Source: Yuukianura sp. NJ FZ-2021 (lineage: Eukaryota). Taken from it: a DNA stretch of 64,000 nt. The first letter of the stretch is position 1, and every line of letters begins with the position of its first letter. Under the pieces are notes generated by a model, which worked only from the letters and a program-made list of their open reading frames with translations, made no database searches and was not told where the DNA came from. The stretch spans positions 2,356,001 to 2,420,000 of the forward strand of contig CM102285.1 in assembly GCA_046563655.1 (NCBI GenBank). The letters are read 5' to 3'. Of the stretch, positions 1-64,000 are shown piece by piece. A program made the translations under genes and the position numbers.

Positions 1-1037
1 GACTGACAGAGTTCATTAACCTTTTGAACTTTTGAAAAATACACAATTTACTCAAAATAGCGACCTGCTATTACTAAAATCTTGTAGTAGAATCTTTATT
101 ATTTCCAAGAAAAACAACGATTTCACTACAAATTTAAAAAAAGTTCACCTTTAGCACGGAAGGAAGCCAAGCGTGGCAACATAACACACACAAATGCTGG
201 TTGTCCAGATTAATAACTCCCGAATCGTTCATTTCCCATATGCTTCGTGCTTTCAAACATGACTTTGGTCCCTGAAGTAATTGACCCACCAATGTGATAT
301 TCAATTGCAGATATCACGCTAGTTAAGACAGATCTCGGGAATCCTCATCGGTTTCCGAGGCTTACCAAAGGTCGCACGACTACACAAACGGACAGACAGA
401 CAGACGGACAAACAGACAAACAGATGTACAGAACGTAGCTCAGTACTATATTTCTACTAATGAGAAAACAATTTATCCAGAAGTTCTAAGTATGCTTCCT
501 GAATTAATCACTTTGTTTGCAAAATCGGCCTCTATGGGAACTGGTAGTCATCCCAGAACTCCAGAAGAGCCCTTACCATTGACTCCGTCATTTATTTATA
601 AAATATTTAATCATTACGAAAGTTTTACCTCATCGACAAAATGGGCCTGGGAGGACCCACAAAAATTTTTTAATTGAACGCTAAATAATTCTTATGAGAG
701 ATCAAAGCTAAATTTTATTAGAGAGAATCCGAAAGGTAAAAGAAAATTACATTTTTTTTTCGATTTATAACTGATGATTCATTTTATAGCTAAATTAGGG
801 ACTAATAGCTAATCTTATAGCTAAATTACTAAAATTAATAAAATGCTCAATTCTTTAATTATGTTCACAACGACACGAACTATAGGGATGTATTGGAGGG
901 CATTGAGATACATTAATGTATTCTCCAATTGGAGAATAGTTCTTTATTTAAGCTGCGAACATGCGAACATGCGAGCCGAATATGCGAGCCGATGACGTTG
1001 TGCAGAAGGTTGGTACTACCCAGTACACACCGTAAAT

Positions 1038-2381
1038 TTAGAACATTACGAGCAGGTTAATAACGTTTTGTAGTACGATGTCTGCGTAGAGTGTGAGGAG
1101 GAAGGCTTTTGAGTCCAAGACAAACAACTGCCCAACTCTAACGCTAACTACCTGCCTTGAACGCCAAAATTTGCGTCTGTATTCATTCCTGTTGCGCCGG
1201 TTGTGGATTCCAGCCCACATACACTTTGTGGAGTTTTGGTGGCAAAGTGCTGCTAGACTCACTGTCTCCGTCAGAACAAAAACAATTACGGTAGTCGACA
1301 AAATAAACATTTGAAGCATGCCAATATACTTTCCTTCCAGTGAGGAAACCAACGAGTATATAAAAATAACTAGCATGATTTCGCAACTGCTTATTCCATA
1401 TGCAACTACATTTGCAAAGACGTAGTTGGCTTGCTTGTTCATGACTTGAAGACATGAGTACGTTAAAAAGTGATTGTGGTCCTCGTCTTTCATTTTGTCT
1501 CTGCAAAAGATAGCATACAAATTATTAAAAAGTGCAGAAAAGACTTTGGCTTAATCCTAAAACTTTTAGGTTAAAATTTTTAACCGCTTACAGCAAAAGT
1601 TGAAGCCAAAGCCGTGTTGAATTCATGTATAGTGAAATCGTATTAGCAATTATGAGTGTTGAGAACACAGCGTTGAGAATAGCCAGGCTAAAGAATGTTT
1701 CCATGACTAAAATTGTTAGTCCAGTGATGACCTGGCTGTCCACTCCAAAGCAATAATAAAGAACTGTTCCATACACGCGGTAAATTGATTGGGTGATACG
1801 TGTATCGGAAAATAAAAAGAACGCTACTGTTGTCGGTATGATAATAATACGCGTGTAGTCGAATATCATAGCCGTAACTTTTGGCGCCGACTCGTATCCG
1901 TCTTTTTCTTTTGAAAATAATTGTAGTCCATAACGTTTGTCTGAAAAATTAAACGTAAAGTCAATGAAACTAATACTGTTCAGGCGTAATTTAATTTACA
2001 CTAGAATTCTAATATAATGCAAAAACAATATTACGGAGTTCATTGGTTAATTTGAGGAAGGTTGAGACGATACTATAAATTTCTGTTCCAAATACAAAAT
2101 TCCACAGTTGTGCTCCTGTCGCAACTGAGATAACTATGATCATGCCAGTCATAAAGATGAGCTCTTTGTAGTTATTTTGCACCAGGAAAGCAATGGTACA
2201 ATACAATGCAATTGACATGAAAGACCAGGCAAATAGCTGTAAGGAGTCTGGTATTATATTCGTCACAACTTTTTGCAGCGATCTCACCCTTAATTAGAAC
2301 TACTCGAAATGACGATGACCTCCACTTGCAACCATCATTGAACACCTTCAATGAGTACTTCCAAGTAGTGTAAGACAACAT
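1038..2381 (-). pseudogene. 7TM chemoreceptor-like (GR/OR-superfamily-like) family A, copy 1; 3 exons, frameshifted in exon 1
   Basis: Near-identical to 32060-33403. Exon 1 reads GCCTGGTCTTTCATG versus GCCTGGTCTTAAATTTCATG in the intact copy, a 5-nt deletion near 2220 that splits exon 1 into ORFs 2172-2381 and 2009-2287. Hydrophobic exons; C-terminus FWRSRQVVSVRVGQLFVLDSKAFLLTLYADIVLQNVINLLVMF. Confidence 0.7.
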
Positions 2382-3681
2382 AGTGAAGCTAACGGGGTCT
2401 TAGGAGAGACTAACACAAACACTAATGTCTACCATTTCTTAATAGCACGCGAAGAAGAAAGAAGCTAACAGGAATGAATTTTTAAAACTTAAAAGAAGCT
2501 AACAAGAATGAATTTTTAAAACTTAGGTTTAAACCATATTGTACCCTTGGTTCGTTTTTCTTCTTGTCCGCCTTTCTGGCACGTCTCCCTTAACAATTTA
2601 TAACTTTGATATCGAACGAGTAAATTTTGTGGTCAGCTTTCATGGTTAATTTTTTTTAAATTGGGGAAAAAGTACCGCAACCATTCTTTTTCAATTTTTT
2701 TGAAACAAATATGAACATTTCCCTGATTTTTTGTCTTTAGAAAATCAGTCAATGACCTAAATACATATTTTTTTTCACGGATTAGCTTTCTTTTAATTAA
2801 ACAGGTTGGGTCAAAGTGCTGAAGTTTGCTTCCCAGATCCCAGTTGCTCATAATTATTAGTTATATAGGCAAATAAACCGCTTCCAAATCCGAGTGTACA
2901 AAAGTAGCCAAAGATAGCCCTGCACCATCGAGCGGGTGCTCATACTACACCATTAGTGACCCTAAATTAGTAACTTTGTTTGCGATTTGCGAAATCGGCT
3001 TCCAAGAAAACTGGTTAACATTTCAAAACTCCCACTGCGGCCTAACAAACCCTTGTTTACGTCATTAAGTTTATTTGGAAACTAATTAAAAATTATTAAA
3101 GATTTACCCTGTCGACTTTTTATGGCTGGGACTTTTTATGTTTGACTTTTTTGCCTGGGACGAGCGACAAAGGAATTTGAAAATTGAATGCTGAATAATT
3201 CAAAACTAGAGGTAAAAGCTAACTTTTATTATACAGAATCTAAAAACCCGTGTTCATTTGCAGATAACTATAGCTTTCTCCCAGAGTTAACTATTCTAAT
3301 TTTTGGACTTTTACCTAACCTAACCTTTAAGCCAGAGGGCGCTGAAAACACCAAATTTTTTGACTATGCAAATGAGGAGAAAGCGATAGTTATCTGTAAG
3401 TTATTATTGCTAATCTAAAACTAAAATCCAAATTACATTTTATGTATATGTTCTACTTATGATTTATTTTGTAGTTACATTAGGATAAACAAAGATAATT
3501 GTTGTCGATATTGTCCATTTTTTAATTATATTTACAGCGGACGGTTAGATACATTCGAGAATAGTGTGTGACTTAAAGTGTACAGTTAGAATTCAACGAG
3601 CACCACAATGACGTTTTGCAGGACGATTTCTCCGGAGACTGTTAGCGGCGGGGTTGGTATCACTAAATACATAGCATACAT

Positions 3682-5566
3682 TTAGAACGCAACGAGGAGG
3701 TTAATGACGTTTTGTAGTACGATGTCTGCGTAGAGTGTGATGAGGTATGCCTTTGAGTCCAGCACAAACAACTGCCCAACTCTAATGTTAACTAGCTGTC
3801 TTGAACACCAAAAGCTCCGACTGTACTCTGGACTCCCCTGCTGATCGTGGATTCCGGCCCATCTACATTTTATGGAGTTTTTCTGACATAGTGCTGCTAG
3901 ACTCACTGCCTCCGTCAGAATAAAAACAATTACTGTGATAACTAAGACAAACATTTGAAGTAGGACAATGTACTTTGCGTTGAAATATTTTAGTAAAGTA
4001 TATATAAATATAATTAAAATGATTTCGCAGCAGCATATTGCATAGGCTACCACGTTTGCAAAGACGTAGTTTGTATGTTTGTTCATAACTTGGAGGCATG
4101 TGTAGCTTCGAGCCTTCTGTTTATCCATGTCATCATTCATTCCTTTCCTTCAATAGAAAGCACAAATTTTAATTGAAAAATGCGCTTAATTTTCGAATTA
4201 TACTAGATAAAGAGGGTAGCCTATCGAACTAAGGTTTGTTGACTTTGATTTTCTTTAGCCGGTTGGGTAATACCATGTGTTTTTCCTATTTTACAAAAAA
4301 AAGTGTCTTTTCAATATAAGGCATCGTAGTCAGCCTTGTACTGTCCTCCTGCTTCCAGTGTTCGCCGCTTTCGTCGAGGAACAGTAGATTCTGCTTCCAA
4401 TCTTCCGTATTCCGGCTTCCAGAGATTCTTTTGCCTTCAAATCTTTCGTCTTCCGGCTTCCAAAGAATATTTTGTCGTCCATACTTCCGGCTTCAAAAAT
4501 TCCAGAGGTTTGGAGGAATTTTCCGGAATACAGTACATCACTGAACGTAGTGAAAACAATACACCCAAATTTTTTCAATTTTTGCGTACAAATTATTGGT
4601 ATTAATTATTAGTAATTTTTTAATCTTTTAATCTTTTTTTCGTCGACAAGCGAGGTAGTACCCAACCTGTTAAAAAAATTCGCCCTTTGTTGCCAAGAAC
4701 CTTGCTATCGAACTTATTTTGATACAACGGTATACAAAAAAAAACGGCCAGATTTGGTACTCATCATGTTAAACATAGTTTTACTTTACTTACGTTAAAT
4801 GTTGAAGCCAAAGTTTCGTTGTGTTTGTGTACATTAAAGCGCTGTTGGTAAACACAAATAATGCAAAAATGGCATTTATAATCGCCAAGCCAAATAGTGT
4901 TTCCGATATTAAAATTGTGCTGCCAACTATGATCCAGTTGTCCACTCCAAAGCAATACCGAAGAACTGCCTCATATAAAATATATGTTGCTCGGCTTATA
5001 TGTGTATTGGAAAATGCAAAAAATGATGCCATTGCGGGGGCAATAAAGATGCGCGTGTATGAAAATGCCACATGCGTAACTTTTAGTGCTGGTTCATATC
5101 CGTCTTTTTCTTTTGAAATTACGGGTAATGCATAACTTTTATCTAAAAAAAATTAAAGAGCAATTGACAATGACTTTGTCGAAGTCCAAAAATTAATAAG
5201 CTAAATGAAATTACGGAGTTGATTGTTGAATTTGAGGAAAGTTGAGATGAAGCCGTAAATTTCTTTTTCATATACAAAGTACCATAACTGCATTCCAGTG
5301 AAGAATGAGATACCTAAGATACATCCAGAAATGAAGAAGAGCTCTCTGTGGTCATTTTGAATCAGTAGCGCAGTAGCAGAATATATTACGATAGTCATGA
5401 AATTTAAGACAATACAAATAGCTGTAAATAGTGTGGCGGAGTAGTAGTTGCGTTTGTGTGGAACGATTTCATCTTTCACAATAATTAGTACAAATGTGCA
5501 CAACATCCAATGGGAGCCATTGCTGAACGCGTTCAATATGTACTTCCAAGAAACTTGAGACAGCAT
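3682..5566 (-). CDS. 7TM chemoreceptor-like family A, copy 2 (MLSQVSWKY type), 3 exons
   Basis: ORFs 5201-5566, 4790-5071 and 3682-4140 have GT/AG boundaries matching the paralogs; same conserved C-terminal motif; multi-TM composition. Confidence 0.75.
4229..4704. mobile_element. P-element-like MITE (C[T]AAGG...CCTTG) in intron 2 of receptor copy 2
   Basis: 8-bp TSD CTATCGAA at 4221-4228 and 4705-4712; termini and subterminal sequence shared with 27655-27922 and 36208-36487. Confidence 0.7.
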
Positions 5567-5723
5567 AATGTAACTTGAATTGAATGCTTGACAAAGTTGG
5601 AACGGCCTAATCTAAATTAAGTGCTGTCTAATGATTATAGAACTGGAAACTGAGAACTCATGGAGTCATTTAAAATAACTTGATTACTTGATCAATCCTT
5701 CTTTTGAATTGGTTGTTTTTTTT

Positions 5724-6153
5724 AGCGAAAAGTAGACACCCCAAAATTGTTTCCATGGCATATTTTTTTTGCGATTTCTGGGGGGAGATTGAGACCAAAA
5801 AACGAAATCCATTTACACGAATTTATATTGTGCAGAGTATTTTTTTTTAATTTGGTACACACCACCCCGCACAATTTTGAAAATAAACAAACTTTTGAGT
5901 TTTTTTTTTATTTTTTTTTTTATTTGCCATTTATTCTTGTCATTTTTCTTTCATAATTGTTAGTGACAAGATACCCACGCTAGTGGCTTTACATCTTGTC
6001 AATTGAATTATCAGTCTTTAATCTTTCATTAACCCGTTCAAATTGTGTTTTTTTTAACGTTTAAAATAAAATAAAAAGAAAATTACTCGTTAACTTAACC
6101 CTAAGACTTATTTCGTATTAAGTTCTTAAGTTTGTTGGTGTCTACTTTTCGCT
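5724..6153. mobile_element. MITE-like element with 17-bp inverted termini
   Basis: AGCGAAAAGTAGACACC at 5724 and its reverse complement GGTGTCTACTTTTCGCT ending at 6153; AT-rich non-coding interior; TSD not resolved. Confidence 0.5.
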
Positions 6154-6893
6154 GAACAGCGGTATAATGCCGCCAAGACCCTCAATGGTTCTACTTTCTC
6201 GTTGGTGAGTTTAAAAGTCTTTAAATAAAATAGATGTTAAAGTGCTCACATTCGAATGTGAAGTAGCAAGGAATGCATTCCTGGCTACTTAAATTTCGTT
6301 GTTCAGGAATTTCCATCAATAAACCGGTTGTACCTTTGTTTGTAAAATCGGTTTCTATGGAAACTGGTTGCCACTTCAGAACACAGAACTTCACTTGACT
6401 CCATTTGTCATGTTTATTTGAAAAGTATTGAACCAGGAAAGTTCTACATTTCGAATTTAGGCCTGAGCGGAACGACAAAGTTTTTTGAATAATGAATGAT
6501 AATTGCTAAATAACTATTAAGAGTGAGATGAAAACTAAATTTTGTTAGAATCTAACAGCAAAAACAAAATTACATTTTTGTCAGGTTCTACTGATGATTC
6601 TTTTTATAATTAAACAATGCACACCACAGCCCCCTGCAAATGGCGCCCATAGCAACCAACGCAATTTTTTGTTTGTGACGTCACCAGCTCAAAATACCGT
6701 AATCGTGAAATTGGAACCCGCTGGCACTTATGTAAACAAGATGTGTCTTACGGGTTTCTATAGGACCCCACCAATAATTGGCAGAATTCCGGTATTTTCA
6801 GCGGGTGACGTCATTTTTCCACATGGCAACCAAACAAATTTTCCATTCGCACTACCTAGTAGTATTCTATTTACCTTGTGCAACACCATAAAT

Positions 6894-9411
6894 TTAGAAC
6901 ATTACGAGCAGATTAATAACGTTTTGTAGTACGATGTCTGCGTAGAGTGTGAGGAGGTAGGCTTTCGAGTCGAGCACAAACAACTGGCCAAGTCTTACGT
7001 TAATTAGTTGCCTTGAACGCCAAAATTTGTAGTTATATTCGTTTCTGTTGCGCATGTTGTGGATTCCGGCCCATCTACACTTTATGGAGTTTTGGTGGCA
7101 AAGTGCTGCGAGACTCACACCCTCCGTCATAATGAAAATAATTACGGTTGTAGCCAAGACAAACATTTGCAGTAGGATGATGTACTTTCCCTTCAGCGAC
7201 ACAACAAAAGTGTATATAAATATAACCAGCATGACTTCGCAACAGCTTATTGCATACGCAACTGAGTTTGCAAAGAGGTAGTTGGCCTGATTGTTCATGA
7301 CTTGAAGATATGTGTATGTTAGACCGTGGTTGTGTTCCCCATCATTCATTTTGTCCCTTTCAAAACACAGCACAAATTATTGCAAGTGCAGAAAGGCTTT
7401 ATTTTATAACCAGAGTTGGTCTAAATTATTGCTTTATTTTTTTGCATTGCATTGTCTTTTAAGGCTTTGTTATGCTAGCATATAATTTAACATAAGCAAT
7501 AATAAATAAACCGGTTGTAAACCGCGCATAACGAAATAGCTCAAGCCAATGGATGGTTTTCCCCCAGCCGGGGAATGTGGGGGGTGGGTACTCACTCTTT
7601 TCCCCGTATTCTTCCCCGTTTCCCCTACATTCCCCACCATTTTCCACACTCACACGCCTCTCCCCGGGAGAGTGGGGGTGGGTTCCCCCCACTTTCCCGC
7701 CCCCCGGGGGAGTGGGGGTGTTCCCCAACTTTTTCGCTACGCACCCCAGGAAGCGCGGGTGTGTGTTCCGCCCACTTTCCGCCCCGGGGGAAATGGGGGC
7801 AGGTTCCCCCCACTTTTCCGCCCCCCCCCCCGGGGAGTGGGGGTGGGTTCCCCCACTTTTCCGCCCCCCCCCCCGGAGAGTGGGGGTGGGTTCCCCCTAC
7901 TTTTCCGGCCCCCCCGGGGGAGTGGGGGGAGGTGCCCCCCACTTTTCCGCCCCCCCTTAGGGGGAGTGGGGGGAGGTTCCCCCACTTTTCCGCCCCCCCC
8001 CGGGGGAGTGGGGGGAGGTTCCCCCACTTTTCCGCCCGCCCCCCCCCCGGGGGGAGTGGGGGTGTGTTCCCACCACTTCGCCCACCTACGATGCCTATGT
8101 GAATGGGCAAGGTAGCAGGCTTGCCCATTTACAGTGTATGTTAATATGTTGACCTTTGTTCCCTGTTTTGACCCCCTTGGAGGGGTCAGAGACCCATGGT
8201 TCATATACCAAAGTTGTTCCCCTCAATAAGAGGAACAACTTTTGTCAAGGTCATTTTCCCGGTTTTATATTGAAAAGGTCAATGACCTTGACCTTTGACC
8301 CAGTAAAAGGTCACGGATCCGGATGATATTCAATAGTGAACAGGTCCGGGTCATGACATGGTGACTGGTGAAAGCCCGGTTGAAATTGGTCCAGTAGTTT
8401 CTGAGATAATAATTTGGGACAGACAGAGAGACAGACAGACAGACATGAATCAGATTATTAAATAGCTTTCGCTATTTAATAATGCGAATAAATTTTTGCT
8501 TATACGTAAGATCAAGCTTGATCGTACAAATAACCAAAAATTTATTCGAAAACAGTCCCTTCGCCGTCTTACGAGGAAAAAAATCAATATTTTAGAGCTA
8601 AATTTTAACCGCTTACAACAAAAGGTGAAGCCACAGTCGCGTTGAGTTCAAGTACAGTGAAAGCGTATTGACAACCATCAGCGCTGCAAATAGAGCATTA
8701 AGAACAGCCAGACTAAAGAATGTTTCCATGACTAAAATTATTAGTCCAGTGATGACTTGGCTGTCCACTCCGAAACAATAATGCACAACTGTTCCATACA
8801 GACGGTATGTTGACTGAGTTATGCAAGTATCGGAAAATAAAAAGAATGTTACAGTTGCAGGTACGATAATAATACGCGTGTAGTCAAATATCTTTGCCGT
8901 AACTTTTGGCGCCGATTCGTAGCCGTCTTTTTCTTTTGAAAATATTGGCAATCCATAACGCTTGTCTGAAAAATTAAACGTGAAGTTAATAAATACGGGT
9001 CAAGTGCAAAATTAATTTTAAAACACTCAAATACTTAATTGAAAAAACTATAGTATTACGAAGGTCATTGGTTAATTTGAAGAAAGTTGAGATGACGCTA
9101 TAAATTTCTGCTCCAAATGCAAAGTTCCAGAGTTGTATTCCAGTCACAAATGAGATAATTATGATCATTCCAGTCATAAAGAAGAGCTCTTTGTAGTTAT
9201 TTTGTACCAGCAACGCAATGATACAATACAATGCAATTGACATGAAATTTAATACTAGACAAATAGCTGTAAGCACTTTGGTAGTATATTCGTTACAACT
9301 TTTTGCGGCGATCTCACCCTTAATTAGAACCACTCGAAATGACGATGCCCTCCACTTGCAACCATCATTGAACACCTTCAATGAGTACTTCCAAGTAGTG
9401 TAAGACAACAT
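6894..9411 (-). CDS. 7TM chemoreceptor-like family A, copy 3 (MLSYTTWKY type), 3 exons, intron 2 enlarged by an insertion
   Basis: ORFs 8986-9411, 8613-8951 and 6894-7373 are colinear with the paralogs. Confidence 0.75.
7560..8090. repeat. GC-rich ~40-bp minisatellite (approx. CCCCCCGGGGGAGTGGGGGTGGGTTCCCCCACTTTTCCG) inside an intronic insertion
   Basis: About a dozen tandem units with variable G/C run lengths in an otherwise AT-rich window. Confidence 0.9.
8100..8470. mobile_element. Probable non-autonomous Helitron/DINE-like repeat with a (GACA)n seed; related pieces near 325-450, 9840-10000 and 33990-34113
   Basis: GTTTCTGAGATAAT...GACAGACAGAGAGACAGACAGACAGAC; the motifs TTGACCTTTGACCC and GGATGATATTCAATAGTGAACA are shared with 9841-9895. 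Confidence 0.45.
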
Positions 9412-11125
9412 AGTGAAGCTAACGTGGTCTCAGGAGAGACTAACCCAAACACTATTGTCTAACATTTCTTAATAGAACGCGAAGAAAAAAGAAGCTAACA
9501 AGATTGAATTTTTAATACTTATAAGCCATATTGTAGCCTTGGTACTTTGATATCAAACGAGTAAATTTTGTTGTCAGCTTTCATGTCTTATTATTTTAAA
9601 TTGGGGGGAAAGTTCCGCAACCATTTTTTTTTGTTTTCCATTTTTGTTTAAATAGTTATGAACATTTGCTTGCTTTTTTGTCTCTTGAAAACTCAGTTCA
9701 TGGCTTTTTTTTTCGAGGATAAGTATAAAATTCTTTGAATTAAACAGTTTAACGGAAAGTTCGCTTCCCATTTGCTCATAATTGGTCGTATAGATAAAAA
9801 ATCCGGTCGTAACCCGGAGTATACGAAAGTAGCGAAGCATTTGACCTTTGACCCGGAAGGAGTTGACCCACCGGGATGATATTCAATAGTGAACATCACC
9901 GGGTCACCCGGTAAAACAGATCCCGGAAATGTTGAGCGGTTCCCGAGATAATCGCCGCTGACGGCCGGCCGGACCGGCGCCAGAAGTGCCGAACTATGCA
10001 TCAGGGGTCTCCACGGAGCACTTTTGTGCGCGTTCGCTACTTGTGTACATTCCAATTTACATAGTATGCCTCATATACCTACAATATGTACGACACATCC
10101 AAATACATGTGGCATATCAATTGATTGTTGTTTTATTGACGTGATTTATGAATAGTCAAGAAACGTGACTGAAATTCTAAAAACTGGAAAAGTCAAGTTC
10201 ATATTGTTAAGAATTTATTCAGAAAGCGTCAAAATTGTACAAAATTTGCCGGGAGTTAGATCAATTCGCAAAATTTAAATCTTACTTTCTGGAATATTTC
10301 CAGTAATTCTCCTCAATGCCAATGCAAAACCTCAAGAGTGGCGAAACGAATCAATTGCTGCAAGACTGCAATTGAGATTTCAAACTTGCGTTTTAATAAT
10401 CTAAAACAATTCAAGTTCACCAGCAATATGATAAATCACGAAAATTTTACGTATATTTTTTTTTACTACATTTATGCTTAAGCCATTCAGATTAAGATAT
10501 AGATTATTCAGGTACCTTTTAACTTATTCAATTTGAATAAGTCATGACAAATATTATGCATAAAAATTTAGTAGTCGTAAGGTTTACACATGATTGTAAT
10601 AACCGTACGGTGTAGCCACTTTGCAGCTTCTACTAGTTGATAGTAATAACAACATACAAGGTATACGCTTGGTTGGCTGCGCTGTATCGCTATGTAAGGC
10701 GGGTTACCCGTTAGATTGGCTGCAAATGTTGCCATTCAGTTGTAGCCGTCTAGTATAGCGTCGCATGGTGGCCGGATTGGCTCACTGTTTGGTTGTTACA
10801 GTAGTTAAGCCGTACTTCAACAAAAGATTGCAATTGCAAGTCCTATTTGCAGAATAAGAATAGATGTCTTATTTTGCCATTGCAAAAGCTTCAGAAATTG
10901 GTAAATAATTGAATCATATGTTTAACCATTCAGTTTCGCACGTCATGTGTCGTCGTTCATCAGTTTAGGGTTTCTGGTTTCATTGATCGTTTATCTTCTA
11001 CTCTTTGTGAATAACCAAGCATCCGTCGTCATCCACATTACGTAAGAACAACACAACTGTCGAATCCTTCTGAAGTTCTCGGTTGTTTATTTCGCCATTA
11101 CTTTGTATTCACAACAGCGAGAAGC

Positions 11126-14089
11126 ATGGTTGACGGAAAACGCAGAAATCAGCTGCTTACGTTTTTAGTCGTAGTTTTGAGCTTGAGGTCAACTTTTGGA
11201 GCATCGGAGGTACAAACCGGAAATGAAAGTACTTCATCCAATCCATTGAATTGCACCAATGGCGTAGGAGGATTGTGCTCAGTAGACAATCAAACTAGGT
11301 AATCTGTCTCTCTTTCGTTTACTCAACAAAAGTTCTATAAATATGTTTCGTGTTCTAGATCTGGCACTCCCTCAAGTTCGAAAGCGGCCAACAACACGGC
11401 GGTCATTCCAACGTCTAGTCCGTCTCCGGATGCGGGACTTCTTCCTGAAAAGGGAGCAGCAGAACAGGAACATGATAGTTCCATGGCTATTTTTTTCGTC
11501 CTCTGTGTCCTAGGTAAGAGCACTGGCCAAGACTGACTTAGTATTTGTTACTGTACTGTACCTGAAAGTAACAGTCGTTCTTTGTTGCTTTACAGCTCTT
11601 TGTATCCTTTTTATTCATGGCATGATTCAAACGGAGTTGCAGTATTTACCAGAATCCATTGTAGTCATATTTCTCGGAGCGCTCATTGGACTTTTTCTTA
11701 AATTAATATCGGATTCAAATGCATACTTCGGTAACTGGCGGGTAACTTCTACATTTTCATGTTGAATACAAGAAAAGAACGTGCTCAACTTCTCGCTGTT
11801 AGTACTCGCTAAGTGCAGATATTTTACTAGAGTCTTTTTTTTTTTTAGAAAGAGGAAGCATTGTCTCCAACTGCGTTCTTCCTAGTCCTCCTGCCACCAA
11901 TCATATTCGAGTCAGGCTACAATTTACACAAGGTAAATATTACCGGAGTATTTCTAGCAAACTATAATATTTACAAAAGTTTTGTCTGTCAGGGGAACTT
12001 TTTTCAAAACATTGGCTCAATTTGTGTCTTCGCCATATTTGGCACAATCGTCAATGCTGTTGTGATTGGATCCGGTGTCTACTTGCTTGGACTAGTAAAA
12101 CAAAACAGCATTAACAACCTTATGTATTTGTTAAAAACAAAACGAGTATTGGGATCATTCGTTTTTTTTCTCCAGGCTGATGTTGTGTACAAATTAGACT
12201 TCGTTGAAAGTTTTGCCTTCGGTAGTGTTATATCTGCTGTGGATCCAGTGGCAACGCTGGCAATTTTTGTAAGTCGTTCAAGTCGATATAAATTTTGTTA
12301 CATCAGTACAGTTCTGAGAACAACCTTTCCCTTTGTCCTAGAATGCGCTGGACACAGATCCTATTTTAAACATGCTTGTCTTTGGAGAAAGTATTTTAAA
12401 CGATGCTGTTGCTATCGTCTTAACCTCGTAAGTTGCTAAAAACCGTGCGAGTTGCACTTGCACTTCCACACTATATTTTTTCTGTTCCGCTTGTTCACCA
12501 TACTTAACTCTAAATAGTAAGTGCCATTACACAATAATTCGATTTTTCATAACTTGCAGAACAGTGCTACAATTCAACACCGATTCATCCACTACCCTTC
12601 TCCAGGGAGTTAGCAATTTTTGCTTGATGTTCTTTGCGTCAGCCGGAATTGGCGTTCTGTTTGCCCTTGTGAGTGCCCTATTGCTGAAGCATGTTGATTT
12701 ACGGAAGAATCCGTCGCTGGAATTTGGAATTATGCTGATTTTTACGTACCTTCCGTATGCTCTTGCTGAAGGAATTCACTTATCCGGTAAAGAAAAGAAA
12801 CTAAAAGTAATATTCTGATTAATCGATTAACCTTTTAAGTTTTAACCTTGTCTCTTTTGTTTTTAATAGGAATCATGGCTATTTTATTCTGCGGGATCGT
12901 GATGTCACATTATACTCACTTCAACTTGTCTCCAATCACGCAAATTACAATGCAGCAAACGATGAGAACTCTTTCGTTTATCGCCGGTAAGTGACATTTC
13001 ACCTCCACATCTTCAGTGTATCCGTTCCGTTTGTAATCTGCACTCTTGTAATTTCACTTTCGTTTTTTTAGAAACATGCGTTTTTGCCTACCTCGGTCTA
13101 GCCATCTTTAGTTTTCACCATCGAATAGAATTTTCCTTGGTCATTTGGAGTCTTTTCTTGTGCTTGGCTGGAAGAGCTCTGAACATTTTCCCTTTGGGAA
13201 ATCTCGTGAATAGGTTCCGGTCTCATCAGATTACAAACAAGATGTTATTTATAATGTGGTTCAGCGGTCTACGTGGAGCAATTGCGTATGCACTTTCTCT
13301 TCACCTGGAATTTGCAAAAGATGTGAGACAAGTGATTATCACAACGACTCTAATCATTATTCTATTCACAACACTCGTTCTGGGTGGACTCACAATGCCA
13401 CTGATCAAGGTAAGGATAAATGTTGTTGCGTATTTGCTTTTTTTTTCTAATGCTGATTTTATAAATATTTCCGAATCTGCAGCACGTTTCCGGAGACAAG
13501 AAGTCGAGCAGACAACGCTCACGACGTCGAAGACGAAGTCGAACGAAGGAAATATCCTTGAGCAAAACTAAGGAAATGGTGAGATGGTGGATTATTTACA
13601 TTACATACAACTAAAGTCTTGTGCACTAGGACGTCGATTGAATCAGTTTTTCTTTTACAGGGCCAAACAATTGATTCAGAGCATTTATCTGAAATTACTG
13701 AAGAGGAAATGGATCCCAGTGACCTGTCGAAGCACAACGCCTTCGTCAAGGCGGATATGAAGTATTTTAAACCGTTCTTTACCCGACGGTTTACACAACA
13801 GGTACGAACCTGATCTCTTTCCAAGCATAGTTCTTCTCCACATCCTCTCATTTACGGTGTTGACTTATGATTTGAACATGAGTTTACCTAATTTTATTGC
13901 TTTTCTTGATTGATTTAGGAGCTAAAAGACTGTCAATCCCAAATGACTGATCTGACGAATCGGTGGTACCAAAACGTCCGCGTATCGCCAGTGAACACTG
14001 AAGATGAAGAGGACGTAGTTGAATTTAGTACCGTCTCTGATACTTGTGTTATCATCCACAACCAGCATCAGTCCAACGGAGTCCAATGA
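11126..14089 (+). CDS. SLC9A8: Sodium/hydrogen exchanger 8 (NHE8), multi-exon
   Basis: N-terminal signal-like segment; motifs AAEQEHDSSMAIFFVL, FFLVLLPPIIFESGYNLHK, SAVDPVATLAIF, VFGESILNDAVAIVL, WFSGLRGAIAYALSL, KPFFTRRFTQQELKDC; canonical introns. Confidence 0.93.
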
Positions 14090-14542
14090 CCTTTGGCTGC
14101 GCTACCCAGCCATCTGAATTTCTGAAATCACATTCCACGCCTTATTTCAAACTGTTCCTAATCCAATATTCAACGAAAATTAAAGCCACGTCTACGCATT
14201 TTTGGATTCATTGTTTGTTCTATTTCAGTGCATAGAAACTTCACAAAAACGTCAGGTCAAAACTGCTAAAAGTTAAAACGTTAAACGTTTTGCAATTCTC
14301 AAATGGAACGAAAATAGGTACGCTATAAATTAAGTTTCAATTTTTTTAATTACAATTTTTCATTTTCGTCCTTAAAATCGTGGATGAAATCAAGCATTTC
14401 GGAGTTTAAAAAATTTTTGACTGGTGGTAAAGTTAAAATTAATCACAATGTGTTGCACCCTCTTAGGCTATCTTCCCAAGGTTATTAGTATTGCTTTGGC
14501 ACTGAATACTAGATTAAGTCAATTCCGCTGGTTAGCGGCAAG

Positions 14543-17500
14543 TTATGGTTGTGGAGGGACTTCATAGGAACAAATTACTGAAAATACTTCTCCACCCAGT
14601 CGCTCTGCCAACCATGCGTTCTTAATCACTGCCAATTTCAATACTTCTGTATTGAACACTGCATATAGATTAGTATGGACGACTCTGCCCATTCCTTCAA
14701 TGACAACTAAATCTGACTCCTCTTCTTTTACAGTCTTGACTAGATCCGATGAAATCCGAGACAAATCCAGGCACGGGGATTCCTGAAACGGCAACAAAAA
14801 TTATTAGAAACGTGTACTTGACGTTTACTTGATTACGATACCTACTTGGCCACTGGCTCGGAGAATTAAGCGTTTGGTATCAAGAGCAGCCTGAATCACA
14901 CTACACTTCATGGCGACTTGATCAACGAGAGGTACCATTTCCTGGTATGTCATATCGTTTAGGGCAGGTTCACTGTTTGCACATAAAATTACCTAAAAAT
15001 TCACAAAAAAGTATTCACAATTGTATGATGACAAAACTAAATCAACAGTTTCACTTTCACTCACTTTTGTTCCGCGTTGAAGTAGGTCCCTTACAAATGG
15101 CAGGATTCCAAGTACAAAGTCGAAACCTAAAGGAATACAAGTCATAAACTAAGTGTTTAAAATTATATGCTTAAAATTCAGAAATACCAGAATTATCAAT
15201 AAAAATGGTGGCACATCGATGCGGTTTCTCCTTCATCCGTTGCACCCAGTCGTCCAGCCCATCAACAAGCCAAGGACGCTGCTGAAGGGACAACTGGGCG
15301 TCGTCAAATCCAAACATCTTCGGACCTTCCAAGAGCAGTGCAACCGCTTCTGCTCCCCAGTCGAATACGTTTCCGGCAAGAACGCCCCATACGAGCTCAG
15401 ATACCCGAATTTCAGTTGGCATCTGATCCAATTTGTCTATCCGCTCATCCCAGCAATCTAGAGCTATAGCATTCTCAGTCTGTTTTTGTCTCAAATACGG
15501 ATCGGGAAACTCAAACTGAAATCAAGAAACGACATTGAAACAAAATTACAACTGTGTTTGCTTCTGAACTTCTTTGTTTTGATACAATAGTTGTAGAGGT
15601 TCATTCCCGCCATTTTTACCTCTCTTAGGCAGTGTTCCATGGTGTCTAACAAACTGCGGACTGTAAGAGTTCCAAAGGCACAAGGGTCGGAAGATAGGCG
15701 TCGGAAGCGATCGATGATTTTCTTTTTACATAGGAGGGCGCGATTTATGCTTCCGTTCGATCCACTCTGACTTTCCATTGCGCGTTCGGTGACACGGTCG
15801 ACGGATCCTAGTAAACAACAAATAGTAGCAAATAAAACAGGATGACCTTAACTGGCACAATGTAAGAATTGTACGAGGGTTCAATGAACTCGATGAGTTG
15901 ATGAAGAGGATAAAAAATACATAAAATCGTTACTCACGTTGAAGGCAATTGATCCAATAGATCCTGGCTTCGGCATCGTTTGAAAGATTCACCGTATCAG
16001 GGGTATAAGCATGTGCTGACGAAAGTAGAGGGAAGAAAGCAACTGGCTCAGATGCTTTGTCCATCTCCAGGATTCCCACTGACCCACGGGCGTTCTCATG
16101 TCTGAATCCGCTAGATCCCGCAAAATTTTCCGTCCATGAGGCTGTACCATCTTGAGATCCTTTGAGAAATGCTCCAATAGCTCCCAAGTACCCCTCATGA
16201 CGGAGGAAGAGTGGCTCTACAGTGTTTTTACTCCAATACCGAATGGCATACGAAACTAACAAAAACATGCAAAGCATTACCACTTCAAGCTGAAACATCA
16301 TCGTGATGACACTATTAGTAGTTAGTGAATATGAATGGAACATACTTGCATACATGGTGAGAGGATGATTTCTGAGAAAAAATCCGCCAAAGTATACGCG
16401 TGTTAACCCTTCTTGAAGAGCGTAAAGGCATGCAATTTGGCCAATATCGTTCGCAATCGTGAAGAGGAGACTACGTGCGACATCGGCTGGTGACACTTGT
16501 GTCGGAGATAGGTGAGGCGCCTTCCCAAAAGATGAAGCAATGAGGTCTTTCGGTAAGTTCAACTTGACACAGTCTCCCGAGTAAATGTCACCGACGAGCA
16601 TGTCAACGTTTCTATGATCTCCTTTCTCGGCCAGGCTAAGTAACTCATCGAACCCCTTGGCACCTAAAACGACAATTTCAAGGTACAGCAAGCCAAAGCT
16701 TTGTTCTGTATTAATGTAACCATCTTTTACAAACGTTGTCATACCGGTAAGGAGGCATCCCAAACCCCAAAATGTTCCACCGCCAGTGGCAGTTCTAAAA
16801 AAATATGCTGTTAAACGCAATACTTTTGGCCTTTGGCGTAATTGCGATCTGAGATTTGTATGTTACCCTCCAACTCTTGTATAAGTGTCTTCTGAGTCGA
16901 CTTTAAGAATCGAGACTCCAGAGCCAATATTAACAAGCAAATACGGAAACAGGACCGGCCCGGCCGGCTGAAAGTGATACTGTGGTACACGCCGACGATC
17001 AAACGTGAACGCCTCTTCGCTCACATTCTTCAGCAAGAAATTAGCACCTGAAAGTAATAAATTCTAATCCAAAGTCACGAGAGAAAAGATACAAGTTAAA
17101 ATATAGTATGAACTTTACCCTTAATAAGACAATCCACTTCATCTTCCTTCTCAGGCGTCAAGCCTAGCTTTTGCTCGATTAAACTTGCGTATTTGTATGC
17201 TCCACCTCCTTTCACGTGGCAAAGAGAAGCATTTTCATCTTAAATAGCATCCCATCCCAAGTACAAGCTGGATTCAAAACTGTTGAAGGTCTTACCAGTT
17301 GCTTTTATGTTGTGTCGAAGGACTCCGTTCTGAAGTAAATGCTTTTGAATAAAATCAAGCGCCTGGTGGATAAGATTGGTTTCAAATTTAATAAAATGAA
17401 GCCTCGGAGTCTCCTGAGTGTTGAAGGTCAAATCCCCCGTTGCATACTGAACTTTCTGATGTGGCACCGTTGAAACATAAGCAATTTTGACTAAAGATCC

Positions 17501-17629
17501 CCCGATGTCAATTGCAAATCTCTTAACATTCTCCATATTCCGGAAACATTCTTCAACTTCCTTCGGTAGACTTATGGATTGGGTACTTGTCCTATTAGCC
17601 GACGCGACACTACCCTCCGACCTTTCCAT
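14543..17629 (-). CDS. PANK4: Pantothenate kinase 4 (type II PanK domain plus C-terminal DUF89 phosphatase), multi-exon
   Basis: [46 protein letters not shown], then [31 protein letters not shown]. Confidence 0.93.
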
Positions 17630-18207
17630 TGTCCTCTTGTTTCTGAAACCAAAGAGAATCACTTACTTTAAAAAACTACTTTTACTTTACTTTAAAAATA
17701 ACCATCTGCGTCTACCAATTCCTTTAAACATTGTTTTGCATACCTTTTTAAACAAATGAATTCACTGCTACATAGTGTGCCGAACCTTAGCTTTAATGCC
17801 TACGTAGAACGTGCCTGTAATAACTGTTCATCCTATGAAAATTATAAATTTTCATCGACAAACACAAATTACCGGAAATTTTTAATTAGAAATACGACGA
17901 TGACAGCTGATGATCTGATTATTGCAATTCCTTTCAGATTCAAATCGCGATTTTCACATGGGTGTCACTTTTCCACCGAATCGTCGGAACGAGCTGAAAC
18001 ATACGCGACTCGCTTAGCTTCATGGCTGGCGTAAGGACTAATTCGTGTATTGTAACCACGCATTTTATACAATATATTATTATATGATATATAAATAATA
18101 TTGGTATTAATATTTATATTAATATGCAGGGGAAATGGTTCAGGTGCAGTTTTATTTAAGCTTATCTAACAATTTTTTTTGAATAAGCAGAGGTTAACTG
18201 AAATCAG

Positions 18208-20153
18208 TTAAAATAACAAAAATTTGAATCGTTGTCTCTTTTCATCTTCTTCTGGTAATGTCGATAGCCATTTCCTAACCCCAATTACGGTTATGCATGT
18301 CACCACAGCCACGCCACCAACAACACTAATTAAATACAAATGTATTAAATGCAAATACTATAGCCATTACAAAGTAATTAATTACACTATAAAATTATAA
18401 ATTATAATAGATGAAGACACTATAGTTCATAGGTTGGAAATATATTTCTCACCTTAGTGAATCAGGAATAACTCCAAGAAAAATAAATTGCAATAAAAAT
18501 CCTAAAAGCACCACGTTTGTTAAAATTGGCGCTAAAATTATTAGATGAATTCGTTACTAAAAATAAGAGTTACCGAATATTACGTCGCAGGATCGGATCA
18601 AGGAAACCGGGCCAGCCTAAAAATTCAAATTCAAAATCAGGTTTGTGGACATTTTTTAAATATTTATACTAATTTAATCTAAGAGCAGAAAAATTGTTTG
18701 ACTTGCTTGTTCAAAAGTTAGCGCCAAAATGATGCACATCTGACCAACGAATGAGAGGCACATCAGTGCAACAATGAAGAGTATTTCATTTAGTTGAGTA
18801 GGAAATCGGAAGACATGAAAAATTTGTGTTAGAATTAGCGCTTGCAGGACACCAATGAATCCAAACACCAGCGTCATAACCGAGAAATGCACTTTTCGAA
18901 TTTTCCGCGTAATAATAACAATTAAAGAGCCGCAAAACAGGGATCCCAACGCCAAGCCTATACCAATCTGGAAATAAATAATTAACAGACATAAGATTAG
19001 TTTGCACAAAAAGTTCATAAGGTATCTAAATAAACCCCAAAAAAGGCGCCAGACGTAATCGGTTCAAAGCCATTGGTTCAACTGAATAGGTTCAAAACAA
19101 AATGGTTCAAAAAATTAGTCCAAAAACCTAAAATAAATACAAAATACACATTGAACCCAATGTTATATTGAACCATTTTTGCTCCTGAACCAATTTGATT
19201 TTTAACTATAATGACGAAGTTCCGACATGTTTGGCGCCAAAATCAAATTATAAAAATGAAATTTGAATAAAGCATTACCAAGTTGTTAGTATCATAAGTT
19301 TCTTGCCCGGTTAAAAATGGCGGGCGTGTTATGACCATGACTCCACAGAACGTCACAACTGCTGCAACTACTGGCACGACCCCCATCTTTTCACCCAAAC
19401 AGAAGTGGGCCATAATAGTGACGAGGACGGGCGTGGCGTACGTGATGACAGACGTATCACCAATGCTGAGGTATTCCAGAGAAAAATACCGTAAAATCAC
19501 TGATGAAGCCCCAACAAATCCACGAAGCTGTGACAAAAAAATGATCAAATAAAGATCCCCATGTACAAAATGTTGGCGAGCGTTTACGCATGAGCACTTG
19601 CCATAAGTCCTAGAATTGTAAGCCACTTGTCTAAATCTGCTTTGGATCCGCATAGTGGCCAAACTGTGGAAAAAACTGATTCCTTCTTATCCCGGATGTG
19701 ACTGTATTCAGTGAACAAAACAAGCGGAATTGCCGGTACGGTGACTCCAACATAGCGCCAAAACGATGAGGCGTAAGAGTGATATCCATATTCTGGATTG
19801 TTCAAAATTTTGACAATGAGAACCTGGAACCATAAAGTCAAATTGAAAAAAAAAGGTGAAATTTCTGTTTGAATTTGAAGTAATTTAAAATTTCAGGGAA
19901 TTTAAAAATACTGTCGTACACAAATAGAGAACAGGATACTAGCCAAAAATGTGAAGACCATTCCAGCGTATCTTTGAATTGGGCGTGGCATGCAGAGGAG
20001 AGCACGACTTTGTGCATGATGTTGATGTTCTTCAATTTTTGGTTTCTGCGCCTGCGCCTCAAAGTCCTTCGGGTTGAGTTCCAATTCCGGAATTTTGTAA
20101 GATGGCGGTTGAATTTGAATTTTTTCGAACTTTTCATTCTTTTCTGACTTCAT
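18208..20153 (-). CDS. EamA/DMT-family transporter, SLC35G1-like, multi-exon
   Basis: LRGFVGASSVILRYFSLEYLSIGDTSVITYATPVLVTIMAHFCLGEK; second repeat FVGQMCIILALTFEQA-GPVSLIRSCDVIF; ends ...KRQRFKFLLF* at 18208. Confidence 0.85.
19045..19238. mobile_element. Small MITE-like insertion in an intron of the EamA transporter
   Basis: Imperfect inverted termini GGCGCCAGACGT / ATGTTTGGCGCC, internal GGTTCAA / TTGAACC inverted repeats, A-runs on both flanks. Confidence 0.5.
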
Positions 20154-22858
20154 TATTGAGTTCTTAATTTTTTTTTACTTTTGTGGACAAATTTTTCAAA
20201 AGTATCCGCTCGTTCTTATAAACGGCACGAAACCAATTCAACCAAATCTCACCAAAGATTCTTGGAACCTTGAAAAACTTATCTTTGTTTTGGAAGAAAT
20301 GAAACAAAATGGACTTGCTTGGAATTTAAATTGATCTGACAGCTCAAGTTTTGAATTGTGAATGAACCACTTCGATAAAAATGTTACCAGAAACTGAAAA
20401 ATAATCTCAAAATTTAAAATTGTCACACACGCGATGTTACTCTCATCTCAATCTGTCGTATGAAAGTAATTTGGTCCAACCGCAATTAATGGTTTATATA
20501 ACCTACCCTGCTTAACAAAAAATTGCCAACACGCATCTATGTCCTGTCAATTCTCTTCACTAAAAACGTCATGTTCATCTGTCACTAACTCACAATAACA
20601 CTTTCTGTAACATAAACAATTTGAAATAAAAATAATACAAAAGGAAAAACCGCGGAATTGACGTTTCTCAATGAAACAGGCGGTACGCTGGGAAAAATTG
20701 GCAATTTCAGAGCTAGCGTCATCCGTGTAATTGAAAATCCAACAAAATGTGGAGTAGAAAACAAAACAATTGTGGGTGCTCAAGGAGTGAATGCAAATTT
20801 CTGGAGAGTGTTTACTGCATGATTGGTTTGTTGGGCAATACATTTTAAATTAATTTAAGTTATTCAACCTCACAAAGGTAACATAAGTCGATCACGACGA
20901 ACCGAATGTTGCAGTAGAAGATCTAGTATGAAATCTACGTATTGACGACACCGCTTGTAAAATCCGGGTTTGAAGATTGACACTACACAACATGTTTTAC
21001 ATAGTGAAGTGAATAATTCATTAAAAATGTTTTCACTGTAGTAGCTTCCACTACATAAATAAACGTAAACTTTAAAATTATAATAATAATGGAAATTGAA
21101 ATTCACTGAAATCGTCCATCAGATTATCCCGTGCTCGAATATGGGGAAAAGTGAAGGCAAAACGGCACTGTGTTTAACGTCATCAGCAAATTATGCAAGT
21201 CAGTTTCTACACCGATCTCCACATTTTTGCAATTTTTTTTTTTTTTGTAAAAATGCAACATACAGATCGACAAGTAAGCAAAGTAATATCAATTGCATTC
21301 TATAACATGTATGAGTCGTGAGAAGACTAAAATTGCCTAATTGCAAAAAAAACTTGACTTTCTGACTGTTGTTTTGTGTTTTTTTTTTTTTTTTTTGCAT
21401 GTGCATATTCTCCTGGATTAAAAGAGGTGCAGCACAGCAGCGTTAAACGCTGAAACAAAAAAAATTAAGAAAGAGTATGGCATCCCTGAGAAGCATTGAA
21501 TTATGTTAATAAATTTTTGTATTTCTTGTCGAAAATTGGGAAGGGAAAAATCAATCCACTCAAAAATGCCACCAATCTTTAAAGGTTTTTTGGTTCTCCT
21601 TGAAAAAATTTTTGAGTAGCGCATGCCACAAATAAAAATTGACGGTTTTCAATTAAGGAAAGCAATTGAAATTCTAAAACTGTCTTCTTTAAGGAATACA
21701 AGCGTCGACAGACGGACTTTAAAGATACAAAAAAAACTTGTTGCGGATAATTTCAGTTTTTATGTTTCAATTAAAATAAACAAATAAAAAAAATTATAAC
21801 ACAAAAATACTACTTCCTAGTTTTTCTTTGGGAAACTTCGTGTCTGTTTTCGCGTGTGTTAAATTTTTCTTTCCAGAGTGGCGAATTCGAAAATATTGTG
21901 GAGTTCTTTTACTTTAGACGAAATGCATAACAAAATTTAAAAAAAATCAGGAAAATTTACGTTGACGAAAAGTTTTGGAATTTACAGACAAATTTGTTAC
22001 GTTAAAAACTCCAAAGACTGTTTTATATCGATGTCCATTGTTATATTCGATGAGTGTTTTTTTAAAGTTTGACGTAGGGCAAACTTGCCATAAAATTTTG
22101 AGTTCTTCTTTGTTTCAATTACGTAATATGTTAGAACTTGACTGGCTCAAGTTTGTCAGTTTCTAGCAACCATAATTTGAGGGTCATTTCTTTTGAACTT
22201 TCATCGCTTGAGACTTAAACTTTTAGTTAAGTTGACGCACGTCTCCGCCCTCTTCTGCTTTTCATCATCATATGCTTTTCTTCCTCAGCACCACTTGAAA
22301 CGGAACATTTACTCACGGATTAATTAACAGATCATGATAATTTTTTAGCTGAGTCGGTGGAATTGCACAACAAAGATCATTAAACATTGTAATGGAATGG
22401 ACATGATACAGACAGGGCCATCTTTTGTCGATTTGTTCTCATTCTATTTGCCAATAATTACCAAATTTCCATGTTTTTCCAAAATATCAAAATTTTCTGA
22501 AATAAAAGGGATATGAAGCGGAAATTACATTTTGATAAGCCATTATTTCCATTTTAGTTTTAATTATGAATTTTATGGCCATTATGCGCAAAATAAATTT
22601 TACTAGAAAAAGGCAGAAAACTGGGCAGTTTCTGATAATTTATTACATAATTGAAAGAGGGCTGAATTCAGTTTTTCCTGTCATTACCATTTCTGGCAAA
22701 CTATCTCGATAAGGGTGCAACTTAACATACAACTGGGTGCTAAAATAGACTTTCAGCCTTAACTTCATCCAGGACTCAGTTCGCACAAAGATTTCGAAAA
22801 CAAAAGTTGGAACTAAGATCGTGTTCATAAAAAGTAGAATTTACACAGCAATTGTGCT

Positions 22859-24195
22859 ATGCCTCGAATGGAAATGAGCAGGAATAGTGAAACCATTGAC
22901 TTCATTTTAAGATGCGTCAAAAACGCACATGACACATACCAAAGTCCACTCCTTTGGAATCCGGCCAAAAACATTTTCGTCCTGGATAAGACCAACAAAT
23001 ATAAACAAAGGGCGCAACTCGTATTGTTTAATGATTGTTGTTGTGTATTTTTGTATGCTGGACTTGCCTATATAAATTTGGGCGTAAATATCAATCCAAT
23101 TCTTACAACAGTGTTCATTGCAGCTATTTTACTTTCCATCTTCAATTTGAGTCTTGATCTAAGCGTGATCTGCAACCAAAAGGCGTGGCAGCAGCAAATG
23201 AACATACTTATCTTTGAATTGATACGACAAAAAGGTACGGGCACAGTGTGAATTCATCTATTTAAAACTTGACCAAAATAAGTTTTCAAATTTCAAAATT
23301 TCAAATTCACCAAATACAATTTTTCTGTCACAAGTGTCATTCAATTTTGATGAATCAAAAACCATTTAATTTAATTCCAGGTAGCTTTTACGACATTTCA
23401 CTAGAACAATTTCATGTAAAATTTGTCGCAAATTTCATCGCTGTCGCAAAAATCCTCATCGCTGGTCTTGTAATTACCGAACCAATTGTTTTGGGTGCAG
23501 ATATTGTGAAACTGCTCAAGTACATAATACTGCTTCAAATTTATGAAAAGGACAGTCATTCTGTAATCATTGACTACATTGACTATATTGTACTATCGTG
23601 TACTGGACTACTGTTCATTTGGGTTTGGATTTATGCTTACCTAATATTTCATAAGTATGTTCAGGCTTTCATGGTAGTCGTCATCAGCGTACAAGCTTTA
23701 CTCATTTGGTTACGTAAACTCGCAGGGTCAAATTCAATGCACAAACAAAATTTACCGTTACACGAAACACTTATTTACAAAACTATTTATATTAAATCCT
23801 TAGTATTTAGTGATGTAGTGGCCTTTCCGTTTGCAACTTTTGTAGCAATGTATAGCCTGTTTACTGTTGTCTGCTATGCCGGATTCTTTGGTTTACGTTT
23901 TAGTATTATATTTCTTATTCTGTTTGCTATAGCAACAGTACTTCTAGTTTTCTTAAATTTCTTTGTAACGTCGGGAGGTTGGATTTATAGCAGATCATGC
24001 CTATATATTTCACAACGTCAAAGGCAACTTGTACGGAACAAAGACAGCAATACTTTATTTAGGGCATTAAAACCATGCTGTATTCGATGTGGTCCTTTAA
24101 ATTATGTTGATAAAGAGATGGTAGTTACCATAAATCACAGTATCATCGACTACACCATTTCATTAATGCTCACGTTCAATGAACTTTCACACTAG
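22859..24195 (+). CDS. Divergent 7TM chemoreceptor-like protein, 2 exons (22859-23234, 23381-24195)
   Basis: Phase-1 GT-AG intron joins two hydrophobic ORFs; C-terminus FRALKPCCIRCGPLNYVDKEMVVTINHSIIDYTISLML has the same layout as family A. Confidence 0.65.
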
Positions 24196-25265
24196 CGAAT
24201 CATCCTGAGGACTGGCTTATCCTAAAACACAACTTGCAAAAAAAAAATCAAAAAAAAAATTTCATTTTCATATTCTTAATGTTATGCTTTATGCTAAGGG
24301 AAACTATTCAATGTTAGCTACGGCATATGAACTAAACAACTGCTACCACTATTACTAACTGTACAAATTGTTGTTCCTGCGCTTTACATTTAGCTTTTGA
24401 CCTATTTCACAAAATTTTGTCAAACATTAACAATTAAATGTCGTTGATCTACTAGCAGGCTTTTTCTTTTTCTTAAACCTTGTTTGGAGAAAAAGCACAG
24501 TATTGTAAATAAAAAATCCAAAAAAAAAAATAAAAAAAATTCAAGGGTCAGAGGAAGGAAGTTAATTGTTCTCTAAAGTCCTTATCACTTTTTAAGGAAG
24601 CTTTTAATTTTTACATAATAGTATCTTTTTCCGAAATTGCCCTTTTTGTGTTCAAATTGAAAACCCATTATTTGAATTTTCGCTTAAATTTTGCAAATAT
24701 GATTTCCGGAAGAAAAAAGTGGGTTGAACACGTGTATTTTTTTTAAAGTATGGTTTTGAAAAGAATCTCTTATTAAAATCTAACTTAGGAAATTTGACTT
24801 CTGGCATTACAAAACAGGTATTTTACGATTTTATAAATTCACATTCAGCTGCATCGATTGAGCTCTGCAGCATTGAAATTATACTTGAAGCATTGCCTCT
24901 TGCTGAAGTACCGGGCGACGAAACAATGATAAAAAACTTGTAATACCCTACCTATAACTAGGAAAAATCACTTCAATGTTCAAAACGTTTAAATTCAAAA
25001 ATAAAAAAAAATTTCTTCTACTTTGTAATGAGAGAATTGTCTACCTGTTTTAAAATTTAATCTGACAATAAACAGACAAAAAGGCATGTATATTGATGCT
25101 TCATACTATTATTAAAAATTTTTATTGCGTCAATTTTTTAAATTCTGGTAAAAGCTCAAGCTTTCATGGATTACTCTAACACTATTACTCATTGGAAATT
25201 GTAACAACTTCTTTTTTCGCAGGAACTCAGTTTTCCGAGTTCACCCAATTGAAAAATTTCACACA

Positions 25266-26679
25266 CTACTTTGTGATGGACTGCAGTTGTACCAGGACAA
25301 CGTTGTATGAAATGACGGTAGCGATCACCTAAGATTATAGATTAATGATGTGGCTAACATTTTTTGTATTGTTTTTAATGTTTTTGTGGTAAAGGAATTT
25401 ACCGATGTAAAAAGAGCTCTGTTCACTTTAAAGTAGCCAATTGCATCAAGTTCAAAATTCAGTGTTGTTGCCAAGTGCTTTAATGCTTTTAAGCGATTTA
25501 CGTCTGTGGTCCAGTATGGTTCAATTCGGAGTATTACCGCCGACAGCGACTCGCCCTACAAACAAATTCTTCAAAAACTACAATTTTTCTATTTTCAAGT
25601 AACTTTTAAAATCAAACACCAGAAAATATATTTTGAACATTGTAAACCTGAATTTTTAGTTGTTCTCCACACTCCACAACCCAAAGGAATTCAACCAGTA
25701 CTACTGCAATGTAGAACGCAATGAAGAGATTTAATCCTGGATTGTTAATGATGGGCTTAGCATAGTAATTGTACGCAAGAAATGTGAATATAGTGAGGAT
25801 TACAGTACTGCAGCTCACAGAAAACAGAACAATGTACTTGACGCTGTCTTTGAACTGTTCAAAAATTGAAGTCAGTTCAAGTAATTTCACAGATTGTCGT
25901 TTGAGGTCAATGTATTTAAAGTATGGACCGTAAGTCCTTCGCTCGAAGGCTACCCGTTGCAAGTTTGTGATGCTCGGAATACTCCTTGGTGCTAAAAACT
26001 TTTCAATTTGTTCTAACCGGTAAACTATCATATCCGTGAATACCCGAATCAATGCAAGTGACAATATTACAGCAAAGCGGGTTAGGAAAACGTTAAACGG
26101 AAGTAACCAAGGTAGCAACCGGCGGACAATTTGAAATCCGCTCCAGTACGCATCCAATTCTGTCCAGGCATTCATTGTGTCCAAGTTATGTATACGACGG
26201 CGTACCATTAACGTTTCTATCACTGATCCTACAAACTGTAGAAAGAAAACGAAGCAAAAAGCGGCAAATCGAGTTTTACTGTAAACAAAACTGAGGCCAT
26301 GGTGTGCGTGAGAGTAGTTGCAAATTTTGTTGAAAATCGTCAGGAGCTGTGGTGTAATGGATTTAAATGATATGTAGGTTGTTGTAAAGTATATTGCACC
26401 AGTGCAGTGCAGCACATTAAAAGTTTGGAATTCAAATTTAGATGGCTTCAAACTGTCATCTAGCAATTCCCAATGTAGGTCTCTCGAGTAGGTGAAGTAT
26501 GGAGTCAGAAGGATAGAGGTCAAACATACGCACAGATTGCAGATGATGGACCACACTTTTACTGAAATGCGCTGATTATAAGTATAGTTGTTTTTGGTTT
26601 TTGAAAATTTAAATGGAAATAAACCGATACTGTTGCCAAGGAGCCCTAAAAGACAAAAAAACTGCAAATCTTGCACCAT
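25266..26679 (-). CDS. Gustatory receptor (7tm_7-like), 3 exons (26679-25648, 25555-25403, 25328-25266)
   Basis: N-terminal IGLFPF motif; C-terminal FELDAIGYFKVNRALFTS|VIATVISYNVVLVQL matches the GR TM7 signature; phase-0 C-terminal introns typical of GRs. Confidence 0.85.
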
Positions 26680-27292
26680 GTTTGATTTTTCTGGAATGTC
26701 AGCAAGTACTGAAAGAATTTTTTCAATTCAAGAAAAGTCACTTTGTATGCTAGTATTTTATACACCGTTTTGCAACTTCAAACATGTGTGAAATTACTAC
26801 TCAAAGGTCATACTACTACTGCGGAGATAAGTGTGTAGTTGTATAAAAAGATCAGAACAATTTTCAAAAATTGTTAAAAAATTTCAAATTTGTTTGCTGA
26901 ATACCTTACGGTTAAATTGAGTTTAATTTGCTTCCACTTTTGACACAAAAGCCAAAGGCAATGGAAAAGTGACAATTTATTTTTCTCATAGTCATAATAA
27001 TCTGGAAAATTATTTCACGATTACCTTGTAGTAATTTACATAAATTTGGTGAACATGTATTTATTCAAGGTCGCTCAAAATTTTGACAAATTTCTGTATT
27101 TACTCTAAAGCATAATAGTTAAAAACATTTTTAAAGAATTTTTAAATTCATATTTATTTAAGTTCACATAGTAAAACAAAAGGGAATTAATACATAATAA
27201 CATAATTCAAACTGCATTTTGTATATATTGTCTGTTTAGTACGTACAGTCGGGAATAAAATGTAAGGTTGATATTTGGTTTAATTGTAACTA

Positions 27293-29000
27293 TTACATTT
27301 GTGTTGCTGAGTTGTCATGTTGAAGCTGTATAAGGACTACGTTGTACGTGATGACCACACCTCCGATCTGCTCTCAAAGAAATACAGTGTTTTAATTAGT
27401 TTCCTTCAAGCTAATTAAAAAGTTTTTAGGTAAGTAGTTTTCAGCTACACTTACAGATGTAAGCAATGCTCGATTCAACTTGAAGTAACCAAGGCCTGTC
27501 AGTTCAAATTTAATTGTAGTCGCCAAATGTTTCATGTATGATAGTGTCCTTTCATCCGTCCCCCAACACTCCTCCAGTCTACGCATCTCTTTTGAAAGTA
27601 AGTCACCCTAAATATTTATCAACCTTTTCACTACTTTTACAAAACTGACGATGCCAAGGTTTGTTGACTTGTGATTTTCTTTAACAGGTTAGATTAGACT
27701 ACCTCATGTTTTTTTTGATTTTGCAAGGAAAAATATTTTTCTCATGTTGGTACATCGTAGTCTTAACAATACAGCCATTTTTTTTTTAATTTTGCATACG
27801 AATTGGTAACAAATTATCGGATTAATGCTAAATTGGTTCTGATTTTCTTTGGTTCTTTGTCAACAAGCGAGTTACTACCCAACCTGTTAAAAAAATTAAC
27901 TTTTTGTTGTCAAGCAACCTTGGACAATGCCGAGAAGAACAAAAAAGTACGGTAATTTACTTTTGAAAAACATTTGGACAAACCTGACGTTTTACGCGTT
28001 CTCCGGAATCCGCGAACCAAATGAATTTAAGTACAATTTTTGCAACGTTAAATAACGTTAAAGAGTTGACCATAATATCATTGTGTGTCCATGAGTAGGA
28101 GTTATGTGCATGGAAAACGTAAACTGCAAGTGCCAGTGTTCCTGTACTCACAAAAATCAGAATTATATAGTTGACAATTCCTTTCAAACTCTCAAAAATG
28201 GAAATTAGGTCCAGAATTTGCGTGGCAAAGAGTCTGAGGTTGTCGTTTGGAAAATTCATTCCAGCGTAACTGGTTGTATTTTTAGTTTCAACGCCTTCTA
28301 ATACTAATGAAAACGACGGCTTTTGTGTATTTCGAACAAGCCGCATTTGAATTTCGGATATCCGATGTACGATCATGTCAATAAAAATGCAAATGACTGC
28401 TAGTGTAAATGCAACTGAACAGTACAGCAGCATAGAATAAAGTGCATTCCACCATTCGAAAACTACTGCCCAGGACTCATATCCATTCCAGGCAGAATCT
28501 GCGCTAGACTGATCCATTACCTGCGTACTGCTTACACTAAAGCAAATTTGCATTAGCCCTTCAACAATTTGCAGTAACAGAATGGAAATGAAAACTCCGA
28601 TTCTTTTGGCTGAGTAGATGAAGATGGTATTTGTTCCGTATTCCCGAGTATAGTCGTACATCATGTTGAAAAGATGCAAAAATCTGGATGCAGAGAGTGT
28701 GAATGCTACGTAGTTTGCAACATAGTAAAATCTGCTGCAGTAGAGCAGAAGGCGAGAAACGTCCAAATCCAATGGAGAAAGTTTCATTTTGTCCCAGTTT
28801 CTGTTAATTACGTAAATGTTGTGTGGTGTTAAGGCAATGGTGCTCAAAGCAACAAAAACGGTGCACACAATGAACCAAATTCCAGTTGGACTGCGGTAAC
28901 TACAAACGTAATAGTCATTGTTTCCCACAAATTTAGCAGGAAGAAATCCTATGATAATTCCGGTTTTAACCAAAGCCCGAAAAAATTTCAAATCTTCCAT
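27293..29000 (-). CDS. Gustatory receptor, tandem paralog, 3 exons (29000-27984, 27607-27455, 27367-27293)
   Basis: IGFLPAKF near the N-terminus; FELTGLGYFKLNRALLTS|IGGVVITYNVVLIQL C-terminus; same intron positions as the neighbour. Confidence 0.85.
27655..27922. mobile_element. P-element-like MITE (CAAGG...CCTTG) in GR intron 1
   Basis: 8-bp TSD GACGATGC / GACAATGC (1 mismatch); same family as 4229-4704. Confidence 0.7.
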
Positions 29001-29793
29001 ATTTTAAGTAACGACTGTGCAGAGTTTCGCTATTTCTTCCAACAAAGAAAGCCATTACCCTCGTCTAGTTTGCTTTTATAGATCGGCGTAACAATTTGTT
29101 CACAATATTTTTGTACCTAAAATTTGTTCAAATTACTAATAATTTCAATTTGGCAAGAGTAACCACAATTTCCCGCCCCAACGCATTTGTACAATACATT
29201 TGCAGTTAGCAGAAAAAGTTCAACTTTTCGATTTCTCAGCAAAATTTAGGACAAATCACTTTTATTACGCCCTTTTTTACATTTGTTTGCAGTAGAAATG
29301 CTAGAGAATTTTTTTTAAATGGAGCAGTTTATCACCAAAGCTTTGAGCAGCAGCTAAATACCTAAAAACACTATTCAAATAAACAACATAACGAAGGAGC
29401 CAAGGGTTATTTAGGTCGAAACTGGAGTTCTGAAATGACAAGTTTCCATAGAAACCGACTTTGCAAACGAAGTTACAAATTTAGGTGGCAAGATGAGGAC
29501 GCTATGTTCCACTTTGTGACGACGTTTCGCTACTTTTGTACATTTTGATTTACTAGGCCATTATTTATTTATATATCTGTTTATGAGCAACTGAGAAACG
29601 AACGTCATTACCTGGACATAAGCTGTTTAATTTAAAGACTTCTGAAACTATTCCGCTAAAGAAGGACAGGGCTGTGGTTTTAAACGATATCATCAAAAAA
29701 GGCAACGATGTTATAGATGACTCCCATTACCACTTAGTTTCCATTTGTATAGCGGTTAGGCGGCCCTACTTTGTCCAACGTTCCTGTCACAAT

Positions 29794-31180
29794 ATGTTGT
29801 CTGAAATTTCTTGGAAGTACATATTGAAATTCTTCTACGATGGCTCCCAGTGGAGGTTGTGCACATTTCAACTAATTTCTGTTGAAGGTGAAATCGTTCC
29901 ACAGAAACGCAACTACTACTCGGCTAGAATATTTACAGCTATTTGTATTCTCTTAAATTTGATCGCTATTGTAGCATATTCTGCTACTGCGTTACACGTT
30001 CGAAATGACTACACAGAGCTAATCTTCATTTCTGGAATTATCTTACTCGTCTCATTTTTAACTGGAATGCAGCTATGGTACTTTGTATTTGAAGAAGAAA
30101 TTTACGGCATCATCTCAACCTTCCTCAAAATCAACAATCAACTCCGTAAGTGCATTTACCTTTTGAACTTTGACAAGGTCAATCTTAATTAGTACTTCTA
30201 CTTTTTCAGATAAAAGCTACGGATTGCCGGTAATTTCACAAGGAAAAGACGGATATGAACCAGCGCTAAAAATCACGAATGCGATATTCTCATATACGCG
30301 CATTTTTATTGTTCCTGCAATGGTATCATTTTTCCTAGTCTCCGGTACAAATATAAGCCGAGCAACATATATTATATATGAAGCCGTTCTACGGTTTTGC
30401 TTTGGAGTGGAGAATTGGATCATCGTTGGCGGCACAATTTTCATAACAGAAACACTTTTTGCATTGACGTTTATAAATGCTACCTTTGCATTATATGTGT
30501 TTACTTGTAGCGCTTTAATGTACACAAATACAACGAGACTTTGGCTTCAACATTTAACGTAAGTGCAGTAGAAATGATAAGCACCAAATCTGTCCGAAAT
30601 TTTGTTTGATACCATTGTATTACTAATTGCATTACCAACTTCGCCAAATGTTCGAAAAGCAAACCTATGCGCCATAATATTGCTTTTGCAATAATAATGT
30701 GTACTTTGTTGAAGGGAAAGGGTGATTAATGTCGTGGAAAACAAGGATAGTCAAACGTACGAATGTCTCCAAGTTATGAACAAGTATGCGAACCACGTCT
30801 TTGCAAATTTGGTTGCATATGCAATATGCTCCTGCGAAATCATGTTAATTATATTCATGTATACTGTAGTCAAGTCGTTCACAGCAGAGTACATCGTCCT
30901 GCTACAACTATATATCTTGTCTATTGCCGTAATTGTGTTTATTCTGACGGAAGCAGTGAGCCTAGCAGCACTATGTCACCAAAACTCCACAGAGTGTAGG
31001 CATGCCGGAATCTACAATCGACGCAAAAGTGGAGAATACAGTCGCAGGTTCTGGCGTTCAAGACAATTAATCAACGTCAGAGTTGGACAGTGGTTTGTGC
31101 TGGACTCCAAGGCTTACCTCATCACACTCTATGCAGACATCGTCCTGCAAAACCTCATTAACCTCCTCGTTGCGTACTAG
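29794..31180 (+). CDS. 7TM chemoreceptor-like family A, copy 4 (MLSEISWKY type), 3 exons
   Basis: Closest paralog of 3682-5566, in inverted orientation; ORFs 29674-30192, 30170-30562 and 30722-31180. Confidence 0.75.
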
Positions 31181-32059
31181 ATGTACACCGTAAGTTGAAG
31201 CCAAAGGTTAGGTCACCCAACTAGAGTTCTGAAATGCCAACCAGTGTCCAGCAACAGCCAATAACGGTATCCTAATGCAATTACCAAATGAGTCATCAGT
31301 AGATCCATACAAATTTAATTTATTTATAATTTGGTTTTGCTTTTATATCTTCTCTAATGAAATCTAGTTTTGATCTTATTTGTTAGAATTATTTAACATC
31401 CAATTTCCAAAAAATTTTGTCGTTCCACCCATGCCTACGTTTGACCACGCAAAGCGTTCGTAATAATTAAACATTCTTGAAATAAACATACGGATGGAGT
31501 CGAGGATAAATGGATACGTAGAAACTGGAGTAGTGAAATGGCAACCAGTTTCCCTCAACGCTAAACTTTTCTGAGATCTGTTTCTTATCTATACGACCAA
31601 TTATGAGCAACTGGGAAGCGAACTTTTGCACTGGAACATTATCTGTTTAATTCAAAATATATTAAACTAATCCCTGAAAGAAAGCCATGGACTGAATTTT
31701 CAAAAGAGAAAAAAGCAAGCAAATGTTCATACTTATTTAAAAAAAATTGACAAAAAAAAAACAAAAACAAATACAAATACAAATACAAAAAACAAAAAAA
31801 ACGGTTGCGGAACTTTTCTCTCAATTTAAAATAATTGGACATGAAAGCTAACAAGAAAATCCACTCGTTTGATATTAAAGTTATAAATTGTTTAGGGAGA
31901 CGTGCTGGATGGGCTGACAAGAAGTTATACCAAGGCTACAATATGGCTAATAAGTATAAAAAATTCAATCTTTTAGCTTCTTTTTTCTTCGCGTTCTATT
32001 AGGAAATGTTACGCAGTATTGTTCGGGTTAGTCTCTCCTAAGACCCTGTTAGCTTCACT

Positions 32060-33403
32060 ATGTTGTCTTACACTACTTGGAAGTACTCATTGAAGGTGTT
32101 CAATGATGGGTGCAAGTGGAGGTCATCGTCATTTCGAGTAGTTCTAATTAAGGGTGAGATCGTTGCAAAAAGTTGTGACGAATATAATACCAGACTCCTT
32201 ACAGCTATTTGCCTGGTCTTAAATTTCATGTCAATTGCATTGTATTGTATCATTGCGTTCCTGGTGCAAAATAACTACAAAGAGTTCATCTTTATGACTG
32301 GCATGATCATAGCACTCTTAGGTGTGACTGGAGTACAACTCTGGAACTTTGTATTTGGAACAAAAATTTATAGCATCGTCGCAACCTTCTTCAAATTAAC
32401 CACTAAACTCCGTAATATAGTTTTTGTATAATATTAGAATTTTTGTGTAAATTAAATTGCCGCCTGAACAGTATTAGTTTCATTGACTTTACGTTTAATT
32501 TTTCAGATAAACGTTATGGACTACAATTATTTTCAAAAGAAAAAGATGGATACGAATCGACGCTAAAAGTTTCGGCTAAGATATTCGACTACACGCGTAT
32601 TATTATCATACCGACAGCAGTATCATTCTTGTTATTTTCCGATACACGTATAACCGAATCAATTTACCGTCTGTATGGAACAGTTCTTCATTATTGCTTT
32701 GGAGTGGACAGCCAGGTCTTCACTGGAATAATAATTTTAGTGTTGGAAACATTCTTTTGCCTGGCTGTTCTTAACGCTCTGTTCTCAGCGCTCATAATTG
32801 TTAATACAATTTTACTGTACATGAACTCAACGCGGCTTTGGCTTCATCTTTTGCTGTAAGCGGTTAAAAATTTTAGCCTAAAAGTTTAAGATTAAACCAA
32901 AGTCTTTTCTGCACGTTGGAATAATTTGTGCTATCTTTTGAAGGGAGAAAATGAATGACGAGGACCACAACCACTTTTTAACGTACTCTTGTCTTCAAGT
33001 CATGAACAAGCAAGCCAACTACGTATTTGCCAATTTAGTTGCATATGGAATAAGCGGTTGCGAAATCTTACTGGTTATTTTTATGTACTCGTTGGTTTCG
33101 TCACTGGAAGGAAAGTATATTGGCATGCTCCAACTGTTCATTTTGTCTACCAGCGTAATTATTTTTGTTGTGACGGAAACAGTGAGTCTAGCAGCACTTT
33201 GCCACCAAAATTCCATAAAATGTAGATTAGCAGGAATTCACAACCTACGCTACAGGAAGTATCACCGCAAATTTTGGCATTCAAGGCAACTTATTAGCGT
33301 TAGAGTTGGGCAGTTGTTTGTCTTGGACTCAAAAGCTTACCTCCTCACACTCTACGCAGACATCGTACTACAAAACGTCATTAACCTTCTCGTAATGTTC
33401 TAA
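32060..33403 (+). CDS. 7TM chemoreceptor-like family A, copy 5 (MLSYTTWKY type), 3 exons (approx. 32060-32411, 32507-32855, 32944-33403)
   Basis: Intact frames with GT-AG boundaries; inverted near-copy of 1038-2381, including about 700 bp of 3' flank. Confidence 0.78.
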
Positions 33404-34423
33404 ATTTACGGTGTGTACTGGATAATAGCAACCTTCTGCACAATGTCATCGGCTCGCTTGTTCGGCTCCAACTGTAGAGCTTAAATAAAGAACTATTCTC
33501 CAATTGGAGAATACATTAATGTATCTCAACGCCCTTCAATTCGTCCTTGTCGTTGTGAACATAATTAAAGAATTGAACATTTTATTTATTTTAGTAATTT
33601 CGCTATAAAATTAGCTACTAGACCCTAATTTAGCTATAAAATAAATCATCAGTTGTAAATCGCAATAAAAAAAATTGTAATTTTCTTTTACCTTTCGGAT
33701 TCTCTCTAATAAAATTTAGCTTTGAAGATCTCTCATAAGAATTATTTAGAGTTCAATTTAAAAAATTTTGTGGGTCCTCCCAGGCCTATAATGTCCACGA
33801 GGTAATACTTTCGTAATGATTAAATATTTTATAAATAAATGACGGAGCCAATGGTAAGGGCTCTTCTGGAGTTCTGGGATGGCTGCCAGTTTCCATAGAG
33901 GCCGATTTAGCAAACAAAGTGATTAATTCAGGAAGCATTCTGAGAACTTCTGGATAAATTGTTTTCTCATTAGTCGAAATATACTGAACTACGTTTTGTG
34001 TATCTGTATGTCTGTCCGTCTGTCTCTCTATCTGTCAGTCCGTCTATCTGTCTGTATAGTTGTGCGACCTTTGGTAAGCCTTGAAAACCGATGAACATTC
34101 CCGAGATCTCTTTTAATCAATCATGTTTTAATCATGGTTCAAATGTTCATTTTGTTGTTTTTGTCACCGTAATTGGTTTTGTTGTATAGGTTAAATGGTT
34201 TTGTTCTGTTCCCATAGATGAACTTACTTAGCATGGTCTGGAGGTGACTAAACTATTTCAGACTTGACCGGAAGTGGGCAGCTTCCGGGTTTGCGCGTAG
34301 CATTTTTAATTCTCTACTTATTTACGGCATTTACAGAAATTTATTTACCATTCAAGTTCCAAAAAAAGTTTCGTCGTCATAACCTTCATTAACGATTAAA
34401 AGTTTTTTTTTTCACATAAACGA

Positions 34424-34720
34424 TGAAGCCAAAGGTTACGTCACCCAGCTAGAGTTCTGAAACGGCAACCAGTGTCCAGCAACAGCAACTAACGTTATCC
34501 CAAGGCAACTAGAAAATTATCAGTACATCCATGCAAATTTAATCTAATTCATAATTTGGTTTTTACTTTTACATCTTCCCTAATGAAATCTTGTTTTAAT
34601 CTCATTTGTTAGAATTATTTAACATCCAATTTCCAAAAAATTTTGTCGTTCCTTCCATGCCTACATTCAACCAGGCAAAAGTTCGTCATTATTTAAACAT
34701 TCTTGAAATAAACATAAGGA
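34424..34720 (+). repeat. Dispersed direct repeat of 31196-31490
   Basis: Both start GAAGCCAAAGGTTA(G/C)GTCACCCA...AGAGTTCTGAAA...CAACCAGTGTCCAGCAACAGC and stay alignable for about 300 bp. Confidence 0.75.
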
Positions 34721-35215
34721 CGTAGGCAGTTACGTGGAAACTGGAGCTCTGAAATTACAATTTCAGGAATTAGGAGGAATTATATGTGAAGGCCTATAAT
34801 TTCCTCTGGATTTTCCGGTTGTAAACAGTCATATGCAGTTCAAGCAAAAATACAAAAAAAAAAAGAAGCAAGAACAGCAAAAACAAAGCAATGCGTTAAA
34901 AAAGACGCTGTGCACAAATGCTGAATTTGATCAAAAGAGAAGTGGAAGAGCTTCAAGTGAACACCGAAAAATTAACAAGTTTTAAACCAAAAAGTTTTTA
35001 ACTCCTAATAGGTTAGTAATTAGTAAGCGGAGGAAACTACCAAGTAATTAAGACTTTGATAAAAAGAAATCAATTTTAAAGCAATTTACACAACTTAATA
35101 CCAATTTAATTACGCTTGAGTTTATATATAACCTGCCCACTTCAGATCATTTCTTAGAAATTCCTTTCAATAAATTTCTTTTAATTCTGTCCCATTTGAA
35201 GCTATTCAGTCCAAA

Positions 35216-35974
35216 ATGAAAAGTACTTCATTGGTTTTGATCTTGTGCACATTTGTGCAAGTAAATTGTAAGAAAAAACTATATTTGTTACTAGAATATA
35301 AATTACCTATGTGAACATTACCATAAGTCTCACAAACTTGACTTCATCAAATTCTGTTTTCAGTCTAATTTTTTTTCGTTTCCATTTTTTCAAAATTGCA
35401 ACTCGTAACAGGGGCTATAAGGGCAGAGGAAGTTGTTGCCACTTCATCCGACGGAACATCCACCGATACTTGCCTCGCCTTCAGTGGCTACGATATTCGT
35501 CCTGGTTATGACTTGGATATGATTTATGGGTCAAACAACGCTGACTGTTGTCGCCTGTGCTTCGACCGAGAAGACTGCAAAGGCTGGACAATGTACGAAG
35601 GAAAATGCCACCTCAAAGGTACTGACGAACTGGTTGTTGCGAATAACCCCACAGCAACGGTCAGTGGCATCAAAAATTCTGGTGGCGATGCTGGCAGTCC
35701 AAATTTTTCAGACAAATCGCCACAAGTTGAGTCACCTAAAGACAGCGAAGGACAGCATACGACCTGTTCCGTTCTAAATGATGTTGAAATAGTTGGAACC
35801 ACTTTGGAAAACAAGGGCTACATGTACCTGTCTCAATGCTGCCACGAATGCGGAAATACCGAAGGTTGCTCAGGTTGGACCTACCACGAATGGCAATGCA
35901 TCTTAAAGAGTGGCACTGAACTTCAGCCGAGTGTCGGAGACATCAGTGGCCTCAAACTTGCCGAAGATAACTAA
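35216..35974 (+). CDS. Secreted protein with two PAN/apple-like domains, 2 exons
   Basis: Signal-peptide exon MKSTSLVLILCTFVQVN, spliced in phase 1 to an ORF with CCRLCFDREDCKGWTMYEGKCHLK and CCHECGNTEGCSGWTYHEWQCILK; TATA-like TATATA about 95 bp upstream. Confidence 0.75.
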
Positions 35975-36207
35975 ATGTTTGAAAAAATACTGCAATTGTT
36001 GATCACATCTGCTGCCGTATCTTCTATAGCAAAATCGTATTCTGGCGATATGATTAAACAAAAAAATCTTATCCGCATAATTTACAACCTTAACTTGCTT
36101 TTAATTGGAGTTATTTAATTATTGAAGAGATTTTTAAAATTGTAGCATCATATCAGTGTCCTCTGAATCACGAGTTTGGTTTCTGCGCTAATATGTGTTG
36201 GTATAAG

Positions 36208-36487
36208 CAAGGTACCTTGACAACGAAGAGTTAATTTTTTTACCAGGTTTGGTACTACCTAGCTTGTTGATAAAAAAACGAAAAAACAAAAAACAAACAA
36301 AAATTGGTAACAATTTTAGTACCAATCCGAAAATAAATTGCTACCAATTCGTATGCAAAATTTAAAAAATTCGGCTGAATTGTTATGTATCTGACGTCCT
36401 GAAATCAAAAGCCACCTTTTTTTGTAAAATCAAAAAAAAAACGTGAAAACCCAACCTGTTAAAGAAAACCAAAGTCAACAAACCTTG
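36208..36487. mobile_element. P-element-like MITE (CAAGG...CCTTG), reverse orientation
   Basis: Termini CAAGGT / ACCTTG; degenerate 8-bp TSD GGTATAAG / GCTATAAC; same family as 27655-27922. Confidence 0.6.
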
Positions 36488-37494
36488 GCTATAACATGCA
36501 TCAATATAAGCCATTTTAACTACAAATGATATTCCTGTTAATTTTGAGTGAAGAACGTCATGCTCATGATTTTGTGCATAAAATTCCCAAAGCTAATCAA
36601 CACGCAGAATTTATTTAAATCACACGGTTCAAATCTGGAAAAAAAAACAATCACTTGACAGTAAAACGATGACGTCAACCAATTACTTATTCTAACCCAA
36701 AATATGAAATCTAAGTTGCGCAGATGCAAGCAGAATGCAAGTGAAACTAGATTAGTAAATGTTGTCTCAATGATTAATGTTGTCACGACACATTTTACAT
36801 CTAACGTTTTTTGAAATTTGGTTTCTCGATGGAGTTTACTAACAATAACCTAACCAAAATTACTAGAAATCCACTTGAACATTGCATCAGTTCAGTCTGA
36901 CAGTCAAGTGGAGGCTTGTGATTCCTGAATGAACAAACTAAAAGTGAATCTCGTGGTTTAGTGCTTATGTGGACTTCAGAGTAGTTGACCCCAACAGTAA
37001 TGCATGGGAAATTCCACTTCATTTTTCTGGATTTGGAACTGAAAAGGCACGCGAGTTGATGAACTTTGTGTTTTTGTTATCACTTCACACTTTCCTGATG
37101 ATCTGATTGGTCACGCAGATACAAATTTTGTGAGTTCAGGTTAAATTCAAATGTAGTGGAGTAATATGGTCTGATCCAAATCGTAGTTTGTAATCGTCCT
37201 CCTCATCAAATAAACTAATTGTCATATTAATCACATGCTTAGTCTTCCTTATCAATTCAGTTAGTCACTGAATAATATAAATACTAAACCATGATTCAAA
37301 TGAGTAAGCAATCGAGTTGCACGACCTCTCCAGAAAATAGTCAAATTACAACGTGGTTTTTAAATTGAGCAAAACGAAACGATCATTTCGAAAAAAAAAA
37401 CTGAAAACTTTGAGTTTTTTGTAATAGTAACACTATATCGTCAGAACTTCAGCCATTTTATCTGTGAATTGATTTGGAGCGAAATTTAATCGTA

Positions 37495-38345
37495 ATGGTT
37501 CATCATAGTTATTCCAGAGCGTCTCATTTTATACTGCCGAAAAAACGAAGATTCAATTCAGAATGTGAAAATGCTGACAAAGAAGTAAACTGTACATGTC
37601 GCATTGTGCCATTATACGAGGAGTGCAAGTTACCACAAGATCTGAGTGTGGGAAAAATTTCTACGCAGTCGAATTCAACATTTTTGGATTTTCCGCGTCA
37701 TTTTGAAAATTTGGAAGCTTCTAGTCCACCTCCTGTCTGCTTCTCTTCCTATTTGGATTATTGCAATTCAGTATTCTGGCGACCTTGGAGCTCAGAAAAC
37801 AACGTTGGAGATTGCAAAGTTTCAAGAAAAAGTGCAAACGATACCAATGAAGCACATGACCTCCAAAAATGCAAAGTAAATACTTCTGTAGTACAACTTT
37901 CAACACAGTATGCAGAAAAAAAAACTCGTACTTGGCAATTTGAATGGAAAGCTTTTATATTTTTTAAATTCATTAGAATGGGTTATTCTGAATTTTATAG
38001 TTTTGTCCTCAGCAGTTTACGAGGCGTGACAATTTGACGCGCCATTTGAAGTCTAAACACAATCTCAAAAACCGACCGTGTTGTCGATACTGTTCCAAGA
38101 TGTAAGTTTACTTAAGCTATATGTTTGAAATTTATCTTTGTTTTTTGTTGTGTTTTAGCACTTTGTAGTTTTTTCTTTTCAGACTTTCGCGTAAAGATGC
38201 TGTGTTAAGGCATGAATTAAATTGTCACTTTAATCCTGCCAGAGAAGAATGCAAACTACGCAACTTTTCTATGCTAAGCGAAAACTCACTTAATTCGCCA
38301 AGTCGTTTGAAATTTCTGAATCCAAAGATAAACATTTCAAAATAA
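37495..38345 (+). CDS. Small zinc-finger putative repressor (two C2H2/C2HC-type fingers, PQDLS and FWRPW motifs); exons 37495-37875, 38001-38101, 38183-38345
   Basis: Splicing gives ...QKCK|FCPQQFTRRDNLTRHLKSKHNLKNRPCCRYCSKI|LSRKDAVLRHELNCH...; NLS-like PKKRR; AATAAA near 38380. Confidence 0.75.
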
Positions 38346-38824
38346 TCGAGTAAAGTAATTACTTTGTACATTTTTTTACAATAAAACATGAAACAAATAC
38401 TCATTTAATGGTAAATTTGTACACGAGAAACATGAATATATCTTGCGATTGTGTCCACTCTATGCTCAACTATTACCAATTCATGAGTGACCTTTGCAGT
38501 TCACAAGCTTGTTACAAAAAAAAGAATGTTAGTGGAACGGTTAGATACGTGTCTGTTTTGTGCTATTTTCTTTTCGGATTTCATTAACGTGGTGTAATGT
38601 GCAAGGAAACAGTGGAACCTACTTAGGTTCTTTTTAAGTAGAAAATTAAATTTCGAATTCCAAAATTGGATTAGGGCAATGCCTGATTCTATTTGTAGAA
38701 AAGCAGCGATGGTCTGATCAAACTTTCACCTTGTCCAAGCATGGGCCTGTAATGTCTCAAATTCAATTTGGAAAATTAGCAGTGAAGTAATAAAAAATAG
38801 AGCATGACTCAGCATCGCAGTAGC

Positions 38825-38997
38825 AGTAGGAGGGTAGAGGGGACTTTCACGCCAAATCAACCTTTGGACCCATAAGGTTTTAAAGCAACTGGCGTGAGAT
38901 CCCAAAAGTCGGATTAATTAAGACTAATTAAGACATTCTTCAAGACTAATTAACACTTCCGTTCAAGACTAATTAAGACTAATTAAATACTTCCTGT
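38825..38997 (+). repeat. Left terminal inverted repeat (173 bp)
   Basis: Base-for-base reverse complement of 47897-48069; contains repeated AAGACTAATTA units and an internal TCACGCCA / TGGCGTGA inverted pair. Confidence 0.95.
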
Positions 38998-39799
38998 GAC
39001 TATTCCTGAACGCACTAATTAGCACTGCCGTTCAAGACCAATTAACGCTTCCTGTGTCAAATTAAATACATCCCGCGACAGTTAAACGCCATCTGTTCTC
39101 ATTAATTAGTCGTATTAGCAAGACGGTTTAAAAGGTGGCGTGGATGTCTAAATGGTCAGTTACTTTTCTGCATCCATAATGATTCTATCTCCAATTCCGT
39201 TCTCTGGCTCCCTCCAATTTGTTAAAATGGATGACATGAAACCTCCCATTAAAATCCAATTTTAAATGTGTGGAGAAACCTAACCACGAGCCAATAGGAA
39301 CAACTTTCCCACCAAATTTGAAACAAAAAATGCATGCGTCACTGAAAATTATGAAATTCATACTTTAAACCATGAATAGTTAGGATGCCTTTTATATCAT
39401 GTGTAAACTAACCAACTTAGTCTATAGTCCTTTTGCAAAATCGGACACATGCACCGGTAATTGGTGGTTTCCGGTCTTAATCATTTCCGGTCTACAACAC
39501 CTGACCGTTATGTAGGTGTTATAGGTTAAGGAGCAATGAAGCTTGAACATTGTTCACAACTTTTAAACGAAACAAGAAAGGACTTGTAATCCTTTATTTT
39601 CAAATTTTTTGTAAATCCATTAATGCTTCCTAGAACAATTCTCTTAACGCTACGTGTGAACATTAATTAAACACACTTGGCCAGGTTCTTTAATTACTTT
39701 GCCAGCTTGCTTTTCAACTTTTAAACGAAACTAGAAAGGACAATCATTTTTCTTCAAATTTTTAACATCTGTAAATCCTAGTTACATTAAAATTACAAG

Positions 39800-40495
39800 C
39801 TATGGAGTGGTTAGAACACCATGAAATATGATGCTGCCAATTACATCAGCACTGTACGGCTTCATTCGAAGTTCCTCGAGCGTAGAATACATGCTACGTG
39901 TAGAACTCTCCATAACAAAGGTTCTTCGACGGATCTGAAATTGTTGGTGTTTTGTCAAATCCAGCAAATGTGACGTATATTGTTTCCGAATGTGTTGATT
40001 TGTTTGTGGACAGCAGCAATTAGGACGATCGAAAACACTTCCATTACTTGGAATTTCTTTATTTCGACACCTACTCAAAGCCAATTCGCGTAGATCCTTC
40101 AAGTAGCTTCGTTTTGCTTCATGGATAACTCTATCCAACGATTCGTCTAAATACGAAGTTGGAAATGATTTTAGGAGTCTTCCAACCAAACGTGGAACTT
40201 GATCCAGCTTAACAGCAGCAGCGCCAGACGCTCGAATTAGGAATACTTGATCATCTTCTCGTATGCAATGAATATTCGCTTCCCTGATTTCCCGGATTGA
40301 TTCTACCTGGCTCGCTTTCTTACGATTTTGAGCCAGAATTTTTTCAAAATGCGGTAGGTCAGCCATCATTTTCCCCGCTCCAATGTATAGAACAACTAAC
40401 TTCTCAACTACCGTCGTCAGTTCCTCCAAAGTAAAAGTAATGGAAAAAGATGAATTTCTGACTTCAATACCGGATGTGGACGAAAGTACTTCCAT
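39800..40495 (-). CDS. Element-encoded protein of unknown function, 231 aa; paralog of 40781-41497
   Basis: Intact ORF; shares EELxTVVExLV, LPHFEKxLxQNR, YLxESLDxxIHExKRxY and LDxTKHQQ with the neighbour. Confidence 0.8.
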   Translation of the reverse strand: MEVLSSTSGIEVRNSSFSITFTLEELTTVVEKLVVLYIGAGKMMADLPHFEKILAQNRKKASQVESIREIREANIHCIREDDQVFLIRASGAAAVKLDQVPRLVGRLLKSFPTSYLDESLDRVIHEAKRSYLKDLRELALSRCRNKEIPSNGSVFDRPNCCCPQTNQHIRKQYTSHLLDLTKHQQFQIRRRTFVMESSTRSMYSTLEELRMKPYSADVIGSIIFHGVLTTP

Positions 40496-40780
40496 GTTGA
40501 GCTAATTTAAACTCGCGTTTCCTTCTTACGACCAGTTAAGACTCAACTAATTGGGACTAATTCATTTTCTTTTTGCTTTGTTAGGAGGAGCTAACTCCCT
40601 CGCCCCCAGGACTATGAATCTGATTGGCTCTTGTACAAAAAACGTTTTTGGAACTTACTTTGACCATGTGATTAGGGGGAATTTAATGCCACCCACGTTC
40701 AGGGGGGAACGCAGTGCTACCTATACAGTTTAACCATCACCATCCATTTACTATTGTACTAAAATTTACTATTGCCAAGA

Positions 40781-41497
40781 ATGGAATCTACCCTACCGGA
40801 AGTGTTTCTAAGCATGGGACTCATTGGCGTCAGGATTTCTGGAAGTTCAATTATGTTCTCATCCGAAGAACTACCAACGGTTGTAGAGGAGCTAGTCAAA
40901 GCATATATTGAAGAAGGAAGAATGATTAAGCATCTTCCACATTTTGAGAAGCTGTTACTACAGAACCGTAACAATGCAGCAAAGCAAAATGAGTACTCGC
41001 CGGATGAACCACTACTGCCGATTCATTTTATCAAGGACGCATCATCTCGTGTCATCCTTATCCGAAGCGGCGCGCCTGTTATGATCGATTTGGACCATAT
41101 TCCTCTGCTGGTTGAGTCACTTCTAAAATGTGGATGTTTTCCTATCACATACTTGGAGGAATCTTTGGATATGCTGATTCATGAAACTAAACGCGGCTAC
41201 ATCGAGAAACTTCGCAATGAGGCGTTCCGATCCTGTCACAACAAATTGGAAATCGATCCTTGTAGGAGTATTTTTGGCGAGTTCAACTGTTGCTGCACAA
41301 CAATTAATACATCAAACTACAGTCAACATGTACTGGACGTTACTAAGCACCAGCAAATGGAAATTAACAGATGGAAATGGGGAATAGATAGTTTCTATGG
41401 TAAGAGAGAACTTGCTGTACTTGAGAGTATTCGACTAGAGCATTATTCCAGTGACATAATTTGGAAAATTACTTTTCATGGTAAAAGAGATTGCTAA
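40781..41497 (+). CDS. Element-encoded protein of unknown function, 238 aa; paralog of 39800-40495
   Basis: Intact ORF from ATG at 40781; TATA-like CTATA near 40721; AATAAA at 41517. Confidence 0.8.
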   Translation: MESTLPEVFLSMGLIGVRISGSSIMFSSEELPTVVEELVKAYIEEGRMIKHLPHFEKLLLQNRNNAAKQNEYSPDEPLLPIHFIKDASSRVILIRSGAPVMIDLDHIPLLVESLLKCGCFPITYLEESLDMLIHETKRGYIEKLRNEAFRSCHNKLEIDPCRSIFGEFNCCCTTINTSNYSQHVLDVTKHQQMEINRWKWGIDSFYGKRELAVLESIRLEHYSSDIIWKITFHGKRDC

Positions 41498-41525
41498 ACG
41501 GTCTTTATTCAAGTCAAATAAATTA

Positions 41526-42266
41526 TCAATTATTTCTGTACACAGTACATCCGACATCGGGAAATATATTATTACGGATTCTAAACCTATCATCCTGGGA
41601 TTGGTGCAGGTCTATAAATACATGACCATACGGTTTTTTCATAACGTCTTCATAGCACGATTCCAGAGCTTCGTTACGTTTTCCGTTTTTTGTTAGCTGA
41701 CGTCCGAAGCAGAGAACTTGAGAGACTTCTCGAGGATTTTTCGTGAAGCCTGGCAATTTGTAGTTATCGTTCGTTGTCCTTTCTCGAAGAAGTTTTGAGT
41801 GACGAAAATTATGCTCACATTCCTGTGGTGGCTCGTTCGAGTAAATGCTGAGGCGATATGCTTATTAGCACAAACTTCCGTTCGTCAAGTACGACGATGA
41901 GTGTTGTAAGGGCTCGCAAAATCGTCAGGTAATCCATAGTGAAATTTTTGGGATGTGACTTTTCAGATCCTTAAAAAATTCATTCTCCGGCTCTCCATAA
42001 CAATAAAGGATATCATTAATCGGAATATCAATCATTTCAAAACGTTGAAGGAGTAATTGCTTAAGAAGCGACGACTTCCCACTTTGGCTTGCTCCGCTAA
42101 TTGTCATGCAGAATGGCGCCTTTAGCCTATAATCAAAACACTCATCCGCTGTGGTATCACGATCCGCTGTAGTATTATCTTTTTCCTCATGTCCATGTGC
42201 AGTATATACATGGCGTTTAAGGTTATCCGAACGTGTGAACGTACTGTTGCAAACACTACAATCCAT
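41526..42266 (-). pseudogene. Maverick A32/FtsK-like DNA-packaging ATPase with N-terminal C2H2 finger, broken by several short deletions
   Basis: CSVCNSTFTRSDNLKRHVYTAH, then Walker A ISGASQSGKS; in successive frames FHYGLPDDF, Walker B LIVVLDE, SHHRNVSIIFVTQNFF, KNPRE and KPYGHVFIDL. Confidence 0.85.
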
Positions 42267-42329
42267 GCTGTTGTGAATGCTGAAACACAATTGATGAGGG
42301 ACAGAAGTGCCTCCCTTATCACACCAACG

Positions 42330-42480
42330 CTTTATATACACCACCACCACCAGTCTTGCTAGGAGGAGGAGGAGGAGGAGGAGGAGGAGGAGGAGGAGGA
42401 GGAGGAGGAGGAGGAGGAGGAGGAGGAGGAGGAGGAGGAGGAGGAGGAGGAGGAGGCACCACCACCACCACTATAAAACT
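42330..42480. promoter_or_regulatory. Putative bidirectional promoter (outward-facing TATA boxes around the AGG array)
   Basis: TTTATATA at about 42331 (TATATAAA on the minus strand, about 65 bp before the ATPase ATG) and TATAAAA at 42472 (about 50 bp before ATG 42521). Confidence 0.55.
42361..42456. repeat. (AGG)32 perfect microsatellite flanked by (CAC)n runs
   Basis: 96 nt of uninterrupted AGG; ACACCACCACCACC on the left and CACCACCACCACCAC on the right. Confidence 0.97.
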
Positions 42481-42520
42481 GTTGCAACCGAAAAAATTTG
42501 TTCAGTTGCATTTGTACATC

Positions 42521-42952
42521 ATGCCTGTTTACTGTGACATTTGTTCCAAGTCATTTTCCCGCGCAGACGCCTTAAATCGACATATTCGCACTGCGCATTC
42601 AGACGAAGCTATGGATTCTGACTCAGAAACGGAAACTGAAGCAGAAACGGAAACTGAAGAAGAAGATGACTCTAAGGCACATTCTGGTTTGAGCAAATCC
42701 AGCTTATCGCTAATTCTTCATGCGCTACACAATGCGGATATTGGAGTTCAACGGTTAACTTTGGACAGTTTACTTAAGCTTGTGGAAGGAGCAGACGATT
42801 CTGATTCAGATGACGATGAAGAGGAATCATCCGACCAGTTGGATTCAAGTCAATTAGATTTTTTAATAGCTGTTGTAAAAGCCGGAAAAAGAAATGTAAT
42901 CAATATAACCAAAGCAGGATTGTTGACAATGCTTGACAAAATGATTTTATAA
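42521..42952 (+). CDS. Element-encoded C2H2 zinc-finger protein with acidic tracts, 143 aa
   Basis: ATG at 42521: MPVYCDICSKSFSRADALNRHIRTAH, followed by D/E-rich stretches and two similar helical segments; AATAAA at 43004. Confidence 0.8.
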   Translation: MPVYCDICSKSFSRADALNRHIRTAHSDEAMDSDSETETEAETETEEEDDSKAHSGLSKSSLSLILHALHNADIGVQRLTLDSLLKLVEGADDSDSDDDEEESSDQLDSSQLDFLIAVVKAGKRNVINITKAGLLTMLDKMIL

Positions 42953-43009
42953 ACATTTATTGTTTTCAGTTTTACGATTACTAATTCAATAGACACGACT
43001 TATAATAAA

Positions 43010-46000
43010 CTATTGTTTAATCACATCCTTATGTCCAAATGCTAATGTGTTAATTCTATCAACACCATATCGTTTCGTATCTAAACCGTTAAGAGCCCTT
43101 TTTAACGTAACTTCTGTGAAAATTCTATGCTCTACACTTCTAAATCCTCTCATCCATACACGAGTTTGAACATCTTCTTTAAGGACTTTCTCGAAATCTT
43201 CATACGCTATTTGGTTGTTGACAGCAGTTTTAGTTATTCCTTTGACTTTCTTCGTGTATTCGTCTTTGATGAACCAGCTGCCGTCAGTCTTCTTTTGGTA
43301 AATATTTTTCCCATCAAAGCCTCGGTAGACTTGAAGTTTCAAGGATCTAATGGTGTACATTTTTGGACGAGGGCAAACGACGTGAGTGACTACAGAACCG
43401 GCAGCTTCATCTTTGAATTTTCCCAAAACTTTCTTGTTTGTGGGATCGTAAAACTCTCCAAAAATGGGGTGATCGGACTCATATTCACTCATGTCATACA
43501 AGTCCTTGTCATGGAGCATGTCTTGATAAACGTCATCGGTTTGGATGTGATAGATGAAGGAATCTGAAATAAAAGTTTAAAGTTAGCTTCAGTTTGGATG
43601 TGATAGATGAAGGAATCTGAAATAAAAGTTAGCTTTAGTTTAAAGTAAGGATTGTACGACATTTACCTGTATCAGTATAAATAAGGCGGCACTTCTCGAC
43701 GCCGTATTTGGCTTGTATCGTATAATGATGTCGATACATGATGCTCTTTGCTAGCTCAAGCACTGTGACGCCCGTATATATTGGCTTATTTAAGGTGACT
43801 TGAAGTCTCCTCATCATAAAGATGCATGTTGACTCGTTAATTGGAATGACATTCTGGACGGTGGGTTTCTTGTTGTAGCGTAGAGCTTCTTCCATTGATG
43901 TAACGATACGAACGTTTTGACGCTTGCGAACTTGCTCGATGGTTTTGCCAAATGCGGAGTTGTTGAGAAGTTTCCAATAATCCTTTTCAAAGTCCGATGT
44001 AGCCCTTTTTCTCATTTCAGTGTTAAAGTCGATAAAATCCTTCATCCATGGTCTCTGATTGAAGGAAATTCCACGGTGAAGTTTTGTAACTTTAACTCCA
44101 AGCTTCAAGTACTCCATCAAAATTGCATGATGCAGAATATAATTCTTCTTATTGTTTAGATCTGCCACAAGTTTCTTTACTTTGAAAATTCCAGGACCTG
44201 TGTTGAGTTTTTCCGTCAATTGTAACTGGTGACTGGATAACTCCTTTTGTTCAACTGTACGACTAACTGGAGCTGGAGGAAAATCATTTAGCTTGTCATG
44301 CAATGAAGGATCAATTTCCAAATCCACTTCAAGCATGTATCCTTGTTCGTTGTCCATGATGAAATGGTTTTCTTGAAGTCTCATCAACTCCTGTTCAGTT
44401 AGCCAGCGGAATTGCCCAGTTGGAAGCGGAAGACTCATGCTTTTGCCCTAGTGAATAATTAAATGGTTTAGATAATAATTTTTCATAGACGTTGTTGAAT
44501 ACTTACATATAAGTTGTTGGCATCGATGTAGATGAGGTAACTTGATTCCTTTTCTGGATCGTATTCATCTCCCATGTACTTGTTGTTCGCTCTAGCTTCT
44601 CGCATTGATCCAACGCTAACGTATCCACCTAAAAATAAATGGATCAGAAAATGTCTACCATTTGTCTTGTAGGTTTTACCTCTAATAGCATGCTCCAGCC
44701 AACAATGCATGGTTGGATCTGTGATTAGTTCCAATTCCACTCCTGATTTCTTGAGAACGCAATCCATTGCCATCATAGGTAACGAAAAATAATGAGCCAG
44801 GTCCAATTCGTAAGCATCAAACATTATTTTTCGGATTCCCTCCATAACATCAGCCAGAAGCGATACATCTAGCCTGACGTATAAGTCATGCCAATCTCCC
44901 ATGTCTTGAATGTTGAAGTTCTTCCAGACTTTCTGAGCGTGCTCATACACCTTATCGTCAATGGGTGTCTCCGTCAAGTCATTGTAGAAATCTTCCTTTG
45001 ATGGTAGATTTTTGGTTTTGAAATCCTTGCAAGACTTCATGAGTGAATAAGGGTAAACACCCTTTTCGAAGAGAAGTTCAATGTCATCGTTTTGTGCAAA
45101 CTCTTGTCTGGTGATTGGAAATTTGGCATTGGGATCGGCTCGCATCACTTTCACTAATTTGTCCAAAGATTTCAGTGTAAATCCAAGACTGTCTGTAAAC
45201 CTCAGCTTGAAGGGTTTCTTCTGCCAGCGAGGTGGTTCTTCGTCCTCATCGAAATCATCGTGGTACGCAGGAACGATGCTCAGCGACATGTATTTTTCAC
45301 TGCTTTTGGGAATTACAGTGATATCTTTGATGATTCCATCCTGTCTGAGTTTTCCTGCAGATTGGACGATGAAGTGAACGTCGTAAGATGAAAAGTTGTG
45401 CATGAAGACGGGAAACTCCTTTTTGATTTGTGCTTGGAGGTTACAATCTTGGTGAGCCATTCCGATGTAGTTGAACGGTGGAAGATGCGAATGGTGTCGT
45501 ACTTTGGTTCCATCCAATATCTTCTTGCAGAAACAACAATTTTTTCAAGAGCAGCAGCACTTCTTTGTGCTGGAGTCAGATTTAGCATGTCTGGAGCAAT
45601 TTTTTCGTAGTACCGAACTTCCTCTTCGAGTGTTTTGGAGTACTCAGTAATGCTCTGAATGAATTTGGCAGCAACGTCTTCATCATCGCTGGTGATATGA
45701 TAATATTCACCATGTCGTCGTTTTCCATTGAAGTCCACGCAAACCCATGCATATCCACATGGCTTGTGTAGGTGAGTGCAACATTTATTAACAGGCTGAA
45801 CTGGTCTTCCACGTACCTCTTCTTTGAGTTGTCGGCGCTCCTCCTCTTCTATAGTTGTTGGATTAAACTTTGGGAGGAAAGCTTCAAAGTCAGCGTAAAA
45901 TCGAAATGGTGTGGGCTGAGTTCTGTCCCACTTGTTGAAAGTCAATTTGTTGTTGTCAGTTGGATATACAACTTTTTGAAGATCCAAGGAAGCGCAATAC

Positions 46001-47307
46001 TTGATGTGCTGTTGAAGAGTGTGAGCTGATTGGAAATTGGAGAGACAGTTGCGACAAATATGCTTGACTTTGTGATCATTTGGCGCTCTCATTAAGGCTT
46101 CAAGATTTCGAATCAGAATGAAGTGTGCGTTGTTTTCTTGCATAAGACACATCAAGTCGATGTGTATTTCCTTCGGCTGTTGGGAATTGTACAGTATTGA
46201 GATCTTGCTTTGTATAAAATTGAATGATTCAATTTTGCTCAACTTCGGTGGCTGTGGTCCATCCATGTCATAACCAAGAATGGTTATAGAAATGTTTGGG
46301 TTGAGTTCTTCAAAGTGAGGGATCTGATCCAAAGTCATCGGAAAATGGAGTCCTTTAGTGTTCAACTTGTATTCATTTGGCTGGTATGTTTTCACAAGCT
46401 TGTCAATGCGGCACCTATGGTTGTTTTTCCCGACTGGTATGCCACCGATTTTGTCATGGGCGAGCACTGACCAGAGGAAGCATTTGTTGTGGGAATTGTC
46501 CATTGAGAATTTGCTGTTGTTGATGTTAAGCAGAACTTTTTGAGTTGATAGTGGGTACGGGGTGTCCATGTATGTACCAATCTTGGTGAATTGATATTTT
46601 GAAGTGACAAATCCAAATTTCCGAATCGAATCCAGAGTCCAGCCGCTGCCCTCATTGGTAAAGTCTTCAATCTGGTCCGACATTTGGCTGCACATGACTG
46701 ACCAAACTTTAGGTAGCATGTTTGCATTGAAGACAAGGTGTCGAAATGAGGTGAATCCAACATCCTTTGATTCTACCGTTCCATCTCCGTGCGTTTTGGT
46801 GAAGTGACACCCCAAGGTGAAAAATATCCTTAAGTTCTTCCATCTGGAGATGTCTTCTCGGATGACTTCATAGGATGATAGTTTAACATTCGTAAAAAAG
46901 TCTCTCTCGTCGACACCTTCACCACATGGAAATGTATCAAAGTCGGCCATGTACTTGCGACTCATTTTTAGAGATTCCAGCACTAAAGTCACGGATATAG
47001 GATCGGTTGATATTCCTCCGCCATCTTGAATGCTAAAGTCTGGATGAGTGGTGTAGAAATGCTCTTGAAGCTTATTCCGACAATCAAATGGTATACCACA
47101 TGTATAGCAAAACAAATGGCGAAATTCCTGTAGAATACTCTCGTTCGTGACATCGTAACCTGGTGGTGCTGGTTCAAGGCAGTTTTTATGGACATGGTCG
47201 AAATGTAGTTTTAATATTGCTCGAGAAGCAAACCCTTGAGCGCACAGTATGCAATTAAATTGTTTACTTGATGGTCCAACAATTGGTGTTCCTTGGCGCT
47301 TTGACAT
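43010..47307 (-). CDS. Protein-primed family-B DNA polymerase (pPolB) with N-terminal C2H2 fingers and an HNH-like insert; 3 spliceosomal introns (44629-44679, 44448-44506, 43564-43666) and one frameshift near 45540
   Basis: Exo motifs YADFEA, FMHNFSSYDVHF, YVRLDV; EKGVYPY; after splicing IRGGYV, YIDANNLYGKSM, KLLNNSAFGKT, YTDTDSF, LGKFKDE, RPKMY, KVKGI. 4298 nt - 213 nt of introns + 1 nt = 4086 nt, i.e. 1361 aa plus stop. Confidence 0.92.
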
Positions 47308-47630
47308 TGTTTAGGACAATAAGATTCTTAGGACAATAGAACTGAGTTGTGTAAAGACTGAAAGTCTCCGTAAAACTTAGCGACAATCTTAGGACAATAG
47401 AACTGAACAGTAGTTGCGCAGAGACTGAAAGTCTCCGTAAATGTGTGGTATTATATACCCTCTCGACACCTGCCGACCCCCTAAGCCGACCCCCAAAGAA
47501 TTTGTGGGTCAGGGTATAGCCTTTTTTCGTGTTCCTCCTCCTCCTCCTCCCACCCGCCAGATATTGTTAACGGACAAAGGTATTAATTAAATAACAGGAA
47601 GTGTTAATTGTCACAGGAAATTAGGATTCT

Positions 47631-47882
47631 GCCAGAGCCGACCCCCTAAGCAAAAGCCGACCCCCCAAACATTATTGGTTTAGCTTTGATTCCCACATTT
47701 TTTCTTCCTCCTCCTCCATGGTCAGCGGACAAAGGTACTAATTAAATAACAGGAGTGCCAGAGCCGACCCCCTAAGCAAAAGCCGACCCCCCAAACATTA
47801 TTGGTTTAGCTTTGAATCCCACATTTTTTCTTCCTCCTCCTCCATGGTCAGCGGACAAAGGTACTAATTAAATAACAGGAGT
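47631..47882. repeat. Subterminal tandem duplication, 126-bp period (2 near-identical copies plus a degenerate copy at ~47470-47600)
   Basis: GCCAGAGCCGACCCCCTAAGCAAAAGCCGACCCCCC... at 47631 and 47757. Confidence 0.9.
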
Positions 47883-47896
47883 GTTAATTAAAGTCA

Positions 47897-48069
47897 ACAG
47901 GAAGTATTTAATTAGTCTTAATTAGTCTTGAACGGAAGTGTTAATTAGTCTTGAAGAATGTCTTAATTAGTCTTAATTAATCCGACTTTTGGGATCTCAC
48001 GCCAGTTGCTTTAAAACCTTATGGGTCCAAAGGTTGATTTGGCGTGAAAGTCCCCTCTACCCTCCTACT
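47897..48069 (-). repeat. Right terminal inverted repeat (173 bp)
   Basis: Exact reverse complement of 38825-38997. Confidence 0.95.
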
Positions 48070-49270
48070 GTAGCAGTGGAATTTTTTCTTTTGTAGAAGC
48101 ATGCATAGTTCATGATGCAAGTGAAAGCGATCTGCAACTTTTCATTTCAAATTGATGTTCGCTACATTTTCCCTCTTCTGGTTCTCATCCTTCTACTGCT
48201 TGCTCGCTCTCTGGCTGGTTTGGGAGACGTTGCGACGACTTCGCTTCCTTCCTGAAAGGCTTTGCCAGTCTAGGCCAAGCTGCTTATTTTCGTCAACCAA
48301 ACGCAACAAAAATTTTTCTTGCCTTCACTGAGTAAATTTTATGTCTTTCTAATTTAATCTATCGGTAATGGCAGGAAAAAAACAATACTCTTTAAATTCT
48401 CTACAACTTTTTGTTTCGGAGTTGGCCTATTCATGCTCAATTTTCACTGAATCATCTGCCATCGTCAAACCAAAATAAATAAAATTAGTAAAATTATAAG
48501 TCAGCTTTCGCTACTTCATAAAACCAAATTTTTATATAAAAAAAATTGTTCATTTTGATGTCGGGTTTGATGTTGAAAAAAATTAAAAAGGCAATGTAAA
48601 AAGCCACGTACCGAATCTATGACAAGATTTTGATTCGACGATTTTATTTCCGAGGGTTATCTAATTCTGCTTACCGGCACTAACTGTTTTCTTTTCTAGA
48701 CTGAATCAGACGCTCGCTTTCTCTTTCGTTCCACATCTACTATAAAAAGAGCAGCATCTAGTGCTTTTCAGAACACAAGAGCAACCCTAACTTTACTGAA
48801 ATCAGTCTAAAACCTACGAGATCCCCACTTTCACTTCTAGTGCGTCGTTTTCAGTTTCTAGTTAACAAAGCCTTACATTTTGGATTTACCTCACACAAAA
48901 GACTTTTGTCACATCATCCAACTTTCACTTCAACCTTGTATCTACTAACGATAAGTAAGTTTAAGCTTCTTTTCCATCTTACTTTTTCATTCTCCAAACA
49001 TTTTCAAAAGTTTTGAGTTTTTGAGTTTTTTTTCAAAGCCCATCTTCTGGTGCATTGTGCACAAATCAATGTCAGTCATGAGCAAAGTGAAGCATGTTGG
49101 TTTGTTTATTTTGTGGAAAAGGTGATCCAGACACACGCTCCGTCTTCATCAAGGCCTTTTCCTACAAGTGGATGGCCTTTGTGGCGTCCTGAGCAGAAGC
49201 AGTAGTATCAAATTCACTAGAAGGGCCCTACCTAAAACCTAGAATTTCCTAGAAATCTCTAGCACTGGTT

Positions 49271-53247
<3,977 letters not shown>

Positions 53248-54127
53248 ACGTATTCCTTTATTGCCTCGCGTTTTTTGCTATTCATGACGCCTAAAGCCTC
53301 TGCCCTGATGCAGCTCTCCTTTTTGTGATATCAAATGTCAAGTATTACGAATTAATTTAATGATTAATATAATCAAACTTACTCTTAGTTTAATTAGTTT
53401 TGCTATTTGATTAATTAATTTAATTCTACTACACTATCTCAAACGTACACGTAAATGTCATATTCTTCGTTTAACCTCATTCTGTCACTTAATTGCTAAA
53501 AGTAAACGTCATTTGCAAACTTCCAAACAACTATAGTTTTTACAACTACCTGCACGTAAAACGTTCCAGTTTTTACAAATTTGCCCCTGCAAATATTGAA
53601 TTTTCAAAAAACTTTTCAGCATTTCTTGAGGAAGCGCCAAAAATTAGGAACTCCTCAAATGCAGAGTTGTTCAAATTCTTCAATGAGCCTCAAGTTTCAA
53701 ATTTTGGTTCGTAAAACCCGGTTGTACAAAAAAGTTATAGTACGTACTTTATCGTTTGTGTTGGTTGACTGCGTAACGTTAGGATTCTTGCTATGTCTTC
53801 AGGTTCATGATTTTAAAACAAATTTTTGTATGGTGAATCCAAAGGAAATAAACTGTCAACTTTGAATTAAATGTTCAAGGGCAAGACGAAGCGGAACAAA
53901 GTAGGTAGTTGTGTCATGGAATTAGAATTAGCCACGGCCTTCTTCGGTTTCCATACTGCCTCTTCCCGGATACATCTCAATTTTCAAGGAAAATCACATC
54001 CAAGCATAAAAATTCAACTAACACAATCTATGTATCGCTTTTGCTTTAAATTCGATATCATTTTGTTCATTTTGAGTTATAACTAAAGCGATTTAAGGCA
54101 AAAATTCTGGGAATTCTATTGGAAATA

Positions 54128-54867
54128 ATGGATTTGTACCTGATAATTAAAGTGGCTTTGGCTGCTTTTGGATTTGTAGTTTCCACATCAGCAGCGTGCA
54201 ACGCACCAACCAGCTATGCTGCTGGATCCTATTGGGTTCCCAGCGTCAACTGTTCAGGCACATACGACACCCCTACTCACCACTGTCACTGCTGGTGAAA
54301 CCTTTTCCAAAAAAAATTGTAAATTTAAACAAAATCATAATTTTAATTTTCCTAAATGAATTTTTAGGGGGAAGTGCGGATTTATCTGTGACAAAACGAG
54401 TTCTGGTTCTACTTCTGGTACGACGCGCACGACGATAAGTCCAACAGATCAAACTTGTCACACCGGAAATGAAAATGGACCAAACCCGCTCCCATCAGGA
54501 GGAACTTGTAAAAATTTTAAAAAAAGAAATTAAATTTTGGCGTCTTTTTATTTGATTTTTTACTTTTCCTCACTTTACTTTTCTACTTGTGTATGGTTTT
54601 TTAATGTTTCATTTTTGTTGAAGGGGCTCCTGCCCCAGGATGTCCACTTGGCGGGAGACCTGGTGTCGGTATGACGCTAAAAATTTGAATTCTATTAAGT
54701 CCATGATAAATAAAGATATTCATTTTATAGTATTTTAAAATTCTTATTCAATACAAGGCTAATACAAACAGATTTTGTTTCCAGTCTTGACAAATCCGGA
54801 TACGGGTGACCGATGTAGTTGCTGGAGATTCTGTGGATACGTTTGCAAACCGGCTCCCGCGTTATAA
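54128..54867 (+). CDS. Small secreted Cys-rich protein, copy A, 4 exons
   Basis: Signal-like MDLYLIIKVALAAFGFVVSTSA; spliced product contains CHCWGKCGFIC and CSCWRFCGYVC; exon structure mirrored in copy B. Confidence 0.75.
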
Positions 54868-55382
54868 TTTCAACATGGAACGCGTTGAAACGAACAAAAA
54901 ATAAATCATTTGTGCTTTTTGCATGGAAGAAAACTTTTTAAACACGAGAATTTATTTTTTGTTGAATGAAATAAATATTAGTAAAGATTGAAAAAAAAAT
55001 AAAAATTTCGTCATCTAAATACAAAAAATTTCACGTTCATGATAACATAATGGGTTGTACTTTTTAACCCGGAATTCTTTTTTAAAAATTGTTAATTTTG
55101 AAACTAAATGGATATTCATAAAAAGAAAATAGACTAACGTCATTCAAGTTAAAAATCATGACGAAGAGTACGGATACTACCATGATGTTGAATTACAAAT
55201 TGTCACGGCCAAGAGTAGTTTTTTTCTAGCTCATCAAGTAAGATTACATGAAAAGTTTCAAGCCAATGCATATAAAAGCATAAAAATTTGAGAATTCAAT
55301 TAAAATTAATTAAAAAAGAAGCTTTTCGAAACCCACAAACATTGGAGCACTTCACGTCAAATAAGCTCTATCATCGGTTGAA

Positions 55383-56144
55383 ATGGATTTGAAACAAATT
55401 GTTAAAATAGTTTTTATAACTTCCGGATTTGTAATTGCTGTGTCCGGTTGCAACGCACCGACCAGATTTCCCATTGGATCTTACTGGGTTCCTAGCGTAA
55501 ATTGCTTTGGCACATACGACACACCAACACACCATTGCCACTGTTGGTACGTTTTAAGCTTGAAAAATTAAAAAAAAACTTTCAAAAAGTGCTTTTAAAA
55601 CATTTTGTTGTATTCCTTATGATTTTTTTAATATAATTTTGGTGAACATACATTTTGCAGTAATACATACTTGATTTGCAGGGGAAAATGTGGATTCATC
55701 TGCGACAGTATCAGCTCCCCGTCAACGGCAACATGTCGCGCACACAATCACAATGGACCAAGCCCACTCCCCGCCGGCGGAAGATGTTAAACTTTTAAAT
55801 AATTTCTTTTTAGTTTCCTAAATTTTTACACACCAAAGCATAAAACTAAAGCATAAAAAAGCATAAACACACACCAAAACATAAAAATATTTTGTAACGC
55901 TGTAAACAACTGCAACGTTTTTTTCTTTAACAATTGACGTTGAGTTTTTTATTGCAGGGGTTGCTTCTCCAGGATGTCTCCTTGGTGGAAGACCTGGAGT
56001 CGGTATTGTTCTAACACTTACGGATTAGATTATAGATGCAAAGATATAAATGTGCTGTTTTTTTTTATAGCGTTAACCATTCCGGATACCAATGAACGAT
56101 GTACTTGCTGGGCATTTTGCGGGTACATCTGCAAACCGCAGTAA
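55383..56144 (+). CDS. Small secreted Cys-rich protein, copy B, 4 exons
   Basis: CNAPT...GSYWVPSVNCFGTYDTPTHHCHCW|GKCGFICD...GCLLGGRPGVG...RCTCWAFCGYICKPQ*; TATA (TATAAAA) near 55271. Confidence 0.75.
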
Positions 56145-57528
56145 ACATTTCAAGAATTTTGACAACATCTCTTTAAATAATTTTATGACTAAAACTATTT
56201 CGTAGGTAGCAAGCGCTTTGTTGTAGAAACTTTAGCATCAGATAAGTATTTAAAAAAAACCCACAAAAAAAGATGAAGATTGACTTCATAAAATAGTCAG
56301 TCATTTCGTAATTGAGCTGATAAACTTAAAATTCGGTTCCCTTCTAAGTTGTAGGGTTTTATCAGCGACTCACTTTAAAATATTTATATATTTGCTCTAT
56401 TTTTATAATTGACTTCTGTCTATGAGCCAAAAACAAAGAAACTATTGTAGAAGTTCATTGAACCAAACAAAAAACATGCAAAGTAAAATGCCATGTGTCT
56501 TTTCACCTACTTTTTCAAAAAAAAATAAGTTCAATTTGTTTTGTTTCTGTAGCCTCTTAATTGTGTTTTTGAACCAAGGATTGATTTATCAGCTAAATTT
56601 GAACTAACGATGCTTTAAATACTGTGTGGTGAACATATAAATTACTGTCATTAAATGTTTTTGGCTTTATCAAATACGTTTTGTAATTTTTCTGATAGTA
56701 AATACAGTGTATAAGTTCACTGTAGTCATCTATTTCAAAATTATTCGTTTTCTTAAGCTCTTTGTTTGAAATTCTTTTGAAAAATAGATTTTAAGCTGCG
56801 GACAACATACTTCTTTGTTTTATTTCCCACAATTCTACAAATGGCCTTTGAGATAAAAGTTCTGAGAAAGTTCCTTTTGAAACAGATACGTTGAAACGTT
56901 TCAAAATTTCCGACTTTCAGAAGTGAAAAATAAAATGAGCTGCTTTATTTTTGGACTTTGAACTGACTATCGCATTGTTCACTTTGACCTTTCTCTCTGT
57001 ATTGTTAGATTGTGAACATTCGTGGCCGTGGCCACGGACCAACCAAACTCAAAAACCATTTCAGTATTCAACTAAACCTTGACATTGGAGGAGGTCGTAG
57101 TCAATAGCAAAAATATTTTAGTAGCAATTAGACAAAGGTAGAATGACTCTACCTTACTGCTTTTTACGTTTGTATTCATATTAAAATTAGTGTATCATAA
57201 TTACACTTTTAATGGAGTTGGCAATAACGTAAAGGTAATTCCAAGCCGCACTCAGCGGCAGTCGAGTTAGTAAAATAGTTATTAGTTCGAAGAAGTTGAA
57301 AAGCAGAGGCGCCCAGGTACAACAATTGTACAATTAAGTGAAGATAATAAGCAGTGTATTTAGTCTAATTGTCCTTTCACTTGAAATCAACAGGCGTCTA
57401 CCTTGACTCAGTTGATGGAGATACGAACTCAAAGGTCACGACCATTCTAGTTCCAGCGTCGCCTAAGATCACTTCAAATCGCATCCGAAAGCACCGAACA
57501 AACTGGTTTTCAACTAAAATTTTTCAAA

Positions 57529-60500
57529 ATGACAATCATCCGCCATGACAGTGCCAAAAACGGAGAAGATACACAGGTAAAGTAAATCATAACATCACAA
57601 AAAGCAATCAAAATTATGTAAAGTTCATTTGGTTTAAAGTTTCTGTAAACTTGTGCTTTATGCTACGTTTTCAACAATAGACTTAAAACTTTATTTTTCA
57701 AATTAGTAGCAACGTGCTAAATTGATTACTTCTAAAGCTTCAAGCTAAGTCGTTAGCAAAAAATCTTATCTTTTTGTTTGGAAATTTGCAGGTCGATGAT
57801 GGACGGAAACTGCGTTACCCCAAATCCATTTTCTTCATCGTCGTGACGGAATTTTGCGAGAGGTTTAGTTACTACGGAATGCGAGCTGTTCTGACCATTT
57901 ACATGCGGAATGTCCTCAACTTCTCAGATGATCTCAGTACCACCATCTACCACGTTTTCCTGTTGTTGTGTTATGGCCTACCACTTTTTGGCGGGATTTT
58001 GGCCGATTCGTACATTGGCAAATACTGGACCATCGTGTACCTGTCGTCTGTCTACGCACTTGGCAACGTCGTCCTCACTGCCGCGTCGATTCAACCGCTT
58101 CACATGCCTATCGAGTAAGTTTTCGATGCACATTTTAAAACCAGCGGCAAATTCAAATTTCGAAATTATTAATTTGTTTGCCAGGGCCCTCAGTCTTACA
58201 GGACTGCTGCTAATGGCAATTGGAACTGGAGGAATCAAGCCATGCGTAGTAGCGTTGGGCGGAGAACAATTTAAACTTCCCGCGCAAGAAAAACTTTTGA
58301 AACAATTTTTTGCCGTTTTTCTGTTTGTTGTAAGTATTGGCAACATGGTAGCTACTGTATCTACTCCCATGCTCAGAAGAGACATTTCGTGCTTTGGGGA
58401 AGACACTTGTTATCCCCTGGCATTTGGTGTTCCTGGAATTTTAATGGCAGTTGCCATAAGTGAGTTTATGAATTCTAATAGAAAAGTTAAAATGAAAATG
58501 AAAATTGTAAGGTCATTCCAAGGTCACCTCACAAATGTCATTTTTTTTAACTTCTAGGTGTGTTCATTGGTGGCCGTTGTTTGTATAAAATCAAACCACC
58601 GGAAGACAACATTTTTGTACGCGTCATCAAATGTGCTTTGGTACGTTCATGTGAAATCAAAAACTCAATTCCAAAAATAATGAAATGAATGTTACAAGTT
58701 TTTAATTCTTGATTTCTTAAATCAGTTTGCGTTGAAGGAGAAGATGACGGGAAGCGGTGAAGCGAAAAAGCACTGGCTGGACTATGCCAGTAGTCGCTAT
58801 GACGACAAACTCGTCAGCGATAGCAAAGGCCTCTTCCGTGTCCTGGTGTACTACTTACCAGTTCCAATGTTCTTTGCCCTCTACGAACAACTCGTAAGTC
58901 AAGCGTGGTTGTTTTACAACAGAAATTTGTAATTTCATTTTCCATTGTTCGGTGCACACTAAGGTAAATTTTAAATTTTAATGCTTTTTTGTATGTCAAG
59001 GGGTCACGTTGGACATTACAAGCTACACGGATGAATGGGTATCTCGGAAATGGATTCATGATCAAACCAGATCAAATGCAGGTAACTTTGGCACAATGAA
59101 TCATAAAATTTAAAATGCATATTTCTATTACTTTACTTACAATTTTATTTTTGAATTCAGGTAGCAAATGCCATTTTGCTATTCATCTTCATCCCGTTTT
59201 TCGAAACTGTGGTGTACCCTATCTTCCGCAAATGCAATCTTCTGAATCGCCCTTTACAAAAAATGGTTGTCGGCGGCGTCCTTGCAAGTTTGGCCTTCGT
59301 TTCAGCAGGAATCGTCGAAACAAACATAGAAGTAACAAACAATGATTCATACACACGTGATTTCAAAATTTTCAAAATTAGCAAGCGCTAATTTTGAATT
59401 ACCATACATGGTATACCCAGTAGCAAAGGTTAATGAGAGTGGTTCATTTTTTTCTTTTCCAGAATTCGGTATCCCTCCAACACTCTAATGGAGACAACTA
59501 TCTAAACTTCATCAACACGATCTCATGTCCCGTCCATGTTCAAACTCAAGGGCAATTACATGACCTCCACAAGGCTGAGGTCACAGCATTTCTGCCAATG
59601 ACAATTCCAGCAAGGGGAAACACGATTTCACCGTCATTGCCACCCAATCAAAGCATGGTTGGCCTCCACTTCCGTTTAGACGAGGGCTGTGCCCATTCGT
59701 TTGGTAATGATGAGATAACATCCTGGAAAGGTCAGGTGAGCATTGACCTTGGAGTTCACTCCGTTGTCATTGCACAAGTTCAAGGAAAAATGGCAATCAA
59801 CGTTATGAATTCACCCGAAGACCTTGCAAAGTCTAAAGAAGGAAATGCAAAACTGAGGTGAGTCATTCATGACTCAAAGTAATTGCGTAATATGTATGTA
59901 AAAATTACTTTATTTTTATTCATACCTCATTGAATTGCAAAAATTTACTCCAAATTTTGTTTTGTTGCAGAGTTTTATTGACAAGATCACAGCTTCTTGG
60001 AAAACAAAATACCAAAAGACCAATAGTAATTGATGTTTTGAAAAATTCCATCCCAGCGTACCATGAAAATTTGAATTCCGCCGATGACTCTTCATCCTTT
60101 GTGCAATTTACTTCTACTTTTGAAGTGGAACCGAACCAGTAAGTCCAAAAAAAATGAAATACAGTCTTAGCCCTTTCATTTCGTAAACCGGTTTCGGCAG
60201 GAAGCTTGAATTTGAAAAAAAAAAAACCAAGATGGACTGACTGAAAAGAACGAAATTCATCTTTCCAAGCTTTATGTGCATTCGCTAAATTTTTGAAACA
60301 TGGATTTTTTTTTCATTAGGTACGAAATTGGAATTGTGTGGGAAACTTCTGAAAATGACACAGTCACTACAGTACTGCCAACACAAGTTAAAATGGGAAC
60401 TGGAGGCAGTTACATACTAGGCATTTACGAGGCGCTCAATTCGTCAACTGAATTTCAGGTATGATTTTTCCAAAAAAAATTAACCCACGTTAGATTAGGG

Positions 60501-61720
60501 ATGCTTAACTTCCGTGTCTGGAAACGGAACTTTTGCCCGTTTCCGCTTCGTTTCCGTTTCCAAGTATTTTAGAAACGAAAAATCCGTGTCGTTTCCGTTT
60601 CGTTTCCGTTTCCACTTGGCATTGGAACCGTTTCCTAGTAGGAAACGACACGGAAACGGATTAGACGTCACATTATATTTTTTGTGTAGTTCTTAACCAA
60701 AATTGTGACCCAAACTTGAAATATAACAGTTCTCTGGCAGAGTTTTTATCATTGTTATCTTTCAATTGTTCTCTCTCTTATCTGACGCACGTTGCGTCAA
60801 CTTTTAGTGTGATTTTTACTGCAGCAGTGACAGATAAGGCCCTCGGAGAATAGAAAATATATTAAGAGGTGACTAATGGTTCGGAATTAGACTATGTTTT
60901 GCAGTAAAAACTGCCTTCGGGAAATTTTGACCGTTTCTGTTTCGTTCCGTTTCGTTTCCGTGTCGTTTCCTTTCCTTCCATTTTTGAGGAGTTCCGTTTC
61001 TTTTTCGGAAAAATCCGTTTCCGTTTTCTCGTGGAAACGGAACGGAACGGCACATGAACACCCCTACGTTAGATTAATTTAGATTATATAATATTTACAT
61101 TATATTAAAAGTTAATCGCAAAAGTTTTACAATTCCTTAATGTTCTTTAGGAGGAGCTTTTGACGCTTACCAAAGAAAATCAAATACACATACTCTGGCT
61201 ACTTCCGCAGTACGTGTTAATAGCATGGGCCGAAGTTTTATTCATAATTTCTGGAATGGAATTCTCTTTTACAGAGGTGCGTTTGAATTCGTTTTATTTT
61301 GTAGTTTGATTCCAATTTATTGAAAGTCATTTGTAAACTTAAAATTAATTTTCATTTTTCTTTGCAAATGTTTAGGCTCCAGAAAGTATGAAAAGCGTAG
61401 TTCAATCTTGTTGGCACTTAGCAAACGCAACAGGGAATGCCATTGTGATCATATCCGCTCAACTTAATATTAACCAGGTAAGTAGCAGAAAGTTTTTCAT
61501 TCTCTTTAACCCTGTTTTCACACGCTTAAACTTTAAATGTTTGGGAAAATATTTTCTGAATTAGATTTCCGAATTTTTTGGATTTGCTACTCTTATGGGA
61601 ATAGATACCTTAATTCTAAGTCTAATGGCCATGCGCTACAAGTATGTTGGCCAAGGGAAGAGAAGCTCAAGCGTATCTCACCCTACTGAAGCCACAAATG
61701 AAATTGAAAGCAAATTTTAA
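57529..61720 (+). CDS. Proton-dependent oligopeptide transporter (SLC15/PepT, yin/opt1-like), multi-exon
   Basis: YPKSIFFIVVTEFCERFSYYGMR, GTGGIKPCV, CYPLAFGVPGILM, GSRWTLQATRMNG, IKPDQMQ, WLLPQY, EAPESMKSV. Confidence 0.92.
60496..61066. mobile_element. hAT-type MITE in a PepT intron
   Basis: Termini TAGGGATG...CACCCCTA; perfect 8-bp TSD CGTTAGAT (60488-60495 and 61067-61074); many subterminal AAACGG/CCGTTT motifs. Confidence 0.85.
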
Positions 61721-62129
61721 GTTGCCCTTTTGAAAACCTTTAACTTATTTTAAATTAATAATATACATCCATACAACTTTTTAAGTTTGTCCTGTCGAAA
61801 GTAAGCTTAAAATATGACTTACTGCAGTAACTATAGATTTAATATCTTATCTTTCACTTTAATTGCTTTTATCTTGTCTTCATCTCCTAGATTTAGTATT
61901 TGTAGCGCCATTTTCGCTACTAAGGTTACTATGCTTATGATTATTGTGCATCCAAGGTAATGTTGGCAATCGGTAGACTATAGCAATCTGCTCATGATGA
62001 ATGTTTCCAATGGGATTTATGAACAACCGCCTAGAGTTGTATATGTTTACGCGCGATAACAGAGATATTCATTACCACATTTATGCGGCAAATGTTTCTG
62101 AACGTACGGCAGTACAATATCTCTAAACA

Positions 62130-63800
62130 ATACTGCTTTAATTGTGCGGATACACAAAGTTAAAAACCGTATTGAATATAATCTTGTGGAATCTTGCAAA
62201 ATCTTGTGAAATTGGAAGAAATGATGTTGGTTTGAATGAGGCCAACCTAACTTAACGCTGAAAACCACACTTTTGATTTTCTCCAAGCTTCGAAGATTCA
62301 TGGATTTACTCTATGCATTTCAAAAATGTTGGAAACAAGAACCATTAATTTAAATTAAAATGCTTATGTAAAGGTTGTTGACATCAACGTAAGCGAGGTG
62401 ACTACCCGGCTTCCTGGATCATATTCGTCGCCCATATAACGATTTAGTAGTTAGCGTTTCTCTCTTAAATCCAACACCAGCATTGCATTACCGCTTATAA
62501 TGAAAATTTATTAGACACCTTTACTTTCCAAATCTAACTTTCTCGCTTCCAAAAAACACCAAAGAAGAAACAACAAACAGATCAATTACCTGTTAGTCAA
62601 AAATTTCATCAGCACTGGCAGAATTACGACAGCTTTGAGCAACAAAATGTTGCGTACATCCGTTTTCAACGCTTCCGTCATGTAAAAGGTCATCTACAAA
62701 AAGTACCAAAGGTTTATTAAACCTTAATCTATGTAATAGTCAATTGTAAATGAAACAAATTATTCCTTTGCTAACATCATCAAAAGAAACGTTTGATGCG
62801 AGTGGATTTGCGAACGTTTTCTCCAAATTTTCGATTATATAACTGTTGAAAATTTTCTGAAGTTTATTATTTTGTCACTCCTCTGTAGCAGCTTTCAGTG
62901 CTGAGCAATTTACCAAGCCTTGGATTTCAAATTTTTCAACCATGTCTGGACGTTGATTTTTCTGTAAGGCATGCACTCAATCAAATTGATGTATTTTCAC
63001 AAATAAATAATTTAACTTTATTTAATTTGCAATCGCCTCCACCTTTTCAAGTTGCCATTCTGAAGTGCAAGCTGCACTTCTGCATGCTGCATGTCCAGTT
63101 TTTCCACGAGCGTTCCCCTCGGTATAGAAACGTCGGCGTCAGTGATCCAGCCTGCCTGGGGCAATCTTTTCATAAATGTCTACTTATTTTTGAAAAGTCT
63201 TGCAAAATCAGAGACTGCTCTCAACAAGGCAAACTGCATCAATAATGTCGGTAGCGTGATAGAATTCACCCTGTCGACGTTTCCCTTCACAGTCAACACA
63301 CACCCATGCATTTGCAGAAGAGTCTTGGGTGCTAACACGACCCGCGTTTCTTTGGACTTCTTTTCCTTTGACCCCGTCATTCGCACTTTGTGTCGCTGAC
63401 GACAAACTTCATGTTCGCAAGTGGAATCGAACTTGTTCAGGAGCGCTTCAAAATCGGCATAAACGCAATCCAATCGTTTGAGGTCTTGCTCGCCGTTAAT
63501 TACCGTATAACTAGGATTTTTAAGATGTTTTAAACGTATGCTTAACGGAAAGGGTGTCGCTTTCTTAAACGCTTCACAATCGTGGTTTCTGGCTTCTTCA
63601 GCGGCTTGTAGATGCTAGCGTCAGTTCCATCGAAGAATACAGCGATACAGTGGACGGGATAAAGCGTTTTGGAAATCTTCGGTCTCTAGACGCTAAGAAT
63701 TGCACATTTTCCGACGTACTCACCTTTTGAAATATCCGTAACGTCGTTGGTATCGTATCCAAACTGCTCTTGGGTTACCTTGCTATTACCACAAAAGTCC
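62130..63800 (-). pseudogene. Decayed relic of a second, divergent Maverick pPolB
   Basis: Fragments colinear with the intact pPolB: YADFEALL, AWVCVDCEGKRRQGEFYH, NRYMGDEYDP, AYVDVNNLY, SKSMNL; many stops and frameshifts; boundaries approximate. Confidence 0.75.
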
Positions 63801-64000
63801 AGCGTCAATGTGACTAGTTCTTCCGCTTCCAAATTCGAAACCTAACGATAGGATAAACTGGTATTAAAGCAATATCAGTGTCAAATACGTCCTTTGGAGG
63901 TCTGTAATGAAACATGCCTGAAGGTATTTGTCATGGTAATTTCTTTCTCAGAACTAAGTTTCTATAAAACAGGAAAAATGTATGATTATCAAATTTTCAT

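Follow-up and report, generated by a model that had tools for sequence, protein, structure and literature searches.

A compact Polinton/Maverick-related element that retains its polymerase and lacks recognisable integrase, capsid and protease genes

The 64-kb window (the whole stretch of DNA analysed here, 64,000 nucleotides) contains a Maverick-related element of 9,245 bp with five genes, at positions 38825-48069. On balance it is probably a non-autonomous, capsid-less Polinton/Maverick derivative that was inserted by an integrase supplied in trans. As in a non-autonomous DNA transposon, an integration enzyme of its own is absent, the ends are intact and a target site duplication (TSD) is present. 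The major and minor capsid genes and packaging ATPase that mark Polinton-like viruses and virophages are not found together in it, given its missing capsid genes and defunct ATPase. Having lost integrase and capsid genes, the element probably depends on a complete relative for its movement. Its affinity to Mavericks, asserted in the initial annotation, is borne out by a protein-primed polymerase of family B and Polinton type (pPolB), a relic of a Pox_A32-type ATPase, terminal inverted repeats (TIRs) of AG..CT type and the short TSD.

A repeat search of the window returned two inverted arms of 174 nt (38824-38997 and 47897-48070) that are 100% complementary; because one base of each arm belongs to the flank, the TIRs themselves measure 173 bp (38825..38997 on the plus strand, beginning AGTAGG, and 47897..48069 on the minus strand, ending CCTACT). 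A 29-nt terminal probe matched these two arms and nothing else in the window (0 matches expected from 100 shuffles), and both searches thus confirm the originally described 9,245 bp between identical 173-bp repeats. The termini, AGTAGG...CCTACT, are of the AG..CT type expected of Polinton/Maverick ends. Vertebrate Mavericks, according to an excerpt of PMC8097293, have (AGT)2//(ACT)2 or (AG)3//(CT)3 ends and 6-bp TSDs, and AGTAGG agrees with (AGT)2 at five of six bases. By direct reading, GTAGC at 38820..38824 recurs identically at 48070..48074, so the TSD initially called intact is certain for 5 bp and becomes 6 bp (GTAGCA) only by crediting the flank with the terminal A. Zero differences in 173 bp bound the divergence of the arms only to below ~1.7% (rule of three); the recent insertion read from their identity is therefore compatible with the data but leaves space for some decay in place. 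Within the left TIR lies a period-10 array of five GACTAATTAA-type 10-mers (38912..38986, plus strand), followed just inward by two more at 39036 and 39102; 24 matches of this type occur in the window as a whole, where 8.4 would be expected, and most of them sit at the element's two ends. Two 126-nt tandem repeats (47630..47883), 99% identical, lie in the interval from the start of the polymerase to the right TIR, with an older, diverged copy upstream of them.

All five genes initially proposed were found, namely paralogs A and B, the zinc-finger ATPase relic, a zinc-finger acidic gene and pPolB. A Pfam scan of 105 frames of the element (10 main frames and 95 others of at least 35 aa, E <= 0.1) matched no family of rve integrase, capsid or adenain-type protease. 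Likewise, tblastn of 1,303 frames, among them two that bear the double jelly-roll (DJR) domain, from 62 related loci gave 230 matches to the polymerase, one to the ATPase relic and none elsewhere in the element; neither approach detected a virion module there (double jelly-roll major capsid, penton, adenain-type protease). Integrase frames from the related loci had no tblastn match in the window, and Pfam found no integrase in 42 flank frames of at least 110 aa. Sizeable non-coding stretches within the element are limited to ~805 nt and 589 nt. The statement that integrase, capsid and protease are missing and have little room thus holds, for want of both remnants and space. The acidic gene (42521..42952, plus strand, 143 aa) encodes one N-terminal C2H2 finger (zf-C2H2, Pfam E 4e-7) and an acidic, serine-rich tail; its only relatives are generic C2H2 neighbours, and its finger is 45% identical over 29 aa to that of the ATPase relic. 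A perfect (AGG)32 microsatellite (42361..42456) separates these two divergent zinc-finger genes.

Paralogs A (39800..40495 including the stop codon, minus strand, 231 aa) and B (40781..41497, plus strand, 238 aa) lie head-to-head across a 285-nt spacer and align over 231 aa with 45% identity (E 1e-57). With pN 0.37, pS 0.77 and identities of 61, 65 and 37% by codon position, the two are old paralogs whose divergence took place under purifying selection. No relatives of them were detected, including in the 62 related loci, and they match no Pfam family and no recognisable fold (the structure model is poor, pLDDT 59), so that a role in DNA transactions is conceivable for them. Against a profile of six Polinton integrases they scored a probability of 0.13%.

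The packaging gene has decayed. At 41526..42266 (minus strand), protein matches and the Pfam assignments of relatives identify a packaging-ATPase pseudogene of Pox_A32 type (FtsK/HerA-like) that encodes a C2H2 finger at its N terminus. The frame stays open for the first 113 codons, through finger and Walker A; further on it breaks near 41948 and again near 41748, and a TGA interrupts it in frame near 41886. Two 214-aa PF04665 proteins match the relic at 75% and 64% identity, and with the closer of these (P0123, intact, PF04665 at E 1.9e-8) it is collinear end to end, with 144 of 204 codons identical (71%) and at least three disabling lesions, as the designation "relic" had implied. An alternative reading of the same region uses four frame changes. 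Three to four of the element's four to six disabling lesions fall in these 0.64 kb of the 6.7 kb of coding sequence (binomial p 0.0004-0.008), with at most two in the other 6 kb, where, for the paralogs and the acidic gene, open frames were the only gauge of lesions. This clustering suggests that the lineage spread while requiring its polymerase and not its packaging gene. A single local mutational event could also produce such a cluster.

The polymerase is present at full length in four segments (43010..47307, minus strand), as judged from relatives, collinear mapping and invariant residues. A 353-aa segment has 3,010 relatives at E <= 0.001, the best 53% identical and with E down to 2e-105; many of the 120 listed matches carry PF03175 and PF02945, and a conserved N-terminal region is common to 101 of these 120 (E <= 1e-5). 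Pfam called no family on the separate segments. One relative, P0003, maps collinearly across all four segments with residues 47-1330 of its 1,339 (1,284 residues). Family-invariant residues are kept in Exo I (D473/E475), Exo II (N50, Y54, D55), Exo III (Y222, D226) and Pol A (D341..N344-L345), and the KLLNNSAFGK and YTDT/DS motifs can be read directly. Removal of a 59-nt intron (44448..44506, minus strand, GTAAGT..TAG) restores the DANNLYG motif. A second intron of 103 nt (43564..43666, minus strand) holds a second, proximal acceptor copy, owing to a 53-nt tandem duplication (43536..43630, copies 98% identical) that takes in the splice acceptor together with 28 nt at the start of the last segment: use of the proximal acceptor leads to a stop after 42 codons, that of the distal one to YTDTDS and 184 codons. 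Finally, the frame changes in a six-A run (45540..45545, minus strand) between the Exo I motif and a CxxC..HxH..CN insert, a break that could equally be a homopolymer error of the assembly. The polymerase is thus kept in that all catalytic motifs are present, but in the assembled copy its frame is broken once and a splice acceptor is duplicated. For the same reasons the self-replication envisaged in the initial annotation fails for the copy as assembled, and given the frame break in its polymerase this copy may already be dead. In the polymerase tree the sequence groups with P0001-P0005 and P0007 (support 1.0), and none of the eight loci of known gene content falls in this clade.

The ancestor, we propose, would have been a canonical Polinton with the gene set that polymerase relatives still show: polymerase, packaging ATPase, capsid genes, protease and rve integrase. 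An internal loss would have taken integrase and virion genes; the packaging ATPase, now useless, would have decayed, and the ends, the polymerase, the zinc-finger acidic gene and the paralog pair would have been kept. The reduced form may then have spread for some time, selected to keep a polymerase of its own that would replicate the excised element by protein priming. The present copy was presumably inserted by a Polinton-type integrase that acted in trans and came from a complete relative able to recognise these AGTAG.. ends; this would explain the short target duplication. The terminal GACTAATTAA arrays may be binding sites for the zinc fingers of the polymerase, of the relic of the ATPase and of the acidic protein. 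Going further, we speculate, although we hold it unlikely, that an animal Polinton lineage gave up capsid and integrase and became a protein-primed satellite that borrows integration and perhaps packaging, with the paralogs and zinc-finger proteins as end-binding or maintenance factors, a living intermediate toward capsid-less pPolB replicons.

The same structure could have arisen if a full-length Polinton had inserted here, lost its integrase and virion genes by local deletions or rearrangements and never moved in its present form, a history that we regard as possible but rather unlikely. Most vertebrate Maverick loci are degraded, 96% of 3,511 as stated in the excerpt of PMC8097293, and ten C. 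elegans loci are listed with pPolB1 and a TIR and without integrase in an extract of Zhang et al. 2024 (PMC11414722). Young lesions, namely the polymerase frame break and the 53-nt and 126-nt duplications at 98-99% identity, fit such a course, as does the loose bound set by the TIRs. Against it, both ends and the TSD are perfect, no remnant of the lost genes turned up by Pfam or tblastn in the element, which has just two sizeable non-coding stretches, and the lesions are concentrated in the ATPase. Moreover, the space of the virion genes holds old, selected paralogs absent from all 62 related loci, which plain deletion leaves unexplained. That the element is something other than a simple in-situ deletion, as first suggested, thus gains from the ATPase lesion cluster and the long purifying selection on the paralogs, but the support is indirect and the sample is one copy, with two TIR arms and no more in the window.

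There are two further readings. One, which we find improbable, makes the element autonomous by a new integration route, in which the role of the rve integrase falls to the paralog pair or to the polymerase's nuclease-like CxxC..HxH..CN insert. The paralogs were indeed kept under selection within the element, and polymerase relatives carry a domain that Pfam calls Endonuclease_7. The insert, however, also occurs in two related loci that bear rve (L037 and L053, frames scanned) and is therefore no integrase substitute there; the negligible score of the paralogs against the integrase profile and their poor structure model also count against this route, and AG..CT ends with a 5-6-bp TSD are the product of the known integrase. 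Even less credence goes to a mainly extrachromosomal, linear-plasmid-like replicon with protein priming, of which the chromosomal copy would be a chance capture. Its gene content fits a pPolB plasmid (inverted ends, no virion genes and a polymerase whose long N-terminal region is conserved), and the lineage apparently needed polymerase and not ATPase. The copy is nevertheless chromosomal, with a clean TSD that points to enzymatic integration, and two spliceosomal introns indicate that the polymerase is expressed from the nucleus; no result specifically favours the linear-plasmid-like derivative raised at the outset. Non-autonomous insertion with an integrase in trans remains our preferred explanation.

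Polinton surveys usually demand integrase and capsid genes beside the polymerase, so that reduced forms with polymerase only are filtered out by design. If the 9.2-kb form is mobile, a self-synthesizing transposon can split its functions, with replication in cis and integration in trans; the derivation of capsid-less pPolB replicons from Polintons, as has been proposed, would have a parallel in animals, and the two new conserved proteins might serve in end recognition or maintenance. Should it instead be a single decayed copy, the element is ordinary.

Among 11 related loci scanned (106 frames), rve was found in six, Pox_A32 in six and a double jelly-roll domain in two. Canonical Polintons with an Endonuclease_7-like polymerase insert (L002, L013 and L053, all eukaryotic or viral contaminants in MAGs) share the polymerase family with the element, at 32-43% identity over the 353-aa segment and with its conserved N-terminal region included, and the A32 type of ATPase; the order seen in the element, ATPase after polymerase on one strand, recurs in L037. 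The canonical contigs carry an rve(+chromo) integrase, a double jelly-roll capsid and a PLA2-like protein, all of which the element lacks, whereas the paralog pair and the acidic zinc-finger gene are present in the element and not in them. Their polymerase is a single open frame of 1,112-1,596 codons; that of the element has two introns.

Nematode Polintons, as portrayed in excerpts of Jeong et al. 2023 (PMC10748475) and Widen et al. (10.1101/2022.07.12.499685), are likewise virus-like transposons with TIRs and a TSD, and also share with the element a cargo region beside one TIR and one pPolB class with a nuclease-like insert. Jeong et al. (PMC10748475), in the excerpt, asked for five core proteins inside 20 kb, or for integrase linkage, a definition by which an integrase-less copy would be filtered out. 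Nematode core genes are described in such excerpts as intronless, unlike the polymerase of the element, and their polymerase is oriented with its 3′ end toward the TIR, whereas here the 5′ end is. The named relatives among the listed polymerase matches come from a springtail and cnidarians, not nematodes. The C. elegans remnants (PMC11414722) resemble the element in keeping polymerase and end without integrase, but in the extract they are partial, with 744-bp TIRs, whereas the element shows perfect ends on both sides, a TSD, tightly packed genes and additional genes under selection. Pieris polinton variants without polB (10.1101/2025.02.07.637071, in excerpt) have also lost one core gene while apparently still spreading, which raises the same question of help in trans; theirs is the opposite loss, with integrase and virion genes kept and the polymerase gone.

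Linear plasmids with pPolB have in common with the element their inverted ends, the polymerase and the absence of capsid genes. These plasmids are extrachromosomal linear DNAs whose ends are linked to protein; the element, unlike them, is chromosomal with a TSD and carries spliceosomal introns and the relic of a Polinton ATPase.

The repeat finder placed two 174-nt arms at 38824-38997 and 47897-48070, 100% complementary to each other. Since each arm includes a single flanking base, the terminal inverted repeat (TIR) measures 173 bp and the Maverick/Polinton derivative spans 38825-48069 (9,245 bp), the extent given in the initial annotation. Its termini read AGTAGG...CCTACT, and a 29-nt terminal probe finds two matches in the 64-kb window, both at TIR ends, where none is expected (100 shuffles). 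The target-site duplication, earlier called intact, stands as the 5-bp GTAGC present in both flanks (38820-38824 and 48070-48074); a 6-bp version (GTAGCA) is obtained only if the terminal A is assigned to the flank. The target (A)GTAGC(A) (38819-38830, 48064-48075) is similar to the element's own terminus AGTAGG(A), a likeness that, for a single insertion, may be chance or target preference. Decamers of the GACTAATTAA type occur five times in the inner half of each TIR, with further copies just inside both ends, and number 24 across the window against 8.4 expected. The stretch from the polymerase start to the right TIR contains, at 47457-47883, a unit of ~126-170 nt in three tandem copies, two of them 99% identical to each other, each holding a TAATTAAATA-type motif that resembles the inner end of the TIR.

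The flanking DNA contains pieces of ordinary eukaryotic genes (Na/H exchanger, Fumble/ARMT1 pantothenate kinase, EamA, PAN and POT domains). The reconstructed empty site has no spanning open reading frame longer than 56 aa, and the insertion site is probably intergenic or intronic. Further away, a GC-rich minisatellite of ~9 copies of a 42-nt unit (7662-8078) explains why GC content peaks at 7-8 kb (0.52) and why several spurious overlapping open frames occur there. A search of the whole window against Rfam returned no match.

The polymerase gene is encoded by the minus strand (47307 to 43013) and falls into four collinear segments. When seven relatives were aligned back with tblastn, residues 47-1330 of the 1,339 of one of them (P0003) spanned all four segments without loss. 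Intron 1 (44506-44448, minus strand, 59 nt, GTAAGT..TAG) rebuilds DANNLYG upon excision, and intron 2 (43666-43564, minus strand, 103 nt, ending in TTTCAG) rebuilds YTDTDS; these lengths and the TTTCAG end are features reminiscent of nematodes. A 53-nt tandem duplication with 98% identical copies repeats the intron 2 acceptor: use of the proximal acceptor would run into a stop 42 codons later, and use of the distal one preserves the full 184 codons. There is also a frame change within a run of six A (45540-45545), with the Exo I motif on one side and a CxxC..HxH..CN insert on the other. An intron was rejected as its explanation, since none would fit and the relatives are continuous at that point; this copy of the element may be inactive through the break, unless the latter is an assembly error.

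Family-invariant residues are retained throughout: D473/E475, which we take to be Exo I (among 32 sequences), and, among 23 sequences, N50, Y54 and D55 (presumably Exo II), Y222 and D226 (presumably Exo III) and D341..N344-L345 (presumably Pol A), while KLLNNSAFGK is directly readable. The list of motifs was taken from the available text of Jeong et al. (PMC10748475). Pfam reports no polymerase family for the separate segments, even at E <= 10, so the family assignment rests on the relatives, which carry PF03175 and PF02945. Two polymerase segments likewise found no match among PDB sequences by phmmer at E <= 1.

A conserved N-terminal region is common to 101 of the 120 polymerase matches listed. 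The first 489 residues, whose structure model is fairly confident (pLDDT 74), were considered as a possible hidden integrase or nuclease and rejected as such, since the matches of the model were partial ones to Y-family polymerases and none was to an integrase; no RNase H-like match appears among the 50 listed. The Y-family similarity (Dpo4, pol kappa) concerns parts of residues ~105-450 (45841-47307, minus strand) over ~130 columns, and these partial matches reach a probability of up to 0.99 despite an E of only about 5e-3. On the model, it could serve as a lead to the nature of the supposed terminal-protein region.

When a collection of bacterial and archaeal genomes was scanned with the polymerase alignment, 62 MAG loci were recovered at 32-43% identity; they are evidently eukaryotic or viral contaminants of the bins. 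One MAG (contigs CBDDTI01...) accounts for many of these loci. Whole Polinton-like contigs occur among them, such as L002 with its A32 ATPase, double jelly-roll capsid protein, PLA2-like protein and rve+chromo integrase. The 22 loci of at least 8 kb hold 361 frames of at least 130 aa, and 106 frames from 11 loci were scanned for domains. An rve integrase was found in six of the 11 (L002, L013, L015, L032, L037 and L053; four of the six matches above the Pfam gathering score), Pox_A32 in six and a double jelly-roll domain in two, with chromo and PLA2-like domains likewise represented. These rve, Pox_A32 and jelly-roll genes indicate that this polymerase family normally resides in canonical Polintons. 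Two related loci encode a TATA-binding-protein domain within a few kb of the polymerase (L013:1505-1993 and L042:747-2050, both minus strand), and L042 additionally a TFIIB-like protein at similar range; such transcription factors seem unusual on a Polinton-like contig. The related polymerase at L032:3320-8077 (plus strand, 1,586 codons) likewise has a C2H2 zinc finger towards its N-terminus, so polymerase fingers are not unique to the window element.

In a FastTree phylogeny of 39 sequences, built without matches of under 280 aligned residues and without protein matches at least 75% identical to one already included, the window polymerase clusters with the database proteins P0001-P0005 and P0007 (support 1.0), the last from Folsomia candida. 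None of the eight locus frames in the tree falls within this clade.

The genes expected beside such a polymerase were sought in two ways. Pfam, run on 105 frames from within the element, recognised no integrase, capsid or protease. The window was also searched by tblastn with every frame of at least 80 aa from the 62 loci (1,303 in total): 230 matches fell on the polymerase, one on the ATPase relic and three on host DNA outside the element, leaving none within it beyond polymerase and ATPase relic. In host DNA, region 52307-52704 weakly resembles a 612-aa frame of locus L058 (37-39% over 43-46 residues), a likeness that probably reflects an unrelated domain present in both.

The ATPase survives as a 113-codon open frame with a C2H2 finger and a Walker A loop, followed by downstream pieces in other frames. 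Its C-terminal piece has two 214-aa relatives, 75% and 64% identical, both with Pox_A32. Frame-aware alignment to the intact 214-aa relative P0123 demonstrates collinearity over the whole protein (144/204 codons identical). In this alignment the reading frame breaks near 41948 and again near 41748, and a TGA interrupts it in frame near 41886; an alternative reading has four frame changes, a Walker B-like LIVVLDE persisting in a third frame. Assembly errors in homopolymers were weighed and set aside: the relatives have a few extra residues at three of the four junctions, so the lesions are missing bases and not homopolymer miscounts. Judged from its reading frames, the ATPase gene is dead. The product of the fifth gene has a single C2H2 finger, 45% identical to that of the ATPase over 29 residues, and an acidic tail. 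A perfect (AGG)32 run (42361-42456) lies exactly between these two divergent genes and may be part of a promoter region shared by both.

Paralogs A (231 aa) and B (238 aa) stand head-to-head and are 45% identical. Identity by codon position is 61% at first, 65% at second and 37% at third positions (pN 0.37; pS 0.77, saturated); this third-position excess and the saturated pS argue for an old duplication with purifying selection on both copies. Word-based sequence search gave no match for the paralogs, the Atlas no usable one and the 62 related loci no counterpart; none of four element proteins submitted to exact look-up was present in the protein collection. A two-sequence HMMER profile run against 1.84 billion representatives hit two long proteins in 18 and 7 stretches, an alignment pattern we took as repetitive. 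The AlphaFold model is weak (pLDDT 59) and had no Foldseek match in PDB or BFVD at E <= 0.001; resemblances to dsRBD and PUR repeats were weak and dismissed as unreliable. An integrase identity was rejected as well, the profile reaching an hhalign probability of 0.13% against six Polinton integrases.

The AG..CT ends and short target duplication are those of Mavericks, as far as the available text of PMC8097293 describes them. Because the element encodes no integrase, the simplest reading is that it was inserted by an integrase supplied in trans. The identity of the TIRs had initially been taken to imply a recent insertion; the arms are indeed 100% identical, and zero differences in 173 bp bound their divergence only to below about 1.7%.

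Disabling lesions are unevenly distributed: three to four in the 0.64 kb of the ATPase versus one to two across the remaining 6 kb of coding DNA (binomial p 0.0004-0.0075), those in genes without relatives being judged by open frames only. Among arguments drawn from the element itself, this unevenness weighs most against plain decay in place, by which the copy would simply have lost its genes after insertion, even if one local mutational event could mimic the ATPase cluster. Transposon genes are under selection only during propagation. Taken with the uneven lesions, this suggests that the lineage spread while dependent on the polymerase, and perhaps the paralogs, without need of the packaging ATPase.

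The literature searched contains no description of a compact, perfect-ended, TSD-flanked element that retains its polymerase and bears two conserved genes of unknown function as a pair, yet lacks integrase and all virion genes; the main nematode survey (PMC10748475) would have filtered out such a copy. Degraded Mavericks are common, at 96% of vertebrate loci (PMC8097293, available portion), and C. elegans has ten loci with polymerase and TIR but without integrase (PMC11414722, available portion). The mobile variants of butterflies, in the accessible part of that report (10.1101/2025.02.07.637071), lack the polymerase, whereas the window element has one. Canonical Polinton loci, in turn, carry the polymerase as a single open frame (1,112-1,596 codons in the related loci), whereas that of the window element is interrupted by two introns.

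Follow-up and report, generated by a model that had tools for sequence, protein, structure and literature searches.

Three predicted spliceosomal introns in the DNA polymerase gene of an invertebrate Maverick/Polinton-type element family

Introduction

Maverick/Polinton elements are defined by long terminal inverted repeats (TIRs) and a 5–6-bp target-site duplication. The adenovirus E2B DNA polymerase is a protein-primed family-B enzyme from a Maverick-related nuclear DNA virus, and its mRNA is spliced by the host, whereby one long open reading frame (ORF) receives a short leader or start exon from upstream. In the Drosophila P element, a DNA transposon, production of the enzyme requires host splicing, with control at the third intron.

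Core Maverick genes are called intronless in the passages drawn on here from Barreat and Katzourakis 2021 (PMC8097293), Widen et al. 2022 (preprint 10.1101/2022.07.12.499685) and Bellas 2023 (PMC10120064), in agreement with the initial annotation of the present locus, which had described Maverick protein-primed polymerase B (pPolB) genes as usually single ORFs. Surveys of Maverick/Polinton elements commonly use ORF finders or prokaryotic gene callers and take intact to mean intronless long ORFs. In their excerpted text, Jeong 2023 (PMC10748475) sets a minimum of 900 aa for the pPolB ORF, Barreat and Katzourakis 2021 define intact elements through intronless ORFs, and the Widen preprint treats the presence of introns as a mark of host-derived cargo. 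The first two of these criteria bear out the expectation of the initial annotation that ORF-based screens would miscall intron-bearing elements as dead. In a limited literature search, no core gene of an animal Maverick was described as carrying spliceosomal introns.

Here we analyse a pPolB gene in a 64-kb stretch of DNA, referred to as the window. We consider it probable that this is the pPolB of an invertebrate Maverick/Polinton-type element in which three U2-type GT-AG introns are present across a multi-copy family, the window copy itself probably being defective.

Results

Anatomy of the polymerase gene

The pPolB gene is of Maverick/Polinton type and occupies positions 47307..43010 of the minus strand (ATG 47307–47305, stop 43012–43010), where it is broken up by three GT..AG segments (Table 1). 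Its four exons sum to 2628 + 122 + 781 + 554 = 4085 nt, no multiple of 3; the 1361-aa model of the initial annotation fails at this point, having hidden a frame break at the A6 run 45545–45540. Exon 1 is read as two blocks on either side of this break, and exons 2, 3 and 4 correspond to blocks C, D and E.

Table 1 Features of the element and its polymerase gene (positions in the window)
Feature	Position	Strand	Description
Left terminal inverted repeat	38824..38997		174-nt arm; repeat proper may start at 38825
Two paralogous ORFs, divergent	39803..41494		39803–40501 minus, 40763–41494 plus; outside known families
A32/FtsK-type packaging ATPase remnant	41526..42264	-	Walker A GASQSGKS; at least 4 frame changes
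Small ORF	42521..42952	+	One C2H2 zinc finger (zf-C2H2 29.8 bits, cutoff 25.2), acidic tail
AATAAA, candidate poly(A) signal	42956..42961	-	49 nt 3' of the pPolB stop; putative
pPolB exon 4	43010..43563	-	554 nt with stop; (D)SFIYHIQTDD..., KxY motif PRPKMY, stop 43012–43010
pPolB intron 3 (extent needed for open frame)	43564..43666	-	103 nt, GTAAAT..TTTCAG, phase 1; inside motif C YTDT/DS
pPolB exon 3	43667..44447	-	781 nt; GKSMSLPLP..., Pol motif B KLLNNSAFGKT, ends in YTDT plus G
pPolB intron 2	44448..44506	-	59 nt, GTAAGT..CACTAG, phase 0; cuts Pol motif A (DANNLY/G)
pPolB exon 2	44507..44628	-	122 nt; ...GYVSVG...YIDANNLY
pPolB intron 1	44629..44679	-	51 nt, GTAAAA..TTTTTAG, phase 1, in frame, stop-free
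pPolB coding block B (remainder of exon 1)	44680..45544	-	Nuclease-like insert, Exo II, Exo III
A6 run	45540..45545	-	Frame changes between blocks A and B; homologs collinear across
pPolB coding block A	45547..47307	-	587 codons from ATG; aligns with N-terminal halves of full-length homologs
Right terminal inverted repeat	47897..48070		174-nt arm

Block A encodes an N-terminal region bearing two C2H2-like fingers, together with the Exo I motif FYADFEAF. Block B comprises a CxxC..HH.H..CN nuclease-like insert, Exo II (NFSSYDVHF) and Exo III (YVRLDVSLLADV), and its 3' end reads AIR followed by the first base of a Gly codon. With IDANNLY/G, KLLNNSAFGKT, YTDT/DS and PRPKMY (a slash marks an exon join), the motif set of the polymerase is complete. 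The motif names (Exo I, II and III; Pol A, B and C) follow the excerpted text of Jeong 2023 (PMC10748475).

A Pfam search with the exon pieces of the window (E up to 0.01 or 1) returned no match. The homolog P0006, which aligns with the exon pieces end to end, matches PF03175 (DNA_pol_B_2) with 58.2 bits against a cutoff of 25.8, and the relatives L017 and L077 also pass PF03175. Identity to the polymerases of Maverick relatives is 35–57%, and the nuclease-like insert (PF02945) is found in many of these polymerases. A profile built from the relatives of exon 3 matched no solved structure (E up to 1). A second polymerase fragment at 62368–63464, recovered as one weak HSP from full-length (>900 aa) homolog queries, cannot be used for intron positions because it is too short and decayed.

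Three segments with the properties of introns

Reading of the minus strand confirmed the three GT-AG segments of 51, 59 and 103 nt and the claim of the initial annotation that their removal brings back IRGG, DANNLYG and YTDTDS: excision yields AIR-G-GYV, DANNLY/GKSM and YTDT-D-SFIY, and homologous proteins and contigs abut at these joins. GTAA donors and T-rich acceptors are present at all three sites. The ends of the insertions are non-random, because the chance that three insertions pinned by homology would all run GT...AG is estimated at roughly 0.0035 cubed. As expected of U2-type introns, the segments have GT..AG ends, and excision restores both the frame (the A6 break aside) and the continuity of the protein. 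Blocks C, D and E occupy different genomic frames, and therefore the full polymerase could be obtained only from spliced RNA.

We compared the joins in 242 homologous proteins and in 106 related contigs (80 metagenome loci and 26 IMG/VR loci). In the set of 206 proteins, 0–1 residue lies between blocks B and C in 104 of 132 informative cases, no residue between C and D in 136 of 141, and exactly one residue, that of the split codon, between D and E in 155 of 178. At the DNA level, the C/D gap is 0 in 66/68 informative metagenome and 20/20 informative IMG/VR loci, and the D/E gap is 0 in 65/65 and 21/21, respectively. Where informative, all three sites are free of insertions in the 80 metagenome and the 26 IMG/VR loci, and intron 1 is missing from every informative homolog, proteins and DNA loci alike.

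Intron 3 has a composite structure. The 103 nt proposed by the initial annotation stand as the extent that gives an open frame, but they consist of an ancestral intron of ~50 nt (43666..43617) and a 53-nt tandem duplicate. The duplication in and around this intron (43536–43577 / 43589–43630) takes in its 3' splice site together with 26 bases from the start of the exon; use of the upstream AG at 43618–43617 gives a 50-nt intron, but a shifted frame. Contigs of runs X2 and X4 (see below) contain the joint 43571->43624 and represent copies without the duplication.

The 11 host introns in the window, delimited by eye, are 60–132 nt long (median 83). The element introns, with intron 3 at its ancestral size, measure 50, 51 and 59 nt and fall below all 11. 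The match to host introns made in the initial annotation accordingly holds for AT content, which is 0.71–0.76 in element introns, 0.62–0.77 in host introns and 0.58–0.61 in element exons, and is only approximate for size (50–59 versus 60–132 nt). The end motifs of element and host introns resemble each other. The three introns are mutually unrelated, and no second copy of any of them was found within the 64 kb. A self-splicing (group I/II) or intein-like element is ruled out by the size of 50–59 nt and by an Rfam search of region 38800–48100 (E up to 1), which matched no catalytic RNA family.

By every comparative test run, the behaviour of the three segments supports their assignment as spliceosomal introns of a Maverick-type pPolB, as judged from sequence.

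The motif-C site in relatives

Motif C is reached by 218 homologs, and in nine of them TDTG is succeeded by K, N or M, with a stop shortly behind. These protein endings fit read-through of a phase-1 insertion beginning GTAA or GTAT. Judged from the TDTG proteins, the motif-C insertion would be shared by this family with about seven further clusters at 38–57% identity. The site has no insertion in the closest relative, P0347 (74% and 67% identity), and is empty in one member of the 91%-identical pair P0002 / P0327. On a tentative reading, the motif-C site (YTDT/DS, phase 1) would be an intron position that is either recurrent or ancient and at which introns are rapidly gained or lost.

Other copies and selection on the exons

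Other copies were drawn from DNA contigs of four runs (X1–X4, listed as 'DNA?') covering two samples and two studies, one possibly being the source of the window itself. These runs contain many diverged copies, 88–99% alike, and contigs of all four retain the segments, with a single X1 contig covering introns 1 and 2. Among the 12 indel places listed, 7 fall within the 213 intron bases, all 7 with lengths not divisible by 3; those listed for exons comprise one of -3, a +1/-1/-3 cluster whose changes compensate each other, and the site of the frame break. Intron 1 varies in length by 1 nt, in the single X1 contig that covers the place and in part of X2–X4. Every one of the four runs has one contig in which intron 2 differs in length by 2 nt.

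Of the best-supported exon substitutions between copies, 30/38 are synonymous in the exon frames (from the best 40 of 570 variant places, so that the excess rests on a subset), where 12.8 are expected (sd 2.9) and 0/5000 simulations reach 30. Synonymous and nonsynonymous changes number 10/0 in block D, 10/4 in block E and 8/3 in block B, blocks that lie in different genomic frames. The exon frames of this multi-copy family are under purifying selection.

The frame break at the A6 run

The homolog P0046 continues across the A6 run, with residue 586 of block A aligned to its residue 534 and residue 2 of block B to its residue 535, and other copies include a one-base length variant of the run. 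The break could be a homopolymer assembly error; against this, the host coding sequence of the window, about 3 kb, is free of such breaks. Programmed frameshifting was rejected, as the phase of the heptamer does not suit a canonical -1 slip and the run simply varies in length among other copies.

The surrounding element

The TIR arms are 100% complementary and 8899 nt apart, and the 5-bp direct repeat GTAGC stands once at each flank (38820–38824 and 48070–48074), giving an element of 9.2 kb (38825–48069). At the position of the relatives' integrase, the small zinc-finger ORF lies tail-to-tail with pPolB. Pieces of the ATPase remnant match the ATPases of relatives in frames -3, -1, -1 and -3, with a Walker B-like LIVVLDE in a third frame. 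A protein atlas search with the ORF at 40763–41494 gave nothing usable.

In related loci, rve integrase, Pox_A32 ATPase, adenain-like protease Peptidase_C5 and double-jelly-roll capsid genes adjoin the polymerase, and rve stands beside it in six of them. The ORFs located between 33.5 and 57.5 kb of the window contain no match to rve integrase, capsid or protease; likewise, the integrases of relatives have no tblastn match in the window, and their capsid and protease proteins have none. Measured by Maverick/Polinton criteria, the element thus has the terminal repeats and the flanking repeat, and lacks the integrase, the capsid and protease, and the length, which is about 15–20 kb according to the portion of PMC5718144 used here.

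The window copy is probably a defective, TIR-bounded deletion derivative of 9.2 kb. It is a poor candidate for a live element because of the frame break, the doubled 3' splice site, the absence of integrase, capsid and protease genes and the decay of the ATPase to a remnant; on account of the frame break and the duplicated splice site, it also reveals little about a working element.

Discussion

The segments could be read as inert insertions within a family of polymerase pseudogenes that is dead and spreads by passive copying, with neither splicing nor polymerase production from intron-bearing copies. The damaged window copy, devoid of genes for autonomous transposition, agrees with such a history, and so do the 106 out of 106 related loci fetched that are uninterrupted. 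The GT..AG ends with GTAA donors in all three segments argue against it, as do the synonymous excess in every exon block, including those brought in frame only by splicing, the clustering of non-multiple-of-3 indels inside the segments, and the motif-C insertion in nine relatives, whose first residues fit splice donors; we regard inert insertions as unlikely. Alternatively, only introns 2 and 3 might be genuine, and 44629–44679 might be a 17-residue coding insertion beside IRGG, specific to this copy family. Its 51 nt are a multiple of 3 and contain no stop, and intron 1 could also be optionally retained. However, the segment has GTAAAA...TTTTTAG ends and 71% AT, is missing in every informative homolog, and differs by 1 nt in other copies, a difference that would break a coding frame, which makes a coding insertion quite improbable.

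Domestication of the polymerase by the host, with loss of mobility and gain of introns as in host genes, would account for the purifying selection on exon frames, the host-like introns and the lack of an integrase or capsid gene in the window. The gene is nevertheless enclosed by perfect 174-nt inverted repeats with a 5-bp flanking direct repeat, is represented by many diverged copies (88–99% alike) in the DNA runs and has beside it a decayed ATPase belonging to this type of element, so that domestication is very improbable.

The reading of three spliceosomal introns in the pPolB of a mobile multi-copy family entails a simple mechanism. We infer that the host spliceosome would remove the three short introns before the polymerase is translated; the element multiplies as DNA, with the introns being copied along, and the window copy would presumably be mobilised in trans. 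A further proposition is tentative and at present doubtful, namely that an animal Maverick lineage kept introns in the catalytic motifs of its polymerase over many rounds of DNA multiplication, under purifying selection and with replication tied to splicing. The tissue-specific splicing control modelled on P elements that the initial annotation had envisaged is unsupported.

An intron-split polymerase family under purifying selection would count as dead in ORF surveys and, if the intron-carrying lineage exists, a class of live elements systematically escapes censuses that rely on ORFs. The presence of introns would be weakened as a sign of host-derived cargo. The motif-C site, occupied and empty in close relatives, lends itself to the study of how a DNA element gains and loses introns, and the replication of a virus-like element would be tied to the host spliceosome, as in adenoviruses. 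This significance is independent of whether the window copy is alive.

Compared with Maverick/Polinton elements (adintovirus-like), the element has in common a related polymerase, exonuclease and polymerase motifs, TIRs and a short flanking repeat; it differs in the three introns of its polymerase gene, theirs being described as intronless in the literature excerpted above, and in a copy of only 9.2 kb without integrase, capsid and protease genes. With the introner-bearing maverick-polinton-like proviruses of dinoflagellates, as presented in the excerpted text of Gozashti et al. 2025 (PMC11957031), it shares spliceosomal-type introns carried inside integrated elements. The introns of that study are copies of multi-copy intron-generating transposons in protist hosts, whereas those described here are mutually unrelated, have no second copy in the window and reside in an animal host. 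Unlike the adenovirus E2B polymerase, the present gene has three short introns within catalytic core motifs; by analogy with that enzyme, a protein-primed polymerase gene that relies on host splicing is not new in principle. With the Drosophila P element, finally, it would share an enzyme gene of a DNA element that needs host splicing.

Structure of the pPolB gene

The gene for the protein-primed family-B DNA polymerase (pPolB) lies on the minus strand between an ATG at 47307-47305, closely preceded by an in-frame stop, and a stop codon at 43012-43010, and its coding sequence consists of five in-frame blocks (A-E). We recovered the three GT..AG segments described in the initial annotation between blocks B/C, C/D and D/E; all three start with GT and end with AG. 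The genomic frames of blocks C, D and E differ, and without splicing a stop codon is met a few codons inside each of segments 2 and 3. The exons total 4085 nt, a figure absent from the initial annotation.

Coordinates of the pPolB gene and of neighbouring element features
Feature	Position in window	Strand	Remarks
pPolB block A	47307-45547	minus	
pPolB block B	45544-44681	minus	
Intron 1 (B/C)	44679..44629	minus	51 nt, GTAAAA...TTTTTAG; Gly codon split after AIR
pPolB block C	44626-44507	minus	
Intron 2 (C/D)	44506..44448	minus	59 nt, GTAAGT...CACTAG; directly after DANNLY
pPolB block D	44447-43668	minus	
Intron 3 (D/E)	43666..43564	minus	103 nt, GTAAAT...TTTCAG; second Asp codon of YTDT-D-S split
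pPolB block E	43561-43013	minus	
C2H2-finger ORF	42521-42952	plus	element gene beside polymerase
Packaging-ATPase remnant	41526-42264	minus	at least 3 frames needed to align its pieces to ATPases of relatives
Divergently oriented paralogous ORFs (two)	39803-40501; 40763-41494	minus; plus	common motifs LPHFEK..QNR, HQQ
C2H2-type motifs	47210-47260, 47040-47110; 42190-42260; 42521-42600		polymerase (two); ATPase remnant; small ORF

The intron positions in relatives

We aligned each block separately to 206 homologous proteins, never joining the pieces. Between C and D, no residue intervened in 136 of 141 informative proteins (4 ends not reached, 1 outlier); between D and E, exactly one residue, that of the split codon, was found in 155 of 178 (21 not reached, 2 outliers); and between B and C, 0-1 residue in 104 of 132 (28 not reached). 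The same comparison was made with DNA from 80 metagenome and 26 IMG/VR loci at 33-55% identity, where no informative locus carried an insertion at the intron sites. The C/D gap was 0 in 66/68 metagenome and 20/20 IMG/VR loci, the D/E gap 0 in 65/65 and 21/21, and the B/C gap 0 or -3 in 57/58 (one at -4) and 18/18; in the remaining, uninformative loci ends were not reached or a piece was not found. Compared with these uninterrupted relatives, the three segments are thus insertions, placed to the nucleotide. On this comparative evidence the segments appear to be real introns that would be removed by splicing, a picture that we consider, as a whole, likely to be correct.

The alignment reaches the final block-D residue in 218 homologs, of which 205 go on with DS, as does the closest relative, P0347 (TDTDS). 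Nine continue with G and end within 1-94 residues; they belong to about seven clusters at 38-57% identity, and the residue after G is K, N or M in all eight that have one. These residues imply GGT followed by AAR, AAY or ATG, as in read-through of a phase-1 insertion starting with GTAA or GTAT, and we regard the TDTG homologs, known as proteins alone, as candidates for such read-through at the intron-3 site. P0002 (TDTGKS..., then stop) and P0327 (TDTDSLI) are 91% identical and differ at motif C; the P0002 ending is as would be expected from an intron-like insertion exactly at the intron-3 position of the window. Met starts no more than 8 residues after the intron-2 site, found in 30 of 220 homologs (13 of the 30 from the 15-member P0061 cluster), are only suggestive with regard to that site.

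Copies of the gene family and selection

Contigs from four DNA runs (X1-X4; two samples from two studies, the best run possibly being the source of the window itself) were aligned on pPolB. They show a multi-copy family whose contigs are 88-99% alike. Diverged copies keep the segments, one X1 contig (44416-44701) spanning introns 1 and 2, and no contig among X1-X4 joins the exons without them. Seven of the best 12 of 21 indel places lie inside the 213 intron bases (1, 1, 1, 1, 4, 2 and 1 nt); the exon places among these 12 are one -3, a +1/-1/-3 cluster within the same contigs, and the frame-break site. Among the best-supported 40 of 570 substitutions between copies, two fall in intron 1 and 38 in exons, where 30 are synonymous in the exon frames and 30 lie at third codon positions. 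Re-placing the same base changes 5000 times gave an expectation of 12.8 synonymous changes (sd 2.9), and 30 was never reached. The excess recurs in the individual blocks, with synonymous to nonsynonymous ratios of 10:0 in D, 10:4 in E, 8:3 in B and 2:1 in A. The synonymous excess in blocks of different frames indicates that the family is under selection for a protein that only spliced RNA would encode.

Frame break and intron-3 duplication

The core of the initial annotation was right, with two features missed. The frame of block A differs from that of block B, switching at an A6 run (45545-45540) across which homologs are collinear. The break may be an assembly error, but ~3 kb of coding sequence from host genes in the window is free of such breaks. 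The run differs by one base from that of the window in all four covering X1 contigs and in 3-5 contigs (37-51% of summed depth) of X2-X4. The window copy is probably dead.

The break stands directly in front of a CxxC...HH.H...CN segment (45440-45544, minus) at the start of block B, which aligns to the Endonuclease_7 (PF02945) stretch of relatives. Relatives L019, L046, L062 and P0017 exceed the PF02945 cutoff, L006 and P0006 stay below it, and the window's own piece has no Pfam match.

The second feature is a 53-nt tandem duplication inside intron 3, comprising its last ~27 bases and the first 26 exon bases. It leaves the 3' splice site in two identical versions, of which the distal alone preserves the frame. 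Copies lacking the duplication are shown by contigs of X2 and X4 in which 43571 is joined to 43624, which puts the length of intron 3 in the family at about 50 nt.

The element and its surroundings

Perfect 174-nt inverted repeats (38824-38997 and 47897-48070), with GTAGC on both flanks, bound a 9.2-kb unit. In related loci, an rve integrase, a Pox_A32-type ATPase, Peptidase_C5 and a double-jelly-roll capsid gene adjoin the polymerase, and homolog P0006 passes PF03175; by this gene set and match, the window polymerase is assigned to the Maverick/Polinton clade. Integrase, capsid and protease went undetected in the element both with Pfam and with 393 ORFs from related loci as tblastn queries. 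The two paralogous ORFs matched no Pfam family, nor was there a usable atlas match. The copy is a deletion derivative, a young one judging from its identical terminal repeats, and was presumably moved in trans.

Three genes of the element have N-terminal C2H2-type finger motifs, with the Pfam cutoff exceeded in the small ORF alone; relative P0327 also has a finger-like motif near its N-terminus. A (CCT)n/(GGA)n microsatellite of ~110 nt (42362-42470) occupies most of the spacer between the ATPase remnant and the C2H2 ORF, which are divergently oriented. Upstream of the polymerase ATG, subterminal repeats (47320-47881) comprise three copies of TATTGTCCTAAG, a 30-nt pair 67 nt apart and two 126-nt units, and their number varies among the DNA-run contigs.

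A PANK4-like host gene has arthropod proteins as its best matches (at most 52% identity), which identifies the host as an animal. In this gene and a Na/H-exchanger-like host gene, eleven introns delimited by eye measure 60-132 nt (median 83), with GTAA, GTAT or GTGA donors, T-rich acceptors and an AT content of 0.62-0.77. The element introns (AT 0.71-0.76, against 0.58-0.61 in element exons) resemble them in end motifs and in AT content, the latter as had been proposed, but are shorter at 50-59 nt.

Elsewhere in the window, a second polymerase fragment (62368-63464, minus), short and decayed, belongs to a different family; it shares 39-45% identity with stretches of blocks A and C, among them an Exo I motif resembling YADFEA. 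The region is flanked by arrays (1-9430 and 25600-33400) of multi-exon paralogs encoding multi-pass membrane (receptor-like) proteins. A GC-rich stretch (52%; 7459-8222) with long overlapping ORFs on both strands and Pro/Gly repeats (PPGGxGG...) is more suggestive of a tandem repeat than of a gene.

Comparison with described Mavericks

From the sequence we infer that the pPolB introns are spliced. The initial interpretation is supported in part: it holds for the introns, on comparative evidence; tissue-specific control of their splicing, proposed by analogy with P elements, is speculation. In the parts of the literature drawn on here, intact vertebrate Mavericks are reported to lack introns, which agrees with Kapitonov & Jurka 2006 (Barreat & Katzourakis 2021, PMC8097293), core genes are called intronless and introns a mark of cargo (Widen et al. 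2022 preprint, 10.1101/2022.07.12.499685), endogenous viruses 'do not contain introns' (Bellas et al. 2023, PMC10120064), and pPolB ORFs are filtered at at least 900 aa (Jeong et al. 2023, PMC10748475); the corresponding text of Starrett et al. 2021 nowhere mentions splicing. Introners are described, again in the part drawn on, in maverick-polinton-like proviruses of dinoflagellates (Gozashti et al. 2025, PMC11957031).

Follow-up and report, generated by a model that had tools for sequence, protein, structure and literature searches.

Two diverged Maverick-type DNA polymerase genes probably share a short intron at the same codon

The window, meaning the whole 64-kb stretch of DNA analysed, is animal-like with a GC content of ~0.33-0.44, and its best named PanK4-like match is in Daphnia (52%), which points to an invertebrate host. 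Two copies of a gene whose product is a family-B DNA polymerase of the protein-primed kind lie on its minus strand, a better-preserved copy and, ~18 kb from it, a decayed relic. The better-preserved copy lies between long terminal inverted repeats, and this part of the window contains the following features (a slash in a residue string marks where the coding sequence is interrupted).

38824..38997, plus strand: left terminal inverted repeat, 174 nt, 100% complementary to 47897-48070
41540..42266, minus strand: packaging-ATPase-like gene with an N-terminal C2H2 zinc finger, frame-broken, placed by alignment to the gene of related locus L010 (E 2e-16)
43010..47307, minus strand: better-preserved protein-primed family-B polymerase gene in four coding blocks, with ATG at 47307-47305 and TAG at 43012-43010
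43564..43666, minus strand: intron J3, 103 nt, GTAAAT...TTTCAG, phase 1 inside YTDT/DS, placed by tblastn blocks and boundary strings
44448..44506, minus strand: intron J2, 59 nt, GTAAGT...CACTAG, phase 0, NNLY/GKSM, with a frame change across it
44629..44679, minus strand: intron J1, 51 nt, GTAAAA...TTTTTAG, phase 1 in IRG/G, where relatives are contiguous
45539..45547, minus strand: polymerase frame break at a run of six A, placed by open and closed frames and the position of C-x-x-C
47897..48070, minus strand: right terminal inverted repeat, pair of 38824-38997

Searches with full-length relatives (tblastn, for example with the 1341-aa protein P0007) align the better-preserved gene over four collinear blocks at 47151-45562, 45508-44507, 44447-43668 and 43567-43022. 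The motifs YADFEAF, NFSSYDVHF, DANNLY-GKSM, KLLNNSAFGK, YTDT-DS and KVKGITK follow one another in the order usual for the exonuclease and polymerase motifs. The reading frame changes across the 59-nt J2, so removal of J2 is needed to keep it, while J1 is in frame and reads through as an open reading frame (ORF) and J3 contains a duplicated acceptor. At 51, 59 and 103 nt, the polymerase introns are host-like in size, the host PanK4-like gene in the window having gaps of ~59, 112-118 and 74 nt between its exon blocks by tblastn, and from these sequence features all three are predicted to be spliced. The four coding blocks total 4082 nt, which leaves a remainder of 2. The incoming frame has no stop between the ATG (47307) and 45548. 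The outgoing frame becomes open past a TGA at 45547-45545, and the C-x-x-C found in relatives 10-14 residues ahead of V-R-H-H begins at 45538; the remainder and the frames together place a single frame break in the polymerase, which may be a mutation or an assembly error. An intron was rejected as the cause of this frame change, as only six bases are left from the stop at 45547-45545 to the C-x-x-C at 45538, and programmed frameshifting at the A run was set aside after inspection, its register being unlike the classical slippery heptamer for the incoming frame.

The element that carries this gene spans 9.25 kb between its 174-nt terminal inverted repeats, ends of the kind that characterize Maverick/Polinton elements. 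The flanking sequence is ...GCAGTAG at the left end and TAGCAGT... at the right end, and a check for a target-site duplication found TAG as the only sequence directly shared at both ends. The ATPase gene has its Walker B and SHHRNVS parts in other frames and a stop at 41927-41925, with at least three frame breaks. No rve integrase was matched by Pfam among 25 ORF pieces that lie between the terminal repeats or adjoin them, and seven integrases from related loci gave nothing at E<=0.1 by tblastn against the whole window, a search of limited sensitivity for diverged or intron-split genes. For a double-jelly-roll capsid or a protease, the ORF pieces gave no Pfam or PHROGs match and the capsid gene of related locus L037 matched nothing in the window. 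The original prediction called this element intact; given a polymerase broken in frame once, an ATPase broken at least three times, and no integrase or capsid gene found between the repeats, it is instead a defective, reduced copy.

Family identity was established through relatives. The window's four polymerase pieces gave no Pfam match at E<=0.01, and a profile search of solved structures returned nothing. Searched against 1.84 billion representative proteins, the exon at 43635-44447 recovered 9923 at E<=0.001, of which 1191 reached E<=1e-30, and the protein set used below (n=171) combines the best 150 from this exon search with 21 from a further search. Two relatives, P0001 (E 6e-82) and P0024 (E 4e-55 to the window exon), pass PF03175 with 26.2 and 48.9 bits against a cut-off of 25.8; with the window pieces below Pfam and the relatives above it, membership in PF03175 is thus shown through relatives only. 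Many relatives carry an Endonuclease VII-like insert. Related polymerases adjoin rve integrases in eight loci (L028, L042, L018, L023, L010, L072, L070 and L060) and a double-jelly-roll capsid gene in L037 (E 1.6e-49), which identifies the family as true Maverick/Polinton.

The second polymerase copy is represented by these features.

62293..62310, minus strand: next-exon start SKSMNL, six codons, the limit of detectable homology, assessed by a hexapeptide chance test
62311..62367, minus strand: probable intron fossil in polymerase motif A, phase 0, 57 nt, ATAAGC...GCATAG, at the position of the 59-nt intron 44506-44448
62368..62481, minus strand: relic exon remnant, equivalent of GYVSVG...YIDANNLY, found by tblastx, family HMM and tblastn
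62494..62589, minus strand: candidate IRG/G intron remnant, unproven, 96 nt, GTAATT...TATAAG, boundary strings present
63145..63461, minus strand: relic 5' block, region of YADFEAL (first exonuclease motif), three collinear tblastx matches to 45897-45580

This relic (62293-63461, minus strand) is collinear with the better copy (43010-47307) in four tblastx matches, pairing 63461-63372 with 45897-45808, 63309-63250 with 45750-45691 (75% at the amino-acid level), 63237-63145 with 45672-45580, and 62475-62359 with 44614-44498. At the nucleotide level the two copies match only from 63257-63311 to 45698-45752 (55 nt, 78%). The 5' block reads YADFEAL, AWVCVDCEGKRRQGEFYHAT and ...YEKIAPG and contains frame changes and stop codons. 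The exon remnant is spread over three frames, with AGVGFKRE at 62481-62458, NRYMGDEYDP at 62444-62415 and AYVDVNNLY at 62394-62368, and its two frame changes, one between AGVGFKRE and NRYMGDEYDP and one ahead of AYVDVNNLY, were absent from the original prediction. A family HMM of 66 sequences matches 62415-62365 (E 4e-4) and the relative P0005 matches 62481-62368 (E 4.7e-4). YADFEAL and DVNNLY-SKSM are the only motifs retained. Between 63145 and 62590 neither the 66-sequence family HMM nor the 171 relatives detect exonuclease-domain homology, a missing stretch of ~290 residues, and after SKSMNL (62293) nothing homologous is found by tblastx against the better copy or by tblastn with the 171 relatives. 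The relic, which runs towards the end of the window, is best explained as what is left, decayed and truncated, of a Maverick/Polinton-type gene for a protein-primed DNA polymerase, whose lineage is related to that of the better copy and apparently long separated from it, the separate lineage being judged over 105 codons in a relic too short and decayed for tree placement. In itself it is an ordinary transposon fossil.

The point of interest in this fossil is the interruption at motif A. In minus-strand order, YIDANNLY (44530-44507) is followed in the better copy by the 59-nt GTAAGT...CACTAG (44506-44448) and then GKSMSL (44447-44430), and the relic has AYVDVNNLY (62394-62368), a gap of 57 nt (62367-62311) and SKSMNL (62310-62293). 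These coordinates reproduce exactly the mirrored arrangement that had been proposed, and the interruption falls at the homologous codon in both copies, in phase 0, right after the Tyr codon of D-x-N-N-L-Y. The length of the relic gap is in frame, yet stop codons lie inside it. Its ends are AT..AG, not the GT..AG of a spliceosomal intron and of the better copy, consistent with the suggested decay of the donor from GT to AT; because the donor is AT, the intron call for the relic is one of position. A hexapeptide reaching that score against GKSMSL, in any frame within 200 nt downstream, arose in 12 out of 5000 shuffles and in 2 out of 524 real stretches of 200 nt from other parts of the 64-kb window, counts that leave the offset (57 versus 59 nt) free. 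K-S-M follows the motif in both the relic and the better copy, and W/Y-A-M in most relatives. As part of the best overall explanation, we consider the 57-nt stretch likely to be the fossil of a short spliceosomal intron at the codon of the better copy's 59-nt intron. Introner-like repeated introns were also considered and rejected, J1-J3 and the relic gap having no further copy in the 64-kb window.

A further intron had been proposed in the relic at IRG/G. The boundary strings are present (GTAATT at 62589 and ...ATAAG at 62494, 96 nt apart end to end), and the candidate acceptor AG is offset by 5 nt from where the better copy would place the exon start, with a TAA stop after it in the AGVGFKRE frame. 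No upstream exon (one ending ...LEHAIR) is detectable beside 62590 by tblastx, by tblastn with the 171 relatives, or with the 66-sequence family HMM, so this candidate is not anchored on its upstream side.

Divergence between the two copies bears on the age of the motif-A intron. Over 105 aligned codons the mismatch by codon position is 0.30/0.28/0.57; since it falls mostly at third positions, most of the divergence arose while both lineages coded for protein, and the intron is therefore older than both copies, unless it was copied across later. The original prediction had held that the two proteins are well diverged and that the motif-A intron predates both copies, and the constrained divergence, with the same codon and phase in each, supports it on both counts. 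The intron sequences of the two copies are alike only near their ends, and divergence in the codons flanking the intron matches that elsewhere in the gene. From these comparisons we infer that the shared intron was inherited and not copied between elements, and likewise infer its time of gain.

Relatives show how the gene is organized where the window copies are interrupted. The exon ending in NNLY is directly adjacent to the exon starting with GKSM in 117 of the 171 relatives; in 20 others the upstream part is unmatched by BLAST, most of these showing N-L-Y-type residues right before the junction, and the remainder begin at the NNLY/G junction (17), are cut within the exon (16), or have a large gap (1). 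At the DNA level, 80 metagenome loci with 35-45% identity are contiguous across NNLY/G in 69 cases, the other 11 being accounted for by a contig edge, a frameshift, or no BLAST match to the short upstream exon, and none of the 80 has an intron-sized gap there, the largest offset being 16 nt. The YTDT/DS codon is likewise contiguous in 69/80 metagenome loci, with an intron-sized gap in 0/80, and the flanks of the J1 (IRG/G) site are contiguous in relatives. Contiguous flanks in relatives mean that the 57/59-nt segment is intervening sequence at the homologous codon. They also constrain the claim of an intron-bearing Maverick family. An uninterrupted polymerase ORF of 1067-1395 aa is present in 14 of the 22 longest related loci, so the wide family is mostly intronless; membership in Mavericks is upheld, and the extension of introns to the family is contradicted by the 69 contiguous loci, a predominance of intronless members being the outcome that the original prediction had itself named as fatal.

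Among the close relatives, represented by protein calls of either DNA or spliced-transcript origin, the evidence for introns is indirect. At YTDT/DS, seven of the 171 proteins (P0043, P0045, P0082, P0151, P0152, P0153 and P0169) end in TDT plus a G and residues of unrelated sequence, which is what the window would give if read through its GT donor. At IRG/G, P0001, P0151 and P0154 begin with residues that match the J1 read-through tail, directly before GYVSVG. A start at the conserved Met after NNLY is seen in 4/6 TDT+G proteins versus 10/126 others (Fisher p 0.001), a comparison that leaves out 39/171 proteins in which one junction could not be assigned. A tree of the whole exon places the window with P0001, P0151, P0152, P0153 and P0154 (support 0.966). 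The closest sub-group (P0001/P0151/P0152/P0154) is contiguous at NNLY/G, as is P0002. At YTDT/DS, P0155, which has 74% identity and is nearest to the window in a tree of the exon's C-terminal half, is contiguous, and so are P0006, P0162, P0163 and P0002, which fall in the same 10-member clade as the window (support 0.94). P0043, P0045 and P0082, which are exon-sized ORFs with a conserved Met start and a TDT+G end, belong to three distant clades in which their sisters are contiguous. Alignment scans for the close clade found no relatives in viral contigs or genome contigs, and in metagenomes nothing but intronless relatives at a greater distance. Signs of introns are patchily distributed among the close relatives, with no clean intron-bearing clade; the view of the introns as a lineage trait holds insofar as some metagenome relatives have intron-type ORF boundaries at IRG/G and YTDT/DS, and falters on the patchiness within the close clade.

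The reading that we favour, and that we regard as probable, is an inherited intron carried through DNA-based copying. These elements are copied from DNA to DNA, so an intron gained in a gene of a nuclear-transcribed element would be passed to every daughter copy, and the host spliceosome would take it out of the mRNA. Both lineages would have received the intron from their common ancestor and would have diverged afterwards under protein selection. The relic copy would have died later, its donor changing to AT as frameshifts and stops accumulated and the exonuclease part and everything after SKSMNL were lost.

An unlikely alternative is that the shared intron was copied between diverged elements by gene conversion or recombination, or was gained twice at one site. 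The patchy introns speak for it, with contiguous NNLY/G in the P0151 group and P0002, contiguous YTDT/DS in the five proteins named above (P0155, P0006, P0162, P0163 and P0002), and TDT+G exon-sized ORFs standing beside contiguous sisters in the distant clades of P0043, P0045 and P0082. Recent conversion, however, fits poorly with introns that resemble each other only near their ends. Also against this alternative, the flanking codons have diverged as much as the remaining gene, and the exon side of the junction, TAT/GG, is unlike the usual exon-junction consensus.

Both copies could instead be host polymerase-derived genes or pseudogenes that gained their introns after domestication, a reading that we hold to be quite improbable even though the window yielded neither an integrase nor a capsid gene and the introns are host-like in size with GT..AG ends. 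Perfect 174-nt terminal inverted repeats enclose both the better copy and a Polinton-type ATPase remnant, the better copy is frame-broken, and related polymerases adjoin rve integrases and a double-jelly-roll capsid gene. The perfect repeats in particular imply that the introns do not point to domestication of one host gene, in agreement with the earlier argument against domestication of one copy. Chance resemblance of SKSMNL, with the relic ending at AYVDVNNLY and unrelated DNA after it, is the explanation to which we give least credence: the match covers six residues, no homology extends beyond it, and the donor is not GT, but the low counts in shuffles and real windows, the additional agreement in offset, and a K-S-M common to both copies where most relatives have W/Y-A-M all run counter to it. 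One might speculate, with considerable doubt, that the NNLY/G and YTDT/DS introns are old in animal Maverick polymerases, occur in several deep clades (P0043, P0045 and P0082 have window-like exon-sized ORFs in three distant ones) and were lost many times, and that terminal-repeat elements without capsid or integrase, such as the 9.25-kb one here, branched off from virus-like Mavericks as nuclear, intron-bearing transposons.

Introns in a core replication gene, if spliced, would mean that this Maverick lineage is expressed via nuclear transcripts and the host spliceosome. The lineage would then have spent long enough in intron-processing hosts to fix introns, and a transposon-like life would fit better than a purely virus-like one. 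As rare changes, intron positions could mark lineages where Maverick protein trees give poor resolution. When intact Mavericks are recognized by their uninterrupted ORFs, surveys will miss or mis-score intron-bearing lineages, and prokaryotic-type gene callers split such polymerases into exon-sized pieces, as seen in the metagenome proteins here. DNA transposons with intron-containing genes are well known. Full-text searches of the literature turned up no account of spliceosomal introns at conserved positions in a Maverick polymerase, and an earlier description may exist.

The element described here shares with Maverick/Polinton elements (polintoviruses) the polymerase family, terminal inverted repeats and a Polinton-type ATPase remnant, and differs in a polymerase with three short GT..AG introns. 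Intact vertebrate Mavericks have intronless ORFs according to the accessible portion of PMC8097293, in agreement with Kapitonov and Jurka 2006, and the available text on a nematode Maverick describes intronless core genes and places introns in cargo genes (bioRxiv 10.1101/2022.07.12.499685). Maverick/Polinton elements are given as 15-25 kb with 5-10 ORFs in the part of PMC6431247 consulted, compared with 9.25 kb and no detectable integrase or capsid gene here. Nematode pPolB1/pPolB2 (PMC10748475) are likewise protein-primed with exonuclease and polymerase motifs, some with a nuclease-type insert as relatives here have an Endonuclease VII-like one; that study kept only integrase-linked polymerases, and the sections available make no mention of spliceosomal introns. 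The dinoflagellate eupolintoviral proviruses carry introners (PMC12166617, from the portion available) and are, like the element here, integrated Polinton-like elements with spliceosomal-type introns that travel with the element DNA. Those introners are repeated mobile introns in protists, whereas the introns described here have no second copy in the window, belong to an animal genome, and interrupt the same codon in diverged copies.

The better-preserved Maverick/Polinton polymerase gene (43010-47307, minus strand) had been called intact in the original prediction, a description that does not hold: the reading frame is broken at a run of six A (45539-45547), and the coding blocks total 4082 nt. 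The last of its three introns carries a further irregularity, a 53-nt tandem duplication at 43536-43630 whose repeated unit comprises the third-intron acceptor and the 30-odd bases with which the final polymerase exon opens. Because the duplication includes this acceptor, the minus-strand gene contains two TTTATTTCAG acceptors 53 nt apart, and splicing at the upstream copy would be predicted from the sequence to shift the frame and end the polymerase protein early.

The 9.25-kb element around the polymerase gene contains the following additional features.

Additional features of the element (window positions)
39800-40501, minus strand: ORF of 233 aa, inside the element and divergently oriented to the next
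40763-41497, plus strand: ORF of 244 aa, second member of the divergent pair
41540-42266, minus strand: Polinton-type ATPase gene with a C2H2 zinc finger at its N-terminal end
47630-47881: tandem repeat of two 126-nt copies, 99% identical, in the interval that separates the right terminal repeat from the start of the polymerase gene

The ATPase gene has at least three frame breaks inside ~200 nt, yet the terminal repeats of the element are identical. The 233-aa and 244-aa ORFs are diverged paralogues with LPHFEK(I/L)L and C-C-C motifs in common; searches of Pfam and PHROGs returned no match for either. Two C2H2 zinc-finger ORFs in the element are divergently oriented, and between them is a long G-rich/C-rich triplet run (~42370-42480) whose two strands read poly-Gly and poly-Leu. 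GACTAATTAA-type motifs are abundant in the 126-nt tandem copies and adjoining DNA.

Elsewhere in the window, five paralogous ORFs share the pattern ...CLQVMNK...LAALC...LYADIVLQNVINLLV.

Paralogous ORFs of ~155-170 aa (window positions)
1038-1550
3682-4149
6894-7376
30713-31180
32942-33403

This set appears to represent the final exon of a host membrane-protein gene family that has expanded in tandem. Repeat-rich sequence also occurs at 7521-8222, a GC-rich segment where long ORFs built from Pro/Gly-rich repeats overlap on both strands, and at 60455-61073, where both strands carry short overlapping ORFs rich in K/R/E/T/F repeats (KRKR, ETE, FRF); the composition of the latter suggests a simple repeat, either tandem or inverted, lying between the host genes and the decayed polymerase relic.

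Among polymerase relatives recovered by protein search, P0043, P0045 and P0082 are exon-sized ORFs running from the conserved Met that follows NNLY to TDT+G. Within the family they occupy three distant clades, each adjoining contiguous sisters. These ORF ends hint at a wide recurrence of both intron positions, NNLY/G and YTDT/DS, across the family.
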